Shown one piece after another: positions 1 to 64,000 of a DNA stretch of 64,000 nt. How positions within the stretch are numbered: the first letter of the stretch is position 1; the number at the start of each line of letters is the position of its first letter. The notes under the pieces are model-generated. The model saw only the letters and a program-made list of their open reading frames with translations. It had not been told where the DNA came from and did no database searches. The stretch is from Anaerohalosphaeraceae bacterium. Its GTDB lineage: Bacteria; Planctomycetota; Phycisphaerae; Sedimentisphaerales; Anaerohalosphaeraceae. The stretch is taken from positions 296,058 to 360,057 of the forward strand of contig OY775912.1 in assembly GCA_963675155.1 (NCBI GenBank), read 5' to 3'. The translations under genes and the position numbers were made by a program.

Positions 1-523
1 TGCTTTTGCGGGGATACAGTGGCTGTCGGCAAATGTGAATACACGGGAGGTCATGCATGCGTTTGAGATGCTCCATGACATACCGGAGATTTTTGGCCTT
101 GCTGACCTCAGTGATACGGAGGTACCTAAGCACTTCTTCCTCGGTCATTAAATCCGGAACGGGCTGCCATTGCCCATTTGCATCTTGCATCATAGAGCCA
201 TTCATCGTCAAATTTTCATATGTTCTATTGTCATTCATTTTAATCATCTTTCAATTTTGTCGTGACATTATTTTGTTCAAACTACCGCCGAATAGCGATC
301 ATTGCAGGGCTATAATTATGCAGAATGGATGTGCGTTTTAGGGAGGGAAGAAAAGGTTAATCCAGGTCCGTTGTGTGCAACAGCACTTGCAACAAGCAAG
401 CACATTTTGCTTTCAGACCAATTACAGATGTGTTTCAGTCAGCGTCGTAAGTCTTTATAACACCGTTGTTAATCGTTTAATTACAAATACTTACAAAACC
501 CTCGGATCGCACTGAAAATCCGT

Positions 524-3500
524 GTGTCGGCGGTTCACGAGACGGTCGAACTTCGTACATCTGACGGTGTTGAAGTGGATCAGGTGGATTATCAGTTGGG
601 TTTTCCCTGGCCGACGGTCGGCGATTCGGTGCCGGAGACAACGACGGGCAACGGGTATTCGATTCAGCTTGTCAATCCGGGTTTTGATAATGATTTAGCG
701 GGGAGTTGGCGCAGTGCGTATCCTACGCCGGGAGCGGCAAATTCGTCGGTTTATGCGGCGAACCTGCCGCCCGCCATTCGTCAGGTTCAACACAGCCCCA
801 AGCAGCCGACTTCGACTGATACCGTGATCGTGACGGCCAAAGTTACGGATCCTGACGGCGTTGATTTCGTTACACTCCAATTTCAACTTGTTGAGCCGGG
901 CAGTTATATCCCGATTCGATTTCCAAGTGGATCGGAGAATTCCGCTTATAGCAGCGGATGGTCTTCTACTCAAATGTATGACAACGGATTGAATGGCGAT
1001 CAATACGCCGGGGATTCGGTTTATTCCGTTCAGGTGCCGGCTTTTGTACAGAATCATCGCAATTTGATTCGCTATCGAATTGTTGCGCAAGACACCGGTG
1101 GTCGGAGCCTTACGGTTCCTTATGCCGATGATCCGCAGCCGAATTTTGCGTATTTTATTTACGATGGCGCCCCTGCCTGGAGCGGCGCTTTCAAATCCGG
1201 TGATCCGGTTGTGAGCTATGGCACGGATGTTATGAATTCGCTGCTGATTTTCCAGGTCATTTCCAGAGCGACGGATATTCAAACGTGCCATCTGGGTCCG
1301 GAAACGGAAGAGTATCTATATGCCGCCACGGTCATTTGTGACGGTGAAGTCTATGACCATGTTGGTTACCGAATCAAAGGCGCCTATTCTTTTAATATCG
1401 AGGGCAAGAAGAAATGGAAATTCAACTTTAATCGAGGCCATCATTTGCAGCTTCGTGACAACTATGGAAAAAAATACAACCAGAAGTGGGATAAAATTAA
1501 CCTCTCAACAGGAACCTGTCCATATTGGCAGGAGTTCGGCTGGGATGGCGGCATTGACGGGATGGTTCTCAATGAAGCGGCGTCCTTTAAGCTCTTTAAC
1601 ATGTCCGGTGTGCCGGCGTGTAATACCACCTTTCTCCATATGCGCGTTGTTGATGATTCCTCTGAGACGGGAGCCAATCAATATGCCGGTGATTTCTGGG
1701 GGCTTTATATCGGCGTTGAACAAATGGATACACGTTACCTAAAAGAACATGATCTGCCGGACGGAAATCTTTATAAAATGGCAGGCAGTCCTTTGGGCGC
1801 CAGCCAGGGGCCGACAGAGCAGGTGATAACTGATCCAAGTGACGCATGGGCTCTTATCAATGGTATCGAATCGCATCCATCCTTGTCCTGGTGGCAAAGC
1901 AATGTCAATTTGCAGGGATATTACGCATATCGTACCGTGTCCACGGTGGTGAACAATTCAGATCCGCGTGTGAACTGGAATTGCTATTATTTCCATGATC
2001 CGTTGGCTGACAAATGGTCTATCCTGCCGTGGGATTTGGATCTGACCTATGAATATGCCACTCACTACACGGACAATGAGCATTTCAGGTATGTTGTTGA
2101 AGACTATGCCCAGGCTGGTCTTGACTATAAAAACAGAGCCAGGGAGCTACAGGATTTGTTATTCAACGGTGAACAAGCTGCGCAGGTGATCGATGAACTC
2201 GCATCAGTTGTCAGCCATCCGTCAACTACGGAAAAATTTACCGAAGCCAACCGTGCCCGCTGGGAAAATGACCCCTGGGTTGTCAACAAGGGACGAGATG
2301 ATTTATTTTATATCAGCAGTTGGTGGGATCCGGATCATGATTTTGCGACGGTTGTGCAATACATGAAAGATTTTCTGACACCGGAAGGGATTGGCAATCA
2401 GTTTGGCGGCGGAAAACTGTCGGTGGATATCGCGGACTCGGCCATTCCCGATACGCCGACGATTAGCTATATCGGTGAACCCAATTATCCGGAAAACGAT
2501 TTGCGATTCCAGACCAGCCCGTTCAGTGATTCAACCGGTTCATTTGCGGCGATGAAATGGCGGATTGCCGAAGTCGAATCTTATATACAGCCGGAAATTC
2601 CGCCTACTTCAGGAGGAACGGTCGCGCTGATCCCTGAAGATTCGCAGTGGCAGTATTTCAAGGGGCAAGCTGAGCCTTCAAGCCCGACAACCCAATGGCG
2701 GCAGATATCCTTCAATGACAGTGGTTGGCTGAGTGGTTATACGCCGATTGGTTATGGCGTGACAGTTAATACCGAACTGACGGATATGCGGCGTATTAAT
2801 GGGGCTCAGGACGGCTACTCCAGTGTGTATCTGCGAAAGGAGTTTCAGATTACCTCACCGTCGGATGTTGAAACGTTGCGGTTAACATTAGGGTATGACG
2901 ACGGCTTTAATGTCTGGATCAACGGGACGCATCTGGATTCGGTCAACGTTGCCCAGGAAAATATGGCCTATGACAGCACTGCTTTAGTGTATGAGGGCTC
3001 CGGCCAGGCTTCAACACAGCTGACATATGAGAATCCGGAAACATTTCTGGTTTCCGGTAAGAATGTGATAGCGGTTCAGTTATTAAACTACGAAATAACA
3101 AGTTCTGATTCGTTTTTTGATCCGGTTTTAGACGCTGATATTGTCAGTGACCCCGGCAGCGGCGGATCGTATGACTTTGTTTATACCGGTCAGCCCGGCA
3201 AATACGAGATTGACGCGGTCTGGGAAAGTGACGAACTGGCGACGTTTACCAGTGAGGTTCAGATTCCTGCTGACGGCATCAAGCCGGGCAGGACGTATCG
3301 TGTCCGTTGTAAAATGAAGGACGATACCGGCCGCTGGAGCCATTGGTCCGTTCCGATTCAATTTGTCGCTGGTGAGGCAATTGATGCCGACATCCTGACC
3401 TATTTGCGGGTTACCGAACTGATGTATAACAATGATGATGCCGATTTTATCGAACTGAAAAACATCAGCAGCACGGCGACACTGGATTTAAGCGATGTCT

Positions 3501-3892
3501 CGATCACAAGCGGGGTGCAATTCAGTTTTGCCGGCAGTGACGTCACCACCCTTGCTCCGGGCGCCTTTGTCTTGGTGGTAAAAGATCAGGGTGATTTTGA
3601 AACGCAATACGGAACCGGACACAATAGTAAAATTGCGGGTGTGTTTGTTGACAGTAGTTTGTCCAACGGCGGCGAAACCGTCAAATTGGAAGATACATGG
3701 AATGGGACAATTGTTGAATTTGAATACAATGATAGTCGCGGCTGGCCGCTGGCGGCCGACGGTCCCGGTCACTCGCTGGTTCCCTTACCCTTGACGATCG
3801 AAGAGCAACCTCTGGGGACCCTTGATTTTGGCGGAAACTGGCGACAAAGTACCTATATCGGCGGTTCCCCCGGCGCCGAGTGTCGTTATTAA
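524..3892 (+). CDS. CotH-domain / lamin-tail-domain (LTD) protein, N-terminal portion. It begins mid-LTD and is probably continued by 3822..4865 after a frameshift
   Basis: CotH-like block (FWGLYIGVEQMD...GNLYKMAG). LTD-like segment near residue 950 (ELMYNNDDADFIELKN). Ends GGSPGAECRY* exactly where the GSPGA-P-VVINE linker of LTD proteins is expected. GTG start, no signal peptide; the first ~70 aa look like the C-terminal half of an LTD. Confidence 0.55.
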   Translation: MSAVHETVELRTSDGVEVDQVDYQLGFPWPTVGDSVPETTTGNGYSIQLVNPGFDNDLAGSWRSAYPTPGAANSSVYAANLPPAIRQVQHSPKQPTSTDTVIVTAKVTDPDGVDFVTLQFQLVEPGSYIPIRFPSGSENSAYSSGWSSTQMYDNGLNGDQYAGDSVYSVQVPAFVQNHRNLIRYRIVAQDTGGRSLTVPYADDPQPNFAYFIYDGAPAWSGAFKSGDPVVSYGTDVMNSLLIFQVISRATDIQTCHLGPETEEYLYAATVICDGEVYDHVGYRIKGAYSFNIEGKKKWKFNFNRGHHLQLRDNYGKKYNQKWDKINLSTGTCPYWQEFGWDGGIDGMVLNEAASFKLFNMSGVPACNTTFLHMRVVDDSSETGANQYAGDFWGLYIGVEQMDTRYLKEHDLPDGNLYKMAGSPLGASQGPTEQVITDPSDAWALINGIESHPSLSWWQSNVNLQGYYAYRTVSTVVNNSDPRVNWNCYYFHDPLADKWSILPWDLDLTYEYATHYTDNEHFRYVVEDYAQAGLDYKNRARELQDLLFNGEQAAQVIDELASVVSHPSTTEKFTEANRARWENDPWVVNKGRDDLFYISSWWDPDHDFATVVQYMKDFLTPEGIGNQFGGGKLSVDIADSAIPDTPTISYIGEPNYPENDLRFQTSPFSDSTGSFAAMKWRIAEVESYIQPEIPPTSGGTVALIPEDSQWQYFKGQAEPSSPTTQWRQISFNDSGWLSGYTPIGYGVTVNTELTDMRRINGAQDGYSSVYLRKEFQITSPSDVETLRLTLGYDDGFNVWINGTHLDSVNVAQENMAYDSTALVYEGSGQASTQLTYENPETFLVSGKNVIAVQLLNYEITSSDSFFDPVLDADIVSDPGSGGSYDFVYTGQPGKYEIDAVWESDELATFTSEVQIPADGIKPGRTYRVRCKMKDDTGRWSHWSVPIQFVAGEAIDADILTYLRVTELMYNNDDADFIELKNISSTATLDLSDVSITSGVQFSFAGSDVTTLAPGAFVLVVKDQGDFETQYGTGHNSKIAGVFVDSSLSNGGETVKLEDTWNGTIVEFEYNDSRGWPLAADGPGHSLVPLPLTIEEQPLGTLDFGGNWRQSTYIGGSPGAECRY

Positions 3893-4865
3893 TGAATTGA
3901 TGGCGCATACCGATTTCAGTGATCCGGTCAATTATCCGGACTATGACAGTAATGACTGGATCGAGCTGTACAATGCCGGTGACTCCTCTGTTAGTCTCAG
4001 TGGTAACTGGTATCTCAGCGACGATCCGGACGACCTCAAGAAATGGGCTCTTCCGAGCCGTACGCTGAATGCAGGTGGCCGGATCAGCGTTGATGAGATT
4101 ACCGGGTTCCATAGCCCGATCACCAGCGGCTTCGGTCTGGACAAAGCCGGCGAACAGATTTACCTGTCGTATTTGCCGGGCACCAGTGCTGACCGTGTGG
4201 TCGATTGCATTCAGTTCAAAGGACAGGCAAACAGTATTTCCTTAAGCCGTTATCCGGACGGCGGCAGCGATTGGTTCTCCGCCTCACCGGGTACACAGAA
4301 CGCAGCCAACACGAATCTTGTTGCCCATGTCGTGATCAGCGAGATCATGTACCATCCCACCGAGGGAACAACGAATGAGGAATATATCGAACTGTACAAC
4401 CCGACCGGTTCAAGTGTCAATTTATGGACCGATACTGGTTCGTGGGCACTGGATGGCGGCGTTGATTATGAATTCCCGCCCAACACGACGCTGTCCAGCG
4501 GCGATCGTTTTTTGGTGGTGGATTTTGACCCGGCGACAGAATCCACTCGTTTAGATGCTTTCAAAATCAGTTACACTAATACAAATTTGACAGCGGGTGT
4601 TAATATCTTCGGTCCCTGGAGTGGTAATCTTTCCAATAATGGTGAGCGAGTTACATTGGAAAGGCCGCAGGATTCCGATGATCCACTGGATCCGACGTCG
4701 ATCTCCTGGATCATTGTCGATGAGTGCATCTATAACGACTACTGGCCGTGGCCGACGGGAGCCGACGGTACGGGCACGGCACTGTCTCGCCAGTCATCGT
4801 CAGCGGCCGCTTCCGGAAACGATGCTGCTAACTGGCTGGCGCAGACTCCGACACCGGGATGGTAA
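3822..4865 (+). CDS. tandem lamin-tail-domain (LTD) module; likely C-terminal continuation (other frame) of 524..3892
   Basis: Two LTD signatures: VVINELMAH...WIELYNAGDSSVSLSGNWYLSDD and VVISEIMYHP...YIELYNPTGSSVNLW. C-terminal ...TPTPGW resembles the ...APTPGL end of 10668..15434. Confidence 0.55.
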   Translation: MILAETGDKVPISAVPPAPSVVINELMAHTDFSDPVNYPDYDSNDWIELYNAGDSSVSLSGNWYLSDDPDDLKKWALPSRTLNAGGRISVDEITGFHSPITSGFGLDKAGEQIYLSYLPGTSADRVVDCIQFKGQANSISLSRYPDGGSDWFSASPGTQNAANTNLVAHVVISEIMYHPTEGTTNEEYIELYNPTGSSVNLWTDTGSWALDGGVDYEFPPNTTLSSGDRFLVVDFDPATESTRLDAFKISYTNTNLTAGVNIFGPWSGNLSNNGERVTLERPQDSDDPLDPTSISWIIVDECIYNDYWPWPTGADGTGTALSRQSSSAAASGNDAANWLAQTPTPGW

Positions 4866-5328
4866 CTAGAAGTTCTGCCGCGTGTTGCAAATACGGTCAC
4901 ATCCCCGGGAGCGGTCCATGAGACCGTTTGGCGAGGAGTATTTAACCGTTTACTCTGAAATGAGTTACGTTGAATTCAGCAGAGAAGCAGAATTTTTGAA
5001 ACCCCTGCTAACAAATGGGGAAATCATCTGTTGCTTTTCGAATGACGCTGTAAGTCCTTGTCTTGTCGTTATTAGTCATTTATTTTAAAGTACTTACGGA
5101 ATTCCTTGACAGGCTGGAACCCCGTATCTCGCGGTTCAGTTTTTTCTCTGACAAATCTTCCCATCGGTTTCGGCGGCCTCCTGAACATTTTGATCATCCA
5201 CCCTAGAAAAATCCGATAAAGAGAAAAATCGTGAATTGTTTTGCACAAACTCCATATAAAATGGCTTTTCTATTACAGACGAGGCAATAAGATACACGCA
5301 TCACATTTTTGAACGAGGAATATGTATT

Positions 5329-5853
5329 TTGAACGAGGAACAAAAAAAAGATATCAAGGGGCCAGAATTTGTAAGGTTGCTGACGGCAAACCAAAACAGA
5401 ATCTCTGCCTATATTTCAGGACTTGTTCCTAATTTCAACGATGCGGATGATATCCTTCAGGAAACGACTGCTATGATGTGGGCAAGAGCGGAAGATTTCA
5501 CTTCCGGGACGGATTTTGCTGCCTGGGGAGTTCGGATTGCATATTATAAAATTCTTGATTACCGGAAAAAGAAGCGTCGCGAGGGGAAATTACTCTTTTC
5601 GGATGAAATGTTTAGCCGGATTGCAGAAAAGGCTCCGACCCGTGTTGGCAAAACAAATACTTATATTGAGAAGCTTCGAGAGTGTACCGACAAACTTCAG
5701 TTGCGGGATAAAGATCTTCTCAATTTACGTTACTCAAATGGCCTGAGCGTTAAAAAAATCTCACTTCGCATCAATTACAGTATTCGAACAGTTTATTATG
5801 ATTTGTCTCGTATTCATGGATTATTGTTAAATTGTATAGAGCGTCCTGAATAA
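5329..5853 (+). CDS. ECF-type sigma-70 family RNA polymerase sigma factor
   Basis: Region 2 (DADDILQETTAMMWARAEDF...FAAWGVRIAYYKILDYRKKK) and region 4 HTH (LRYSNGLSVKKISLRINYSIRTVYYDLSRI). TTG start embedded in a 14-bp direct repeat. Stop overlaps the anti-sigma start (ATGA). Confidence 0.85.
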   Translation: MNEEQKKDIKGPEFVRLLTANQNRISAYISGLVPNFNDADDILQETTAMMWARAEDFTSGTDFAAWGVRIAYYKILDYRKKKRREGKLLFSDEMFSRIAEKAPTRVGKTNTYIEKLRECTDKLQLRDKDLLNLRYSNGLSVKKISLRINYSIRTVYYDLSRIHGLLLNCIERPE

Positions 5854-7541
5854 TGAAAAGTTCAATTAAAGAAAAAACTCAGTTTCGCTGTTTACTCATG
5901 AAGTCGCTGGATGGGACTATCTCCAAAGAAGAAACGGCCGTGTTTAATCAACTCGTTTTCGATTTTCCGGATTTAGAGGAGTATTACTTTAAATGTATGG
6001 ATTTACATTCAGCGCTGGATGGTATTCAAACGCTTGCTGAAATGAGTCATTTGGATGTTGAAGTTGAGCAAAAAAACGCGTTTCTGAGTGAGTTGGGTGA
6101 ATATGAAAAGATTGCCCCCACAATGGAAGTTCTCTCTGCTCCGGAAGACAAGGAATGGTTTCCGGTTAAGAAAATAAGCTATGCAGGGTCCGTCCGGAAG
6201 ATTAACAAGTTTTCATTGGTGACTGCCGTTCTTGGCACGGCTGCGTTTATTCTGATGATTCTGTATGTCCGTATCGTCCCTAATGCTCCCTATCAAGTGG
6301 CGACCATTTGTGATTCCATTGACGCGGAGTGGTCTGCGGGCTTGCCGATTAGCTCGGGAACACGCATTTCTTCTGATTCCCGGCCCATTCAATTGACCCG
6401 GGGAATTATGAAATTGCAGACAGATAGTCAGGTTGAGATTACCTTAGAAGCACCGACAGAATTTTATTTCTCGTCAGACTATAACATGGTAATGAATTAC
6501 GGGAAACTGTTCGCACACGTTTCCAGGCAGGGATTGGGTTTTACAGTTGCGACGCCGAATTCGAGAATTACCGATTTAGGGACTGAATTTGGAGTTCTGA
6601 GTCAAATCGACGGAACCACCGAAGTACACATGTTCAAAGGGAAGGCGAACGTATTTGGGGGCGGTAAAAATCAGACGAAAACATCTCAAATTTTAACCGC
6701 CGGTTCGGCGGTAAGTGTGAGTCGGCATAATTCGACGGTACAAGAAATCTCGCTGGATAAAGGGGTTGTCGTTCGAGATATCATTGGTTCGGAAAATAAG
6801 TTGGCCTGGAGGGGGCAGACAACCCTTCGTTTTGCCGACTTGTTACTAGGCGGCAACGGATTTGGAACAGCGTCTTTGCCGAATATTGAATACGATCCTG
6901 CCGCAGGTACGGTGGTTTCAAGTGGTGTGGCTGGATACAGAAGCGGTCCGGGAAAGAGGAAGGCAATTTCACAAAGTCCCTATCTTGACAGTATCTTTGT
7001 CCCCGGCAGCGAGGATGGCGATGTTATTGTTAGCTCGCTTGGCCATAAATTTGGTGAATGTCCTGAAACGAGTGGCTTGTATTTCGCAAATGTTTTATGT
7101 CAAAAAAACTTTCTATTTTTTGATCCGATCCAACAAGTTTTTAAGCAGTCCAGACAGCAATTTGAAGATTCGGGATTTCTTTACCTGCACAGCAACGTCG
7201 GCCTGACGATTGACCTGAATGCGGTTCGACGGGCTGTTCCCGGCCTTTCTGTCTCTTCGTTCTCTGCTTTTGCCGGGATTATCCGTACCTGGAATGATAC
7301 GCCGGATAGTTCAGAGGCAGATGTATGGATTTTAGTGGATGGCCAGGTTCGGTCTTCTCGGAAAGCTCTTCGAGCTGACGAGGGATATGATATTCATATT
7401 GATATCACTGATGAGGATCGTTTCTTAACCTTGATTGTTACGGATGGCGGAAAAACTTATTCGGAGGGCTTCCCCGCCAATCATTATGATACGTGTGGTT
7501 TTGCCGAACCGGTTTTTAATTTGGTATTGCCTTCAAAATAA
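5853..7541 (+). CDS. FecR-family transmembrane anti-sigma factor with a C-terminal beta-sandwich sensor domain
   Basis: Single TM helix (FSLVTAVLGTAAFILMILYV). FecR-like block (GFTVATPNSRITDLGTEFGVLS...EVHMFKGKANVF). C-terminal domain shared with 24733..26466 (DVWILVDGQV...RFLTLIVTDG). Translationally coupled to the sigma factor. Confidence 0.75.
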   Translation: MKSSIKEKTQFRCLLMKSLDGTISKEETAVFNQLVFDFPDLEEYYFKCMDLHSALDGIQTLAEMSHLDVEVEQKNAFLSELGEYEKIAPTMEVLSAPEDKEWFPVKKISYAGSVRKINKFSLVTAVLGTAAFILMILYVRIVPNAPYQVATICDSIDAEWSAGLPISSGTRISSDSRPIQLTRGIMKLQTDSQVEITLEAPTEFYFSSDYNMVMNYGKLFAHVSRQGLGFTVATPNSRITDLGTEFGVLSQIDGTTEVHMFKGKANVFGGGKNQTKTSQILTAGSAVSVSRHNSTVQEISLDKGVVVRDIIGSENKLAWRGQTTLRFADLLLGGNGFGTASLPNIEYDPAAGTVVSSGVAGYRSGPGKRKAISQSPYLDSIFVPGSEDGDVIVSSLGHKFGECPETSGLYFANVLCQKNFLFFDPIQQVFKQSRQQFEDSGFLYLHSNVGLTIDLNAVRRAVPGLSVSSFSAFAGIIRTWNDTPDSSEADVWILVDGQVRSSRKALRADEGYDIHIDITDEDRFLTLIVTDGGKTYSEGFPANHYDTCGFAEPVFNLVLPSK

Positions 7542-7664
7542 TTTCAACGATGGAGTTGCATCGGAGGCAGGGGGGCACCAAATCGCGATATGTTTTTTAA
7601 GGTCAGGAGGTCTTGGCAGTCGGCCAAGTCAATGAGATGAGAAACATTTTTTGAAAGGAGAATT

Positions 7665-9032
7665 ATGAAAAGGCAAATATTATTATCTGTATTGCTGGTA
7701 CTGATGTTCAGTGTTTCAAGTCAGGCGAATAAGTTAGCGAATGGAGGGTTTGAAGATCCCGCGACCCCTCTTGGATCGTGGAATGGTTTGACGCCGATTC
7801 CCAACTGGAAGTTTGAGGGATATATACCGACCGGTGGCTGGCAAGCTGGTTTAATTGGAAATGACGTCGGTCGCGTTCGGGATATTCAGGGCGCTCGAAT
7901 CTGGGGCAATGACACGGTCCTTTACCAGGAGTTTGATGTCGATGCCGGGGCCGGTTATGTGTTCAGTGTATATTGTCATAACAACGCTGACGGTGATACT
8001 GTTGATGGGATATTCCATCTGGTGGCGTCATTTTACGATGCAGCCAATGCGGAGCTTTCGTCGCAGATTGTCGCATCATTTGATACGGCAGTGGAGCCCA
8101 CACAAGCGTTGGGTGAATGGGTCCAGATTTCCGGTTCCGTTACTGCTCCCATCGGTGCGGTGACAGGTCGAGTTGGTTTGGACCTGGATGACCGGACCAT
8201 TGGCGGCATGGACTTTGACGATGTTTCAGTGCGTAAAGCAGGGGCCTACAATCCGATTCCATCTGACGGTGCCAATGTAGGGCTTGATTTAATTGCATTG
8301 AGTTGGTCCAATCCGGCTGCCAAAGATCCAAACAACAATACGGTGACATGTGATGTATATTTCGAAGAAGACGATGGGGACCCGAATATCCTCAGTCCCG
8401 CAATCGTAACCGGGCTTGAGGATAATACGCTTCTTCTCGCTGACTATGGGATTGTCTTACAGGACGACACTGTTTATCACTGGCGTGTGGATTGTACGGA
8501 TCCCAATAATGGCGGTCCCCTATTCTATGAGGGTGAGACCTGGACTTTCCAGGTTGCTGATTTGCCTCCGGTTGTGACGGTTGGCGATGATGAGTATCTC
8601 TGGCTGAACATGGATGATGGTGACGGTGATCCGGGCAAGGTGACTCTTACGGTATCTGGTACCTATACGGATGACGGAAAGAGCCCGATTACGCGCGTTG
8701 AGTGGATTGCTCCGGATGGCGGGACAATTGTCAGCCAATCAGAGCCGATCCCCGGAACCATTGAGGCGGTTGTCGAGATAGCAGCCCCCACGGTGCCGGA
8801 CTCATTAACGTTGACCCTGGAAGTTGAAGATTCTGCCGGAATAGGGGCAGATTCCCTGGAAGTCACGGTATACAACGACTGTCTTGCAGCGGCGGTGGCT
8901 GATGGTGATATCACTGAAGCTGAATCGCTGGGTGATATCAATCGTGATTGCAATGTAAATCTGGACGATTTCGCGATTCTGGCCGAAAAGTGGTTGCAGT
9001 GTCTGTCGGCAAAAGGCGGATGCACCCCGTAA
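7665..9032 (+). CDS. secreted carbohydrate-binding (CBM4/9-like jelly-roll) protein with Ig-like region and C-terminal dockerin-like EF-hand module
   Basis: Signal peptide MKRQILLSVLLVLMFSVSSQA. NGGFEDP...W motif typical of CBM-like beta-sandwich. C-terminal GDINRDCNVNLDDFAILAEKWLQC. Good RBS aaggag. Confidence 0.6.
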   Translation: MKRQILLSVLLVLMFSVSSQANKLANGGFEDPATPLGSWNGLTPIPNWKFEGYIPTGGWQAGLIGNDVGRVRDIQGARIWGNDTVLYQEFDVDAGAGYVFSVYCHNNADGDTVDGIFHLVASFYDAANAELSSQIVASFDTAVEPTQALGEWVQISGSVTAPIGAVTGRVGLDLDDRTIGGMDFDDVSVRKAGAYNPIPSDGANVGLDLIALSWSNPAAKDPNNNTVTCDVYFEEDDGDPNILSPAIVTGLEDNTLLLADYGIVLQDDTVYHWRVDCTDPNNGGPLFYEGETWTFQVADLPPVVTVGDDEYLWLNMDDGDGDPGKVTLTVSGTYTDDGKSPITRVEWIAPDGGTIVSQSEPIPGTIEAVVEIAAPTVPDSLTLTLEVEDSAGIGADSLEVTVYNDCLAAAVADGDITEAESLGDINRDCNVNLDDFAILAEKWLQCLSAKGGCTP

Positions 9033-9050
9033 TGTAATCAGAAAATACTT

Positions 9051-9079
9051 GTCGGGCGGATTTGCTTATCCGTCCGACA
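9051..9079 (+). terminator. candidate intrinsic terminator hairpin downstream of 7665..9032
   Basis: GTCGGGCGGAT-TTGCTT-ATCCGTCCGAC: 11-bp stem with one G-U. Weak or absent U-tract. Confidence 0.3.
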
Positions 9080-9258
9080 GGACATTACTTTAGTACGACG
9101 CTAAATGTGATAATGTCTCTGGGGGCCGGAGCCGGTAACGCTTACGTTGTTGATTAGGGGGATTTGTTCTCCAAACGCCGCCGAGGGCTGTCTGCCGAAA
9201 TGATTCGTTCGCTTTTTGCTTTTTTGCGTGGATATATTTTTGCTAATAGAGTCCCTAA

Positions 9259-10554
9259 ATGAATAAAAAAAGATTTCATTATAAAATTGTATTCATCACC
9301 CTATTTTTGATAGCGGTTTCGTCTCATGGCTTTGCTCGCAGTCTACTCTGGAGAGATGAATTTGACGGCACTTCGCTTGACACAACAAAGTGGACTGTCG
9401 TGAATGCTGAAGATTGGTATGATTGCTGGTATGCACCGCATAATGTTGAAGTTTCCGAAGGGACGCTCAAATTACATTCACGGGAGCAATTGTATAACGG
9501 CAAGCACTGGACCGGAGCAAAGCTGGAAGGGAAATATCATCCTCAATATAAATACTTAGAAGCAAAGATCCGGCATTCTTTGCCTGATAGCCATATATGG
9601 TCGGCATGGTGGACAATCGGCTGGACCGGTACGACATGGCAATGGCCCCCGGAATTTGATATCTTCGAATTTGCGATACAATGGGAAACCACTCCTTTTC
9701 AAACCTATCATTGGGATAGAGGGTACGGGCACGAGATGGACGGTGAAATAACCGGACTTGACGAAACCGAGTGGCATACTTACGGAGTTTATTGGACGGC
9801 TGCACAATCGGCGGTTTTTTATGTGGATGGTGTGCGGTCCTATCAACCCTACGGACCGGCCGAAAGCGCCCAAATGCAGGCGTTACTGATTTTATCATCT
9901 TCTCCTAACAGAGATGACCACTACAGTGGCTGTTCTTTGGGAGATTTTGAGGTGGATTATGTGCGTGTGTATGACAGTCCGCCGGACCACGACATGTCGG
10001 TGACAAATCTGGCACTGAATAAACCCGTTCAGGTTTCATCATCTCAGTCCGGTCATGACGGCAGTTATGCTGTTGACGGAGATGCCGGTACCCGCTGGGC
10101 ATCTGACTGGAGCGATCCTCAGTTTATTGTTGTAGATCTGGGCCAAGAAACACCCTTTAGCATTGTCCGTCTCAATTGGGAAAACGCCTATGCCAGCCGG
10201 TTTCTGATTCAGGTTTCCAACGATAACTCGACCTGGACAACGGTTGTGAATGAACAAAATGGCTCCGTTGGAATTCGTGAATACTCCGTGGACGCTAACG
10301 CAAGGTACCTGAAAATTTTGGGGACCGAGCGAGGTACCGAATGGGGTTATTCATTGTATGAGGTCCAGATTTACCAATGCAGAAAATATGATCTGGCTTT
10401 TTTTGATTCAATGGCTTATAATTGGTTAGAAACCGATTGCGGTTCAAATAACTGTGAGGGCGCCGATATGGATTTTGATAACGATGTGGATATCATCGAC
10501 CTTCAGGAGTTGGCTTTTCAATGGCTAGGCCTCAACTGCTTCGGTAATTCATAG
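9259..10554 (+). CDS. GH16 family beta-glucanase (laminarinase-like) + F5/8 type C (discoidin/CBM32-like) domain + dockerin-like C-terminus
   Basis: Signal peptide. WRDEFDG start of GH16. Intact catalytic motif E-F-D-I-F-E (PPEFDIFEF). Discoidin signature (AVDGDAGTRWASDW...FIVVDLG). C-terminal DMDFDNDVDIIDLQELAFQWL. Confidence 0.8.
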   Translation: MNKKRFHYKIVFITLFLIAVSSHGFARSLLWRDEFDGTSLDTTKWTVVNAEDWYDCWYAPHNVEVSEGTLKLHSREQLYNGKHWTGAKLEGKYHPQYKYLEAKIRHSLPDSHIWSAWWTIGWTGTTWQWPPEFDIFEFAIQWETTPFQTYHWDRGYGHEMDGEITGLDETEWHTYGVYWTAAQSAVFYVDGVRSYQPYGPAESAQMQALLILSSSPNRDDHYSGCSLGDFEVDYVRVYDSPPDHDMSVTNLALNKPVQVSSSQSGHDGSYAVDGDAGTRWASDWSDPQFIVVDLGQETPFSIVRLNWENAYASRFLIQVSNDNSTWTTVVNEQNGSVGIREYSVDANARYLKILGTERGTEWGYSLYEVQIYQCRKYDLAFFDSMAYNWLETDCGSNNCEGADMDFDNDVDIIDLQELAFQWLGLNCFGNS

Positions 10555-10667
10555 GAACGGATTTCAACAAGAAATAAGTCGAATAACTCAAGAAACTGGA
10601 GCGTGGAAGTCTATTTTTGAATTTTCGAGATGATTTGGAATTGTTAAATGATTGGCAGGATTCAACC

Positions 10668-13600
10668 ATGAGAATGTCGTGTTTCAGAGTAGCGTCCCTT
10701 GTTGTTTTGGTTTTCAGTCTTTTAACTTATGCGGCATCTCCTGTCGGCGACCTTGACGGGAATTACTATGTGGACTTTGAAGACCTTGTCCTTTTTGCGC
10801 AGCAATGGATGCAGTACCCTGATTGCTATGGTGCTCCGGGTTGTGGGGATGTTGAAGGCGATGATGGCGTGAATCTCGAAGATTTCGCACTCATTGCATT
10901 TAATTGGCAAATACGTGGCGAGATCGCACTGGTGATTAACGAAGTGATGGCTTCCAATGACAGCACGTTGGAAGATCCGGATGAACCCGGAGAATACCCG
11001 GACTGGATCGAAATTTATAATTATGGGGATGATACGGTATCTTTGTCGGGGATGTATCTGCGGGACGACAACAATACATGGCAGATCCCGGCAGGCATTT
11101 CCATAGAACCCGATGAGTATGTTTTGTTCTGGGCTGATGATGATGACGAGCAGGGCGATTATCATACCACTCTGAAATTGGGCAAATCTGATGATGAAGT
11201 GACGCTTGTGTCGTATGATGGAGAAACCATTGTTGATTCGATGAGCTATTCAGATCAGGTAACAGATGTTTCTTACGGACGATATCCGGATGCTTCGGAT
11301 GACTGGTATTTGATGGACGCACCTTCCCCCGAATTGACGAACGCGATGGGAATGGCCGGTAAGGTCTATTTTTCAAGCCTGGGCGGAACTTTTACATCAA
11401 GCTTTTCCCTGACCCTGTCAACAACGTCACCGACGGCACAGATTCGTTATACTACTGATGGCTCGATTCCATCTGCTTCTTCATTTCCGTATACTGCGCC
11501 GATAACGATTTCAAATTCTCAGACCCGACGCATCAGGGCCAGGGCCTATGATGCGTTGCTGGCGCCCGGTCCGGTGCATACGGAGGTCTATGTTCCCCTG
11601 GCGGCGGATATACAGACCTTCACTTCGAATCTTCCAATTGTCATTCTGGACACTCATGGAAGCGGCATCAGTAACACAACATACGGCGAAATATCTTCGA
11701 TCTTTGTCGATGTCGACAAAGACACCGGTGTATCCAGCATGACTGACTTCTCCGATTTTGCAGGAAGAGGTGCAGCAAAGATTCGCGGGGAAAGTTCCCA
11801 GGCATGGCCCAAGAAACAGTACTCCCTGGAACTCTGGGATGAGAACGACATGGACGCGAAAGCTTCATTACTGGGAATGCCGTCGGGATCGGATTGGATT
11901 TTGAATGCGCCATACGGCGACAAAACACTTTTGCGGAATGTGTTGGCATTTAAGTGGTCAAATGATATTGAAAACGGTTTTGCTGCTCCGGGGACCAAAT
12001 TGGTCGAAGTCTTCCTGAACGATGACGGCGGAAACTGTTCATATGCAGACTACAACGGAATTTATGTTTTGATGGAAAAAATCAAAGTGTCAGACAATAG
12101 AGTCGATATCGGTTCTCTCGATTCCGGTGACATTGCCGAACCGGATGTAACCGGCGGATATATTTTAAGGGTCGACAAGAATAATGGGCAGGAAACGTTT
12201 ACAACAAATGCAAACATGGTCGGATCAATTCAGTATTACGATCCGGACGAGACCGCTCTTTCCGCCACACAAAAAAGCTGGATACAAAACTGGCTTAATA
12301 CCTTTGAAACCCATCTTAACGCAAGTGATTTCAATGATCCCCTGGCAGGTTATGCACACTATATCGATGTCGAAAACTTCATCGAATATGATATGATACT
12401 GGAGTTATTTAAAAATGCAGATGGTTTTAAGCTTAGCACTTATTTTCATAAAGAGCGAAATGGGAAGCTGAGGTTTGGACCTCAATGGGACTTTAATTTC
12501 AGTTCCGGAAATACAACAAATCCAGATTGGTGGTATCCCTCGTATTTTTCCAAGGCGTCTGCAACTGAAGAAGGGTGGTTCTGTGATCAACCCGATTTTA
12601 AAGTGTACAGCTGGCATCAACGGTTATTGCAGGATCCCGATTATATGATTCGTTATGCAGATAAATGGTTTGAACACAGAGAAGATAAACTCTCCGATGC
12701 ACAAATAACCGCAGATATCGATACTTACTATTCGCTGCTGACAACCAATCATGCATTTGCGGGTGGCGCAGACAATGCGGCAGACAGAAACTTTGCCAAA
12801 TGGAACATACTTAACAATCAGGAGTGGTGTAATTACTACTTCGGATACAACGCCCAATTGAGCGTTTATGATCCCTACACCGGCCAAACAACGCAAATAC
12901 CTCCAGAAGAACGCGAACAAGCCAACATGCCGCACACCTATCATATGGAAACCGAATGGCTGAAGAACTGGTTTAACGGCGAAGGAACTCCTACAGGGAG
13001 TGAATGGTATCAAACTGATTATTCTGACAGGATCGGGAAACTTGACGCGTTATGGCAATCCGACCGGAATATTTGTATGCCGCCGACGCTGAATATTAAC
13101 GGTACGCCCATGAATTTGGGAGGCCGGGTCGATCTGGGTGACGGTCTGACAATGAGTTCTGCCTGTGCGGGGACCATTTATTACACGACTGACGGTACGG
13201 ACCCGAGAACCTGGACCACTGTGTCGAATCCGGGCTTCGCTGCAACACTGGTGGCGGAAGACGCGGCTAAAGCGGTCTTGATCCCCACCGAAACGGTCAG
13301 TAACGATTGGAAGGGAGGCAATGAACCCTTTGATGATTCAACCTGGACAGATTTCGATTTTATTGCCGGTAAACCCGGAAGTGTTGGATATGAAAATTCG
13401 AGCGGTTATCAGGAGTTTATCAGCTATGACGTTAAAAATGACCTGCTTGGAAATAACAACACGCAAAGCTGTCTGATCAGAATCCCGTTTTTTGTTGATT
13501 CCGCCCAGTTGGCGGAGATGACTTATCTCACCCTTCGTGTAAGGCACGATGACGCATTTGTGGCTTACATTAACGGTATCGAAGTCTATCGAAGTTCACT

Positions 13601-15434
13601 TGTTCCCAATCCGCTTGAGTGGAGTTCATCGGCGGATTCCTATTTGGATTCTGATGCGACAAATCTCGTGAATTATAATATCAGTTCCTATCTCTACCTG
13701 CTTCAGGCTGGCGGTAATAATATTCTGGCAATTCACGGTCTCAACTCTGATTCTGGAAGTTCAGATTTTCTCATCTCTGCACAGCTTGAGGCTGGCGCCG
13801 TCAGCAGCGGTGGTCATACGCCTGGCGGCGAAATTTCACCCAGTGCTGTTGTATATGCCGATCCGATTACTTTGATGAAGAGTGAAAAGATCAAGGCTCG
13901 TTTAAAGAATGGATCCGATTGGGGGGCTTTGAACGAGGCGTGCTATTCGGTTGGTCCAGTAGGTGACAACCTGCGGATTACCGAGATCATGTATCACCCG
14001 GCCGATCCCAACCAGGAGTTCGTTGAGGTCCGGAACATTGGTGCGTCGACCATCAATCTGGCATGGGTTAAATTTACAGAGGGTATCGATTTCACCTTCC
14101 CCGATCTATCACTTGGAGCAGGTCAATATGCTGTTGTGGTTCGTAATCAGGCCGTCTTTGAAGCGTTGCACGGCACGGGAATAACCATTGCCGGACAGTT
14201 CAGCGGCGCACTGGATAACGGGGGTGAAGAAATCGTTCTGAAGGACGCATTTGGGGCTAAAATCCTCGATTTCGATTACAATGATAATTGGTATCCGATT
14301 ACGGATGGGGCTGGTTTCTCATTAAATATCATCAACTCGTCCAATCCGGATCCGAACAGTTGGGACGATAAAGATGCCTGGCAGGCAAGCAGTGTACTCA
14401 ACGGAAGTCCGGGAGCACACAATCCCGTCAATGTTGTTCCAAACGGCGCGATTGTCATTAATGAGATACTGACACATTCCAATGACTATCCGAATGACTG
14501 GATTGAGTTACATAATACGACCGGATCAGAAATCAGCATTGGAGGTTGGTTCCTAAGCGATAATTCAGATAATTTTAAAAAATATCAAATTGGTTCCGGG
14601 ACGTCCATTCCCGCATACGGTTATATCGTCTTTACCCAGGACGATAACTTTGGATCTTCGTCAAGCGATCCGGGCAGACTTGTCGGTTTTGGATTGAGTG
14701 AACTGGGAGAAGAGGTTTATCTTTCCAGCGGCTCTGGTGGAAATCTCGCCGGAGGTTACAGTGTTTGGCAGGATTTCGAAGCCGCTGAATGGGATATTTC
14801 CTTTGGAAGACATGTCAAGAGTACGGCGGAAAACAACGATGTTGATTTTGTTTTAATGCAAGCCATGACTTATGAAAACTCCAACTCCGGGCCGCTTATC
14901 CCCGATGTCATCATCAGCGAAATTATGTATAATCCATCGACGACTCATGACGAACTGGGCGAATATATCGAGTTGAAGAACAGAACCACTTCGACGGTTG
15001 ACCTCTTTGACCCGGCCAATCCGTCTAACACCTGGAAGTTTACAAAGGGAATTAATTATACATTTCCGCCAGGTGTCTCGATCTCTGCAGGAGAGCGGAT
15101 TCTTGTGGTTCGAACCGATCCGGAAATCTTCCGAGTGATCCACCCAACTATACCCGCAGGTGTGCAAGTTTTCGGTCCTTTTATCAATTCGAAGCTTGAA
15201 AATGATGGTGAAAAAATTGAACTTTCCAGACCGAGCAATCCGGAGCCCGGCGGTTTTGTTCCCTATATTCGTGTTGAGCAAGTCAATTACAGTGATGGTA
15301 CGCACCCGATTGGCAATGACCCGTGGCCGACAACCGCCGACGGTGAGGGCAATGCTTTGAGCCGAACTTCGGAAACCGGCTACTCCAATGATGTCAGTCA
15401 TTGGACGGCCGCCGCGCCGACTCCGGGACTGTGA
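10668..15434 (+). CDS. giant secreted CotH-domain protein with N-terminal dockerin-like repeats, CHB_HEX_C-like (YTTDGS) domains and >=4 lamin-tail domains
   Basis: Signal peptide from internal Met (MRMSCFRVASLVVLVFSLLTYAA). EF-hand-like DLDGNYYVDFEDLVLFAQQWMQ and GDVEGDDGVNLEDFALIAFNW. LTDs (LVINEVMASND...WIEIYNYGDDTVSLSGMYLRDD; RITEIMYHPADPNQEFVEVRNIG; IVINEILTHSND...WIELHNTTGSEISIGGWFLSDN; VIISEIMYNPST...YIELKNRTTSTVDLFD). IRYTTDGSIPS and GTIYYTTDGTDP motifs. CotH-like core (GIYVLMEKIKV...GGYILRVDK). Paralog of 524..4865. Confidence 0.7.
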   Translation: MRMSCFRVASLVVLVFSLLTYAASPVGDLDGNYYVDFEDLVLFAQQWMQYPDCYGAPGCGDVEGDDGVNLEDFALIAFNWQIRGEIALVINEVMASNDSTLEDPDEPGEYPDWIEIYNYGDDTVSLSGMYLRDDNNTWQIPAGISIEPDEYVLFWADDDDEQGDYHTTLKLGKSDDEVTLVSYDGETIVDSMSYSDQVTDVSYGRYPDASDDWYLMDAPSPELTNAMGMAGKVYFSSLGGTFTSSFSLTLSTTSPTAQIRYTTDGSIPSASSFPYTAPITISNSQTRRIRARAYDALLAPGPVHTEVYVPLAADIQTFTSNLPIVILDTHGSGISNTTYGEISSIFVDVDKDTGVSSMTDFSDFAGRGAAKIRGESSQAWPKKQYSLELWDENDMDAKASLLGMPSGSDWILNAPYGDKTLLRNVLAFKWSNDIENGFAAPGTKLVEVFLNDDGGNCSYADYNGIYVLMEKIKVSDNRVDIGSLDSGDIAEPDVTGGYILRVDKNNGQETFTTNANMVGSIQYYDPDETALSATQKSWIQNWLNTFETHLNASDFNDPLAGYAHYIDVENFIEYDMILELFKNADGFKLSTYFHKERNGKLRFGPQWDFNFSSGNTTNPDWWYPSYFSKASATEEGWFCDQPDFKVYSWHQRLLQDPDYMIRYADKWFEHREDKLSDAQITADIDTYYSLLTTNHAFAGGADNAADRNFAKWNILNNQEWCNYYFGYNAQLSVYDPYTGQTTQIPPEEREQANMPHTYHMETEWLKNWFNGEGTPTGSEWYQTDYSDRIGKLDALWQSDRNICMPPTLNINGTPMNLGGRVDLGDGLTMSSACAGTIYYTTDGTDPRTWTTVSNPGFAATLVAEDAAKAVLIPTETVSNDWKGGNEPFDDSTWTDFDFIAGKPGSVGYENSSGYQEFISYDVKNDLLGNNNTQSCLIRIPFFVDSAQLAEMTYLTLRVRHDDAFVAYINGIEVYRSSLVPNPLEWSSSADSYLDSDATNLVNYNISSYLYLLQAGGNNILAIHGLNSDSGSSDFLISAQLEAGAVSSGGHTPGGEISPSAVVYADPITLMKSEKIKARLKNGSDWGALNEACYSVGPVGDNLRITEIMYHPADPNQEFVEVRNIGASTINLAWVKFTEGIDFTFPDLSLGAGQYAVVVRNQAVFEALHGTGITIAGQFSGALDNGGEEIVLKDAFGAKILDFDYNDNWYPITDGAGFSLNIINSSNPDPNSWDDKDAWQASSVLNGSPGAHNPVNVVPNGAIVINEILTHSNDYPNDWIELHNTTGSEISIGGWFLSDNSDNFKKYQIGSGTSIPAYGYIVFTQDDNFGSSSSDPGRLVGFGLSELGEEVYLSSGSGGNLAGGYSVWQDFEAAEWDISFGRHVKSTAENNDVDFVLMQAMTYENSNSGPLIPDVIISEIMYNPSTTHDELGEYIELKNRTTSTVDLFDPANPSNTWKFTKGINYTFPPGVSISAGERILVVRTDPEIFRVIHPTIPAGVQVFGPFINSKLENDGEKIELSRPSNPEPGGFVPYIRVEQVNYSDGTHPIGNDPWPTTADGEGNALSRTSETGYSNDVSHWTAAAPTPGL

Positions 15435-15594
15435 TCCGATTTTTTAAATCACTTAAATAATTTTAAATTTATAGACGAACCCTTTAGGTTATGGAAATCA
15501 GGCTTAACAGCGTAACTTGGCATATTCGAAAGGATAACTCCAGGTCAAAAGATATTGCGTCGTCTGATTCGCAGCTATTTGCGATGGTGTCATT

Positions 15595-18498
15595 ATGAAT
15601 CAACTGTTTTTCAAGATTTGTTTTTTCTTAGTCAGTACCATTTTGCTGGGCGATCTTCAGAGTGCGTCATTTTACACAAAGCGATTGGAAGACCCCGCCG
15701 CGGTCTATTTGAACAAGATAAATTTTCCCGTTCATGGCGATGGGGTGGGTGATGATTCGGTGGCGTTGCAGCAGGCGATTGATAAGGTTGCTTCCAGTAC
15801 CGGAGCGGGGGTCTTATTTATTCCGGAGGGAACCTATCGTCTCGCAAAGACCGTTTATATCTGGCCGGGGGTTCGTTTAATCGGTTATGGGGAGAAACGG
15901 CCGATTTTTACATTGGGTCCAAACACGCCGGGTTTTCAGGAGGGAATCGGTTACATGTTATTCTTTTCCGGGGGGCGGCGTGATGGGACTCCTCGAGACG
16001 GCAATCCCGGAACATTTTACAGTGCAATGAGCAATATTGACATCGAAATCGGGTCAGGAAATCCGGCGGCCGTTGGAATTCGGTTTCATGTTGCTCAGCA
16101 CTGCTACCTTTCTCATATGGACTTCCGGCTTGGTACGGCTAAGGCGGGATTAGAGGATATTGGCAACGAGGTCGAAGATCTCAGCTTCCACGGGGGCCAA
16201 TATGGCATTATCACCAGACGGTCAGCCCCCGGATGGCCCATCCTGTTAATCGATTGTACGTTCGAGGGGCAGAGCCGCTCGGCGATCAGTTCTGACGAAG
16301 CGGGATTGGCCGTAATACGACCTGTTTTTAAGAATGTTTCTGCCGCAGTCTCTATCGTTCCGAATAAGCCGGACGAGCTCTGGATCAGCGATGCCTTGCT
16401 GGAGAATATTTCCGGCCCGGCGATGGTTATCAGTAATGAGCACAATGCGAGAACCCAGATTAACATGCAAAATGCTATCTGCAAAAATGTTCCAACTCTC
16501 GCCCGTTTCCGCCAAAGCGGCAAGACTATCTCAGGGACCGGAACTGCATATCAAGTCAAGCAGTTCTCTCATGGATTGCATATCGCCGATCAGGTCGCAT
16601 CGCGGGAGATCAAGACCACATTTTCGGCTCGAGAAGTGACGACGTTTCCGACTCTGGTCGAATCGGATATTCCCGCCCTTCCCGATTGCGCCACATGGGT
16701 CAATGTCCGATCGCTGGGGGTCATGGGTGATAATCAAACGGACAATACGGCCGCACTGAAAAAGGCGATTGCCGTCCATCAAGTGCTTTATTTTCCGATG
16801 GGGTGGTATCGTGTCAGTGATACACTGAAACTCAGGCCGGATACGGTATTGATCGGGCTTAATCCTTCGGGCACGGTGATTAGCTTGTCAGAAGAGACAC
16901 CTGCATTTCAGGGGTCCGGCACGCCCAAACCAGTCATCGAAGCCCCGCAGGGAGGGGCGAATATTATCACGGGCATCGGTGTCTATACAGGTGCCGTCAA
17001 CCCTCGCGCCGCTGGTATCAAGTGGATGGCCGGAGCCAATTCCATGATAAACGATGTTCGCCTGCACGGCGGGCATGGCACGAAGATCCCGGGACAGGAT
17101 CGCTACGGCAGGCTGGGCAATCGGGATGCCTGGAATAGCCAGAATGCCAGCTTGTGGGTGACGGGCGGAGGCGGCGGAACGTTCAAAAACATCTGGACAC
17201 CCAGTCCTTACGCCAGTGCCGGCATGGAGATCTCCAATACGTCAACTCCCGGTCGGGTTTATGCGATGTCCATTGAACACCACGTTCGCAATGAGATGGT
17301 TATTCGCAATTGTTCCCAATGGCAATTCTACGCGCTGCAATTTGAGGAGGAACGGGAAGAAGGCCCCGAGGCTCTACCTTTAGAGATTGATAACGCGAGC
17401 AACCTTCTGTTTGCCAATATGTTTTTTTATCGTGTGATCAGCTCCTTTGTGCCTTTTCCCTATGCAGTGAAGATCAGCGACAGTCACGATATTCGGTTTC
17501 GTAATTTCCATTGCTACAGTAACAGTAAGGTTTCCTTTGACAGTGCCGTTTACGATGAAACGGTTGACGTCGAAGTGCGTGATGTTGAGTTGGCGGTATT
17601 GAATATGACCGGTGATTCCGTCCCGGAAGTGTCTGCGTCAGATTCGAGGATTCCTGCCAAAGGAGCCAAGGTGAAAAAGCTGGCCGATGGATTCCTGAAT
17701 ATTTCCAGTATTGCTGTTGACAGCAAGGGGGATGTTTATTTCTCTGACATTCGTCAAGGTTGCATTTACCGATGGTCGATTGAAAAAAAATGTGTCGAAC
17801 ACGTCCGTGATATTTCCCAGCAGCCGGTTCAATTGGCTTTTGACAAGGCAGACAATCTATTGGTTATTTCATATGAAGGCGACGGTACGGTATTGGCCTT
17901 CCGGCCGGATAATAAAAAGAGTGAGATAATTTCTCTGAAGCCCCAAGCGGCTGCATCACACCCGAAAATGACAGCAGTGCTTCCTGTCAATCGCTGGATG
18001 AGTGATGCTGCATTCATTCGAGATTCGATTGGGAAGAAACCGTTCCATTATATTTCGCCGGACGGCACAATGTTTATCCCTGCCGGCGAGGACTTTACGA
18101 CGGGCGCCAAGCAATGGGGCATCAAGGCATCGGACCTGATTCGAGCTTTCGGAATTTCCCCGGCTGTGTCAGGGCGACCCTTTTATGTCACCAATGAACT
18201 GGAGCTGAAAACATGGTCTTTCGATGTTGGACCTGATGGGACGCTTTCCAATCCAACGCTATTTGCTCAGGAAGGGGGTGAGTCTGTAACGGCCGATGAG
18301 CGGGGCAATGTCTACATTGCGGCCGGGCAAGTCTTCGTTTTTGATCCTTCCGGCAGACGCATGGAGACCCTCAATGTGCCCCAGCGTCCGATCTGTCTCG
18401 TTTTCGGAGGCAAGGATCGAAAAACACTGTTTATTACAACCCGGTCCTCCCTTTACAGTGCCAGTGGCCATTTTGCAGATGCGGATAAAATCCGATAA
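15595..18498 (+). CDS. secreted protein with two pectate-lyase-superfamily (right-handed beta-helix; GH55-like arrangement) domains fused to a C-terminal SMP-30/gluconolactonase/LRE-like beta-propeller
   Basis: Signal peptide. Two copies of the Pectate_lyase_3-type start motif (HGDGVGDDSVALQQAIDKVASSTGAGVLFIPEGTYRL and LGVMGDNQTDNTAALKKAIAVHQVLYFPMGWYRV). C-terminal SGL-like repeats (GDVYFSDIRQGCIYRW, GNVYIAAGQVFVFDPSGRRMETL, KTLFITT). Confidence 0.6.
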   Translation: MNQLFFKICFFLVSTILLGDLQSASFYTKRLEDPAAVYLNKINFPVHGDGVGDDSVALQQAIDKVASSTGAGVLFIPEGTYRLAKTVYIWPGVRLIGYGEKRPIFTLGPNTPGFQEGIGYMLFFSGGRRDGTPRDGNPGTFYSAMSNIDIEIGSGNPAAVGIRFHVAQHCYLSHMDFRLGTAKAGLEDIGNEVEDLSFHGGQYGIITRRSAPGWPILLIDCTFEGQSRSAISSDEAGLAVIRPVFKNVSAAVSIVPNKPDELWISDALLENISGPAMVISNEHNARTQINMQNAICKNVPTLARFRQSGKTISGTGTAYQVKQFSHGLHIADQVASREIKTTFSAREVTTFPTLVESDIPALPDCATWVNVRSLGVMGDNQTDNTAALKKAIAVHQVLYFPMGWYRVSDTLKLRPDTVLIGLNPSGTVISLSEETPAFQGSGTPKPVIEAPQGGANIITGIGVYTGAVNPRAAGIKWMAGANSMINDVRLHGGHGTKIPGQDRYGRLGNRDAWNSQNASLWVTGGGGGTFKNIWTPSPYASAGMEISNTSTPGRVYAMSIEHHVRNEMVIRNCSQWQFYALQFEEEREEGPEALPLEIDNASNLLFANMFFYRVISSFVPFPYAVKISDSHDIRFRNFHCYSNSKVSFDSAVYDETVDVEVRDVELAVLNMTGDSVPEVSASDSRIPAKGAKVKKLADGFLNISSIAVDSKGDVYFSDIRQGCIYRWSIEKKCVEHVRDISQQPVQLAFDKADNLLVISYEGDGTVLAFRPDNKKSEIISLKPQAAASHPKMTAVLPVNRWMSDAAFIRDSIGKKPFHYISPDGTMFIPAGEDFTTGAKQWGIKASDLIRAFGISPAVSGRPFYVTNELELKTWSFDVGPDGTLSNPTLFAQEGGESVTADERGNVYIAAGQVFVFDPSGRRMETLNVPQRPICLVFGGKDRKTLFITTRSSLYSASGHFADADKIR

Positions 18499-18519
18499 CG
18501 ATTCAGAAAGGAATACGGA

Positions 18520-19947
18520 ATGTTAAAAAAAGTATTGTTTATTATGGCGGGTTTGCTGATGATTGTTTCCGGCTGCGAAACGGATTCAAAAAAAATGGAA
18601 GAAGAAACAAAAATGATTCATGTTATTCTCACGGCTAAAGAAACCGGCGATCGGTTGACGACTAAAGAACCGATCACATTAAGTTCTGATGCAGCAATGC
18701 ATATTTCAGAGACGATTACAGTCGATGATTCAAAGACATATCAACGTATCGTTGGTTTTGGCGGTTCATTTACAGAAGCCAGTGCTTATACGCTGTCTAA
18801 GATGAGTGCTGACAAACGTGCTGAAGTGATTAAAGCCTACTTTGATCCGAAAGAGGGAATTGGTTACACCCTTTGTAGGACACATTTGAACAGTGCGGAC
18901 TTTTCGCTTGGCAACTATGCTTACTCTGAAGTTGAGGGGGATTTTGATCTTAAACACTTCGATATCTCCCGTGATAAAAAATGGCTTCTCCCGATGATTA
19001 AAGATGCGATGGCTGTCGAAGGTGCGAATTTCAAGCTGTTTTCGTCGCCATGGAGTCCGCCTGCGTGGATGAAAACAAATGGTCAGATGAACTACGGGGG
19101 ACAGCTTAAGCCGGAATGTCGTGATGTGTGGGCACGATATTATGCCAGATACATCAAGGAGTACGCCCAAGAAGGGATTGCAATCTGGGGGCTGACGGTT
19201 CAGAACGAGCCGGCGGCAACCCAAACATGGGACTCCTGTCTCTATTCAGCTGAAGAAGAAGGGGCCTTTGTGCGTGACCATCTGGGGCCAACCCTTGAAA
19301 AAGAAGGATTGGGTGATGTCAAGATCATTGTCTGGGATCATAATAAGGATATCATTTATGAACGTGCAGAACCGATCCTGTCCGACCCTGAGACAACAAA
19401 ATATGTCTGGGGAGTTGGGTTCCACTGGTATTCCGGCGACGAATTTGAAAATCTGGAAAAAGTCCACAATGCCTTTCCGGATAAACATCTTCTGTTTACC
19501 GAAGGCTGTCAGGAAGGTGGTGTCCGCCTGGGTGCGTGGGATCTTGGGGAGCGGTATGCACACGATATCATCGGTGATTTAAATAACTGGACTGTGGGCT
19601 GGGTTGATTGGAACATGGTTTTAAATGAAAGAGGCGGCCCTAACCACGTGGACAATCTTTGCGATGCACCCGTTATCGCTGATACGACTCGAAATGATCT
19701 GTATTACCAAAATTCCTTCTACTATCTGGGACATTTCAGTAAATATATCCGCCCAGACGCTGTTCGTGTTGCCAGTTCAGTAACCAAGGAGGCACTGGAA
19801 ACGACTGCCTTTAAAAATTCAGATGGGTCTATCGCTATCGTTGTGATGAATCGAACCGATGCAGAAATCCCATTCAATCTTAAGATTGACGGGCAAATAG
19901 CCGCTTGTTCGAGTCCGGCTCATTCGATCATAACCATGGTATATTAA
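18520..19947 (+). CDS. GH30 family glycoside hydrolase (glucosylceramidase/beta-1,6-glucanase-like) lipoprotein
   Basis: Lipobox-like MIVSGCE. GH30 blocks (FSSPWSPPAWMKTNG, LTVQNEPAA, LLFTEGCQEG). Confidence 0.8.
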   Translation: MLKKVLFIMAGLLMIVSGCETDSKKMEEETKMIHVILTAKETGDRLTTKEPITLSSDAAMHISETITVDDSKTYQRIVGFGGSFTEASAYTLSKMSADKRAEVIKAYFDPKEGIGYTLCRTHLNSADFSLGNYAYSEVEGDFDLKHFDISRDKKWLLPMIKDAMAVEGANFKLFSSPWSPPAWMKTNGQMNYGGQLKPECRDVWARYYARYIKEYAQEGIAIWGLTVQNEPAATQTWDSCLYSAEEEGAFVRDHLGPTLEKEGLGDVKIIVWDHNKDIIYERAEPILSDPETTKYVWGVGFHWYSGDEFENLEKVHNAFPDKHLLFTEGCQEGGVRLGAWDLGERYAHDIIGDLNNWTVGWVDWNMVLNERGGPNHVDNLCDAPVIADTTRNDLYYQNSFYYLGHFSKYIRPDAVRVASSVTKEALETTAFKNSDGSIAIVVMNRTDAEIPFNLKIDGQIAACSSPAHSIITMVY

Positions 19948-19992
19948 TCTTAAAGTAACAGTCAGTCGTCATTGTTTTTGAAAGGGCATCCA

Positions 19993-21522
19993 ATGTATAA
20001 AAAAGTCAATCTCGTCTTATTTTTTATTCTATTATCTTCGGTTTCATTGAAAGCAGATTATAAACTCATCTGGTCGGAGGAATTTGATCAGGCGAAAATT
20101 GACACCAAGGCATGGAAAGCTGAAACAAATCCAGGAGTTGTATACGATGCTCATCAGAAACAGTTTTACACTGATAAAGAAAGCAACAGCTTTATAAAAA
20201 ATGGAAATTTGGTCATCCGTGCCCAAAAAGAAGACTATGCGATCAATGAGTACACATCTGCCCGACTGAATACGTATGGCGCGTTTGGTTTGTGTTACGG
20301 AAAGATCGAGGCCCGGATCAAAACAGCAAGTGCAGACGGAGTTCAATGTAAACTCTTTATGCTTCCCGAAACACTGGAATACGGCGCTTGGGCTCGAAGC
20401 GGCCAGATTGATATCATGGAAACTCAGGGAGCCAATCCGGATCGCATAAAAGGCGGCATCTACCACGGCGGCCAAGGGCACTATAATAAGTACTCCGGTC
20501 GAGAATATTTATCGGAAGGTGTGGATTTCTCAGATGACTATCATGTCTATACGATCGAGTGGCAACCCTATGAAATACGATGGTTCATTGACGGAAAACT
20601 TTATGCCATGCAGAATCAATGGAGCAGTTTTTCTGCGGACTACCCGGCACCATTCGACAAGCGATTTTATCTAATATTAAGTGTTGCCGTTGCCGGCGAT
20701 ACAGATGACAGTCAACTCCCGGCTGAAATGAGTGTTGATTGGATTCGGGCCTATCAAATCGAAGGCGATAATCAGCCTCCTCGAATTAAAATCACTTCTC
20801 CGGCCAATAACGCAGCAGTCGATGCGGGAAATCTTCAGGTCGCTGTTAACGCAACAGATGCAGATAATAACCTTGAAAAAGTTGAATTTTACAATCATTA
20901 CGACTTATTGGGAGTTGCCACAGATGCTCCTTATAGTTTTACCTGGGATGTGCCCGATGGGTGCCATCTGCTCATCGCAAGAGCTGTTGACAGTTCCGGA
21001 TTCGGGTACAGCAACAGTGTTGAGATTGTGGCCGGGGTCGGTTGTCCGCCCACACCTTATCACGGCAGTCCCGTTAACCTGCCCGGAAGGATAGAAGCCG
21101 AGGATTTTGACACAAGCCCAAAAGAAAAAGCTTACTGGGACTTTGATGAAAGCAACAACGGCGGCGCTTACCGTAAAACCGGTGTTGACATTCAGGATTG
21201 CCTTGAAGGCGGCTACAATCTCGCTTGGATCGAATCGGGGGAATGGGTGGAATATACGGTAAACGTCAAAAAAGACGGCATGTATGACATCATATGTCGG
21301 ACCAGCTCACCGTTAGACGGGGGCAAGCTGCATGTAGAGTTTGACGGAGAGAATAAAACAGGGACCCTGCAGGTTGTAAATACAGGTGACTGGCAGAATT
21401 ACACACATCTGATCAAAAAAAATGTGCCTCTCAAAGCAGGTGTCCGGAAGATGAAAGTTGTCATAGAAAACGGTGGTTTAAATCTCAACTACATTGAAGT
21501 GAACGCTTCAATGTCTCCTTGA
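19993..21522 (+). CDS. GH16-like domain with Gln at the catalytic nucleophile position (QIDIME) + Ig-like domains + C-terminal CBM6/35-like module
   Basis: Signal peptide. LIWSEEFDQ GH16 start. Motif G-Q-I-D-I-M-E instead of G-E-I-D-I-M-E (codon cag at 20409-20411). C-terminal CBM6-like (GRIEAEDFD...GGYNLAWIESGEWVEYTVNV...LNLNYIEV). Confidence 0.75.
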   Translation: MYKKVNLVLFFILLSSVSLKADYKLIWSEEFDQAKIDTKAWKAETNPGVVYDAHQKQFYTDKESNSFIKNGNLVIRAQKEDYAINEYTSARLNTYGAFGLCYGKIEARIKTASADGVQCKLFMLPETLEYGAWARSGQIDIMETQGANPDRIKGGIYHGGQGHYNKYSGREYLSEGVDFSDDYHVYTIEWQPYEIRWFIDGKLYAMQNQWSSFSADYPAPFDKRFYLILSVAVAGDTDDSQLPAEMSVDWIRAYQIEGDNQPPRIKITSPANNAAVDAGNLQVAVNATDADNNLEKVEFYNHYDLLGVATDAPYSFTWDVPDGCHLLIARAVDSSGFGYSNSVEIVAGVGCPPTPYHGSPVNLPGRIEAEDFDTSPKEKAYWDFDESNNGGAYRKTGVDIQDCLEGGYNLAWIESGEWVEYTVNVKKDGMYDIICRTSSPLDGGKLHVEFDGENKTGTLQVVNTGDWQNYTHLIKKNVPLKAGVRKMKVVIENGGLNLNYIEVNASMSP

Positions 21523-21634
21523 CCGGGATAATTTCTGAATTTTGTGCGGATAATTATCTTGCCAAGATTTTGTTCTGTCATATGATTTGAATTCATCGGT
21601 TGTCTCGGGAAATTGTTTAATCAATCAGGGAGAG

Positions 21635-23992
21635 ATGATGAAGGCATGCAATATTTTGACGGTATCGGTTTTGGCGGCGACGCTTACACTGGCCCCGGCG
21701 TATGGCCAAACCATTCTAATCGATTTTGGTAACGCTTCTTCGTGGCGTGGAGTTGACACGCCGAGTCCCGATGAAAACGGAAACTCCTGGAACTGCGTGT
21801 GGAGTGCCGCTTACTATCCCAACTTAATTGACATTGACGGAAATGTTACGCCCGTCGACTTTGGTTTTTCTTCTGCCGGCGGAACCGACAGCTATAACAG
21901 TCCTGCAGGTGTCACTTCTGATCCCGTTACTCAGGCAATGATTGACGCGACGGACATCAATGCCGCAGCCCTGGGCAACCTGGGTGTCAATGAGGCGGCA
22001 ATGGACTTCTACGATTCGTCGACATTTGAGATTCAAGGGTTGGATCCGACAAAAACCTATGATCTGACTTTTTTTGGATCACACAAGTACAGCGACGATG
22101 ACACGACGGTCTATTCGGTCTACACCGACAATACGCTTACCACTCTGGTCGACTTGGCCAGCCTTAATGTTCAGCAAAGCGGAAGTCCCTCGCTGCACAA
22201 TCGGGATATGGTTGTGACGATCACCGGACTGTCCCCGCAGGCTGCCAATAGCCTGTATATCAGGTTTACCGGCTCAAACGGAAATTTAGGCTATCTCAAC
22301 TGCATGCAGATCGAGGAAGTCTCCGGAGACATGACAACCAATCCCCTTCCCGGTGATGGTGAGACCGTCGCAATGCTCACAACGAATTTGATATGGAACC
22401 AGCCCAGTGAGTATTCTCCCATGAAGTATGTTCTCCGTTTTCGTGCCAATAATTCCAACTGGCTTGATACGGCCAACACAACTGTGGTGGACCCCGTGGT
22501 CGATCTTGATCTTGACGGCGATGTGTCCACAACCGAAGCTGCGGTGCCGGTCGCACTGGATTACAATACTGTCTATTATTGGAAAGTTACTGCATTTGAG
22601 TCCGCCGCTCCGTCTCCCATCGAACATGACGGGCCGGTCTGGTCGTTCACGACCGAAACAGACACTTCCAGCTCCCCAGTTCGCAAAAAGATAATGGCTC
22701 ATTACATGCCGTGGTATCAGTCGCAACCCATCAGCGGATACTGGGGCTGGCACTGGCATATGAACCATTTCAGTCCGCCGACCACCATTGCATCGCACTA
22801 CCATCCCCTCTTTGGGCCCTACGACTCCAGTGACCCGCACGTCTTAGCGTCTCAGTCGCTTTTGATGAAGTTCGGGGGAATCGACGGGATGATTGCCGAT
22901 TGGTACGGCATTGAGGATTTTTGGGATTACGGCCGCGTAAGGGACGCTACGAATGCCTTTGTCCCCTATATCAAGCAGGCCCAACTAGAATTTTCCATCT
23001 GCTATGAAGACCAGACCGTTGGCCATATGCTCAACAATGGTCACTTTGCAGACAGAAATGAGGCCGTTGCACATGGTGTAGAGGTTATGGAGTGGCTGGA
23101 CAACCACTATTTTAGTGACTCCTCGTACCTGAAAATAGACGGCAGGCCGGTCTTGCTTTGTTTTGGCCCGCAATTTTTTACATACAGTGAATGGGAGCTG
23201 TTGTTTGAGGCACCGGTTTCGCCGCCGCACTTTTTCCCGCTGAAGTATCACACCGCGCCAAACACCGGTGAATTTGACTGGCCGTCTCCGGGTGCCGGCA
23301 CCGAAGGGATTACCTCGAATCTCAACGCTTTTTACGACAGGGCTGCTTCTTTGGGATGGGATCATTACGTTGGCGGTGTCTTTCCCCGGTTTCATGATAT
23401 TTACGAAGAGGCCGGAATAGGGTCTTCTTACGGCTATATTGACGATCAGGATACGGCTACTTTCACCCAAACACTGGAAAGAGCAATCTTAAGCGATGCC
23501 GATATTGTTCAAATTGTGACGTGGAACGATTACGGAGAAGGCACGGTGATTGAGCCAACTGAGGAAGACAGCTATACGTACCTGGAAATTATTCAACAGT
23601 ATCGAACCCGTTATATTGATCCGAATTTTCCCTACACGGCTGCGGACCTGAGACTTCCCACAAGACTGTATGCGATGCGGCAGACCTACCAAGCCGATCC
23701 CGTAAAAATGACTCAGCTTGATTCCGTTGAAGCCTGTTTATTTGCCGACCAGCTGGCACAGGCTGAAATGCTGATGAATCAGATTGATTGCGACACTGTC
23801 ATTGTAGGAGATTTTAATGCCGACTGCAGGGTGAGCCTCTTCGACTTTGAGCTGTTATCCGATGCATGGCTCAGCGGGGCCGCTGATCCGAATTGGCGTC
23901 CCGAGGTTGACATCAGCGACCCCAAAGATGGTAAGATTGACATTCTGGATTTGCGTCAATTTGCTGAAAATTGGCTGGAAATCAATTTATGA
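21635..23992 (+). CDS. secreted protein: novel ~220-aa N-terminal domain (paralog family A) + Ig-like domain + GH99/GH71-like glycosidase domain + dockerin-like C-terminus
   Basis: Signal peptide MMKACNILTVSVLAATLTLAPAYG. N-domain shared with 26609 and 27500. GH99-like start pattern AHYMPWYQSQPISGYWGWHWHMNHFSPP...FGPYDSSDPHV...GIDGMIADWYG. C-terminal GDFNADCRVSLFDFELLSDAWL and DPKDGKIDILDLRQFAENWLE. Confidence 0.55.
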   Translation: MMKACNILTVSVLAATLTLAPAYGQTILIDFGNASSWRGVDTPSPDENGNSWNCVWSAAYYPNLIDIDGNVTPVDFGFSSAGGTDSYNSPAGVTSDPVTQAMIDATDINAAALGNLGVNEAAMDFYDSSTFEIQGLDPTKTYDLTFFGSHKYSDDDTTVYSVYTDNTLTTLVDLASLNVQQSGSPSLHNRDMVVTITGLSPQAANSLYIRFTGSNGNLGYLNCMQIEEVSGDMTTNPLPGDGETVAMLTTNLIWNQPSEYSPMKYVLRFRANNSNWLDTANTTVVDPVVDLDLDGDVSTTEAAVPVALDYNTVYYWKVTAFESAAPSPIEHDGPVWSFTTETDTSSSPVRKKIMAHYMPWYQSQPISGYWGWHWHMNHFSPPTTIASHYHPLFGPYDSSDPHVLASQSLLMKFGGIDGMIADWYGIEDFWDYGRVRDATNAFVPYIKQAQLEFSICYEDQTVGHMLNNGHFADRNEAVAHGVEVMEWLDNHYFSDSSYLKIDGRPVLLCFGPQFFTYSEWELLFEAPVSPPHFFPLKYHTAPNTGEFDWPSPGAGTEGITSNLNAFYDRAASLGWDHYVGGVFPRFHDIYEEAGIGSSYGYIDDQDTATFTQTLERAILSDADIVQIVTWNDYGEGTVIEPTEEDSYTYLEIIQQYRTRYIDPNFPYTAADLRLPTRLYAMRQTYQADPVKMTQLDSVEACLFADQLAQAEMLMNQIDCDTVIVGDFNADCRVSLFDFELLSDAWLSGAADPNWRPEVDISDPKDGKIDILDLRQFAENWLEINL

Positions 23993-24194
23993 TGAGAATC
24001 TCCTGATTGCGATAAGGTGTGTCAGTTCATTTCTTTATAGTACTCGATTATTGGCGTCTTGTTTCTAATGTGAGGCCTGAGATGGGATAGAGAAGGTAAA
24101 GTCGAAAAATTATGAAATAATTTAAAAAACGCAGGGTGTCAAATCTGACAAATCTGGAATATCTATATGAAGTACCTTTTTCCTGAGGAGGATT

Positions 24195-24746
24195 ATGGGT
24201 CATATAAATAATTCAACCAGCACCGAAGAACGTTCGAAAAGGTTCATCTCTTTGTTGATGCCTGTCCAGCGAAAAGTGTATGCTTATGTCGCTTATCACG
24301 TTCCCGATAAGAATAACTCCGATGACCTTTTTCAAGAAGTCGTCGCAACCCTATTAACCAAGTTTGACGATTACGAAGAAGGTACGAGCTTCCTGAAGTG
24401 GGCCATCACTGTTGCCAAATATAAGATTCTTTCTTTTCACCGAGATAACAAACGCATGAAGATTGTGTTTGATGAAGCCGACATGGACCAAATTTATATC
24501 GAAGCGCAGGAAAAGATTGAGTCGCTGGAGGAAGAGTCAAAGGCATTAACAGGATGCTTAGAGAAATTATCCGATAAGCAGCGAAGCTTGGTGAATTATC
24601 GATACGGCTATGAAATGACCTACCGTCAAATTGCAAAAAAACTCAATATTTCAATGCAATCGACATACAGAGCAATTTATCGTATCCATGGATCCCTCCT
24701 GAAATGTATTCATCTGTCATTGAAGTTCAGAGGTGTCAATGAATAA
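24195..24746 (+). CDS. ECF-type sigma-70 family sigma factor (paralog of 5329..5853)
   Basis: Region 2 (DDLFQEVVATLLTKFDDYEE...LKWAITVAKYKILSFHRDNKRMK). Region 4 (LVNYRYGYEMTYRQIAKKLNISMQSTYRAIYRIHGSL). RBS gaggagg. Overlaps the downstream anti-sigma. Confidence 0.85.
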   Translation: MGHINNSTSTEERSKRFISLLMPVQRKVYAYVAYHVPDKNNSDDLFQEVVATLLTKFDDYEEGTSFLKWAITVAKYKILSFHRDNKRMKIVFDEADMDQIYIEAQEKIESLEEESKALTGCLEKLSDKQRSLVNYRYGYEMTYRQIAKKLNISMQSTYRAIYRIHGSLLKCIHLSLKFRGVNE

Positions 24747-26466
24747 TAACGACTCATTTTTAGACAATTATCCCGAGTTCTTCCCTCTCATTGCAGACAG
24801 AGAGATGACCGATGAAGAGTTTGAAGTGGTTAAAGCTTTACTGAAAACCAATCAAGCGGCCCGAAACGCTTATTTTGACATGATTAACCTTGAAGTCTTG
24901 TTACGGGACTCAAAAGAGCTGGGGGAAGGATTTGAGGGAAACCCCTGTATTGACATGGATTTTTGGCGACTTCTGGCTCACGAAGAAGAAACAAAACCAG
25001 CCATTGAAATCCCCCCCCAACAGCCGCCCCGGGAGTTGATACAAAAGGTTATTTGGCCTCAGAAAAATAAATATAAAGTGAGTAAATTCAGCATTTTTGG
25101 AATTGCGATGAATGTTGCGGCGATCCTTTTTGTCGTTCTGTTTTTGAAGTTTGCTCCCCAGCGATTTCACGCCTTTGAGGTTGCAACTCTGGTTGATCAA
25201 TTGAATGTCAAATGGGCTCATCCCGATAAAATCCGGGGAAAAGGAAGCCGTTTATGGACCGATGAAGGGCTGTTGGATTTGAAACAGGGAATGGTTAAAA
25301 TCCGATATGACGACGGCGTCGACGTTGTGATTGAAGGACCGGCATTATTTGAAATTAACCAATCGCAGGTTTATCTTGAATACGGACGTTTATACGGCTG
25401 TGTTTCGAAGTCGGGCTTGGGATTTAGAGTGGAAACGCCCACGTCACAGTTTTTGGATCATGGAACTGAATTCGGCGTATTGGCTAATATTGACGGCTCC
25501 TCGGAATTGCATGTCATGGAAGGTAAAGTTGAATTATTTACCGGTTCCAGAGGCCAATTCAAAAGCTGTCAGATGGTGCCTGAAAAAAAGGCAATAAAGT
25601 ATAATGCGACGATCGATCAAGTCAACAAGATCCCTATTCAAAAAGAGGTCTTCGCTCGGTCTTTCAATTCCGAAAGCAAGATGGTCTGGCGAGGCAAGAT
25701 GCATCTCAATCTGGCCGATATCATCGGTGGCGGCAATGGTTTTGGAGATGGGGCAATCGATGCAGGAATCGATGCGACCACCGGAAAAACGCTGGACCGT
25801 CTTTTGAATTATAATCCATTTGAAGGTTCTGCGGGATATAAGGCGGTCAGCAGCAGTCCGTATATTGACGGTGTTTTTATTCCGGGTGCCGGTGACGGTC
25901 CAATCCCCATTACGTCGGAAGGATCGTATACGGCGATATTCCCGCATACAAGCGGAGCATTGTGGGGCTATATATTCAATGGGGCATTTCATCAGGGAAC
26001 TCCTGCAACCCAAACTCCACTGGAATTAGCGGGTGTTGTTTTTGGGACGCCGGATAATCCTGCGATCACCATCCATTCGAATCAGGGGGTTACGTTCGAC
26101 CTTTCTGAAATACGAAAGAGTCTGCCGGCGTTGTCGATAACAGGCTTTCGGTCGCTTGCAGGTATTTCACAAACAGTGCAGGATGTTTTGGAGAAAAAAG
26201 AAGGTGGGGCTACTGATATTTTGCCGGAATCTCAAAAGGGTTTTAACGCTGACAGGTCAAACGTTGAATTTTGGGTTTTTCTGGACGGAAAACAGGCGTT
26301 TTGCCAGAAAATATCCAGTGCTGACGAGGCTGCTGAACTGGAGATACCCATCGCAGATAATGTTCGATTTCTGACATTGGCGGTGACAGAATCCGATGAC
26401 TCCGTTTCGTATGACTGGGCGTTATTCGGCCGACCGGAGTTGATTTTGGAGTTGGCCCGGCAGTAG
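24733..26466 (+). CDS. FecR-family transmembrane anti-sigma factor (paralog of 5853..7541)
   Basis: TM helix FSIFGIAMNVAAILFVVLFL. FecR block (GFRVETPTSQFLDHGTEFGVLANIDGSSELHVMEGKVELF). Conserved C-terminal sensor domain (VEFWVFLDGKQ...VRFLTLAVTESDD). Confidence 0.75.
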   Translation: MSMNNNDSFLDNYPEFFPLIADREMTDEEFEVVKALLKTNQAARNAYFDMINLEVLLRDSKELGEGFEGNPCIDMDFWRLLAHEEETKPAIEIPPQQPPRELIQKVIWPQKNKYKVSKFSIFGIAMNVAAILFVVLFLKFAPQRFHAFEVATLVDQLNVKWAHPDKIRGKGSRLWTDEGLLDLKQGMVKIRYDDGVDVVIEGPALFEINQSQVYLEYGRLYGCVSKSGLGFRVETPTSQFLDHGTEFGVLANIDGSSELHVMEGKVELFTGSRGQFKSCQMVPEKKAIKYNATIDQVNKIPIQKEVFARSFNSESKMVWRGKMHLNLADIIGGGNGFGDGAIDAGIDATTGKTLDRLLNYNPFEGSAGYKAVSSSPYIDGVFIPGAGDGPIPITSEGSYTAIFPHTSGALWGYIFNGAFHQGTPATQTPLELAGVVFGTPDNPAITIHSNQGVTFDLSEIRKSLPALSITGFRSLAGISQTVQDVLEKKEGGATDILPESQKGFNADRSNVEFWVFLDGKQAFCQKISSADEAAELEIPIADNVRFLTLAVTESDDSVSYDWALFGRPELILELARQ

Positions 26467-26608
26467 GGGAGGACTTGATGAGTGGTTAAAAATATGATGT
26501 TAATAAAGGTTGACAGAGATGAGAGAATTGAGCCGTCTCGCTCACACAACCACCGGATCCAATCGTAGGTCCATAAAAATTGTATAACCGGCTCAGTATT
26601 GGAGGAAC

Positions 26609-27376
26609 ATGATGGAAACACGAAATATGATGAACGTATCAATTTTGGCAGTATTACTTGTATTTGGACTGAACCTGGTTGCTCCGGTTTATGGTGTAAC
26701 CGTTCTGGTCGATTTTGGTAACAACGACTCGTATGGCGGAGTCACCGCGCCAAGTCCCGATGGAAACGGTAACTACTGGACCAGTGTCTGGAGCGGCGCC
26801 TACTATCCCGACATGGTTGACATTGACGGCAATGCCACCACCATCGACTTCGGCTTTGCCACCCCCGGCGGAACCGACAGCTACAACGGACCTGCCGGTG
26901 TCACTTCCCAGCCCGACCCAACTCAAGCGAATATTGACGCGACGGATATCGATGCCGTTGCGCTGGGCAACCTTGGCGTCAATGAGGCCGCGATGGACTT
27001 CTATACGAATTCAACATTTGAGATCCAGGGTTTGGATCCGACCAAAACCTATAATCTGACCTTCTTCGGTTCCCACAAGTGGGGTGGTCTCACAACCGTG
27101 TATTCGATTTATACCGACAACACCTATTCAACCTTGGTCGATTCAGCCAGTCTCGACGTCATGGATGCGGCCAGCAACTGGCTGCATAATCGCGATACAG
27201 TGGTGACGATCAGCGGACTGGCACCGCAGACGAGCGATATCCTGTATGTCAAGTTCGAAGGGATAAATGCCACTGAAGGTTATCTCAACGCTATGCAGAT
27301 CGAAGAAGTTCCCGAACCGGCAACGATGATATTGCTTTTGGCAGGCGGACTGCTGGCGCGTAAACGCCGACAGTAG
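26609..27376 (+). CDS. PEP-CTERM-anchored protein carrying only the novel family-A N-terminal domain
   Basis: Signal peptide. ~85% nt identity to the N-domains of 21635 and 27500. Ends MQIEEVPEPATMILLLAGGLLARKRRQ*, a classic PEP-CTERM (PEP + TM + basic tail). Confidence 0.7.
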   Translation: MMETRNMMNVSILAVLLVFGLNLVAPVYGVTVLVDFGNNDSYGGVTAPSPDGNGNYWTSVWSGAYYPDMVDIDGNATTIDFGFATPGGTDSYNGPAGVTSQPDPTQANIDATDIDAVALGNLGVNEAAMDFYTNSTFEIQGLDPTKTYNLTFFGSHKWGGLTTVYSIYTDNTYSTLVDSASLDVMDAASNWLHNRDTVVTISGLAPQTSDILYVKFEGINATEGYLNAMQIEEVPEPATMILLLAGGLLARKRRQ

Positions 27377-27499
27377 ATCGAATTTACAGCCGCCGGACTG
27401 ATGAGCATATTTACGGATCAGCAAACAGGATTGATGATATCAGGGAGTCAATAAATAGATCAGTCTAAGGTGCAAAATTGTCAAGAACAGGAGAGAACA

Positions 27500-28966
27500 A
27501 TGAAAACATGGAACATGATGACAGTATCAGTTTTAGCCATACTGCTTGCAGTCGGCTTGAACCTACCTGCCCCGGCATACGGCGAAACCGTTCTCATTGA
27601 CTTTGGGAACGATTCCTCGTGGGGCGGAGTTACCACGCCGAGTCCCGATGTAAACGGCAATTACTGGACGAGCGTCTGGAGCGACGCTTACTATCCCGAC
27701 ATGGTTGACATTGATGGTAACCCTACCACCATCGACTTCGGCTTTGCCCCGGGCGGTGCAGGCGGAACCGACAGCTACAACGGCCCGGCCGGTGTCACGT
27801 CCCAACCCGACCCCACTCCGGCGAACATTGCCGCGACGGATATCGATGCCGTTGCCCTCGGCAACCTGGGCGTCAATGAAGCGGCAATGGACTTCTATAC
27901 CTCGTCGAGTTTTGAGATTCAGGGCCTGAATCCGGACAAAACCTACAACCTGACGTTCTTTGGGTCGCATAAGTACAGTACCGATGCCACAACGGTGTAT
28001 GAGATCTATACCGATAACACCTATACCTCCATGATTGCTTCCGCCAACCTCGACATCTCAGATGCTCCACAAAGTGCATCCCACAATCGGGATATGGTGG
28101 CTACGATCAATGATCTCGACCCCCAGGATGATAATATCCTGTATGTCAAGTTTATCGGTATAGATGGTGGTTTCGGCTATCTCAACTGCATGCAGATCGA
28201 AGAAGCCCTTGGTGTTAAAGCACGGAATCCGGTACCTCGTGATGGAGCAACGGTTGTACCGGTCACAACGAATTTAAAATGGAACCGGCCGAGCGAGTAT
28301 TCACCTGCCAAGTCTGTTCTTCGTTTCCGGCCCGCTGACACTTCAGATCCCAACTGGATCGTGGTCGATCCGGTGGACGATCTTGACCTGGATGGCGATT
28401 TGGCCACGATCGAAGCAGCGGTGCCGATGGTGCTGGACTTCAACACGAAGTATGATTGGAAAGTTACTTCTTTTAAGCTTAATGACCCCAATGAGTTTGA
28501 GGGGCCGATCTGGTCGTTTACCACTGAAGCGGAACTGCGGGTAGATGCCGGTCCCAGCATCATAACCTGGCTGCAGGACGGCAGTGTCAACGTTGATTTA
28601 AACGGATCGATCACCTATCCGGATACTTTGAGCAGTATACTATGGTCTGTGGTGGATAAGCCTGTCACGGCCACGGTTGACATTGATGATGACACCTCAG
28701 CAGTCACGTCGGCGTCGCTTGATGTAACCGGCGACTATGTCCTGAAATTGTGGGCTCAGGACGATAGTGTGCCGCTCGAAGATGAAGACACTATTGAGAT
28801 CCATGTGTTCGCAGACGCCTGCCTGGCGGCCAAAGCCAATCCCGCCGGCTACACGCCTCTGTTGCATGATTCTACCGATGATTGCCGGGTAGACCTTGAA
28901 GACTTCGTGCAGTTCGCTGCCGACTGGCTCACAGACCTCTCGCTGACGGAAAACCTTGAATATTAG
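27500..28966 (+). CDS. secreted protein: family-A N-terminal domain + Ig/fn3-like domains + dockerin-like C-terminus
   Basis: Signal peptide MKTWNMMTVSVLAILLAVGLNLPAPAYG. Shared N-domain. Shared Ig-like segment (WNRPSEYSPAKSVLRFRP...YDWKVTSF). C-terminal DDCRVDLEDFVQFAADWL. Confidence 0.6.
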   Translation: MKTWNMMTVSVLAILLAVGLNLPAPAYGETVLIDFGNDSSWGGVTTPSPDVNGNYWTSVWSDAYYPDMVDIDGNPTTIDFGFAPGGAGGTDSYNGPAGVTSQPDPTPANIAATDIDAVALGNLGVNEAAMDFYTSSSFEIQGLNPDKTYNLTFFGSHKYSTDATTVYEIYTDNTYTSMIASANLDISDAPQSASHNRDMVATINDLDPQDDNILYVKFIGIDGGFGYLNCMQIEEALGVKARNPVPRDGATVVPVTTNLKWNRPSEYSPAKSVLRFRPADTSDPNWIVVDPVDDLDLDGDLATIEAAVPMVLDFNTKYDWKVTSFKLNDPNEFEGPIWSFTTEAELRVDAGPSIITWLQDGSVNVDLNGSITYPDTLSSILWSVVDKPVTATVDIDDDTSAVTSASLDVTGDYVLKLWAQDDSVPLEDEDTIEIHVFADACLAAKANPAGYTPLLHDSTDDCRVDLEDFVQFAADWLTDLSLTENLEY

Positions 28967-29056
28967 AGAGATAAATTAAACCAATTGCGGATGCTGGATC
29001 TTGCCTCGGCGATCCGGCATCCCTTCATTTCCAGAAAGATAATCAACTGACAACGA

Positions 29057-30649
29057 TTATATATTGTTGATTTCTTTCCATGAAATGCTGAATTTAGCTA
29101 AATATTTCTTTAATCGGTCTGCATCATTGGGCCGGGCCTTTTGTGTTCTGGAGACATTGAAAAGCTGTCGTCCTGCCTCAGATAGACTTTTGGCTTTTGA
29201 ACATACTTTTATGACATGAGCCAGTTGCGGCCTGTCAAATTCGTCAATTTTAGCCAGTCTTTCTTTTCCGAGGAGTTTTTCCAAGAGATCGGTATTGTTA
29301 TCTTGTCTGGCCGATTGCCAGGATTTAAGGAGTCTCTGGATTTCTTCTTCCACAATATCTTCGCAGATTCGGCCTCCGGGGGCCAGTGTGGCCATGCGGG
29401 TAATCGCCCCGATCAGATCACGGAAATTCGATTTCCACATTGCTTGGCCCGACGTACTGAATGACAGGAAGCGTCTTTGAGCTTCTTTATTAAATCTGAC
29501 ATGCGTGCCGGCTTTACTGGCGTATTGATCCAGTTCGTACTGGATATTAGGCTCGATGTCTTCGCGGCGATCCTTCAAACCCGGCAGGTGAAACGTCCAC
29601 AGGTTGATTCTGGCCAGCAGGTCTTCGCGGAATTGCCCGGAATTGATATTGGCCTGTAAATCTCTATTGGTCCCACAGATCAGCTGAAAGTCGCTGCTGA
29701 CCTCTTTGTCAGATCCAACGGGCAGGAATTTCTTTTCTTCGATGGCTCGAAGCAGCATCGATTGCTCCTCAATGCCCAGTTCGCCAACTTCATCGAGGAA
29801 TAGAATACCGCCATCGGCTGTTTTTAAGAGACCCTCTCTGGCCTGTACAGCACCTGTAAACGCTCCTTTTGTATGCCCAAAGAGGGCTGACATCGCTGCG
29901 TCACCCCGAATGGTTGCACAGTTGACCTCTACAAAATCCCCTCTGAGTTTTTTGTGCGTCTTTTTAAGCTCAAAGATTCGTTGGGCTAGCTGGGATTTAC
30001 CGGCTCCGGTAGGTCCCATGAGCAGAATAGGATCTGTTGTCCGGGCTCCAACATGCTCGATCCGTTCAATCAGGGCATTGAAATTCTTATTCTTTGTTTG
30101 GATACCGGATTTTAAAAATGAGATATCGTCACACAACTGCTGCTTGAACCGCATCGCGATTCGGTCATACTTGGACAGGTCTAAATCGATAATTTGATAA
30201 CTGCCCGGTCCCTGATCTGTTTCTCGTTTTGGAGGGCTTGTTTGCAGCAGTCTGCCGGGGAAGTAGCGAGATTCGGTTAACAGGAACTCGCATATCTGAG
30301 AAACGTGTGTCCCTGTTGTGATATGGACTAAATACTCTTCATGGTCAGGGTCAAAGTCATAGTCTTTCGAAAAGTCATGGAGGACGCCGTACACCTCCTG
30401 GAAGTCCCAGGGATTATCCCAGTCAATGACATGAGGGACCACCTTTGTTTCCGGGGAAACAAGACCGATGTCTTTGATCACGCTTTTAGCGATCTTCTCG
30501 AATTTCCGTTGAAAGAGTAATTCAAAACGATCGACCAGCAGTTCTTCGTGTTGGCAGATTGAGACCGTTGGCCGCCAGAAGTTCCAGCGATCCGGTCCTT
30601 GCCCGCGGTCGAGATTAGGCCCCAACAATCCGATGACTACATTCTTCAT
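29057..30649 (-). CDS. rtcR: RtcR: sigma-54-dependent transcriptional activator with N-terminal CARF-like domain
   Basis: AAA+ sigma-54 interaction domain with GAFTGA (HTKGAFTGA), Walker A GPTGAGKS, ILFLDEVGEL. Long N-terminal non-receiver domain typical of RtcR CARF. Divergent from the rtcA/rtcB block. Confidence 0.85.
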   Translation of the reverse strand: MKNVVIGLLGPNLDRGQGPDRWNFWRPTVSICQHEELLVDRFELLFQRKFEKIAKSVIKDIGLVSPETKVVPHVIDWDNPWDFQEVYGVLHDFSKDYDFDPDHEEYLVHITTGTHVSQICEFLLTESRYFPGRLLQTSPPKRETDQGPGSYQIIDLDLSKYDRIAMRFKQQLCDDISFLKSGIQTKNKNFNALIERIEHVGARTTDPILLMGPTGAGKSQLAQRIFELKKTHKKLRGDFVEVNCATIRGDAAMSALFGHTKGAFTGAVQAREGLLKTADGGILFLDEVGELGIEEQSMLLRAIEEKKFLPVGSDKEVSSDFQLICGTNRDLQANINSGQFREDLLARINLWTFHLPGLKDRREDIEPNIQYELDQYASKAGTHVRFNKEAQRRFLSFSTSGQAMWKSNFRDLIGAITRMATLAPGGRICEDIVEEEIQRLLKSWQSARQDNNTDLLEKLLGKERLAKIDEFDRPQLAHVIKVCSKAKSLSEAGRQLFNVSRTQKARPNDADRLKKYLAKFSISWKEINNI

Positions 30650-30786
30650 GGTATATATATCCGTATATAGAATTATAATATATTATAAGTATAAGTGTCG
30701 GCTCATTTATGGTCAATGCTTAATTGATAATTTTTATGCCATTCTAAATAAAGGAGTTATGTTCATTTTTGCTTTTATTTAAAAGT

Positions 30787-30802
30787 CTGGCACGCAGGTT
30801 GT
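30787..30802 (+). promoter_or_regulatory. sigma-54 (-24/-12)-type promoter candidate, oriented toward the tRNA-like element / SPFH / tRNA array / rtcAB
   Basis: TGGCACG-CAGG-TTGTA versus consensus TGGCACG-N4-TTGCW; the -12 element is GT instead of GC. Lies ~140 bp from the rtcR start, on the opposite strand. Confidence 0.45.
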
Positions 30803-31000
30803 ACATAGTAGATCAAGTAATTAACGCTCTTATGAAAATTAAAGATGAAGTTTCCGCCGGGCCAGCGGCATACCAGTGACAGCCATGCTGTTTCATTGCG
30901 TATGTACCGTGAGTGGGTTCTAACGAAGGTGGAACTATTCGAGCGGCGAGAATTGGAAAATGCGACCAATGTCAATTCTTTCGATTCCCGCATCGGATCC

Positions 31001-31085
31001 CAATGGTTAGCTCAGAGGGTAGAGCATCGGGCCGTTAACCCGAAGTCGTGGGTTCGATTCCCACACCGACCGCCGCGAGAGCGGC
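31001..31085 (+). ncRNA. tRNA-like element with canonical D-arm, anticodon arm (GTT, Asn-type) and T-arm but no good 7-bp acceptor stem, followed by a GNRA-capped hairpin
   Basis: TAGCTCAGAGGGTAGAGC D-arm. TCGGG-CCGTTAA-CCCGA anticodon arm. GTGGG-TTCGATT-CCCAC T-arm. The 5' strand CAATGGT pairs only 4/7 with the 3' strand ACCGACC. Then GCCGC-GAGA-GCGGC. Confidence 0.4.
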
Positions 31086-31448
31086 TCAAAGAAGGGCTCG
31101 AAGGAAACATTTGGTCTATCTGGCAGTTGACAGGTTTTTCTGACTCACCTCGTTGGCCTGTCAACACCATTTGTAAACGCTCTGCAGTATGCGGATACCG
31201 CTTACTTCTGGCCAAGAGCAAAGACGTCGATGACGAACAAGCAATGACGGATTTCGCTGGTAATAGGAAATCTGAAATTGCGACCTTCCGAATCGCCTCT
31301 TACCTTGTTCAAAGTGAACTTAAGCATGCTCCGCGTGAAAGATGGGGCAATAGTCAAATGTTTCCTGAAAGCCTCTTATGACAAATGCCCGGCGATAAAT
31401 GAAAGAATAAATACAAGGTGAGAAAATAGAATAAAAAGGAGAATTAAA

Positions 31449-32552
31449 ATGAGTATTAAAACGATCAAAATCCATTCGTATGAAAAGGGATTCCACTTCC
31501 GTAACGGTGAGCTGATTGGTTTGCTGGACGAAGGTCGCCACTGGTTTCTGAAACCTGTTGCGAAGGACCAGGTTTATGTATCAAACCTGCGAGATCCTTG
31601 GATTCGCCATAACGACCTTGACTTGATTGTTAAGTCCGGCGTTTTGGAAGGCAAGGCTCAGGTTCTGGACCTTCAGGACTTCCAACGCGGGTTGGTCTGG
31701 GTGGATGGTCGTTTTGAAGCGATTGTGTCCGGCGGAATCTATGCGATCTGGACGACGCATCGTGCCGTGAAAGTGGAAATCATTGATGCACGGGACGTTC
31801 GGTTTAACCACCGTGACATCAGCGTTATCCTGAAATCCTCAGGTGCCAAAGAGCTTTTGGATGAGAACACCGTCGCTGAAGATCACGTGGGTGTTTACTT
31901 CCAGAATGGCCGCTATGTGGAAACGCTGGATGCCGGGCGCTATGTGTTCTGGAAAGGCATTGAGAAAGTACATGTTTTTCAGGTGGATCTGTCCGAGTTG
32001 TCTTTGGATATCTCCGGCCAGGAAATCATGACGGCGGATAAAGTGACTTTGCGTATGAATGCGGTGGTTGCTTACACCGTTCAGGATGCTGAAAAGGCCG
32101 TTCGTTCGACAACGGATGTCAAGCAGTCGCTGTACCGCGAAACTCAGTTGGCCTTGCGAGCGATTGTTGGGTCACGTCAGCTGGATGAATTGCTGGCTGA
32201 TAAGGATGCTCTGGCTGATGAACTACAAGGTCAGATTGCAGAGCGAGCCGAGTCATTCGGTTTGAAGCTGACAGCTCTGGGAATTCGAGATGTGATCCTG
32301 CCCGGTGAAATGAAGAATCTGTTGAATAAGGTGACTGAGGCTAAAAAGGCGGCAGAAGCGAACCTGATTGCTCGCAGAGAAGAGACCGCCGCGATGCGTT
32401 CTCAGGCAAACACAGCCAAGTTGCTGGAAAACAACCCTGTATTGATGCGGCTGCGTGAACTGGAAGTACTGGAAAACATCTCAACCAATTCCAAGTTGAA
32501 TGTGGTGCTGGGTGAAAAAGGGCTGGCCGATAGAGTGGTCAACCTGTTGTAG
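31449..32552 (+). CDS. SPFH/band-7 (stomatin/flotillin-like) domain protein
   Basis: SPFH-like core (LRMNAVVAYTVQDAEKAVRSTTDVKQSLYRETQLALRAIVGSRQLDELLADKDALADEL...LKLTALGIRDVILPGEM) and coiled-coil tail. RBS aaaaaggag. Confidence 0.7.
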   Translation: MSIKTIKIHSYEKGFHFRNGELIGLLDEGRHWFLKPVAKDQVYVSNLRDPWIRHNDLDLIVKSGVLEGKAQVLDLQDFQRGLVWVDGRFEAIVSGGIYAIWTTHRAVKVEIIDARDVRFNHRDISVILKSSGAKELLDENTVAEDHVGVYFQNGRYVETLDAGRYVFWKGIEKVHVFQVDLSELSLDISGQEIMTADKVTLRMNAVVAYTVQDAEKAVRSTTDVKQSLYRETQLALRAIVGSRQLDELLADKDALADELQGQIAERAESFGLKLTALGIRDVILPGEMKNLLNKVTEAKKAAEANLIARREETAAMRSQANTAKLLENNPVLMRLRELEVLENISTNSKLNVVLGEKGLADRVVNLL

Positions 32553-32618
32553 GCGGCAGAAGAAGGGGCAGGCCGGAAGTTTCACCGGTCTGTCCCGCGC
32601 AAAAAAGTAAAGGTTGAA

Positions 32619-32692
32619 TGCTCCGTGGCCCAACTGGAAGAGGCAGCGGGTTTTGAACCCGTTCGTTGCAGGTTCGATTCCTGCCGGAGCTG
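32619..32692 (+). tRNA. tRNA-Gln (anticodon TTG)
   Basis: Manual fold: acceptor TGCTCCG/CGGAGCT (U1.U72 mismatch). Anticodon arm GCGGG-TTTTGAA-CCCGT. T-arm GCAGG-TTCGATT-CCTGC. Confidence 0.65.
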
Positions 32693-32697
32693 AATGA

Positions 32698-32772
32698 CTG
32701 GATGTAGGGCAGCCTGGGTAGCCTACTCGCCTTGGAAGCAAGACGTCGTTGGTTCGAATCCAACCATCCAGA
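32698..32772 (+). tRNA. tRNA-Pro (anticodon TGG)
   Basis: Acceptor CTGGATG/CATCCAG perfect. D-arm GGGCAGCCTGGGTAGCCT. Anticodon loop CTTGGAA. T-arm GTTGG-TTCGAAT-CCAAC. Confidence 0.7.
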
Positions 32773-32774
32773 CT

Positions 32775-32847
32775 GTGACCGTAGCTTAATTGGTAAAGCA
32801 CCAGATTGTGATTCTGGGGAGTACGGGTTCGAGTCCCGCCGGTCACC
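32775..32847 (+). tRNA. tRNA-His (anticodon GTG); no encoded G-1
   Basis: Acceptor GTGACCG/CGGTCAC, discriminator C. Anticodon arm CCAGA-TTGTGAT-TCTGG. T-arm ACGGG-TTCGAGT-CCCGC. The nucleotide at -1 is T. Confidence 0.65.
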
Positions 32848-32867
32848 CTTTGAAAAGAGAATGTTGA

Positions 32868-32938
32868 GCGTTGACGGTATAATGGCAACATACGGGCTTG
32901 CCAAGTCTGTGATGGGAGTTCGAATCTCCCTCGACGCA
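32868..32938 (+). tRNA. tRNA-Gly (anticodon GCC)
   Basis: Acceptor GCGTTGA/TCGACGC. Anticodon loop TTGCCAA; the anticodon stem has two G-U pairs. T-arm GGGAG-TTCGAAT-CTCCC. Confidence 0.6.
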
Positions 32939-32941
32939 ATC

Positions 32942-33012
32942 GGCCTCGTCGTCTAGTGGCAGGACACCAGATTTTCGATCTGTGAACGTGAGTTTGATTC
33001 TCACCGAGGCTA
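32942..33012 (+). tRNA. tRNA-Glu (anticodon TTC)
   Basis: D-arm TCGTCTAGTGGCAGGAC typical of tRNA-Glu. Anticodon loop TTTTCGA. T-arm GTGAG-TTTGATT-CTCAC. Acceptor GGCCTCG/CGAGGCT (G1.U72). Confidence 0.6.
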
Positions 33013-33018
33013 TTAATC

Positions 33019-33092
33019 GGCTCTGTAGCCCAATTGGCAGAGGCGGCGGACTTAGAATCCGCTCAGTGTAGGTTCGACTCCTACCGGGGCTA
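33019..33092 (+). tRNA. atypical tRNA: Gln-like body with anticodon TAG (would read CUA Leu codons) and a short class-I variable loop
   Basis: D-arm GCCCAATTGGCAGAGGC and T-arm GTAGG-TTCGACT-CCTAC closely resemble the tRNA-Gln at 32619. Anticodon arm GCGGA-CTTAGAA-TCCGC. 5-nt variable loop, unlike class-II tRNA-Leu. Acceptor has three G-U pairs. Confidence 0.45.
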
Positions 33093-33097
33093 GTAAA

Positions 33098-33169
33098 GGA
33101 ACGGTAGCTGAGATGGTTTAGCGAAAGCCTGAAAAGGTTCAGACGTTGGTTCGAACCCATCCCGTTCCA
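33098..33169 (+). tRNA. tRNA-Phe-like (anticodon GAA) with weak anticodon stem and one T-stem mismatch; possibly a pseudo-tRNA
   Basis: Acceptor GGAACGG/CCGTTCC perfect. Loop CTGAAAA. The anticodon stem AAAGC/GGTTC has only 3 Watson-Crick pairs. Confidence 0.45.
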
Positions 33170-33254
33170 CTTAATGGAAATATAATTTGAATAACCTAAT
33201 TAAGATGGATACAATCTCATAGACAACAATAAAGGAGTTTAAAGGAATACAGCA

Positions 33255-34274
33255 ATGATTACGATTGATGGATCATTTGGAGAAGGTGGCGGACAAATTC
33301 TTCGCAGCAGCGTGGCATTGTCGCTGATTACCGGGAAACCATTTCAAATCGAGAATATTCGAGCCGGACGTAAAAAGCCCGGTTTGATGCGGCAGCACTT
33401 AACCGCAGTTAATGCGGCCGTTGAAGTGGGTGCCGCTGATGTGAGCGGTAATGCGATTGGATCGCAGAGCTTGACCTTCGCACCGAAAGCAATTAATGCG
33501 GGTACTTACAAGTTTGCGGTTGGGACTGCAGGCAGCACAACGCTTGTGCTGCAAACAATTCTGCCAGCTTTGCTGATTGCTGATAAACCCTCTGAGATTA
33601 CATTGGAAGGTGGAACACACAATCCGTTTGCTCCGCCATTCAGCTTCCTGGAAAAGGTGTTCGTTCCTGTTCTGAATAAAATGGGACCTGAGATCAGCCT
33701 GGACCTTCAACGCCCGGGTTTTTATCCTGCCGGTGGTGGATGCTTTACGGTCAAGATTCAACCTAAAGCGAAGTTGGACAGAATTGACATCATCGAGCGA
33801 GGTGAGATTGTCAGCCGATCTGCTAAGGCCTATGTGGCTTATCTGTCGGAGAAAATCGCCAGCCGGGAACTGAGAGTGATACGGAACAAGCTTTCGTGGG
33901 ACGAAAAGGACACGGAGATTATCAAAGTACGGGATTCAAATGGTCCGGGTAATATCGTGACGGCAGAGATTCAAAGTGAGAATATTACTGAGCTATTTAC
34001 TGGTTTTGGAATGAAGGGTTTGCCTGCGGGTAAAGTGCCGCTGGGGATGGTCGATGAAGCTCGGGAGTACTTGGCCGCAGGGGTTCCTGTGGCAAGACAC
34101 CTGGCCGATCAGTTGATGATTCCGATGGCCATGGCTGGCGGTGGAACGTTTAGAACGCTGCCGTTGACGCTGCATTCGACGACGAATATCGAGATTCTGA
34201 AAAAGTTCTTGGATGTTCAGGTTGAAGTCACCAAACTGGAAAAAGATTTTTATGAAATCAATATCATCGCGTGA
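33255..34274 (+). CDS. rtcA: RNA 3'-terminal phosphate cyclase RtcA
   Basis: N-terminus ITIDGSFGEGGGQILRSSVALSLITGKPFQIENIRAGR, typical of RtcA. ~339 aa. RBS aaaggag. Confidence 0.9.
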   Translation: MITIDGSFGEGGGQILRSSVALSLITGKPFQIENIRAGRKKPGLMRQHLTAVNAAVEVGAADVSGNAIGSQSLTFAPKAINAGTYKFAVGTAGSTTLVLQTILPALLIADKPSEITLEGGTHNPFAPPFSFLEKVFVPVLNKMGPEISLDLQRPGFYPAGGGCFTVKIQPKAKLDRIDIIERGEIVSRSAKAYVAYLSEKIASRELRVIRNKLSWDEKDTEIIKVRDSNGPGNIVTAEIQSENITELFTGFGMKGLPAGKVPLGMVDEAREYLAAGVPVARHLADQLMIPMAMAGGGTFRTLPLTLHSTTNIEILKKFLDVQVEVTKLEKDFYEINIIA

Positions 34275-35704
34275 TGATTGACGATGGAGATAATGAAATG
34301 AAAACACGACAATTAGCGAATCTTGGAATCCCTCGCGGGGAAACCATGAAGATGACTCAGGACGCGATTAAGCAATGGCTTCAATCGTATGACGGCTATC
34401 TGAATAATGCGGCGATCTGCCAGAAGATCAATGACCTGGCCAAGAATCCATCTGAATATCTGGAAGATGAGCACTTTGGTCAAATTGCTAAAATACTGAA
34501 TGAAAGCAAGGAGGCACGAGCGACTTATGTCGATCGCCCAGAGCCGGCTTACTACCAGCGGTGGGGTTCGGATCTGGAAGATAAGGCGATTGAGCAGATG
34601 GAAAATGCGTGCAAACTGCCGATTTCCATTTGTGGTGCCTTGATGCCGGATGCTCATGTGGGTTATGGCTTGCCGATCGGCGGCGTTCTGGCAACTCAAG
34701 ATGCGGTTATCCCATACGCCGTTGGGATGGACATTGCCTGCCGTATGAAAATGACGGTGTTGGATTTGCCGGTTAATGCGTTGACGGGACAAGCGGATCG
34801 TTTGAAAAATGCTCTTGAGACTGAAACGCGTTTTGGTGTTGGGGCATCGTTCAAAAAATACCGTGAACATGACGTGATGGATGAAGACTGGTCGTTTAGC
34901 CCGATTGTTAATCGATTTAAGGACAAAGCCTGGAGTCAGCTTGGAACCAGCGGAAGCGGAAACCATTTTGCCGAATTTGGAACATTGATGCTGGATCAGG
35001 ATGATCTTGGGCTTAAGGCCGGGACTTATCTAGCCTTGCTGAGTCATAGTGGAAGCCGGGGGATTGGAAACGAAATCGCTACGTACTTCAGCAAGCTGGC
35101 AGTCCAGAAGCATCCGGAATTGCCAAAAGAGCTGATGCATCTGTCATGGTTGGATACCGATAGTGCCGAGGGCCAGGAATACTGGCAGGCGATGGAACTG
35201 ATGGGACGCTATGCGGCGGCCAATCATAAGCTGATCCATCGGCATATTGCCAAAAACCTGAACGTTAAGGTGCTTTTGGATGTGGAAAACCACCATAACT
35301 TTGCCTGGAAAGAAGTGCATGACGGGCAGGAAGTAATTGTTCACCGTAAGGGTGCGACGCCTGCCGATGACGGTGCGCTTGGAATTATTCCCGGATCAAT
35401 GGGGACATCCGGCTATGTGGTTCGCGGAAAAGGTAAGCCCGAATCGCTAAACTCTGCTTCTCATGGAGCAGGCCGGAAGATGAGCCGTAAGAAAGCCAAA
35501 GAGACATTTACCTGGCATGATGCCAAGAAATTTCTCAAGGATCGCGGTGTTCAGCTGATCTCTGCAGGACTGGATGAGGTCCCAATGGCGTATAAAGATA
35601 TCGAGGAAGTGATGGCTGCTCAGAATGATCTGGTTCAGCCAATCGCTCGCTTCGATCCAAAAATCGTAAAAATGGCCCCAGCCGGAGAAAGACCGGAGGA
35701 TTAA
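34271..35704 (+). CDS. rtcB: RNA-splicing ligase RtcB (3'-phosphate/5'-hydroxyl RNA ligase); the called ORF has an N-terminal extension
   Basis: RtcB blocks (MPDAHVGYGLPIGGV, HNFAWKEVHDGQEVIVHRKGATPA, IIPGSMGTSGYVVRG, SASHGAGR). Start overlaps the rtcA stop (ATGA). Confidence 0.9.
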   Translation: MMIDDGDNEMKTRQLANLGIPRGETMKMTQDAIKQWLQSYDGYLNNAAICQKINDLAKNPSEYLEDEHFGQIAKILNESKEARATYVDRPEPAYYQRWGSDLEDKAIEQMENACKLPISICGALMPDAHVGYGLPIGGVLATQDAVIPYAVGMDIACRMKMTVLDLPVNALTGQADRLKNALETETRFGVGASFKKYREHDVMDEDWSFSPIVNRFKDKAWSQLGTSGSGNHFAEFGTLMLDQDDLGLKAGTYLALLSHSGSRGIGNEIATYFSKLAVQKHPELPKELMHLSWLDTDSAEGQEYWQAMELMGRYAAANHKLIHRHIAKNLNVKVLLDVENHHNFAWKEVHDGQEVIVHRKGATPADDGALGIIPGSMGTSGYVVRGKGKPESLNSASHGAGRKMSRKKAKETFTWHDAKKFLKDRGVQLISAGLDEVPMAYKDIEEVMAAQNDLVQPIARFDPKIVKMAPAGERPED

Positions 35705-35706
35705 CA

Positions 35707-36279
35707 ATGTGTCATTTTCTAACAGCTGTATTATCAGCAGACGCTGATATTGAAAATTGTAGTTTAATTGCAGAGAAATTCCAGCGAATTTTTGAACCTG
35801 TTTCAAATCAACACGTTCAAAAACAGCTGGAACCTAAGATGAAATACTATTGCATGACAAAGGGTAATTGTGATTGCGGCACAATATGGGGCAAGGGGAA
35901 CGGATCTGGAGATATCAAGAAGAAAATGAATCGTAAACTTAAAAAGCTTCGAAATAAAGGATGGTCTGAAGCTAAAATAAAACGATTTATAGAAAGCAAA
36001 AATCAGGCTTCTCAAGGTGATCAAGCAAGTCTCAAGAAACAACATGTAGATTGTGAAACGTTAGCACAGCAATGGATATCATTTGTTTCGGAAATCATTG
36101 ACCAAGGTTTATCAGACTATATGGGGATTCTTCTGCATTGGTACTCCGGAAATCTTGAAAAGGAAAAAGTTGATATCCAGCAAATAGAGAAAATTACGTT
36201 GAGTGAGCTCACCCCAACCTTTATATGGAAAGCCAAAGAAGACGTGCTGTATATCTTTAAGAAAAATAGGGGTGTATAG
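35707..36279 (+). CDS. hypothetical Cys- and Lys-rich protein (unknown family), translationally coupled between rtcB and prfH
   Basis: ATG 3 nt after the rtcB stop. Stop TAG overlaps the GTG start of the next gene (tagtg). CMTKGNCDCG cluster and basic stretch KKKMNRKLKKLRNKGW. Locally lower GC than the neighbours. Confidence 0.5.
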   Translation: MCHFLTAVLSADADIENCSLIAEKFQRIFEPVSNQHVQKQLEPKMKYYCMTKGNCDCGTIWGKGNGSGDIKKKMNRKLKKLRNKGWSEAKIKRFIESKNQASQGDQASLKKQHVDCETLAQQWISFVSEIIDQGLSDYMGILLHWYSGNLEKEKVDIQQIEKITLSELTPTFIWKAKEDVLYIFKKNRGV

Positions 36280-36938
36280 TGACAAATTGGTTACAAGTTA
36301 CCTCAGGGCGTGGACCAGATGAATGCTGTTGGGTTGTGGCCAGGGTTGTCGAGGCAATCACTCAAGATGCGTCGGCAAATGGCTATAACTTAAATGTATT
36401 GGAAGTCGTGCCGGGAAGTAAGCCGGATTTGTTTAAGTCAGCACTGCTTTCTATTGAAGGCGACGGTTTATCTGAATTCTTGTCTCAATGGGAAGGGACG
36501 ATTCAGTGGATTGGAAAAAGTCAATTCCGTCCCAAGCATAAGCGGAAAAACTGGTTTGTGGGTGTCACATCTTATGAAGCTCCTGAAGAAGTTGATTATA
36601 GCTGCAGTGAATTTCGATTTGAAAGCATGCGATCATCCGGTCCCGGCGGTCAGCACGCTAACAAAATCGAATCGGCCGTGCGTGTCACCCATATGCCCAC
36701 GGGAATTAATGCCATCGCACAGGAAGAACGATCCCAGCATATGAATCGAAAATTGGCATTAAGCCGGTTGCATAAAAAACTCCAGCAACAAAAGCAGAGT
36801 ACTGAAATGCAGCTCCAGCAGGAACGATGGGATGAACATAATGCCTTGGAAAGAGGCAACCCCATCCGAGTGTATGAAGGTCTCAAATTCAAGCTAAAAA
36901 GAATAGACAAAAATAAAGAGTTAAGGATTATTCGATGA
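36279..36938 (+). CDS. prfH: PrfH-type (RF-H) peptide chain release factor homolog with GGQ motif, lacking the RF domain 1
   Basis: SSGPGGQHANKIESAVRVTH GGQ domain. N-terminal SGRGPDECCWVV...GTIQWIG...RPKHKRKNWF pattern characteristic of the RF-H family. ~219 aa. Encoded immediately after rtcB, as in described rtcB-prfH pairs. Confidence 0.75.
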   Translation: MTNWLQVTSGRGPDECCWVVARVVEAITQDASANGYNLNVLEVVPGSKPDLFKSALLSIEGDGLSEFLSQWEGTIQWIGKSQFRPKHKRKNWFVGVTSYEAPEEVDYSCSEFRFESMRSSGPGGQHANKIESAVRVTHMPTGINAIAQEERSQHMNRKLALSRLHKKLQQQKQSTEMQLQQERWDEHNALERGNPIRVYEGLKFKLKRIDKNKELRIIR

Positions 36939-38705
36939 GATAGAGATTTTTTGGATGATTAATTGTCCCGATTCTGCTGTTGTACACTGGCTATGATAAT
37001 ACCATGGTTTTTTCCATAGCTTGATCGCCAAACCGGTTACTGCTTGCGGGCGGGCCAGCATTCCCAATCGGCCCGATGCCGGAATTGTATAGGTCCGGGT
37101 TTTAGAGTCAATGTCTTCGATAAATGCATATTGTGATTGTCCCTGATCGTCGAACAGATAAACTCGCAGCCCGCCGAAGTCGTCTTTTGAAATTGCCGAA
37201 CAGGTGATTGTCAGTTCATCAAGATTCCTTGCGTCAATAGGTGGGAATTCAAATTTACATTCAACTTCGCTCTCTTTTTCAGCACTCAAATCGAAATCAA
37301 TGAGTAATCCTTTTGGCGTTTGGCTGGTATTTATTTTACCCGCTGCCCATGTATTCGTATTTATTGGCAGTTTTTCTTCCTGGGTAAAATCCAGAACAAT
37401 ATTTGGAGATTTGCCCGCAGATACAATAACAGGTTTTGGTTCTGATGCGTCTCGCCGAGCCCATTTTTTCAGCATCGCTGGTTTTTTGGAAAAATAGGTA
37501 TTTAATTTAGCCATGCCGTTTTGGACGAGGGGGTCGCCGACAAATGATTTTCGAATCATACCGTCTTCGGTGTAGTTGGCCAGTGACAAAAATAACATTG
37601 CCTGGTCCAGACACAGATAGCGGTTATCGACGAGACCGCTATTCAGATCAACGGAATCCCGGAATCCGAATGCGGTATCATTTAAAATGGGTTTACGAAG
37701 CCCCATGGCTTCAAGCTGTCGCAAATTTTTGATGACATGTTGTGGGTAAAAGTCAATGACTAACGCTGATGCATGCGGTGTGACGACCCACCACGGCAAA
37801 AATCCGCCTTCGGTGTAACCCTTCCCCGGGATGTTGCAGTTTGACCATCCCCACACCTTCAGTCCGCGTTGTTGAGATTCGCGAATCTGATGCCAGGCCA
37901 GGTCTGCGATCGAACAGCCGATCTCTGTTGTCCGCTCATCCAGAAAGATGGAGTCGATGGCCTGCATGAACAGTCCACCCATGTGATAGCCCGGTTCGAA
38001 AAATTCCAGTCCGTCGGCCTGAATTTTTCGGCGGTGTGTTTCGTACCATACATTTGGCGGGACATCACCACTGGCAATCATATAGAAAACGACGAGTCTG
38101 CAATCAGACGCCAGAAAGAAACGCCCTGAGCCAACGGGCTGATCTTTAATGAGGTCATATCCCCAACATGTATTGCCTGTTTGACTGTCATAAAGCCGGT
38201 TCCACTCAACCCGGTTAATAATTGCGGATGCTTCGTCATTTAGTTCCGGAAAAAATTGCCGTACCAGGATTAGGCCCGTAATCAATTTATTAAAGTCTGA
38301 GGTGGCTAAAACGGGTTCCGCGATTTCTGTTTTTCCGCCGACATCGACCCAGTTGGGCAAGAAGCCGTGTTTGCTTTCCAAACGGTTGACGGATCGGATA
38401 ATTTTTCGTATGCGCGTAATCGCTTCGTCTCTTGAAAGGTAGTCGAGTTTATACGCGGGGCCGATTGAGGCAAGATACAGGCCGATATTGGTGGTGTTGG
38501 TCTTTCCGCCGCCGGTCTGGGAGTCGGTTGGAAAACCGGTCTCCTTTGCCAGATGGCTGTCCAGATAATCCCAGGTTTCTCTCATGATGGTTTGCAGGTA
38601 TCGCCGATTGGCCTCTGAAATAGACCGAGATTGGTCAGTGGTTGTTTGAGCCGCTGAGACATTCAATGTCATTAACATCATTATGCACAGGATTATCTGT
38701 TTCAT
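36921..38705 (-). CDS. secreted six-hairpin glycosidase-like protein (glucoamylase-like/DUF3131-type; paralog family B)
   Basis: Signal peptide MKQIILCIMMLMTLNVSAAQ. Shares the W..LYD..G...GYD...FY.IA....P..WY pattern with 45554, 54904 and 57975. Convergent with and overlapping the prfH end. Confidence 0.5.
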   Translation of the reverse strand: MKQIILCIMMLMTLNVSAAQTTTDQSRSISEANRRYLQTIMRETWDYLDSHLAKETGFPTDSQTGGGKTNTTNIGLYLASIGPAYKLDYLSRDEAITRIRKIIRSVNRLESKHGFLPNWVDVGGKTEIAEPVLATSDFNKLITGLILVRQFFPELNDEASAIINRVEWNRLYDSQTGNTCWGYDLIKDQPVGSGRFFLASDCRLVVFYMIASGDVPPNVWYETHRRKIQADGLEFFEPGYHMGGLFMQAIDSIFLDERTTEIGCSIADLAWHQIRESQQRGLKVWGWSNCNIPGKGYTEGGFLPWWVVTPHASALVIDFYPQHVIKNLRQLEAMGLRKPILNDTAFGFRDSVDLNSGLVDNRYLCLDQAMLFLSLANYTEDGMIRKSFVGDPLVQNGMAKLNTYFSKKPAMLKKWARRDASEPKPVIVSAGKSPNIVLDFTQEEKLPINTNTWAAGKINTSQTPKGLLIDFDLSAEKESEVECKFEFPPIDARNLDELTITCSAISKDDFGGLRVYLFDDQGQSQYAFIEDIDSKTRTYTIPASGRLGMLARPQAVTGLAIKLWKKPWYYHSQCTTAESGQLIIQKISISSNNP

Positions 38706-38722
38706 CAGTTATACTCCGCCTT

Positions 38723-41179
38723 TTAAATAGTATCCGATACAAAGTTAAGAATGAGTTTATCCGAAGTCATCTGGTGTTGGTATCGTAAAGTGATTTTTTG
38801 ATTTTTCTGTTCAAATAAAACCTGCTCTCCGTTGAGGGAAACATCACGGACGCGGTGATTGCATTCCAGGAGCATGTATCCGTCAGTGTCAGGATGTCCA
38901 CAGAGTTCTAAAGTAATCTTTTTGTCTGATGAGTCAATGCTCAGGATTTCCGATGTTGTCAATTTTAACTCACATTTATCATTTAGCGGCATATTGAAGG
39001 GCAAGACCAACCCACCGAAAGGCGGCAGGTTGAATTGAATGCCTGCCAAGCCGTTCATGCCGGTGCTGACAGTCGTTTCTTGCGGCTGATTATGATAATT
39101 CAACATGAAAAAGTAGCCGCTGTTTTGTCCGATTTTTCGAGTCCGCGTAATGATCCGTGGATTGTCACATAGAATAGAGCCTCGGAAATCTTCATTCAGC
39201 CCTAGTTTCTGCCAAGCCGTTTGATGAGCGACAGCCTGATAGTTAAATCCTGTCCCCAATACGGTTGCCGAACCCTTTCCGCAAGTGACTTTGAGGCCGC
39301 AAGGTTTACCATTTCGGGCCGTGGCAATGACTTTTGCATTATTTGGATTGAAGGTTTCGATATACCGTGTTGCGTGTATTTCTTCATTACTGTCGGCCCA
39401 GCGTATCATCCCGTCAAAATCATCCAGAACTTCATCGGCCCGGACATTGAGTCCATCGGCCAGTAGAGTACAGAAATTGGACTGAAGATCATATTTTGGT
39501 AGTGTGGGAAAACAAATCAGATGCCCGCCGTTTTGTACGTATTTTAGCAGCATCATCTGGGAATCAGCATCCATGCGATCTGTGGAAGCCACCCAAAGCT
39601 GTTTATAGTGTGACATCTGCTGGCTGTCTGCACGGGTAATGTCAATGGCATCATATTCTTGATTATCCATGGCCAGAAGCTTACCCACGCCGTCAAAAAG
39701 CAATTGATCTGTGATGGTTGGCAGGTCGAATCGACAGTCGATGCCCGTTCGAGGATCAAAATTTTCTTTGCTGAATAAAGGTCGGGTTAACTCCCGGTAA
39801 TAGTAGGGCGGATAAAAAGCCAGGGCCTGAGATGCGTTCGTTGCTGCCTTGCAGAGCCGGCTTCCGTGGGTTTTGATCAACTTGCCGATTTTTCGGATAA
39901 CCGGGTACTGGTCGCCGGGATTGCCGTCAACGTCAAGTGGTGTTTGAAGATAAAACGAGGAGTCATAGACGCTCCATCCGGGCGGGTTTTGTCCCGCACT
40001 GAACATGTAATAGTTCATTGAGACCACACCGTTGGCCAGGCAGGCTTTATAAAAGAGTTCCATTTCTGTCGGGTATACGGTGACATTGGCTTCACGTGTT
40101 CCGGCCTGAAGTTCGGCAACATACATTGGGCCGCGACCGCCCTGAATAGCTTTTGTGAATTCATTGATGATCCGGTCGTCATGGAAATTCCGGTAGGACA
40201 GGTTTTCCGGGATGTGATCGACGCCGAGAAGAATATCCGGATACAGGCGAGACAATTCGTGATACATGGACAGGCAAACCGGCATCTCTTTAGCTCTTGA
40301 GAAAACCCAGCCAGGGACATTATGAAAGAGGGGAGTTTGAATTCCTCTGCTGCGTATCTCTTTAATCAGTTGGCCAATATAGCCGGCGTAGAATTGGCGA
40401 TGATAAGCTTGCCAGTCCTGGTATCCGGCATGGTCGGCCCGAGTTTTGACATGCCCTGAAGGGGGGCGAACTTGCTGCCAGCTTGTATAGTCAGTGCCAT
40501 AGCCGCTATTCAATTGTCTGATATCATCATAAATGGAGCGTAGATAATTTCGATAGTCCTGCAGTGATGCGTCACTGTAGTCGCCGGCGCCGCCGAGCCA
40601 TTGAAACAATCCGACTTCATTGCAGACCTGCGTTAGAGCAATGGGGCCTGATTGAGACACTTGATGACGGGCCAGCAGGGGCATGACTGCATCGTACCAC
40701 TGCATGGCCTTGCGTTTGTAGTCCGGATGGACCAGACAAGTGTATTGAGCCGGATACGGTTTGCCACTGGGACCACACGCCATCGCATCGGGATAGTTTT
40801 CGAAAAACCAGCGGGGAATTCCATGCATTGCTAATTCCGCCAGAATATACGGACCGGGTTTGACGGTCAAATTCAATTCCATGTCTTTGCACAGGCCGAT
40901 AAAACGCTCCAGGTCCAGGTTGGCTCCATAGCAGCCGGAGAAATCGGGCTCTCCTTCGATTTGTTCGTGCAGTGACCATGGGATATAAGAAGAAACAGTA
41001 TTGAGGCCCGCTTCTTTCATGCGTTTCAGATGTATTGGCCAGCGGTCTGCGTTAATGCGGAAATAATGCATTTCTCCGCTTAAAATAAAATAATATTTTC
41101 CATCTCGCAGAAATGCCCGATGATCAAATGACAGTTCGCTCGGCTGTGTTGTTTTCTGTTTTAATGTGTCTGTAATCAA
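38723..41179 (-). CDS. GH35 family beta-galactosidase
   Basis: GH35 N-terminal block (FILSGEMHYFRINADRWPIHLKRMKEAGLNTVSSYIPWSLHE) and LTQVCNEVG (equivalent of the QVENEYG motif). No obvious signal peptide. Confidence 0.8.
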   Translation of the reverse strand: MITDTLKQKTTQPSELSFDHRAFLRDGKYYFILSGEMHYFRINADRWPIHLKRMKEAGLNTVSSYIPWSLHEQIEGEPDFSGCYGANLDLERFIGLCKDMELNLTVKPGPYILAELAMHGIPRWFFENYPDAMACGPSGKPYPAQYTCLVHPDYKRKAMQWYDAVMPLLARHQVSQSGPIALTQVCNEVGLFQWLGGAGDYSDASLQDYRNYLRSIYDDIRQLNSGYGTDYTSWQQVRPPSGHVKTRADHAGYQDWQAYHRQFYAGYIGQLIKEIRSRGIQTPLFHNVPGWVFSRAKEMPVCLSMYHELSRLYPDILLGVDHIPENLSYRNFHDDRIINEFTKAIQGGRGPMYVAELQAGTREANVTVYPTEMELFYKACLANGVVSMNYYMFSAGQNPPGWSVYDSSFYLQTPLDVDGNPGDQYPVIRKIGKLIKTHGSRLCKAATNASQALAFYPPYYYRELTRPLFSKENFDPRTGIDCRFDLPTITDQLLFDGVGKLLAMDNQEYDAIDITRADSQQMSHYKQLWVASTDRMDADSQMMLLKYVQNGGHLICFPTLPKYDLQSNFCTLLADGLNVRADEVLDDFDGMIRWADSNEEIHATRYIETFNPNNAKVIATARNGKPCGLKVTCGKGSATVLGTGFNYQAVAHQTAWQKLGLNEDFRGSILCDNPRIITRTRKIGQNSGYFFMLNYHNQPQETTVSTGMNGLAGIQFNLPPFGGLVLPFNMPLNDKCELKLTTSEILSIDSSDKKITLELCGHPDTDGYMLLECNHRVRDVSLNGEQVLFEQKNQKITLRYQHQMTSDKLILNFVSDTI

Positions 41180-44127
41180 TTGTCTGTCCTTGTTGTGGTA
41201 TTAGATTGAATGACCAGTTTGATGTCTTTGGGGACAATAAACCCGTTCGGGGGCTTTCTTGTATATCGAAGTTTCAATAGAGCCTGTCCGTTTGAGGATT
41301 CTTTCAAATCATAGCTGACAGGGCCCCACCATGTCTGAAGATTTTTAACTGAAATACCTGTTTTGAGCCAGTCGGGCGGGATTGCCGCCGCGAGGAAAAG
41401 GGCGTCGCGTTCTTCATAGACCAGCATGTCGCGGATGGCATTAATAAGGCCCGCGCCGACCCATGTATGCGGCATATCACCGATATAACTGGGCGTTCTC
41501 AGGTCGCCGTGCACGACTTCGGCCATGTGATTCCAGCCGGTCGGTCGCACGGCGTCATCAAGAAAATAATCGACCAGCATGATGGCGTCTTCCGGGCGTC
41601 CCATGCGAATCAATGCTGAAATGTTTCGCACTTCATAGGGTGTATAGGTTGAACGGGTTCCGAGCGGTTGTGAAACTCTGTGTCTGCTTTCGCTGACATA
41701 GCGATCATAGCTATTTTTCAGTGCGTCCTGCGGCAATGTATCACGTTCATCCGCCGTCATAATTGCGATGGATGTAGAAGTCGGATCGAAATCGCCTAAT
41801 TCTGCGCAGCCCGGTATTATCTCCAGCTTGTCTCGCTCACGCACCCGTTGGATAGAAGTCAGCAGGGACTGTCTGAAATCATTTTCAAATGAGGCGAGCC
41901 AATTGGCCTCGTCGGTATGTCCCAGACGCAGTGCCAGTGCTTGCGCGTCCTGGATACCTTTGAGGGCAAAAAAATCGTCCCAATAACTGTGTTTCGCGGG
42001 GAAATATCCTTCATGGCTGTTGGATTCCGGCAGAATTCCTTCATAGACCGTTCCCTTGTATTCCTCCGTCAATCGCTGGGTTCGTAGTGCCTCCATATGC
42101 TTCATGGCGGCTTTGACTTTGGGCCAAGAATGTTCTGCGATCGCATCATCATCCGCTAACTCCGTCGCTTGGCGAACCAGGAAAGCATATTGTCCGAATG
42201 AATCGTGCTCGTGCCATGAGCGTGCGAACCAAGCCATTTCGCCGGTGTTGGTCTCAACCAGAAACGGAACGAAGCCATCTTCCTTGATCAGGTCGGTGAA
42301 CCAGTTCAGATAATTTTGTCCCTGCTCAAACAAACCGAACCGCATCATCGCTGTCGCACTGATAGCCCCATCACGAATCCAGGAGCTGTTATAGTTTCTG
42401 GAACCTGGCTGCGTTGCCGGACCGTCGGCGTTGATACATAGATAAGCCAGGTTCGAGCGAACAAGATCCACTAATTTCTGATTCGGTAGATCAATCTGCC
42501 AGTTATCGATCAATGCTGACCAGTTCGAGATCGACTTTTTCATCTCTGTCTGAAAAAGAGATTCCGAATTGGCCGGGATGTCAACATGAGAAGAATCTGT
42601 ATTCGGATAAACAGCTAATAGGGTTTTAGATTGTCCGGGTTCGAGAAAATAATCATAACGCATGCCGGCACAAGCCAGCCCCTCTTGTGATGATATGCTA
42701 TTTGATTGAGTTTTTCGATTGACTAATTGTTCGGTAATATCAATGGCGTCGGCCTCTTGTGTTTGTGCATGCAGTGAGACAAAGTCCGGCTTCGGATACA
42801 GCGATATTGCCTTCACGTCATTGATTGAGAGGGTGTTTTCCTGGGGTGTCCATGCCATTCTTTGTATTGCTGAGAAGCCCCCGTGCTGCCAGGGCGGATT
42901 GATCGGCAAAGGGCGGACTGCAAACAGCAGCGATAGATCAATTTCTTTTAGACTGGTATTTTTGAGCTTGTAGAGAACCACGGTTGTATCCGGCTCAATG
43001 GTATTCGCAGTGATATCAACGGTCAGGTGTTGATTTTTCCACTGTACAGATGGAATGGGCATCCAGCCGTTGACCAGTGTTTGTGTGCAATCGAAGCTTT
43101 TAGCGGAAATCAGTTCGTTATTGATCAACAGTGCCGGAGTCACGCTGAAATTTCGCAAGCCCGATTCCACTTTTCCGTATTCATCCAGTAGTGACTCGTT
43201 GAAGCTTCCGGGTAAGCCGGTAACTGTCCAGAAGGTCTGCTCACGCCGAAGCCAACCGGGGAAAAGCCCGTCTGGCAGACGCTGAGAGAGCATTTCAAAA
43301 TGTCGTTCGGGTGTCCATGACTCAGAGGGCTGTTTAAGCTGAATCTCTGCAATTCGCACAGGTTTGTCCGAACTCGGAAAATTCAGTCGAAGTTTCCGGG
43401 TTGTAATTGTTTTAAAGAAAACATCTTCGATGGCAGAGACACCTTCTTTTTTGTTAACGAGTGTTTCCCACTGGTTATTTTCGGAGAAGTACTGGATCGA
43501 GCAGGGACAGGCATAATCATCCGCCCACTCAATTCTCATGCCGCCGGTTTCAATCGGCTGCGGAGAGATAATTTCGAGTACAGATGTTTCTGAATCGGTC
43601 TTTGCCGGTTGCCAGAACGTTTCTTTCCGGCCGTCCATGACGTGATTGGGTGATGTGCCGTCTGTGCTGCTGGTGGCCTGAACCGTTCGCTGTTTGTCGA
43701 GTCCGAGCAATTCGATTTCCCAAATTGAGTAGCCCCAGCCGGTTCCGCGACGTAAACCCTTTAATCTCAAAGCGTTACACTGTTGCGGTCCGAAATAGAG
43801 TGCATCGATCCCACCGTCGGAGGTTCTGACTTCGCTGAGGGTGGTCCATTGGTTGTCCTCATTCCGGACTTCGATATTGTAATCCCGTCCGTAGGCGGTT
43901 TCCCAGTGAATATTTAAGCCGGCGATAGCTGTTGTCTTCTCAAATTCAATCAGCAGCCATTGGTCATCGGAGAAATTGCTCGACCAGCGGGTGTCCATTT
44001 TTCCATCCATTGCCAAAGCGGGGTCATAACTGCCCTGGCCGGAGCTGGATGAGAGTTTTGCTGCGAAAATCGTCTGTGTTGCGACCCATAAGCAAAGTAG
44101 TGTCTGCAATGATAACCTTGAAATCAC
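41176..44127 (-). CDS. secreted protein with tandem F5/8 type C (discoidin) domains and a C-terminal (alpha/alpha)6 six-hairpin glycosidase domain (GH15/GH63-like W-I-R-D motif)
   Basis: Signal peptide. Discoidin-like LAMDGKMDTRWSS and VMDGRKETFWQP. SWIRDGAISATAMM motif typical of glucoamylase/processing-glucosidase-type barrels. 4-nt overlap with the GH35 gene (operon). Confidence 0.6.
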   Translation of the reverse strand: MISRLSLQTLLCLWVATQTIFAAKLSSSSGQGSYDPALAMDGKMDTRWSSNFSDDQWLLIEFEKTTAIAGLNIHWETAYGRDYNIEVRNEDNQWTTLSEVRTSDGGIDALYFGPQQCNALRLKGLRRGTGWGYSIWEIELLGLDKQRTVQATSSTDGTSPNHVMDGRKETFWQPAKTDSETSVLEIISPQPIETGGMRIEWADDYACPCSIQYFSENNQWETLVNKKEGVSAIEDVFFKTITTRKLRLNFPSSDKPVRIAEIQLKQPSESWTPERHFEMLSQRLPDGLFPGWLRREQTFWTVTGLPGSFNESLLDEYGKVESGLRNFSVTPALLINNELISAKSFDCTQTLVNGWMPIPSVQWKNQHLTVDITANTIEPDTTVVLYKLKNTSLKEIDLSLLFAVRPLPINPPWQHGGFSAIQRMAWTPQENTLSINDVKAISLYPKPDFVSLHAQTQEADAIDITEQLVNRKTQSNSISSQEGLACAGMRYDYFLEPGQSKTLLAVYPNTDSSHVDIPANSESLFQTEMKKSISNWSALIDNWQIDLPNQKLVDLVRSNLAYLCINADGPATQPGSRNYNSSWIRDGAISATAMMRFGLFEQGQNYLNWFTDLIKEDGFVPFLVETNTGEMAWFARSWHEHDSFGQYAFLVRQATELADDDAIAEHSWPKVKAAMKHMEALRTQRLTEEYKGTVYEGILPESNSHEGYFPAKHSYWDDFFALKGIQDAQALALRLGHTDEANWLASFENDFRQSLLTSIQRVRERDKLEIIPGCAELGDFDPTSTSIAIMTADERDTLPQDALKNSYDRYVSESRHRVSQPLGTRSTYTPYEVRNISALIRMGRPEDAIMLVDYFLDDAVRPTGWNHMAEVVHGDLRTPSYIGDMPHTWVGAGLINAIRDMLVYEERDALFLAAAIPPDWLKTGISVKNLQTWWGPVSYDLKESSNGQALLKLRYTRKPPNGFIVPKDIKLVIQSNTTTRTDN

Positions 44128-44154
44128 ATTAATCCCTTTCCTGTTGAAAAAAGT

Positions 44155-44172
44155 AGTAAAAACGTTTTCATG
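44155..44172. promoter_or_regulatory. LacI-family operator-like palindrome (site 1) in the leader of the divergent GH35 operon
   Basis: GTAAAAACGTTTTCATG with perfect core AAAACGTTTT. One of five near-identical sites. Confidence 0.5.
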
Positions 44173-44358
44173 TTTTAGAGTTTCTCATTTCCCCATCTTT
44201 TTGTCAAGAAAAAATATTTATTCAGGTCCGCAATTATCGGTCGCAGGATTTTCAGGACAGAATAAATTTCCATTAAGTCCTTTTTTATAAGACAGATATG
44301 ATTTTTTTAAGAAATTTTCACTCTGCTGTTCTTCCTGCATGACCCTCTCAGAAAAAGC

Positions 44359-44398
44359 TTGACAAAGTGTGAAAATAATGGTAAAAACGTTTTTATGG
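44359..44398 (+). promoter_or_regulatory. sigma-70-like promoter (TTGACA-N17-TAAAAA) with overlapping LacI-family operator palindrome (site 2) upstream of the lacI-family gene
   Basis: TTGACA at 44359-44364, -10 TAAAAA at 44382-44387 embedded in GTAAAAACGTTTTTATGG. Same architecture at 51989..52028. Confidence 0.5.
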
Positions 44399-44457
44399 CA
44401 TATTCGTCTAATAGCAAAGTTGTTTTATGATGCGTTCTATAAAAGGATTTTTGACCA

Positions 44458-45498
44458 ATGTCAATCAAGACAAAAAATGTAACGATTCACAATGTCGCAA
44501 AGGTGGCCGGGGTGTCAATTTCAACGGTTTCCAGGGTTGTTAATAAACTGGGGCGTGTTGCCCCTGAGACCCGGCGTAAGGTTGAATTGGCGATTCAGGA
44601 GTTGGATTTCCATCCCAACATGAGAGCTCAGGCATTGAGTAAAAAGTGTACTGATACGATCGGATTGGTGGTTCCTGATTTTGAAGGCCAATATTTTTCA
44701 ATGCTGATGGAAGGTGCCAACGAAGAAGCTGAACGCAACGGTGTTCACCTGATGGTTCTGAAAGCCAAGGGGTCAGAGTCCAAGGTTGAGGCGATTATTC
44801 GTCTTTGTTCTGGTGGGCGAACGGATGGTTTGATCTTAATGCTGGATGAGCTTTGGGATAATGTGCTGGATGTGGTCGGCAATATTGACAGTCCTTTGGT
44901 GATTCTGGATAAAGATGTCAATTATAAACGCCTGGATAACATTTTAGTGGATAACCGAATGGGGGCGTTTGAAGCCGCTAAGCATTTGATCGATGTGCAT
45001 GATGCAAAGGAGTTATTTTTCATTGGCGGACCTGAAAATAATGTTGACACGACAGACCGCGCGAAAGGCTTTTCAGATGCGTTGACGTTAGCGGGTCTGA
45101 ATGCCAAAGGCCGGCAATATTACGGCCGGACCTATAGCTATGATGAGGGGTATAAGCTTACCAAAGACAGGATTGCGAGAATCATTGAATCAGGACGCCA
45201 GACCGGTATCGTTGCGGCCAATGATGATATTGCCTGTGGAGTGATCGACGCGTTAGAGGACATGGATATTAAAGTTCCTGAACAGGTCGGAGTCATTGGT
45301 TTTGACGATTCGTACATTGCCATCCGGCGGCGACTGAAACTTTCTTCGATGCGTATCCCTATGAAGGAAATTGGAAGCGCGGCGGTCAAGATGGTTTTAA
45401 ACCGGATCGAAGACCGGGAACTGGAACCTTCAAAAGTCATTTTAAAGGCGCGTCTGGTTGTTCGTGAATCATGCGGATGCAACCGCAAGCCTCACTAA
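44458..45498 (+). CDS. LacI-family transcriptional regulator
   Basis: N-terminal HTH VTIHNVAKVAGVSISTVSRVVNK...ETRRKVELAIQELDFHPNMRAQALSKK. Periplasmic-binding-protein-like effector domain. Confidence 0.85.
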   Translation: MSIKTKNVTIHNVAKVAGVSISTVSRVVNKLGRVAPETRRKVELAIQELDFHPNMRAQALSKKCTDTIGLVVPDFEGQYFSMLMEGANEEAERNGVHLMVLKAKGSESKVEAIIRLCSGGRTDGLILMLDELWDNVLDVVGNIDSPLVILDKDVNYKRLDNILVDNRMGAFEAAKHLIDVHDAKELFFIGGPENNVDTTDRAKGFSDALTLAGLNAKGRQYYGRTYSYDEGYKLTKDRIARIIESGRQTGIVAANDDIACGVIDALEDMDIKVPEQVGVIGFDDSYIAIRRRLKLSSMRIPMKEIGSAAVKMVLNRIEDRELEPSKVILKARLVVRESCGCNRKPH

Positions 45499-45553
45499 TC
45501 GCCGGATATTCATCGAAATGAAAGTTTTATTAAACCACAATGGAGGCCCTCTG

Positions 45554-46909
45554 ATGTTTCGAATGGCATTTCATCTCTTCTGGGCAGTTATCATATTCAC
45601 ACAGGCGTGCGGCGTATCTGCAGAAGCAATTTATCCGGAAAGGTTTACGGATGAAGATGCCCAATTGTTGGACGAAATTACTGAAGCCAGCTTTTCATTT
45701 TTCTGGCGTGAAGCGGATGCTGAATCCGGGCTGGTTAAAGACCGGTCCAATCACAATGTTTGCAGTGTTGCCTCATTGGGATTTGGCTTGGCGGCATTGC
45801 CTGTCGGAGTTGAGCGGGGGTATGTGTCCTATGAAGCTGCGAAGGAAAGGGCTTTCAGGGCTTTGCGGACACTGGAACAATCGAATGCACATCACCAAGG
45901 CATGTTTTGCCATTTTATTGACTTGAAAACAGGCCATACAACGCCGATGGGATATGAAAGCATTGCGTCTTCGGTTGATACGGCTTTAATGGTTGCCGGA
46001 GCGATTGTTGCCGGTGAATACTTTGGAGGAGAAGTCAAGCAGTCAGCCGGACGTCTTTTTGCGAGAGTGGATTGGAAGAACTTTGTGAACCCTGCTAATG
46101 GGCAGGTTTATATGGCTTGGGCTGCCGATACGGCGGGACATATGAACGGCACAGGCAAATTCGAGAAACAAACTTGGGATTGGTATACCGATGAAACGCT
46201 TTTGATTGTTTTGCTGGGGCAGGCTTCTCCGGTTTCAGCACATCGTTTGCCGCCGGAGTCGATGACCAATTGGCATCGGCCTCAAGACAGCTATAAGCAG
46301 GGCCAACCGTTTGTTTACTCATTTCCCGGAACGCTGTTTACCTATATGTTTGCCCATTGCTTCTATGATTTCAAGGCGATGGGGCCGGATTGTCAGGGGA
46401 TTGACTGGTTTGAGAATACGCGACGGGCAGTGTTGGCCAACCGCGACTGGTGTCGAGATCATGCGGATGAATATGCCAGCTATGGAGAAAATCTGTGGGG
46501 GATTACCGCCGGCTCCGGTCCCAACGATCGATATGTTGTTCCCGGGCACCAACCATGCGGAGAAAAGACGGACCGACCGGAGTCCGGTACGCTGCATCCG
46601 TATGGAGCGGGTATGTCTGTGCCGTTTGCCCCGGCTGACGCGATCGCATCCCTTCGATATATGCGGACTCTGAAAATCAAGGGGGAAAAACCGGTTTGGC
46701 GATCTGTTGAAGATGGCGGATATGGGTATTGGGACGGTTTTAATGTCGATGAAAATTGGGTTTCAGATCATGTGATTGGAATCGCACAGGGTCCGATGCT
46801 TTTATTGATTGAAAATGCTCGTAGCGGATTGGTTTGGGAATTAATGATGAAGAATAAATGGGTTCGGTCCGGGATTCATAGAGCCGGTTTCAAGTCCATT
46901 CATCACTGA
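45554..46909 (+). CDS. secreted six-hairpin glycosidase-like protein, paralog family B (glucoamylase-like/DUF3131-type; possibly GH144-like beta-1,2-glucanase)
   Basis: Signal peptide MFRMAFHLFWAVIIFTQACG. FSFFWREADAESGLVKDR...ASLGFGLAALPVGVERGY block shared with 54904 and 57975. RBS ggagg. Confidence 0.5.
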   Translation: MFRMAFHLFWAVIIFTQACGVSAEAIYPERFTDEDAQLLDEITEASFSFFWREADAESGLVKDRSNHNVCSVASLGFGLAALPVGVERGYVSYEAAKERAFRALRTLEQSNAHHQGMFCHFIDLKTGHTTPMGYESIASSVDTALMVAGAIVAGEYFGGEVKQSAGRLFARVDWKNFVNPANGQVYMAWAADTAGHMNGTGKFEKQTWDWYTDETLLIVLLGQASPVSAHRLPPESMTNWHRPQDSYKQGQPFVYSFPGTLFTYMFAHCFYDFKAMGPDCQGIDWFENTRRAVLANRDWCRDHADEYASYGENLWGITAGSGPNDRYVVPGHQPCGEKTDRPESGTLHPYGAGMSVPFAPADAIASLRYMRTLKIKGEKPVWRSVEDGGYGYWDGFNVDENWVSDHVIGIAQGPMLLLIENARSGLVWELMMKNKWVRSGIHRAGFKSIHH

Positions 46910-46926
46910 AGTTTTTTTGGATAAAA

Positions 46927-46945
46927 ATGAAAACGTTTTTACTGG
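46927..46945. promoter_or_regulatory. LacI-family operator-like palindrome (site 3) upstream of the phosphorylase-like gene
   Basis: ATGAAAACGTTTTTACTGG; reverse orientation of site 2. Confidence 0.5.
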
Positions 46946-46996
46946 AATTAAAGCAGCAAAACCTGAATGACGGTTTAACACCGGGGATTATGTGAC

Positions 46997-49900
46997 ATGA
47001 AGTTTAAAGAGAGTACACTTATTGAAAAAGACCAGATTCATCGTCTCGGGAACGGGGCGGGATTAGGTTTTGCAATACATAAAAACGGAAGCATTCATCG
47101 TATCCGGCATGAGGCAATTCAGCTTGACCTCTTTGCCGGCTCTCCGTTGGAAGCCGGGTGCAGCAATATTTATTTGCGTATTCGAGGCAAAGAAATCGTT
47201 GCGGTTCCGTTGATAGGGCCCGGTAGTTCCGGTAGCCACTATTTCGGTGAAGACTTTTTTGGCGTTAAGGGCCACTTTGGCGGGATATCATTTTCGTGCC
47301 GGTTATTGCTTGCCGATCAGTCACCTTGCTGGTTTTGGGAGATCCACCTGGTTAATAACAGCTCACAAGCTGTGCAGGCTGATCTCGTTTATGTACAGGA
47401 CGTTGGCTTGATCCCGGCCGAAAGCGGTGAAAATAACGAACTTTATATCAGCCAGTATATTGATTACACCGCATTGGACAGTGAGCGATACGGGCACGTC
47501 GTATGTTGTCGTCAAAATGAACATGTTCCGGGGCGTATTCCCTGGTTAGCGTTAGGATCGTTGGGCTATACAGAAAGTTTCTCGACGGACGGCATGCCTT
47601 TTTTGGGTGCGCAGTACCGGGTAACGGGTGTGCCAAAAGGATTGTCTTCGGCTCATCTTTCGGGACTTTTGCAAAAAGAAACAGCGATTGTTGCGTTACA
47701 GGAAAAACCGTTTAATCTGAAGCCGCAAGAATCCCGGCAGAGTGCTTTTTTCGGTGTTTATTGTGAGCATCATGAGTTGCAGACAGATCTGACTGATCTT
47801 GATTTTATTCATTCACGTGTGGATTCTTTTGATCTTCAGAGTATTGATATCTGGCCTGAGGAATGTGTTGGAAGTGAGCCTGTCCAGAGCCTTTTTTCAC
47901 AAAGTACGCTTTGGTCGGGCGATGATCTGACGGAAGATGATCTGGTGGGTCTTTTCGGCGATGAGAAGCGGCATTGTGAGTTGCTGAATGGTGATCTGCT
48001 TTCATTTTTTTACGGTGAGAATCAACACGTTGTTTTGAGGCGCAAAGAAATTCTGGCTGAACGGCCTCATGGGCATATTATGAAAAGTGGATCTTCGCTT
48101 GTGCCTGCCGATTCCGTAATGAGTTCGACGGCCTATATGTATGGTGTTTTCCACTCGCATGTCTGCCAGGGTAATGTAAACTTCAACCGGTTTTTGACGG
48201 TGAATAAAAGCCCGTTTAATCTGACCCGGCATACAGGTCAACGTATTTTTATTGAATTGGCGGGTTGTTATCACCAATTGGCAGTGCCTTCGGCTTTTGA
48301 AATGAGTTTAAACGGTTGCCGGTGGATCTATAAACGCGATGGACTGCTTTTTGAAGTCATTGCCCGATCGAATCCGGATGATCCGGAAGTGGCACTTCAG
48401 CTTCGTGTCATCAATGGGCCGCAACTTCGATGGCTGATTTCAAATGAACTCGAGCCGGAACATGGTTGGACATTTACGCGGCCATTATTGCCGCTTCAGA
48501 AAGATCAATCGATTCAATTTGTTCCCTCGCAGGAAAGTCAGCTTGCTCAGTTATATCCCGGTGGCACTTTTAAGATGTATTTTGAAAATCCGGAATACGT
48601 TAAGCAAATTGGCGGAGATGAACTTTTATTTTCTGACGGCAAGAGCCGCGGCCTATCTTTCGCTGTTATTACTATTGGCCAAACAAAAGATTTTACGCTC
48701 CGACTGTGCGGGCATCTGGCGAGTGCCGGTGAGACGATGGAATATATCGATCTGGATGCCGGTAAACAATTTTCTATATGGCAGGGAATGAGTTCAGGGC
48801 TTCGGGTGTGCCTGCCGCCGAAGGCCGATTGCCGTGAGATGGATGAAATCGTTGAGATATTACCTTGGTTTGCTCAAAATGCACGGATTCACTATCTCAC
48901 GCCGCATGGTCTTGAACAATACGGCGGGGCTGCTTGGGGGACGCGTGATATTTGTCAGGGGCCGCTGGAGATGCTATTGAGTCTGGGGTATTATCCGCAG
49001 GCCAGGGACATTTTGCGCCGGATTTTTTCAAATCAGAATGCTGATGGTAACTGGCCGCAATGGTGGATGTTTGACCGCTATGATCAAGTGCGATGCTCCG
49101 AAGCCCATGGCGACGTGATTCTCTGGCCGATTCTGGCTTTGAGCGACTACCTGGCGGCTTCGGGAGACTATGAATTTCTTGAAACCGAGCTGCCTTTTTA
49201 TATTGCCGGACAGTCCGGTAATCACGAATCCGTCAGTGTGCTGGACCATGTTCTCAGGTGCTTTGAACATATTGAATTACATCGTTTTACGAACGGTAGT
49301 TCGCTGCTGAACTATAGCGAAGGTGACTGGAACGATGCGATGCAGCCGGCCAATCCAAAACTGAAGGACCGTTTAATCAGCAGTTGGGCGGTGGCTCTGA
49401 GTTTTCAAGCTTTTAAGCGGTTTGCCGTTGCCTGCCGGATGTCGGGGCGAAATGCTTTGGCTGACAAAATTGAGTCACGCTGCGATTGTATTCAGACTGA
49501 CTTTAACAAGCTACTGGTTAGAAATGATGTCGTTGCCGGCTTTGGTTATTTAAATGACTGGCAGGCAATGGACCTGCTGCTTCATCCCTCTGATGGGACA
49601 ACCGGGATTCATTACCGTTTACTTCCGATGATTCGAGGGATTATCAGCGAAATTTTTTCGCCGCAACAGGCTCAATCTCACGCCGATTTGATCGAAAAAT
49701 ATCTCAAAGGGCCGGATGGGGCTCGGCTCATGGATCGTCCGCCTCGGTATCACGGTGGTGTACAGCAGTTCTTTAAACGTGCCGAAAGCAGTCCGTATTT
49801 TGGCCGTGAAATTGGGTTGATGTATACCCATGCTCATTTGCGATATGCCGAAGCTATGGCCAAGTTGGGACGCTCTGAAGAATTCGTCAAGGCGCTTCGT

Positions 49901-50398
49901 CAAATTATTCCGATTCGAATCCAGGATATAATCCCGCAAGCCTCCGTTCGCCAATCTAATTGCTATTATAGCAGTTCTGATGCGGAGATTAGAAATCGAT
50001 ACGAAGTGGATGAGCGTTACGAGGAGATCCAATCGGGGAAAGTGACGTTAAACGGCGGGTGGAGAATTTACTCCAGTGGGCCGGGGATTGTGGTTCGGTT
50101 GATTGTATCGCATTTATTTGGGATACGGCACGCGTTCGGGAAAACAATATTCGATCCGGTTCTACCGCGACGGTTCAATGGATTGACAGCTCAGATGGAG
50201 TTCTGCAGTCATCCTGTAACCGTGGAATATAAGATTGGTAAGAAACAGCAGGGTGTGACGGGTGTTGTGATCAATGGCAATGAATGCCCATTTGATCGCG
50301 AGGCGAATCCGTATCGTCCGGGCGGAGCGATGGTAGAAGATGCCGCAATACGGGCTTTACTGGAGCGGCGGGGCAATCGGATTAAGATTACTCTTTAA
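46997..50398 (+). CDS. large cytoplasmic (alpha/alpha)6-barrel glycoside phosphorylase/hydrolase-like protein (GH94-like size and organisation; GH149/GH161 are alternatives)
   Basis: 1133 aa, no signal peptide. Helical barrel region (GNWPQWWMFDRYD...HGDVILWPILALSDYLAASGDYEFL). Sits between a LacI regulator and a sugar symporter. Confidence 0.45.
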   Translation: MKFKESTLIEKDQIHRLGNGAGLGFAIHKNGSIHRIRHEAIQLDLFAGSPLEAGCSNIYLRIRGKEIVAVPLIGPGSSGSHYFGEDFFGVKGHFGGISFSCRLLLADQSPCWFWEIHLVNNSSQAVQADLVYVQDVGLIPAESGENNELYISQYIDYTALDSERYGHVVCCRQNEHVPGRIPWLALGSLGYTESFSTDGMPFLGAQYRVTGVPKGLSSAHLSGLLQKETAIVALQEKPFNLKPQESRQSAFFGVYCEHHELQTDLTDLDFIHSRVDSFDLQSIDIWPEECVGSEPVQSLFSQSTLWSGDDLTEDDLVGLFGDEKRHCELLNGDLLSFFYGENQHVVLRRKEILAERPHGHIMKSGSSLVPADSVMSSTAYMYGVFHSHVCQGNVNFNRFLTVNKSPFNLTRHTGQRIFIELAGCYHQLAVPSAFEMSLNGCRWIYKRDGLLFEVIARSNPDDPEVALQLRVINGPQLRWLISNELEPEHGWTFTRPLLPLQKDQSIQFVPSQESQLAQLYPGGTFKMYFENPEYVKQIGGDELLFSDGKSRGLSFAVITIGQTKDFTLRLCGHLASAGETMEYIDLDAGKQFSIWQGMSSGLRVCLPPKADCREMDEIVEILPWFAQNARIHYLTPHGLEQYGGAAWGTRDICQGPLEMLLSLGYYPQARDILRRIFSNQNADGNWPQWWMFDRYDQVRCSEAHGDVILWPILALSDYLAASGDYEFLETELPFYIAGQSGNHESVSVLDHVLRCFEHIELHRFTNGSSLLNYSEGDWNDAMQPANPKLKDRLISSWAVALSFQAFKRFAVACRMSGRNALADKIESRCDCIQTDFNKLLVRNDVVAGFGYLNDWQAMDLLLHPSDGTTGIHYRLLPMIRGIISEIFSPQQAQSHADLIEKYLKGPDGARLMDRPPRYHGGVQQFFKRAESSPYFGREIGLMYTHAHLRYAEAMAKLGRSEEFVKALRQIIPIRIQDIIPQASVRQSNCYYSSSDAEIRNRYEVDERYEEIQSGKVTLNGGWRIYSSGPGIVVRLIVSHLFGIRHAFGKTIFDPVLPRRFNGLTAQMEFCSHPVTVEYKIGKKQQGVTGVVINGNECPFDREANPYRPGGAMVEDAAIRALLERRGNRIKITL

Positions 50399-50449
50399 TA
50401 AAGGTTTAAACGGCAGTCTAAGGAACAGAAATTAGATAATCGAGGCAGC

Positions 50450-51850
50450 ATGGACACAAAAAATCATCATTTGACTTCGAAGGAAGACAAGATACCCGTT
50501 CGTCAAAAAGTTGGATATGCCATGGGAGCAATGGCGACCAATGTTGCGATTAATTCGATCGCTAATCTGACGACCCTGATTTACAACATTGGCCTTGGAG
50601 TCAGTCCCGTCATGATCGGTATTGCGCAGGGAATCCCCCGGCTTTGGGATGCGATTAGCGATCCGCTTATCGGTAATTTTTCAGACAATACACGAAGCCG
50701 ATACGGCCGCAGGATTCCATATATTTTCGTGGGCAGCATTGCGATGGGGATTACCTTTTGGCTGTTTTGGATGGCTCCACGCGGTTGGGATGAGCGTGCG
50801 ACGTTTGGCTATCTGGTCGTGGTGTCGTTGTTGTTTTATACGGCATACACATTGATGGAGGTTCCACGCGGGGCACTTGGTTACGAGATGACAAACGATT
50901 ACCACGAGCGTACAAGGATTTTTGCGTACTGCAGTTTCTTTGTCAATGTGGGATCTCTGACGATTCCATGGCTTTATTTTTTGGCCAATCTTAAGATTTT
51001 TGGTGATGAAGTGAATGGAATGAGATATGTCGGCCTTGGTTTAGCGTGTTTTCTTGTAGTTTCCGGCATGGTCTGCGCGATTGTGTGTAAAGAGGAAAAG
51101 TTACAGCAAGCACGAAAACAGGAAAAAATTAAGTTCTGGGACAGCATTGTTATTACCTTTAGGAATAAAACTTTTTTGTGGCTGCTGGCCGTTGTTTTTC
51201 TTGTGACAATAGGGTTTTACTTCGTCTCCGGTTTCACCAACTACATTATGATTTATTTTGTTTACGCCGGTGACAAGGCCGCCGCTTCGGTCATGATGGG
51301 CTGGTGTGGAACGTTGTGGTCGACGCTTTCTTTGGTCGGCGTATTTGCGATGACGTGGATCGCCACCCGACTGGGAAAATCAAAAACGGTCATGATCTTT
51401 CTGGTCGTGATGGCTTTGGGTAATCTGCTTAAAATCGTGTGCTATAACCCCGATCGTCCCTGGCTTGTGTTGATCCCGACGGCGTCGCTTTCGATGGGCA
51501 TGCTTGTGTTGTTTTCCTTAATCTATTCGATGATGGCGGATATTTGTGACGAAGATGAATTAAATACCGGCAAGAGAAGGGAAGGCAGTTATCAGGCGAT
51601 CTATGGGCTTTTATGGAAACTTGGAATCGGGCTGGCTTACTTTGCGGCCGGCGCTTTGCTGGAGAGTACCGGTTTTGATGAAGACCTTGTGACACAGGAG
51701 GCTTCGACACTGTTTTGGCTTCGATTCTGGGATATTGCATTGCCGTCTTTTGTCTGTCTTTTGGGGGCCTCCCTGTTGGTCAAATACCCACTGACGGAAG
51801 AACGCGCATATGAAATAAAGATAATTCTTGAAGAAAGAAGGAAAAACTGA
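50450..51850 (+). CDS. MFS transporter of the glycoside-pentoside-hexuronide (GPH):cation symporter family
   Basis: GPH signature DAISDPLIGNFSDNTRSRYGRRIPY. 12 predicted TM segments. Confidence 0.8.
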   Translation: MDTKNHHLTSKEDKIPVRQKVGYAMGAMATNVAINSIANLTTLIYNIGLGVSPVMIGIAQGIPRLWDAISDPLIGNFSDNTRSRYGRRIPYIFVGSIAMGITFWLFWMAPRGWDERATFGYLVVVSLLFYTAYTLMEVPRGALGYEMTNDYHERTRIFAYCSFFVNVGSLTIPWLYFLANLKIFGDEVNGMRYVGLGLACFLVVSGMVCAIVCKEEKLQQARKQEKIKFWDSIVITFRNKTFLWLLAVVFLVTIGFYFVSGFTNYIMIYFVYAGDKAAASVMMGWCGTLWSTLSLVGVFAMTWIATRLGKSKTVMIFLVVMALGNLLKIVCYNPDRPWLVLIPTASLSMGMLVLFSLIYSMMADICDEDELNTGKRREGSYQAIYGLLWKLGIGLAYFAAGALLESTGFDEDLVTQEASTLFWLRFWDIALPSFVCLLGASLLVKYPLTEERAYEIKIILEERRKN

Positions 51851-51865
51851 CGATAACGTATTATA

Positions 51866-51880
51866 GTAAAAACGTTTTCC
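51866..51880. promoter_or_regulatory. LacI-family operator-like palindrome (site 4) just downstream of the MFS gene
   Basis: GTAAAAACGTTTTCC. Confidence 0.4.
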
Positions 51881-51988
51881 TCTTTCGCGGCGTTTTTTAT
51901 TGAAATCTGAAGAATTCATAAAGCTATTTTTTGAATAGGCTTACGGGTATTTCGGTCGATTTGTGCAGTAACTGTAGGGATTTTATTC

Positions 51989-52028
51989 TTGACTTGTATT
52001 CGCAAAAAGAGTAAAAACGTTTTCATGG
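51989..52028 (+). promoter_or_regulatory. sigma-70-like promoter (TTGACT-N17-TAAAAA) with overlapping LacI-family operator palindrome (site 5) upstream of 52155..52787
   Basis: TTGACT at 51989-51994, GTAAAAACGTTTTCATGG at 52011-52028. Near-duplicate of the 44359..44398 module. Confidence 0.5.
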
Positions 52029-52154
52029 CAACGTCAGATAATGCGAGTGATTAAACATTGGCTTTGGACTCATGAGTTCTCGGTAGATCCGGGATTGAAC
52101 GATTGTTGAATGTATTCAAGGAAATGTAAATTAGGAATGTTAGGAGGATTGACG

Positions 52155-52787
52155 ATGAAAAAGAATGTGATGGTATTGGTATTGATCGGGTGTTTGGTGT
52201 CAAATGTCCAGGCGAATCTATTGCTCAATGGCGGCTTTGAAGATGGCGACTTGGGTCAATTGGGTTCGGTGACGATTAACAACTGGATAACATGGGGTGA
52301 CAGCGGTTGGCACCATAATGATGCCGGTTTCAAGTTTGATGAAAAGGGTATTAAGCTCTGGCATGATTCGACGGGTGTGTATCAGGATTTCGATGTAGTT
52401 GTTGGGACTGAATATACGGTTGGTCTCAGTGCAATTACCGCCGGCAGCGATGCCCTGAAAGGCTGGGATGGTGTGGTTAAAATCGAATGGACAGATGCCT
52501 CGTGGATAAATGTAGGCGGAAGTGAAGTGGGTCGGTTTTATGGAGCGAAAGATGACAAGGGTATTGCCGGTGATGCCAGTGACACATGGAAAGAGATTTC
52601 CGGGGCGGCAGTTGCTCCGGCCGGCGCTGTTCACGGCCGACTGGTATATTATCTGGAGCAGGCGGACAATTGGGAATCCACAACCGGCGGCAGCCTTTAC
52701 TGGGATAATGCTTTTGTGACCCCCGAGCCTGCGACCCTTATTTTGTTGGGACTTGGCAGTGTCGTATTAGGCAGATGCAAAAAATAA
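52155..52787 (+). CDS. PEP-CTERM-anchored CBM-like (CBM4/9-type jelly-roll) protein
   Basis: Signal peptide MKKNVMVLVLIGCLVSNVQA. NGGFEDGDLGQ...W motif. Ends TPEPATLILLGLGSVVLGRCKK* (PEP-CTERM). Confidence 0.65.
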   Translation: MKKNVMVLVLIGCLVSNVQANLLLNGGFEDGDLGQLGSVTINNWITWGDSGWHHNDAGFKFDEKGIKLWHDSTGVYQDFDVVVGTEYTVGLSAITAGSDALKGWDGVVKIEWTDASWINVGGSEVGRFYGAKDDKGIAGDASDTWKEISGAAVAPAGAVHGRLVYYLEQADNWESTTGGSLYWDNAFVTPEPATLILLGLGSVVLGRCKK

Positions 52788-52811
52788 ATGGTTTATGAAA
52801 GGACGTGCGTT

Positions 52812-54788
52812 ATGAGAAAAATAGTAGTCGTAATTGTTGCTTTGGCATGCTTAGCTTCGGGCAGCGCATCTGCAAACATTCTCTATAATGACGGTTTTGA
52901 AGAGGGTGACTTAGGACAGTTCAGTTCGGTTGACATTCCCGGCTGGGTTGCATATGGCAGCAGCGGCTGGCATCATGAAGACGGCGGTGCCCACTTTGAT
53001 GCCAAGGCTATCAAGGAATGGTCGGATGACACCGGGATTTTCCAGGATTTCGATGTTATTGTCGGTATGGAATATGATTTCAGCGTCTATGCGATCAGTC
53101 TTGATTCGGATGCCGGCGGTCTTCACGGCTGGGATGCGGTTTTCAAGGTTGAATGGCTGGACAGTGATTATGTTCTTATTCGTGCAGATGAAATTGGACG
53201 TTACTATGGCATTAAAGACGCCGGTTCTTCCGGACAGGCGGGCGATCCTTTGAACACATGGAAGTTTCTGTCAGGTACAAAGACGGCTCCATATCCGGCG
53301 GCTGTTGGCAGGGTGGTACTGCATTTGACGGATGGAGACAGCGGATATACGGCCAAAAGCGGTTCGATTAACTGGGATAACGTAACTGTTGCAGTCCCTT
53401 ATAGCGCCGAAAATCCCACTCCGCCTAACTATGCAAACAATCTTGTGCCTTCTGAGGTTACGGCTCTGTACTGGGATCGGCCCGAACCGCGTCAGGCGGG
53501 AAATACCGTTTTGTGCGATGTCTGGTTCGGCATCGATCCCAATGTGCCGGGTAACAATACGTTGATTCTTGATCATCAAGATGCCGATTCGGTTTCGATT
53601 GGACCGTTGGATTCCGATCAGGATTACTATTGGCGAGTGGATTGCTATGATCCGAATGGCATGACGTATATTAAAACCCAAGGAGTTGTCTGGACATTTA
53701 ACACGGGCAACATTGCTCCTGTGGCCGATGCGGGTGATAAGCAAAAAGTCTGGCTTGAGTCAGGAGCAGCGTCCGTGTCTCTGGACGGTACAGCTTCAGA
53801 TGACGGCCAGCCGGACCCTCCCGGACAATTGTCGTATACATGGACGGTGATTGACGGTCCTGCCAATGTGGTTTATACACCTAGCAACCAGGTTGAGGAC
53901 CCGACTGTTATGTTTACAACGGCGGGTGACTATGTCTTTGAGTTGTTTGTCAGTGACGGTTTAGCGGATGCCAATGATGTGGTTACGGTTCAGGTGTATC
54001 CCGAAGGTTATACCGGCTTAATTGCACATTGGACATTGGACGAAACGAGCGGCACGACGGCGGCTGACAGCATTGGCGGCCATGATGGTACGCTGGTTGG
54101 CGATGCAGCCTGGACTTCGGAAGGTAAGGTCAATGGTGCGATTCTTCTGGACGGTGACGGCGATTACATTAACTGCGGCGGCGGAACGGATGCAAACACG
54201 CTTTCCTGGGCGGATCTCACCGAAGAAATGACGGTTGCTGCCTGGATGAAGGGTACGTTTGATAAGTCGTGGCAGGCGATTGTCAACAAAGGCGATTCCA
54301 GTTGGAGGCTCTTTAGAGATTGCGTGAACGGCGATTCGGATAACGCCAGCTTTACTTGCAGTAATATTGGTGCAGTTGCATCCGGAAATACCGGCAGTGT
54401 GAATGATAACAAATGGCATCAGGTTGTCGGGACTTATGACGGTGTTTATCTGAGCATCTATGTGGATGGCCTTTTGGCTGTGTCACAACGGCATGATCAG
54501 GGCACCATTGCCGTGAATGATTATAATGTGTTCATCGGCGGAGATGATCAGTTTCCGGGTCAGCGTGACTTCACTGGGTTGATCGACGAAGTTCGAATTT
54601 ATGAAATCGGGCTCTCGGCTGATCAGGTTTTGGATTTGTTTATCGCCGATGGCGGGCAAAACAGTTGCGGACTGGACACGATCGTTGGTGATGTCAACGG
54701 CGACTGTTATGTGGATATTTCCGATTTGTCCGATATGGCCGCCAACTGGCTGCAATGCAATGACATCGCAAATGCAACGTGCCAGTAG
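52812..54788 (+). CDS. secreted multi-domain protein: CBM-like N-domain (paralog of 52155) + Ig/PKD-like domains + LamG/concanavalin-A-like domain + dockerin-like C-terminus
   Basis: Signal peptide MRKIVVVIVALACLASGSASA. YNDGFEEGDLGQ. LamG-like (NKWHQVVGTYDGVYLSIYVDGLL...DEVRIYE). C-terminal GDVNGDCYVDISDLSDMAANWLQC. Confidence 0.6.
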   Translation: MRKIVVVIVALACLASGSASANILYNDGFEEGDLGQFSSVDIPGWVAYGSSGWHHEDGGAHFDAKAIKEWSDDTGIFQDFDVIVGMEYDFSVYAISLDSDAGGLHGWDAVFKVEWLDSDYVLIRADEIGRYYGIKDAGSSGQAGDPLNTWKFLSGTKTAPYPAAVGRVVLHLTDGDSGYTAKSGSINWDNVTVAVPYSAENPTPPNYANNLVPSEVTALYWDRPEPRQAGNTVLCDVWFGIDPNVPGNNTLILDHQDADSVSIGPLDSDQDYYWRVDCYDPNGMTYIKTQGVVWTFNTGNIAPVADAGDKQKVWLESGAASVSLDGTASDDGQPDPPGQLSYTWTVIDGPANVVYTPSNQVEDPTVMFTTAGDYVFELFVSDGLADANDVVTVQVYPEGYTGLIAHWTLDETSGTTAADSIGGHDGTLVGDAAWTSEGKVNGAILLDGDGDYINCGGGTDANTLSWADLTEEMTVAAWMKGTFDKSWQAIVNKGDSSWRLFRDCVNGDSDNASFTCSNIGAVASGNTGSVNDNKWHQVVGTYDGVYLSIYVDGLLAVSQRHDQGTIAVNDYNVFIGGDDQFPGQRDFTGLIDEVRIYEIGLSADQVLDLFIADGGQNSCGLDTIVGDVNGDCYVDISDLSDMAANWLQCNDIANATCQ

Positions 54789-54903
54789 TATTGTATATGA
54801 CTCTTCCCGTGATGCGGGATGATTGACGAAAATAAGCAATAAGAGCGATTGGACGGGAGATTCAATCCTCTTATTGCTCTTTTAAAGAAAAAGAAAACGT
54901 GAC

Positions 54904-57042
54904 ATGAAAAGACATCGGTTGAGCAATTTTGTTATTTTTGCCTTATCAGTGATAGTGTTGCAGCTTCCATTGTCAGCAGAGGTGACGATTGAAAATCTGG
55001 TTGCGACAGGCCATGACAGCAGAATTGATTTGCGATGGTCACCGTCTTCGACGTCTGGCCTGGATGGTTACAATATCTATCGAAGCCGGTATGTTGCGGG
55101 CAACTACACTAAAATGAATAGTTCCATGCATACAGTGTCCGTCTACAGTGATTTTTTGGGCGAAAATGTCAGGCCGTATTGTTACTATGTCAAGCCCGTT
55201 GTCAATGGTGTTGAAGGAGCGGCTTCAGGTATTGTGACCGCCACACCCTATGCGATGACGGATGAGCAGCTTTTAACGTCTGTACAGGAAGCCGCCTTCA
55301 GATACTTCTGGGATTTTGCCCATCCTGACAGTGGGATGGCTCGAGAGCGATATGCTGCCTATGACCGACAGTCGGTCGCCACCGGCGGGTCAGGGTTCGG
55401 ACTGATGAATTTAATTGTCGGTGTTGAACGGGGCTTTATTACCCGCCCGGAAGCTGCGGGTCTGACGCTCAAAGTGCTGACTTTTCTTCAAGACACCGCT
55501 CCCCGCTATCACGGGGCATGGTCGCATTGGATGGATGGCACCACCGGAGCATCGCTTCCAATTGATTATGATGATGATGACAATCCGGTTATTGCGGCCG
55601 ATATTGTTGAAACATCCTATATAATTCAAGGGATGCTGACTTCACGGCAATATTTTGACGGTAATGATCCTGTTGAGGTGGAGATTCGCACCAGGGCGAC
55701 GGAACTTTTTGAACAGGTCGATTGGGATTGGTATCGCCGGCCGGACGAAACGGATGGAACCCACTTGTATTGGTATTGGTCGCCAACGCACGGTTGGTAC
55801 AAAAGCTTTCCATTTGGCGGTGCCGAAGTGATGATTACTTATCTGTTGGCGATTGCTTCGCCGACACATCCCATTCCGGCGTCTTGTTATTATGACGGGT
55901 TTGGCGGCGGGGGAGCGTATAAAAATGGTAGCCGCTATTATGGATTGACCCAGTGGGTCAGTGCCTATGAGACACCGATGTTCTGGACGCATTATTCGTT
56001 TCTCGGATTTGATCCTCGCGGCAAGCATGATAACTACTGCAACTATTTTGAGAACAGCCAAAATATTGCGCTGATTGACCGGGCGTATTGTGACCACAAC
56101 CCCAACGAGTTTGCCGGCTACAGCAATTTAGTCTGGGGCTTAACTGCCAGTTATAACCCGTGGGGCTATGTTGCCCATGCGCCGGGCGATGCCGATAACG
56201 GGACGATTACTCCGACAGCGGCGATCAGTTCGATGCCTTATACGCCGACTGAATCGCTGGCAACGCTGAAGCACTTTTATTACACCTATGGCAGTGACCT
56301 GTGGGGGCCCTTTGGCTTCTACGATGCATTTAATCTGCAGGAGAGCTGGTATTCAAATGGCTACCTAGTGATTGATCAGGGGACGATGGCCCCGATGATT
56401 GAAAATTATCGAACCGGTCTTTGTTGGGACTTATTTATGGCCAATCCGGAAATATTACCCATGCTGGAAAGTATCGGCTGGGCTGTCAGAGGCGATAACG
56501 GATTGAATTATGCATATTATGAAGGGACTTGGACGTCATTGCCGGACTTCGATTCTTTAACACCGGTTGCAACGGGAAAAGCGAATAACTTCGATATTGG
56601 CCTTCGTCAGCAGGACGACTCATTCGCGTTGCGCTTTACCGGTTATATTGAAATTCCATCCAACGGAGGCTACACCTTTTATCTTAATTCAGATGACGGC
56701 AGTAAGCTGTATGTGAATGATGAATTGGTCGTAGACAATGACGGAACACACGGCATGCAGGAAAGCAGCGGGTATCGCTATCTGCTCGAAGGAATTCACC
56801 CGATTACGGTGACATATTTCGACCATGATGGGGAAAATGATCTGATGGTCAGCTATTCCAGTCTACATATACCTAAAACTCAAATCCCAGTTGATACGTT
56901 GTTTCGCTGTCATTGGCAGGGAGATTACAATCAGGATTGTGTCGTTGATATCAGCGATCTCATGACAATCGCAGAAAGCTGGTTGACGGCGTATGATTAT
57001 ATTGATTTTTCGAACGTCGCTTCTGATTGGCAACAACAATAA
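54904..57042 (+). CDS. secreted family-B six-hairpin glycosidase-like domain + PA14 domain + dockerin-like C-terminus
   Basis: Signal peptide. [20 protein letters not shown]...[18 protein letters not shown] block. PA14-like ([38 protein letters not shown]...[14 protein letters not shown]). [22 protein letters not shown]. Confidence 0.55.
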
Positions 57043-57083
57043 GGATAAAAGTCGGAGTTTCTAAAATGGATAGGGGAAATGAG

Positions 57084-57914
57084 ATGCACAATAAAAAAGG
57101 TTTTACACTGATCGAATTGCTCGTCGTCATCGCGATAATTGCATTACTGTTGGCGATTCTTTCACCGGCGCTGCGCAAAGCCAAAGAGCAAGCCAGGTTT
57201 GTGATTTGCAAAAATAACCTTAGATCGTATGCACTGGCAGGGAGTTTATATCTTCAGGATAACGATGAGGCTTTTCCGCATCCCATGGTGTGTGTGGATG
57301 GCGCGGAAACGTTCGGAGGAACTTATATCACAGAACATCCCAAAGAATGTCGCTGGCATGATGGCGATGTCGAGCCGACCGGCGCTTTCTGGCCTTATTT
57401 GGATGCACAGGGTGTGCATAGCTGTCCCAGTTTTTTGTCCATTGTTAAAAGTCGGGGACCGGATCATCCGGGGCATCATCCGGATATTCCGATTGTTCCT
57501 CGAAACACCTATAGCATGAACGGTTATCTCGGCAAAGGCGGGATGGTGGGCAGTTCGTATGATGACTTAGTTGCCGCAAACGGAAATGAACAGATGCCGA
57601 AAATCACGGATGTGAAATATACTGCCGGCGTGCTTTTTATAACGGAAGAGAATATCTGGCCAGTCAATGAAGACAACGAGGATGATATCAGGTTATCCGA
57701 AGATGCGTTAAACGATATGTATTTCTTTCCGCGATTGTACGGCAACGGAGACTGTATTGCGACATTCCATAAGGCTACGGATTCCAAGCTCAATACGGGG
57801 GTTAGTAATGTCTTGTTTCTGGACGGTCATGTGGGTGAAGAGAAAGCTTTTGATGAAGCAGATTTGGCGTTGAGCTATTCAAACAAAAGCTTGAGTCTGG
57901 TTCGGCGAAAGTAG
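57084..57914 (+). CDS. prepilin-type N-terminal cleavage/methylation domain protein of the DUF1559 type (pseudopilin-like)
   Basis: [23 protein letters not shown]-terminal motif. C-terminal NVLFLDGHV motif typical of PVC DUF1559 proteins. Confidence 0.75.
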
Positions 57915-57974
57915 AGTGACAATCCAGACTGTTCAATGATCATAGTTTTCTTATAAGGGGATGGGGACTCCGTT

Positions 57975-60545
57975 ATGACGACTCGAAGGTGGCTTTGCAT
58001 TGCAGTCTGTATGTTGCCGCTAAAAGCTTTTGCGGTGACCCTCTTGTGCGGCTATGAGGCGGATGAACCGGTTGTTTCAATCAGTACGCCGGATTCAACC
58101 GCTACCGCAGAGATTATTAGCGGCGGAGGAGATGTGCCGTATCCTGTTGACGGTGATGGCATGCTCAGCCTTTCCTGGGCAAATGAAACCGACAGGAAAG
58201 TGGAAGTCAAACATCAGTGGACAGATCTGAGTTTTTCTCTCACTGGGGATGATCGTATTCTTGCCGACGTGTATATTCCCAATGCAGTGATGCCCGGGTT
58301 GATTGGAATCTGGGATTCTCTTTTTGACTGGCACCCCGCTGTAGGTTCCGTTAATGCCGATGGCTGGTTTACAGTGGAATTTGATGTTGCTGCCAACACG
58401 GAAACCGATTTAAATGAAATCTCTGCTTTGCTTTTTGAATATCTGCCGACAGATTCAGGGACGATTTATATTGACAATCTGCGTCTGTTAAGCCTGACGC
58501 CGGAGATACAAACCGTTACCGGCCAGGAACAAGCGATTGAGGTTGTGTGGAATCCGGTCAACGTTGCTGGTTTTCAGGGGTATAATATTTATCGTGCCCC
58601 GATGGGAACCGATGATTATACGAAACTCAACAGTGATGTTTATCCCGGCTTTGTTTATGTCGATTTTGTCGGTGGTAATGGCTTTTCTTATACTTACAAA
58701 GTCACTTCGATGATCAATGGTGTTGAATCCTCCTATTCGAATTCCATGGGAGGTGTTTCAGTTGCACAAACCGACGGGGAATTCTTGACCACCTATCAAA
58801 AAGCGGCATTCAGATTTTATTGGGAGTATGCCCATCCGGCCAGCGGTCTATCCAGAGATTTATTTGGCTACAATGAGTTCTATAATGATAAGTGTGCAGT
58901 GGGTGGTTCCGGGATGGGATTGCTTTCAATTCTGGTCGGCTCGGAGCGAGGCTTTGTGACTCGAGCACAAGCAGCGGGACGTACATTGAAAATACTTCGG
59001 TTCCTAAGTCAGGCCAAGCGTTTCAAGGGCGTATGGCCGCATATGTCCAATGGAGCGACCGGGCAGGCGATCGTCTTCGGTACGTATGATGATGGAGCCG
59101 ATTTGGTTGAAACAGGTTATGTGGCTCAGGCCTTATTGACAATCCGACAGTATTATTCACAGTCAGATCCAATTGAGACGCAAGTTCGTGCATTGGCTGA
59201 TCAGTTGTGGAGGGAGATCGAATGGGACTGGTTCCGGCGGTTGGATGAGACGGATGGCAAGCATCTATATTGGCACTGGTCGGAAAACTATGGCTGGCAG
59301 ATGGATTATCCAATCAACGGTTTTAATGAAGCCATGATGACCTATATTTTGGCGGCAGCTTCGACGACTCACGGCGTACCGGCCTCCTGCTATCACGAGG
59401 GGTGGGTCGGCTGGGGCTATCTGGACGGCTCGGAATACTATGGGCATCGGCTTTGGGTGGGTTCGCTTGATAAACCGATGTTCCTGACACACTATCAATT
59501 CCAGGCGTTGGACCCGCGTAACAAAAGAGATAACTATTGCAATTATTATGATAACGGCAGGAGCATGGTATTAGCTCATCGTGCATATTGTATAGATAAT
59601 CCTGGCGGTTATACGGATTACGGTTCGAACGAATGGGGTTTGTCGGCCGATGTTGATCCATGGGGATACGATGCCCACTGTCCGGTTACGGTTGATAACG
59701 GAACCATTTCGACCCATGCGTCGATCGCCTCCATGCCTTTTACGCCCGATGAATCGGTTGCTGCAATGCGGGCCTTATATGCAAAATATACCTCAAAAAT
59801 TTATGGGGCTTTCGGCTTTATTGATTCGTTTAATATCAGTCAGAACTGGTTTTCAAACGGCTTTACTTCGATTAATGTCGGATCCAATATTATTATGATC
59901 GAAAATGAACGGACGCAGTTACTTTGGAATTATTTTATGTCAGCTCCGGAAATAAAGCCGGCACTAAAAGAGCTGGGGTGGGGGTTGTACCCTGACTCCG
60001 GTTTGAACTGCAGTTACTACGAAGGCCAGTGGGACTCCCTGCCGGCCTTTTCATCGTTGACGCCGATATTCGAAGATACGGTGGGTTCTTTCCACCCGAT
60101 GCTTCGGAATCGGGATGATCATTATGCCCTTTGTTTCACCGGCTACATTCTCATCGAAACGGAAGGACGATATTTGTTTTATTTGAAATCCGATGATGGC
60201 AGTAAGCTTTATCTTGATAATAGACTGATTGTGAACAATGATGGAATCCATCCTGAACGGGAAATTATGGGGGAGATCGATCTGTCTGTCGGCTTGCATC
60301 CAATCAGACTGAATTATTTTGAGTACGCAGGCGTCGAATGTCTGCAAGTCTGCTATTCGGGGCCGTCCGTGACAAAGCAGATTATCCCGGCATCTGTTCT
60401 GCGAACCAATATTCACTGTGGGGACATTAACACCGACGGTTTTGTGGACATCGATGATGTTCTGGAATTAGCCGATGGTTGGTTGACGGAATATGACTTG
60501 CCAAACTTCACCTGTGTTTCGGATGCATGGCTGATGTTTGAATGA
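57975..60545 (+). CDS. secreted protein: N-terminal beta-sandwich + fn3-like + family-B six-hairpin glycosidase-like domain + PA14 + dockerin-like C-terminus (paralog of 54904..57042)
   Basis: Signal peptide MTTRRWLCIAVCMLPLKAFA. AAFRFYWEYAHPASGLSRD...GGSGMGLLSILVGSERGF. PA14-like ([38 protein letters not shown]). GDINTDGFVDIDDVLELADGWL. Confidence 0.55.
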   Translation: MTTRRWLCIAVCMLPLKAFAVTLLCGYEADEPVVSISTPDSTATAEIISGGGDVPYPVDGDGMLSLSWANETDRKVEVKHQWTDLSFSLTGDDRILADVYIPNAVMPGLIGIWDSLFDWHPAVGSVNADGWFTVEFDVAANTETDLNEISALLFEYLPTDSGTIYIDNLRLLSLTPEIQTVTGQEQAIEVVWNPVNVAGFQGYNIYRAPMGTDDYTKLNSDVYPGFVYVDFVGGNGFSYTYKVTSMINGVESSYSNSMGGVSVAQTDGEFLTTYQKAAFRFYWEYAHPASGLSRDLFGYNEFYNDKCAVGGSGMGLLSILVGSERGFVTRAQAAGRTLKILRFLSQAKRFKGVWPHMSNGATGQAIVFGTYDDGADLVETGYVAQALLTIRQYYSQSDPIETQVRALADQLWREIEWDWFRRLDETDGKHLYWHWSENYGWQMDYPINGFNEAMMTYILAAASTTHGVPASCYHEGWVGWGYLDGSEYYGHRLWVGSLDKPMFLTHYQFQALDPRNKRDNYCNYYDNGRSMVLAHRAYCIDNPGGYTDYGSNEWGLSADVDPWGYDAHCPVTVDNGTISTHASIASMPFTPDESVAAMRALYAKYTSKIYGAFGFIDSFNISQNWFSNGFTSINVGSNIIMIENERTQLLWNYFMSAPEIKPALKELGWGLYPDSGLNCSYYEGQWDSLPAFSSLTPIFEDTVGSFHPMLRNRDDHYALCFTGYILIETEGRYLFYLKSDDGSKLYLDNRLIVNNDGIHPEREIMGEIDLSVGLHPIRLNYFEYAGVECLQVCYSGPSVTKQIIPASVLRTNIHCGDINTDGFVDIDDVLELADGWLTEYDLPNFTCVSDAWLMFE

Positions 60546-60742
60546 TCCACAGATCGGGAGCAGATTCGATTGAGTTGTATATTAGACAGGCGATGTCTGC
60601 TGTCTAAAAACAGAGTGTTTTGCGTTTTTCTACATCATTCCATTGCAGACCGCAGATTGTTTTGTATAATCCACTTCATGATTGCAAGGGCAGAAGTGTC
60701 TTAAACAATACAATTACAGACTCAATAAAGTATGGGAAAGGG

Positions 60743-62602
<1,860 letters not shown>

Positions 62603-62829
62603 CGGGAATGAGCGTTAAAAGTTATAATGCTTCTTGTATGTTAGAAATATTAAGATCCGGGTGCTGTTAGCGGCTACCCGGATCTTTTAATTTGAGACGA
62701 GAATTTCCGGTTTCTTGAGTGAATTCAGTGATATCAGTCCTTCTGTCCACGATACTTGACATGAGAGGTGCTATATATAGAAGAGGAACCGCTATTTCAG
62801 GCCAACAAAAGCGACGATGTTTCACGGTT

Positions 62830-63666
62830 TCATCTCAATTGGAATTGGTATTGTTTTGGGGTTTTTTTTGTGATCTTTTTGAAGATCCTGCAAAAATAGA
62901 CAACATCATTGTAGCCGCATCGTTTCGCAATCTGGGACAGGGACAAATCGTAATTTTGCAGTAGAAATTTTGCCCTGTTGATGCGTACATAATTAATATA
63001 ATCGCAAAATCTCATATAGCCGTTGGTTTTGAACAGGCGTGACAGATGATTGGGGGAGATGTCATAGTGTGTTGCCACCGAGTTGCGAGAGATGTCATGT
63101 TGGAAATTTTCCTGGATATAGGCACAAATATCCTGAAACAGGAGTTCTGAACGTGGCGATACCGGTTTGTCGTAGTCTTCCAATCGGTTTACATAGCAGG
63201 CGAGCAACGCTGTGATTAATTGATTAAATGCTGTGAAGTTCTTTTTCATTCGTTGAAGCTCGCCGATGGCGTCGATTATTTTTTGCTCGGGACCGGCTAA
63301 AGCATGTGCAATCGCAATTTTCTCTGCTTTGACTTCCTCATCCGAAGTGACCAAGCTGATGCCGGTATGATTTCTGCCGAATAAAAAGTGAATTGTTTTA
63401 GACTTTTTGTCCATATCCGGCTTATCCCAACTGTTGGCAGGAATAAAGATCCCTTCTCCGGGCTTGAGTTGAAGCATTGTAATCTCACGATTCTGCTCGA
63501 GTTGCGTTTCGTATTGTCCTTCGATTAAAAGGGTTAACCGCGGAAAATGTACGGCAAATGCGAAAAGCGGCGGAGGCGTGTTATCGCCGGCAAAATAGAT
63601 ACGGCCTGTTCCACTATTGGAACAGATGTTTCTGAGAATATTCAGGATTTGTCTTTGTGTTTCCAT
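62830..63666 (-). CDS. AraC-family transcriptional regulator (cupin sensor + HTH)
   Basis: C-terminal AraC HTH (ISPNHLSRLFKTNGYMRFCDYINYVRINRAKFLLQNYDLSLSQIAKRCGYNDVVYFCRIFKKITKKTPKQY). Confidence 0.8.
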   Translation of the reverse strand: METQRQILNILRNICSNSGTGRIYFAGDNTPPPLFAFAVHFPRLTLLIEGQYETQLEQNREITMLQLKPGEGIFIPANSWDKPDMDKKSKTIHFLFGRNHTGISLVTSDEEVKAEKIAIAHALAGPEQKIIDAIGELQRMKKNFTAFNQLITALLACYVNRLEDYDKPVSPRSELLFQDICAYIQENFQHDISRNSVATHYDISPNHLSRLFKTNGYMRFCDYINYVRINRAKFLLQNYDLSLSQIAKRCGYNDVVYFCRIFKKITKKTPKQYQFQLR

Positions 63667-63934
63667 TGCCTTGGCTTCAGTTTATGTTACGAAATTCATA
63701 TGTTAGATGTGTGATTATATTCAAAACAACGATCGATTTCAAGTGTATATGCGTTAATAAGCTTAAAATGCGTAATTATTCAGGACGTGATGTAATTAAA
63801 AATGAAATCGGATGTTACAATAGTACAACACTTGGTGTGATATTCCTATGTGATTGAAGGCCCCATTTAAGTATAATCCATCTGTGTGATTTGATGGGTA
63901 TTAGGCCAATTTAGGTGTAACTGGAAGGTTGTAG

Positions 63935-64000
63935 ATGAAACAGTTGATTCAAAAGAATAAACAATATCTTTTAAGCGGCGTATCTTTTGCCATCCCTTTT
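63935..64000 (+). CDS. 5' end of an unassigned ORF running off the window (MKQLIQKNKQYLLSGVSFAIPF...), divergent from the AraC gene
   Basis: ATG at 63935 with an open frame to the window end. Hydrophobic start suggests a membrane or secreted protein. Confidence 0.25.
   Translation, partial: MKQLIQKNKQYLLSGVSFAIPF

Follow-up and report, generated by a model that had tools for sequence, protein, structure and literature searches.

A mobile, unnamed protein family supplies a small gene inserted between rtcB and prfH in an RtcR-type RNA repair operon

What is a 190-codon reading frame doing between rtcB, which encodes an RNA ligase, and prfH, which encodes a release-factor homolog? The question arises from a 64,000-nucleotide stretch of DNA from an Anaerohalosphaeraceae bacterium (here called the window; other loci are cited by number), in which this open reading frame (ORF) occupies positions 35707 to 36279 of the plus strand. 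RtcR-controlled operons are known to be mosaic, and it is poorly defined what bacterial RtcB acts on in nature and which factors help it. An earlier note, made from the sequence alone, had proposed that the ORF is a candidate accessory factor of the RtcB/PrfH rescue-repair pathway. We therefore asked what surrounds the ORF, how it came to lie at this junction, and where its relatives are found.

The window carries the defining features of an RtcR-regulated Rtc operon, namely a divergent RtcR with a sigma-54 AAA+ domain together with rtcA and rtcB. The rtcR gene (29057 to 30649, minus strand) encodes a sigma-54-dependent activator with the CARF-like RtcR N-terminal domain (PF06956, E = 6.6e-81; Sigma54_activat PF00158, E = 5.8e-50). 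On the plus strand, a putative sigma-54-type promoter, TGGCAC-N5-TTGTA (30788 to 30803), is the presumed start of the RtcR-controlled transcript based on motif conservation, as TGGCAC-N5-TTGT[AT] occurs once per locus beside rtcR in eight loci (the window, L001, L012, L126 to L129, and L132); the −12 element of the window motif reads TTGT, versus the canonical TTGC. A tRNA-like element that lacks acceptor ends follows at 31005 to 31067 on the plus strand (Rfam RF00005, 53.2 bits, model positions 5 to 66). ARAGORN makes no call on this element, and similar truncated matches are present in L012, L127, and L129; it could be a Y RNA's tRNA-like module.

The remaining genes of the operon all lie on the plus strand. 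An SPFH/Band 7 gene (31449 to 32552; PF01145, E = 1.5e-31) is recurrent in these Rtc operons, being found at the same operon position in L126 to L129, L132, and L012. It is followed by an array of seven tRNAs (Gln-UUG, Pro-UGG, His-GUG, Gly-GCC, Glu-UUC, Leu-UAG, and Phe-GAA; 32619 to 33170) that were called by ARAGORN and score 48.7 to 65.1 bits with Rfam; L001 has 10 tRNAs at the equivalent place. The RNA 3'-terminal phosphate cyclase gene rtcA (33255 to 34274; PF01137, E = 1e-82) and the RNA ligase gene rtcB (34271 to 35704; PF01139, E = 6.9e-90) come next. RtcB belongs to a long-form subfamily: databases call the protein from M10, giving 468 amino acids (aa) (P0201 is 100% identical over 468 aa), and it falls below the cutoff of the release_rtcB model TIGR03073 (162 versus 271.8 bits), so it is not of the prfH-linked type. 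The prfH gene (36279 to 36938) starts with GTG, and its product is a clear release-factor homolog (TIGR03072, 257.7 bits against a cutoff of 166.65; Pfam RF-1, E = 9.2e-26). No terminator-like site was found on the plus strand from rtcA to the end of prfH. The presumed transcript would run from the tRNA-like RNA through the SPFH gene, the seven tRNAs, rtcA, and rtcB to the ORF and prfH. Judging from this arrangement, expression of the ORF would be under RtcR and sigma-54, and its product would be made whenever they activate the operon.

The ORF is fitted closely between its neighbors. The rtcB stop codon (TAA, 35702 to 35704) is followed by a 2-nucleotide (nt) spacer, CA, and then by the ORF's ATG at 35707; the earlier note had rightly placed the start close to rtcB but counted 3 nt, whereas the ATG runs from the third base onward. 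A GGAGG ribosome-binding site lies within the last rtcB codons (35695 to 35699, plus strand), 7 nt 5' of the ATG. At the other end, the ORF's TAG (36277 to 36279) and the prfH GTG (36279 to 36281) share the G at 36279, a 1-nt overlap (taGtg) that had been described correctly. The impression that the ORF is more AT-rich than rtcB and prfH was also accurate, with a GC content of 0.35 to 0.38 in the ORF versus ~0.50 in rtcA and rtcB and 0.45 in prfH; GC3 is 0.33, compared with 0.43 to 0.51 in the flanking genes. The strongly basic stretch noted previously, KKKMNRKLKKLRNKGW, is present at aa 71 to 86 of the encoded protein, as is a C49-x5-C55-D-C57 cluster.

The history of the junction is visible in related genomes. 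Our comparison set consisted of the eight close relatives of the window's RtcB (70 to 85% identity), L126 to L133, and an intact ORF is absent from all of them. In L126 and L129, rtcB abuts prfH directly; the L126 junction reads GGAGGATTAATG, in which the TAA overlaps the ATG. L128 instead has a 591-aa PcfJ-like gene between rtcB and prfH, L130 to L133 have no prfH, and L127 retains between the two genes only the first 31 ORF codons (68% identical), followed by a deletion. Because of these junctions in the relatives, we infer that the ORF was inserted between rtcB and prfH in the ancestor of the window, L001, and L127, and since L127 keeps a mere remnant, the ORF has been lost in at least one descendant. 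An alignment of the window, L001, L127, and L126 shows this GGAGG ahead of prfH in L126, a locus without the ORF. The inserted ORF would therefore have taken over the ribosome-binding site found before prfH in an ORF-free relative, and prfH would since have started on the ORF's own stop codon (TAGTG). The ORF is a dispensable, horizontally acquired insertion that is specific to this lineage and translationally coupled to its neighbors within an RtcR operon. These comparisons also make the rtcB-prfH junction a slot in which an insertion, its remnant, and the ancestral state can all be seen. The earlier suggestion of an accessory factor fares well as regards the coupling and, as described below, linkage to Rtc genes elsewhere, but eight relatives without the ORF argue against a regular component of RtcB/PrfH. 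The co-occurrence with rtcB-prfH that had been proposed as a check proved narrow, as a family member adjoins PrfH only in the window and L001.

The ORF initially seemed to be an orphan. A word-indexed search suggested this status by returning two relatives, one of which is an 87%-identical ortholog at the same operon position in L001, a 4.5-Mb metagenomic contig. An exhaustive search overturned that view: a HMMER profile built from three sequences matched 1066 cluster representatives at E ≤ 1e-3, of which 669 reached E ≤ 1e-10 and 109 reached E ≤ 1e-30. Nearly all of them align over their full length and have 180 to 195 aa (about 185 aa). Their source names are all "hypothetical protein," except for CAS02858.1, a "putative integron gene cassette protein." The ORF itself matched no recognized family in Pfam-A, NCBIfam, PADLOC, PHROGs, or the PDB sequences (best Pfam E = 0.025, below the cutoff; best PADLOC hit HamA, E = 0.0035, 14 bits), and no Pfam family recurred among 137 members nor any NCBIfam family among 49; the earlier note's statement that the family was not recognizable thus extends to many of its members. 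Profile searches of the PDB sequences yielded no more than a weak helix-turn-helix-like match to Tfx over the GWS-KI motif (E = 0.04). The ORF also failed to match the family profile or the fold of archease, a known RtcB cofactor.

Four marks characterize the family: a Met-Cys N terminus, a C55-D-C57-G-T loop, a K84-G-W-S-E turn, and an H144-W-Y strand. Met-Cys opens 139 of 152 sequences, and Val-Cys opens another 4. In an alignment of 137 sequences, C2, C55, C57, and W86 are invariant, and T6, N34, D56, T59, G62, G85, W123, G140, L142, H144, Y146, and D179 are conserved in at least 90%. The CxxxxxCDC cluster highlighted in the earlier note is therefore real in the ORF, but only C55 and C57 are kept family-wide; C49 is not conserved, and the third conserved cysteine is instead Cys2. 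H144 is conserved at 99% in one alignment (A2) and is replaced by Arg in one subfamily.

We also compared the ORF with its L001 ortholog. The dN/dS ratio was 0.25, which is 3 to 5 times higher than in the flanking genes (0.05 to 0.09), and the differences fell 20/7/27 by codon position. Whereas dN was equal in the ORF and in rtcA, rtcB, and prfH, dS was 3 to 6 times lower in the ORF (0.27 versus 0.94 to 1.67). A recombination block behind the low dS was unsupported, since the identity profile lacked a sharp block; later exchange of the segment, an AT-rich constraint on third positions, or an overlapping function at the nucleotide level are possible reasons. The ORF is, moreover, annotated as a gene in two assemblies. 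On sequence grounds, the ORF is a real coding gene under weaker constraint than its neighbors. The view that it is real and co-translated, expressed at the outset, is borne out by the 1066 representatives, the dN/dS ratio, the codon-position pattern, and the coupled junctions.

Given 3 sequences, AlphaFold produced a poor model (pLDDT 60), whereas AlphaFold2 with a 49-sequence alignment gave a confident one, with a pLDDT of 90.6 and a pTM of 0.77. Its first strand begins at Cys2; two short helices separate this strand from the second, which runs into the CDCGT loop. Beyond the loop lie helices 63-83 and 88-132, with the K84-G-W-S-E88 turn between them, and the C-terminal part adds three more strands, one of which carries H144-W-Y146. 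Judging from this strand order, C2, C55, C57, and H144 would meet at one edge of the sheet. Across 137 members, the net charge of the arm (residues 63 to 115) averages about +5.4, and the core segments are slightly acidic. Three invariant cysteines and a basic helical arm fit the earlier suggestion that the protein may bind metal or RNA. Foldseek searches against the PDB and BFVD returned nothing at E ≤ 0.001 (best, 0.48 and 0.37, respectively), and the weak matches were to small ferredoxin-like or PII-like alpha/beta domains. The profile and structure searches that the earlier note had recommended therefore uncovered a large family but neither a recognized one nor a solved fold. More than 1000 sequence clusters are thus left without annotation or a detectable structural relative.

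The family is distributed patchily. When one genome was scanned for each species, 42 loci emerged, spread over Acidobacteriota, Desulfuromonas, Xanthomonadales, Alteromonadaceae, Verrucomicrobiota, Cyanobacteria, Leptospira, Chloroflexota, Myxococcota, and several Asgard archaea, and a metagenome scan added 80 more. No family member was found on viral contigs or in phage records, and plasmids yielded one record, from Leptospira, with uninformative neighbors. The GC content of the gene is lower than that of its flanks in 61 of 66 family loci, by a mean of 4.7 points. In Luteimonas kalidii (L028), two attC-type repeats of 68 nt (4412 to 4479 and 5025 to 5092), part of an array of at least 12 copies, precisely bracket the homolog (4483 to 5025), so a protein of this family can work as a lone cassette. 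In Marilutibacter chinensis (L008), a comparable array of more degenerate repeats stops just 5' of the homolog, which is apparently a single-gene integron cassette as well. The window copy has no attC and is not such a cassette; its junctions of 2 and −1 nt leave no room for one.

The neighbors of the family are otherwise very mixed. In four loci, two of them from records annotated as Acidobacteria, a gene for GluRS lies 4 to 8 nt upstream of the homolog. RF2 lies upstream in L003, a locus that had been considered a PrfH-plus-RtcR context but that actually encodes canonical RF2 and an NtrC-type regulator. A glyoxalase and an ANT(6) streptomycin adenylyltransferase flank the homolog in L005/L064, Imm1 is downstream in L109, and a BrnT/BrnA pair is downstream of one copy. 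Fucosidase, trehalase, isocitrate dehydrogenase, oxidoreductases, glycosidases, dehydrogenases, and esterases make up other neighbors. The family is thus a large, unnamed, horizontally spreading single-gene module.

Three loci outside the window lineage nevertheless connect the family to Rtc genes. The earlier note had stated that a lack of homologs near rtcB or prfH elsewhere would speak against its proposal, but homologs do occur in the Rtc loci L012, L004, and L042. In L012 (Alteromonadaceae), the order is RtcR, a tRNA-like element, SPFH, RtcB, RtcA, and, after a 23-nt gap, the homolog. L004 (Desulfuromonas) has RtcR, Ro60, the homolog, and a genuine YrlA Y RNA, which scores 75.4 bits in Rfam against a gathering score of 69. 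In L042 (Polyangia), a truncated family copy starts 16 nt after an RtcB that is 60% identical to that of the window; it has 63 good codons and then becomes degenerate. The stored flanks of the other 119 of 122 sampled family loci outside the window lineage contain no Rtc gene. The sampled flanks total 0.79 Mb, and the three Rtc loci in them compare with about 0.2 to 0.4 expected (Poisson P of about 0.001 to 0.008), an expectation that rests on an assumed density of one Rtc locus per 2 to 4 Mb. In a neighbor-joining tree of the intact Rtc-linked copies, L004 falls far from the pair formed by the window and L001, which L012 joins only by a long branch. Given that the gene orders differ and that the copies form no single close group in the tree, several independent captures of the family by Rtc loci are likely. 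The Rtc system is the only clearly recurrent neighbor of the family across phyla, though in a minority of cases. Since two of the five lineages with a copy in an Rtc locus carry decayed ones (L127 and L042), the benefit there would be weak or conditional.

We consider it somewhat probable (roughly 0.55) that the ORF encodes a small cytoplasmic protein of a mobile family that serves as an optional accessory in the RNA damage response and is not a subunit needed by RtcB or PrfH. A link to RNA damage is plausible, and several other explanations were weighed against it. The ORF might be unrelated mobile cargo, an adaptive or selfish gene (for example, for resistance, detoxification, or immunity) that arrived at an operon junction by chance and has been carried passively since, and whose other contacts with Rtc genes are coincidental. 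The integron cassettes, the low GC content at almost every locus, the decay in L127 and L042, the weaker constraint relative to flanking genes, and neighbors as varied as glyoxalase with ANT(6) (L005/L064) and Imm1 (L109) would all suit such cargo. Coincidence, however, accounts poorly for three further independent Rtc contexts with varied gene orders where about 0.2 to 0.4 were expected, for a copy within the Ro60-YrlA module of L004, and for an intact ORF that has kept both couplings in two genomes whose flanking genes have a dS of about 1. We regard this explanation as possible but doubtful.

It is unlikely that the ORF is instead a dedicated RtcB-PrfH rescue/repair subunit, one that binds RtcB, PrfH, or the 30S subunit and is needed for efficient repair. 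Its tight translational coupling to rtcB and prfH, the same arrangement in L001, the Rtc linkage in further phyla, and a basic arm suited to rRNA binding are what such a subunit would have, but the adjacency to PrfH is confined to the window and L001, and the slot in close relatives is empty (L126 and L129), holds another gene (L128), or holds a remnant (L127). The family is also found in Asgard archaea and as isolated integron cassettes, and the papers examined describe the RtcB/PrfH systems of Escherichia coli and C. gingivalis as comprising two proteins (PMC9304027, PMC12829566). A protein that confers immunity to, or acts as an antitoxin of, an RNase toxin that is secreted or delivered by contact, placed beside the enzymes that repair the resulting damage, would match the scattered, orphan-like occurrence, cassette mobility, and low GC content typical of immunity genes, as well as the Imm1 gene beside one copy and BrnT/BrnA downstream of another. 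Such a role is very unlikely, though, given that no cognate toxin gene is a conserved neighbor, that PADLOC gave no significant match, and that Cys, Asp, and Trp residues that are invariant and His and Tyr residues that are nearly so, from bacteria to Asgard archaea, resemble an active or metal site more than a binding surface that evolves quickly. The odd composition is all that would favor a chance reading frame in an AT-rich spacer; 1066 homologous clusters, a high-confidence fold, purifying selection, a coding codon-position pattern, and the gene call in two assemblies reduce that chance to a negligible one.

Within the reading of the ORF as an optional accessory, we favor a factor that protects or repairs translation components on its own and that Rtc operons gain from co-expressing. 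The free N-terminal Cys, the C55-D-C57 loop, and His144 would form one thiol or metal centre at the edge of a small alpha/beta core, and the positively charged helical arm (residues 63 to 115), with the invariant G85-W86 at its turn, might dock on RNA or the ribosome. The strictly N-terminal position of the Cys argues that a free amino terminus matters. The protein would act alone on a damaged or threatened translation component, and such autonomous action would explain its usefulness both as a lone integron cassette and in Rtc operons.

In its most specific form, in which the protein is a new autonomous repair or protection factor for the translation apparatus whose N-terminal Cys and CxC motif build the thiol or metal centre and whose basic arm reaches damaged RNA or ribosomes, the proposal is a tentative one that we hold with low confidence. 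In this form, the centre might trap RNA lesions of aldehydic or abasic type, reverse a base or ribose adduct, or deliver or guard the metal or the active-site Cys of RtcB. If true, it would explain the recruitment of the family by RtcR operons of several phyla and by integrons, and rescue and repair by RtcB and PrfH would gain a third activity in the window lineage. Should the ORF act on damaged RNA or ribosomes, it would represent a new repair or protection activity and provide a handle on the natural triggers of Rtc systems; should it not act on RNA, the locus would still be a clean case of an operon junction taking up mobile cargo.

These features can be compared with those of known systems. 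A free N-terminal Cys is needed in class II glutamine amidotransferase and other Ntn hydrolases, SRAP/YedK, HypC, and CooT. As in those proteins, the Cys is residue 2, here in essentially every member that lacks an N-terminal extension; it opens the first beta strand, and conserved Asn, His, and acidic residues accompany it. The family nevertheless has no sequence or fold similarity to Ntn hydrolases/class II amidotransferases, SRAP, HypC, or CooT, and to our knowledge two extra invariant cysteines in a CxC loop are not typical of those families. Closer at hand, a gene for a GFA/CENP-V Zn-binding protein (PF04828) lies between rtcA and rtcB in the sister operons L128 and L129. It is likewise a small, Cys-rich accessory in a variable slot, and both share a G-x-C-x-C-G-[ST]-[IV] motif; homology was rejected, however, as hhalign aligned 10 columns with a probability of 0.7% and no PF04828 match was found in the ORF family. 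Compared with integron cassettes, the L028 homolog (and apparently the L008 homolog) is a single gene bounded by attC, whereas the window copy lacks attC and is embedded in an operon.

The rtcB2-prfH pair is a two-gene module for ribosome rescue and repair (Baranov 2006, PMC1586002; Tian 2022, PMC9304027). The window resembles this module in that its prfH is a clear TIGR03072 member downstream of rtcB. It differs in that its RtcB is the 468-aa long form, scores below TIGR03073, and lies within an RtcR operon, and in that the two genes are split by an ORF without a counterpart in characterized systems; the relatives L126 and L129 do have the two genes side by side. The papers examined make no mention of the ORF family as an Rtc-operon component. 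The known RtcR-regulated Rtc operon with Rsr and Y RNA, of the Salmonella rsr-yrlBA-rtcBA type (PMC7790460, PMC4201824), is like the window in its divergent RtcR, rtcA, rtcB, and tRNA-like/Y-RNA elements, and the window has a putative sigma-54-type promoter; relatives also have Ro60. Relative to the Salmonella type, the window operon additionally contains the SPFH gene, the seven-tRNA array, prfH, and the ORF.

When the window was compared with L001, a metagenomic contig carrying an 87%-identical ortholog of the 190-aa ORF at the same operon position, synonymous divergence was far lower in the ORF (window 35707-36279, L001 10001-10573; dS of 0.27, 14% of third positions differing) than in its neighbors rtcA, rtcB, and prfH (dS of 0.94 to 1.67, third-position differences of 35 to 47%), whereas dN was equal. 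No sharp block of high identity was found at the ORF in this comparison. Decayed copies of the family were observed directly after rtcB in two other loci: a 31-codon remnant precedes prfH in L127, a close RtcB relative (9411-9530), and the Polyangia copy (L042, 6001-6390) is family-like only in its first 63 codons.

The rtcB-prfH and rtcA-rtcB junctions both behave as insertion slots. Variable accessory genes other than the ORF occur in the sister operons L128 (7409-7819, 9609-11384, and 12036-12461), L129 (7483-7929), and L132 (6320-6865). Among these operons, a gene with a GFA/CENP-V Zn-binding domain occupies the rtcA-rtcB junction, a 591-aa PcfJ/SF0329-like gene separates rtcB from prfH, an N6-adenine methylase-like gene lies 3' of prfH, and an RNase T-family gene lies 5' of rtcA. 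Phage-type integrase genes adjoin several related Rtc loci (L126, 368-3177; L127, 234-3118; L130, 4310-5629), the first of which also carries an AbiEi/AbiEii pair; their presence suggests that the entire RtcR operon lies on or adjacent to mobile islands in those genomes.

At the 3' end of prfH (36890-36938), synteny between the window and L001 stops inside the last codons (~36907). The window PrfH, at 219 aa, extends ~16 residues beyond the TIGR03072 model length, is 7 to 11 residues longer than its counterparts in L001, L126, and L129, and ends in a short basic tail, KRIDKNKELRIIR. A 26-residue PrfH tail, PrfH-CT, has been described (PMC12829566).

Outside the Rtc context, gltX, encoding glutamyl-tRNA synthetase, lies directly 5' of a family member with a spacer of 4 to 8 nt at four loci (L009, about 880-2433; L043; L072; L113), two of them annotated as Acidobacteria, and this linkage is retained although the family copies have diverged considerably (neighbor-joining distance of ~0.5). 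At a further locus (L003), prfB (RF2) precedes the family member. On a Pyrinomonadaceae contig (L005 2247-4096, the same locus as L064), the homolog is flanked, with gaps of 32 and 12 nt, by a gene of the glyoxalase/bleomycin-resistance fold on one side and a gene for an ANT(6) streptomycin adenylyltransferase on the other, an arrangement that resembles a small resistance cluster.

Within the putatively RtcR-controlled operon, a tRNA gene array lies between the SPFH gene and rtcA in the window (7 genes, 32619-33170), L001 (10 genes, 5818-7463), and L129 (several genes, 3636-6200); every tRNA gene read in the window array lacks an encoded CCA. An RNA-repair operon with damage-inducible spare tRNAs would, if true, be of interest in its own right.

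A separate tRNA-like element matches the Rfam tRNA model in the window (31005-31067), the Alteromonadaceae locus L012 (2163-2226), L127 (5183-5248), and L129 (4292-4356). Because the match spans only model positions 4/5 to 66/67, the element lacks an acceptor stem. A putative sigma-54 promoter lies shortly 5' of it in the window and L012. The overlying 178-aa ORF in the window (30845-31381) has no match in Pfam and is probably spurious. The element could represent the tRNA-like module in a Y RNA of the YrlA type; however, a Ro60 gene, present in L001, L129, and the Desulfuromonas locus L004, is absent from the window.

What the first reader, a model, noticed from the sequence alone, without database searches (positions are those of the whole stretch)
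44155..52028. Five near-identical AAAACGTTTT palindromes mark a LacI-family regulon spanning GH35/GH15-like, family-B glycosidase, phosphorylase, MFS and PEP-CTERM CBM genes
GTAAAAACGTTTT(C/T)ATGG occurs at 44156, 44381, 46927 (inverted), 51866 and 52011, always in intergenic leaders. Two copies are embedded in identical TTGAC(A/T)-N17-TAAAAA promoter modules so that the operator overlaps the -10, a classic repression geometry. LacI-family operators are palindromes with a central CG. The only LacI-family gene here (44458..45498) is itself preceded by one site, implying autoregulation.
Basis: partly seen in the sequence, partly recalled or inferred. Interest (0 to 1): 0.55.

Follow-up and report, generated by a model that had tools for sequence, protein, structure and literature searches.

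The report
Repressor binding sites, beta-1,2-glucan genes
Five copies of a 16-base palindrome sit on the promoters of a gene cluster for eating beta-1,2-glucan in a Phycisphaerae (Planctomycetota) bacterium, and are almost certainly the binding sites of the LacI-type repressor encoded beside them: a well-supported but ordinary example of a very common kind of sugar-gene switch.

Summary
AAAACGTTTT occurs exactly five times in 64 kb (0.18 expected), all inside 7.9 kb and all between genes. The full site is a 16-mer, GTAAAAACGTTTTCAT, generalised across relatives to RTRAAARCGYTTTYAY.

In 11 syntenic loci whose LacI orthologue is 58-97% identical, the motif recurs in the divergent lacI intergenic region. 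There, the operators and the two TTGAC(A/T) -35 boxes are the only conserved islands. In total 29 strong sites were found in 267 kb. All lie in the cluster, and 24-26 are intergenic.

Sites 2 and 5 overlap a TTGAC(A/T)-N17-TAAAAA promoter. Site 1 covers about +1 to +16 of the divergent promoter.

The genes are a beta-1,2-glucan utilisation system:
- a 1,2-beta-oligoglucan phosphorylase (5H3Z homologue);
- GH144 endo-beta-1,2-glucanases;
- a GH35 beta-1,2-glucosyltransferase homologue (7VKW);
- an MFS importer and surface proteins.

The recognition helix is nearly that of CcpA, and the site fits the cre consensus. The likely mechanism is promoter occlusion relieved by a beta-1,2-gluco-oligosaccharide, which is inferred. 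The roles of sites 3 and 4 are unresolved.

This is a new member of a known kind. No binding or expression experiment exists, and the whole genome could not be scanned.

The parts
44156..44171 (.). Operator site 1 (GTAAAAACGTTTTCAT). It covers about +1 to +16 of the divergent, minus-strand promoter and lies 29-44 nt upstream of GTG 44127.
   Evidence: Conserved in all 11 orthologous loci.
44381..44396 (.). Operator site 2 (GTAAAAACGTTTTTAT). It overlaps the -10 and the start site of the lacI promoter, 62-77 nt upstream of the lacI ATG.
   Evidence: The position is conserved in all orthologues. The centre is degenerate (AGGC) in L084-L087 and L091.
46927..46942 (.). Operator site 3 (ATGAAAACGTTTTTAC on the + strand), 55-70 nt upstream of the SOGP ATG and just after a TAAAAA(T) -10-like hexamer. 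It is either an internal promoter or a roadblock; this is unresolved.
   Evidence: Conserved in L081 and L082. The equivalent site lies inside SOGP codons about 10-15 in L086 and L091.
51866..51881 (.). Operator-like site 4 (GTAAAAACGTTTTCCT), 16 nt after the MFS stop and 145 bp upstream of site 5. Its role is unknown; it may be an auxiliary operator.
   Evidence: Conserved only in L081 and L082. There is no terminator fold.
52011..52026 (.). Operator site 5 (GTAAAAACGTTTTCAT). It overlaps the -10 and the start site of the promoter of the PEP-CTERM/LamG/GH144-PA14 gene string.
   Evidence: Conserved with its -35 box in L081 and L082.
44359..44387 (+). Predicted lacI promoter: -35 TTGACA (44359-44364), 17-nt spacer, -10 TAAAAA (44382-44387).
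   Evidence: The same architecture is present in all 11 orthologous loci.
44179..44207 (-). Predicted divergent promoter: -35 TTGACA (44207-44202), 17-nt spacer, -10 GAAACT (44184-44179). The operator starts 7 nt downstream.
   Evidence: The -35 box is invariant (GTCAAG column block) in both alignments. In the 8 loci that share this spacing, a -10 of the form nAnnnT follows at 17 nt.
51989..52017 (+). Predicted promoter of the PEP-CTERM operon: -35 TTGACT, 17-nt spacer, -10 TAAAAA.
44458..45498 (+). LacI-family regulator, 346 aa, with an HTH_LacI domain and a periplasmic-binding-protein-like sugar domain. It is the only LacI-family gene in the window.
45458..46909 (+). GH144 endo-beta-1,2-glucanase homologue with a signal peptide. 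The ORF opens at 45458. The likely start is ATG 45554, 56 nt after the lacI stop, as called in L081.
   Evidence: (8XUL, 5GZH).
46997..50398 (+). 1,2-beta-oligoglucan phosphorylase (SOGP, GH94), cytoplasmic.
   Evidence: SOGP_N, SOGP_2nd, GH94, SOGP_4th. (5H3Z, E 2.6e-196).
50450..51850 (+). MFS_2 (glycoside-pentoside-hexuronide type) transporter, the presumed oligosaccharide importer.
41176..44127 (-). Secreted protein with two CBM32/F5-8C domains and an uncharacterised beta-supersandwich + (alpha/alpha)6 domain of about 700 aa. It is the first gene of the divergent operon.
38723..41179 (-). GH35 protein, a close homologue of the Ignavibacterium beta-1,2-glucosyltransferase.
   Evidence: (7VKW, E 4.6e-157).
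36921..38705 (-). GH144-like/DUF3131 protein with a signal peptide. It is the last gene of the divergent operon.
   Evidence: Syntenic in L081, L082, L084, L085 and L091.
52110..52787 (+). PEP-CTERM-anchored putative glycan-binding protein. The likely start is ATG 52155, which follows an AGGAGG.
52788..54788 (+). Protein with the same N-terminal domain as the PEP-CTERM protein, plus PKD and LamG domains.
54904..60545 (+). GH144+PA14 (54904-57042), prepilin-type N-methyl protein (57027-57914) and a second GH144+PA14 (57975-60545). They are probably co-transcribed from the site-5 promoter; that is inferred.
   Evidence: The GH144-PA14 + N_methyl pair is syntenic in L084-L087 and L091.

Best explanation
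The five palindromes are operators of the LacI-family repressor encoded at 44458-45498. A dimer binds each 16-bp site (RTRAAARCGYTTTYAY). Each helix-turn-helix reads one half-site, and the hinge helices (conserved Leu60) insert at the central CG.

Without inducer the repressor occludes three sigma-70-type promoters:
- its own promoter, driving lacI-GH144 and probably SOGP-MFS, where site 2 lies over the -10 and start site;
- the divergent promoter of the CBM32-(alpha/alpha)6 / GH35 glucosyltransferase / GH144-like operon, where site 1 covers +1 to +16;
- the promoter of the surface-protein and GH144-PA14 string, where site 5 lies over the -10 and start site.

Site 3, before SOGP, acts as a second control point, either at a weak internal promoter or as a roadblock. 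Site 4 may be an auxiliary site.

A beta-1,2-gluco-oligosaccharide imported by the MFS transporter most likely binds the sugar domain and releases the repressor. Sophorose, or a slightly longer chain, is the best candidate. Release switches on secreted endo-beta-1,2-glucanases, uptake and cytoplasmic phosphorolysis.

Shown here: the sites, their conservation, their promoter geometry, and the gene functions by homology.

Inferred: that this LacI binds them, that it represses, and the identity of the inducer.
For: **Non-random, clustered, intergenic sites.**

**Phylogenetic footprint.**
- Every one of 11 syntenic orthologous loci (LacI 58-97% identical; Phycisphaerae/Planctomycetota MAGs) carries the motif in the lacI divergent intergenic region.
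- In alignments of that region, only the operators and the two -35 boxes are conserved.
- Internal sites appear only where an intergenic gap exists. The compact operons of L084 and L085 have none.
- Of 29 sites scoring at least 19 bits in 267 kb, all lie within the cluster. 24 are intergenic under a crude ORF model in which only 6% of the DNA is intergenic (P about 4e-25). Two more are intergenic by the deposited gene calls.

**Wider conservation.** A rearranged locus with a 48%-identical LacI (L089) has two TGAAAACGTTTTCA sites at its operon promoter. A related metagenomic locus (L092) has two in a divergent spacer.

**Regulator features.** Pfam finds the LacI HTH and the sugar-binding domains. 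The recognition helix VSISTVSRVVN is invariant in orthologues and almost identical to that of CcpA (VSMATVSRVVN). The CcpA cre consensus TGWAANCGNTNWCA (PMC5263246) matches the symmetric form of the site.

**Same helix, same motif type.** Unrelated LacI paralogues picked by the same recognition-helix pattern often carry the same type of palindrome at their own gene ends. By my count, that is 16 of 28 hits.

**Agreement with LacI-family norms (PMC4052901).** Sites are even palindromes with a central CG. They mostly lie 30-140 nt upstream of the start codon. 72% of regulators are autoregulated, and about 90% are local sugar regulators.

**Promoter overlap.**

**Pathway coherence.**
Against: - There is no experimental evidence of any kind.
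- The source genome (a 4.9-Mb contig) could not be scanned. Sites elsewhere in it, and paralogous LacI proteins with the same recognition helix, cannot be excluded.
- The motif type is generic for this helix, so assigning the sites to the neighbouring gene rests on co-localisation and co-conservation.
- The proposed -10 hexamer TAAAAA lacks the usual T at its last position. The consensus promoter scan therefore does not call these promoters, and it finds no excess of promoter-like sites in the region.
- In L084-L087 and L091 the lacI-proximal site has GG instead of the central CG, so autoregulation there is uncertain.
- Three strong sites lie inside SOGP coding sequence: L086 and L091 near codons 10-15, and L001 about 1.8 kb into the gene.
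- Site 4 has no obvious promoter.
- L090 (LacI 44% identical) shows no site.
Confidence: 0.8

Rival explanations
1. The sites are real LacI-family operators, but they are read mainly by a different regulator. That regulator would be a paralogue or a CcpA-like global catabolite regulator encoded elsewhere in the genome. The neighbouring LacI would recognise something else, or would share the sites.
For: The site fits the cre consensus, and the closest solved homologue is CcpA. LacI proteins of other phyla with the same recognition helix have the same palindrome type, so cross-recognition is plausible. The rest of the genome was not available.
Against: No site occurs at the other carbohydrate-active-enzyme genes of the window (GH16, GH30, GH16-CBM6, GH2), or in about 150 kb of flanks of orthologous loci that hold GH5, GH28, GH30, GH43 and sulfatase genes. 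The motif travels with the LacI orthologue even when the operon is rearranged (L089).
Confidence: 0.1
2. The conserved 16-mer is chiefly a core promoter element, an unusual -10/discriminator recognised by RNA polymerase, and not a repressor site.
For: In sites 2 and 5 the left arm is the only plausible -10 hexamer, 17 nt from a perfect -35. In five orthologues the lacI-proximal element keeps both arms but loses the central CG.
Against: Site 1 lies downstream of its own separate -10 in 8 loci. Site 3 has no conserved -35. The element is a dyad used in both orientations relative to transcription. Conservation spans 16 nt with two-fold symmetry, which polymerase contacts do not require. Equivalent sites occur inside coding sequence.
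Confidence: 0.04
3. The LacI protein binds these sites but activates rather than represses, or needs a co-repressor rather than an inducer, as PurR and CcpA do.
For: A few LacI-family members bind DNA only with a ligand (PMC4052901). The HTH resembles that of CcpA.
Against: Sites overlapping the -10 and start site, or lying at +1 to +16, are repression geometry. Local catabolic LacI regulators are overwhelmingly inducer-released repressors (PMC4052901).
Confidence: 0.04
4. The copies are a short dispersed repeat or a chance cluster with no regulatory meaning.
For: None beyond the AT-richness of the spacers.
Against: Only 0.18 copies are expected by chance. The flanks of the copies are unrelated. 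Position-specific conservation extends to 58% regulator identity while the surrounding spacer has diverged. The sites are absent from the flanking DNA.
Confidence: 0.01

Closest known systems
CcpA and its cre sites (Bacillus and other Firmicutes)
   Same: It is the closest solved homologue (2O20, 1ZVV, 1RZR; E about 1e-43). The recognition helix is nearly identical (VSISTVSRVVN against VSMATVSRVVN) and the hinge-helix Leu is conserved. The symmetric form of the site, TGAAAACGTTTTCA, fits the cre consensus TGWAANCGNTNWCA (PMC5263246).
   Different: Overall identity is only about 30%. The sites are confined to one gene cluster rather than spread over many catabolic operons. The regulator gene sits within its own regulon. 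No evidence for an HPr-Ser-P co-repressor was sought. The phylum is different (Planctomycetota).
Lin1838, the LacI-family gene in the Listeria innocua 1,2-beta-oligoglucan phosphorylase cluster
   Same: It is a LacI-family gene adjacent to an SOGP gene and a transporter, and it is proposed to regulate the cluster (PMC3960220).
   Different: That proposal is a one-sentence speculation with no operator defined. The Listeria cluster uses an ABC transporter and a GH3 beta-glucosidase. Here the cluster uses an MFS transporter, GH144 endoglucanases and a GH35 glucosyltransferase homologue. Orthology of the two regulators was not tested.
Local LacI-family regulons reconstructed by comparative genomics (RegPrecise; Ravcheev et al. 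2014, PMC4052901), for example ThuR (AAAnCGnTTT core)
   Same: The motif is an even palindrome with a central CG. The regulator gene is divergently transcribed from a target operon. The gene is autoregulated, the sites lie 30-140 nt upstream of start codons, and the targets are sugar-catabolic genes.
   Different: The word Planctomycetes does not occur in that paper's main text, and I found no regulog for beta-1,2-glucan use. This locus has five sites over three to four transcription units, which is more than the typical one or two.
E. coli lac operon with O1, O2 and O3
   Same: There are several operators per locus, including a promoter-proximal one. In relatives there are sites inside the first structural gene (L086, L091) and deep in a gene (L001), recalling O2 in lacZ.
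   Different: The protein has no C-terminal tetramerisation helix; it ends ...RESCGCNRKPH at 346 aa. Operator spacings (225-258 and 144-155 bp) are not kept in helical phase among relatives, so looping is not supported.

Membership tests
LacI/GalR family transcription factor | N-terminal LacI-type helix-turn-helix (PF00356) | tested here: met
   PF00356, residues 9-54, 63.7 bits against a cut-off of 27.
LacI/GalR family transcription factor | C-terminal periplasmic-binding-protein-like effector domain | tested here: met
   PF13377, PF00532 and PF13407 are all above their cut-offs. The protein aligns full length to CcpA and PurR structures.
LacI/GalR family transcription factor | Hinge helix with a Leu that inserts at the central base step | tested here: met
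   PNMRAQALSKK aligns with CcpA PNAVARGLASK. A59, L60 and S61 are nearly invariant in orthologues. That the Leu inserts at the CG is established knowledge, not tested here.
LacI/GalR family operator | Even-length palindrome (16-22 nt) with a central CG | tested here: met
   The site is a 16-nt dyad, RTRAAARCGYTTTYAY. The criterion comes from PMC4052901.
LacI/GalR family operator | Located in upstream regions, typically 30-140 nt before a start codon, and conserved upstream of orthologous genes | tested here: met
   Sites 1, 2 and 3 lie at -29/-44, -62/-77 and -55/-70. Site 5 lies at -129/-144 from ATG 52155. Site 4 is outside the range. Conservation is shown.
LacI/GalR family operator | Bound specifically by the cognate regulator and released by an effector | not testable with these tools
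   Needs EMSA or footprinting with purified protein and beta-1,2-gluco-oligosaccharides.
CcpA-type global catabolite control (cre regulon) | Sites distributed over many unrelated catabolic operons | tested here: not met
   No site of 19 bits or more lies outside the beta-1,2-glucan cluster, in the 64-kb window or in about 200 kb of orthologous loci that carry other CAZyme genes. The whole genome was not available.
CcpA-type global catabolite control (cre regulon) | HPr-Ser46-P / Crh co-repressor dependence | not tested
   The HPr-contact residues and the presence of HPr kinase in the genome were not examined.
Beta-1,2-glucan utilisation gene cluster (SOGP/SGL type) | 1,2-beta-oligoglucan phosphorylase (GH94, SOGP architecture) | tested here: met
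   SOGP_N, SOGP_2nd, GH94 and SOGP_4th domains. 5H3Z at E 2.6e-196 over the full length.
Beta-1,2-glucan utilisation gene cluster (SOGP/SGL type) | Endo-beta-1,2-glucanase (GH144) and further beta-1,2-specific enzymes | tested here: met
   Four proteins match PF10091, and a fifth is a weaker GH144-like/DUF3131 match. 5GZH and 8XUL are the homologues. The GH35 protein matches beta-1,2-glucosyltransferase 7VKW at E 4.6e-157. Enzyme activities were not tested.
Beta-1,2-glucan utilisation gene cluster (SOGP/SGL type) | Dedicated oligosaccharide transporter and a sophorose-cleaving beta-glucosidase | tested here: inconclusive
   An MFS_2 transporter is present in place of the ABC system of Listeria. 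No GH3 or GH1 beta-glucosidase is in the window. The GH2 protein (60620-62602) and the unknown (alpha/alpha)6 protein are candidates.

The most novel reading that the evidence does not exclude
The operator defines a Phycisphaerae-type beta-1,2-glucan utilisation system whose co-regulated members include components with no characterised counterpart:
- a widespread CBM32-fused beta-supersandwich/(alpha/alpha)6 enzyme that belongs to no known glycoside hydrolase family by sequence;
- PEP-CTERM-anchored lectin-like proteins;
- a pseudopilin-like (N-methyl) protein conserved next to the GH144-PA14 glucanases.

If these act together, they would form a new outer-surface capture-and-degradation apparatus for beta-1,2-glucan in Planctomycetota. 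It would be controlled by the first defined LacI regulon of that phylum, with a beta-1,2-gluco-oligosaccharide as inducer.
Probability: 0.25. Interest if true: 0.5.

Novelty: new member of a known kind. Interest (0 to 1): 0.3.

Why it matters
Beta-1,2-glucans, including the cyclic glucans of Proteobacteria, are widespread, but their degradation has been worked out only since 2014. I found no defined regulator, operator or inducer for any SOGP or GH144 cluster in the open-access literature held here.

Gene regulation in Planctomycetota, especially the anaerobic Phycisphaerae known mostly from MAGs, is almost unexplored.

A conserved operator with clear sigma-70-like promoter architecture provides three things:
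- a ready-made PWM for mapping the regulon in these genomes;
- testable promoter models (-35 TTGACA, 17-nt spacer, A-rich -10);
- guilt-by-association evidence linking several uncharacterised proteins to beta-1,2-glucan metabolism.

It does not change any concept of how LacI-family repressors work.

Tried and rejected
1. **Genome-contig scan with the LacI alignment.** The back-translated patterns were too generic, so 79 of 80 loci were unrelated LacI paralogues. They were poor negative controls, because several carry the same palindrome type at their own lacI genes. That result became supporting evidence for the helix-to-motif link.
2. **Metagenome-contig scan for CTTGAC-N17-GTAAAAACGTTTT.** It returned 13 hits. 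Only L092 is a related locus, and the rest look unrelated. It gave no extension of the regulon.
3. **Retrieving the source genome record.** This failed, so no genome-wide scan was possible.
4. **DNA looping between paired sites.** Spacings of 225, 225, 227, 231 and 258 bp, and of 145, 144 and 155 bp, are not phase-conserved, and the protein has no tetramerisation tail. Not supported.
5. **Site 4 as part of an intrinsic terminator.** Folding is no better than for shuffled sequence (z = +0.85). Rejected.
6. **Consensus promoter scan.** It finds no enrichment and misses the proposed promoters, because it requires T at the last -10 position. The promoters rest on conservation instead.
7. **Rfam scan.** It found no RNA family in the region.
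8. **L090 (LacI 44% identical).** It has no site of 12 bits or more. This marks the limit of the regulog, or the sites lie outside the fetched DNA.
9. **The weak hit at 57091 (15.9 bits).** It is produced by the KKGFT codons of the prepilin N-terminus and has no central CG. It is not counted as a site.

Full report
**Observation**

The decamer AAAACGTTTT occurs exactly five times in the 64-kb window, at 44159, 44384, 46930, 51869 and 52014. Shuffles predict 0.18 copies. Extended to 16 nt, GTAAAAACGTTTTCAT matches with at most one mismatch at 44156(+), 44381(+), 46927(-), 51866(+) and 52011(+). Nothing else in the window comes within two mismatches.

All five copies lie between ORFs. The shared unit is only 16-22 nt long and its flanks are unrelated, so the copies are not pieces of a longer dispersed repeat.

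The pattern TTGAC(A/T)-N17-TAAAAA occurs exactly twice in the window, against 0.10 expected. Both copies are at operator sites, with the -10 hexamer forming the left arm of the palindrome. The window contains a single LacI-family gene.

**What the genes are**

Pfam and solved-structure searches identify a beta-1,2-glucan utilisation locus.

| Coordinates | Strand | Gene product | Evidence |
|---|---|---|---|
| 44458-45498 | + | LacI-family regulator | |
| probably 45554-46909 | + | secreted GH144 endo-beta-1,2-glucanase homologue | 5GZH, 8XUL; |
| 46997-50398 | + | four-domain GH94 1,2-beta-oligoglucan phosphorylase | 5H3Z, E 2.6e-196; |
| 50450-51850 | + | MFS_2 transporter | |
| 41176-44127 | - | secreted protein, two CBM32 domains plus an unknown 700-aa domain | |
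| 38723-41179 | - | GH35 protein, homologue of beta-1,2-glucosyltransferase | 7VKW, E 4.6e-157; |
| 36921-38705 | - | GH144-like/DUF3131 protein | |

Downstream of site 5 come these genes:
- a PEP-CTERM protein;
- a paralogous PKD/LamG protein;
- two GH144+PA14 proteins that flank a prepilin-type gene;
- a GH2 gene.

The unknown 700-aa domain has no sequence homologue in the PDB, even when searched with a profile. It models confidently (pLDDT 91) as a beta-supersandwich plus an (alpha/alpha)6 barrel. The closest structures are GH94 phosphorylases, GH15 glucoamylase, GH116 and GH63, at 10-13% identity. 'GH15-like' is therefore correct only at fold level.

The organism is a Phycisphaerae-type planctomycete. 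This follows from the source names on homologues. The window's own proteins are recorded on a 4.9-Mb contig.

**Comparative test**

The LacI protein has a ladder of orthologues from 97% down to about 44% identity. I retrieved 11 syntenic loci (L001, L081-L088, L091). In all of them lacI is followed by GH144, and by SOGP and MFS in all but L087, and is transcribed divergently from the CBM32 protein (from GH35 in L088).

A PWM built only from the five window sites finds the motif in the divergent spacer of every one of these loci. Examples are GTAAAAGCGTTTTCAC in L084, ATAAAAACGTTTTTAC in L085 and GTAAAAGCGTTTTCAT in L087. The generalised site is RTRAAARCGYTTTYAY.

Alignments of the spacers show that sequence has otherwise diverged. 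The conserved islands are exactly four: operator 1, the GTCAAG block (the -35 of the minus-strand promoter), the TTGACA -35 of the lacI promoter, and operator 2.

Sites before SOGP or after MFS exist only in genomes that have an intergenic gap there. In the compact operons of L084 and L085 a single divergent-region site remains.

Over 267 kb, all 29 sites scoring at least 19 bits lie inside the cluster. Under a crude ORF model in which 6% of the DNA is intergenic, 24 of them are intergenic (P about 4e-25). Two further sites are intergenic according to the deposited gene calls.

Two other observations agree:
- The other glycan-degrading genes of the window (GH16, GH30, GH16-CBM6) sit next to ECF sigma/anti-sigma pairs and carry no site.
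- A differently arranged cluster with a 48%-identical LacI (L089: ABC transporter, GH94, lacI, GH2, GH144) has two TGAAAACGTTTTCA sites at its promoter region. A metagenomic relative (L092) has two in a divergent spacer.

**Promoter geometry**

*lacI promoter.* Upstream of lacI, every orthologue has (C/A)TTGACA, a 17-nt spacer, then TAAAAA. That hexamer is the left arm of site 2. Site 2 therefore spans roughly -13 to +3.

*Site 5.* The same architecture holds at site 5 and is conserved in L081 and L082.

*Divergent promoter.* On the minus strand, a conserved cTTGAC(A/T) is followed after 17 nt by a hexamer of the form nAnnnT. The hexamers seen are GAAACT, CATAGT, AAAATT, CATTAT, GATGAT and GAGAAT. 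Site 1 follows 5-8 nt later, covering about +1 to +16. In L085, L086 and L091 the operator instead starts 8 nt after the -35 box.

These are classic occlusion geometries. One caveat applies. TAAAAA lacks the usual terminal T, so the generic promoter scanner does not call these promoters, and it finds no enrichment of promoter-like sites in the region. The promoter models rest on conservation, not on a scanner.

**The regulator**

The HTH recognition helix VSISTVSRVVN is invariant among orthologues. It differs at two positions from that of CcpA, the closest solved homologue. The hinge-helix Leu is conserved.

The symmetric form of the site, TGAAAACGTTTTCA, fits the cre consensus TGWAANCGNTNWCA (PMC5263246).

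LacI paralogues from other phyla, fetched through the same helix pattern, frequently carry the same type of palindrome at their own gene ends. This supports the helix-to-motif link. It also means the motif type is not unique to this protein.

All features agree with the family-wide survey of Ravcheev et al. (PMC4052901):
- even palindromes with a central CG;
- sites mostly 30-140 nt upstream of start codons;
- 72% of regulators autoregulated;
- about 90% of regulators local to a sugar pathway.

**Mechanism**

The best-supported model is a local, autoregulated repressor. It occludes three promoters and is released by an imported beta-1,2-gluco-oligosaccharide. I put confidence in the operator-repressor assignment at about 0.8, and at about 0.5-0.6 for the inducer class.

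**Unresolved points**

- *Site 3.* It has a TAAAAA(T) immediately upstream but no conserved -35. In L086 and L091 its equivalent lies within SOGP codons about 10-15 (GKNVFT).
- *L001.* It has a perfect site 1.8 kb inside SOGP (codons DENVFT).
- *Site 4.* It sits 16 nt after the MFS stop, is conserved only in the two closest relatives, and is not a terminator.
- *lacI-proximal site.* In five orthologues it is invariantly GTAAAAAGGCTTTCAT/C, with GG in place of CG. It may be a deliberately weak autoregulatory operator, or mainly a promoter element.
- *Looping.* It is not supported, because the spacings are not phase-conserved.

**Comparison and novelty**

This works like, and passes the testable membership criteria of, a LacI/GalR-family local regulon. 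It resembles CcpA/cre in helix and site, but it fails the 'global distribution' criterion in the DNA available.

The only published link I found between a LacI gene and an SOGP cluster is a speculative sentence about Lin1838 in Listeria innocua (PMC3960220). No operator or inducer for any beta-1,2-glucan system turned up.

It is therefore a new member of a known kind. It is a neat, well-supported regulon prediction in an under-studied phylum and pathway, but it is not conceptually surprising. Interest is 0.3.

Noticed in passing
window 41176-44127 (-), C-terminal about 700 aa: The domain is highly conserved and uncharacterised, and is fused to two CBM32 modules. It has no PDB sequence homologue even by profile. 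The AF2 model (pLDDT 91) is a beta-supersandwich plus an (alpha/alpha)6 barrel, nearest to GH94, GH15, GH116 and GH63 at 10-13% identity. The family is widespread at 35-40% identity in Omnitrophota, Elusimicrobiota, Hydrogenedentota and Lentisphaerota. It is a candidate new glycoside hydrolase family tied to beta-1,2-glucan by co-regulation.
   Followed up: partly
window 29057-36938: This is an rtc locus with an embedded tRNA array. The order of genes is:
- RtcR (-);
- a 178-aa ORF containing a partial tRNA-like Rfam hit at 31005-31067 that ARAGORN does not call;
- a Band-7 protein;
- seven tightly packed tRNAs at 32619-33170 (Gln, Pro, His, Gly, Glu, Leu, Phe; the tRNA-Leu is only 74 nt long);
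- RtcA and RtcB;
- a 190-aa ORF;
- a PrfH-like RF-1-domain protein.
   Followed up: no
L086 12426-12441, L091 12418-12433, L001 14026-14041: Perfect operator matches lie inside SOGP coding sequence, always in the frame xAA-AAC-GTT-TTx (K/E-N-V-F). In L086 and L091 they lie near the 5' end of SOGP, close to where site 3 sits upstream of the start codon in the window. In L001 the site is 1.8 kb into the gene. They could be functional intragenic operators or coincidence.
   Followed up: partly
L084-L087 and L091, about 46 nt upstream of lacI (e.g. L085 9952-9967): An invariant 18-nt element, TTGTAAAAAGGCTTT(C/T)A, replaces the canonical lacI-proximal operator. Both arms are kept, but the central CG is changed to GG. 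These same loci carry an AraC/XylR-type gene after the MFS gene.
   Followed up: partly
window 57027-57914; L084-L087, L089-L091: A prepilin-type N-methylation-motif protein is conserved next to GH144+PA14 glucanase genes across the orthologous clusters. This suggests a pseudopilin-like component of the glycan-degrading apparatus.
   Followed up: no
window 5329-7541 and 24195-26466, with 9259-21522: Two ECF sigma factor/FecR-like anti-sigma pairs flank GH16-CBM32, GH30, GH16-CBM6 and pectate-lyase-fold genes and giant CotH/LTD proteins (524-3892, 10617-15434). Glycan loci in this genome appear to use at least two different regulatory logics.
   Followed up: no
window 44145-44150, 44370-44375; L081, L082, L083, L088 lacI promoters: A TGAAAA or GTAAAA half-site-like hexamer lies about 11 nt upstream of sites 1 and 2, with an A-rich equivalent at site 5. 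It recurs in several orthologous lacI promoters. It could be an auxiliary half-site or only promoter-spacer composition.
   Followed up: no
window 44127 vs 43998: The deposited call for the CBM32 protein is 940 aa (P0121). It starts at Met44 and so removes the signal peptide. The GTG at 44127 (983 aa) matches the orthologue lengths of 971-991 aa and restores a signal peptide.
   Followed up: partly
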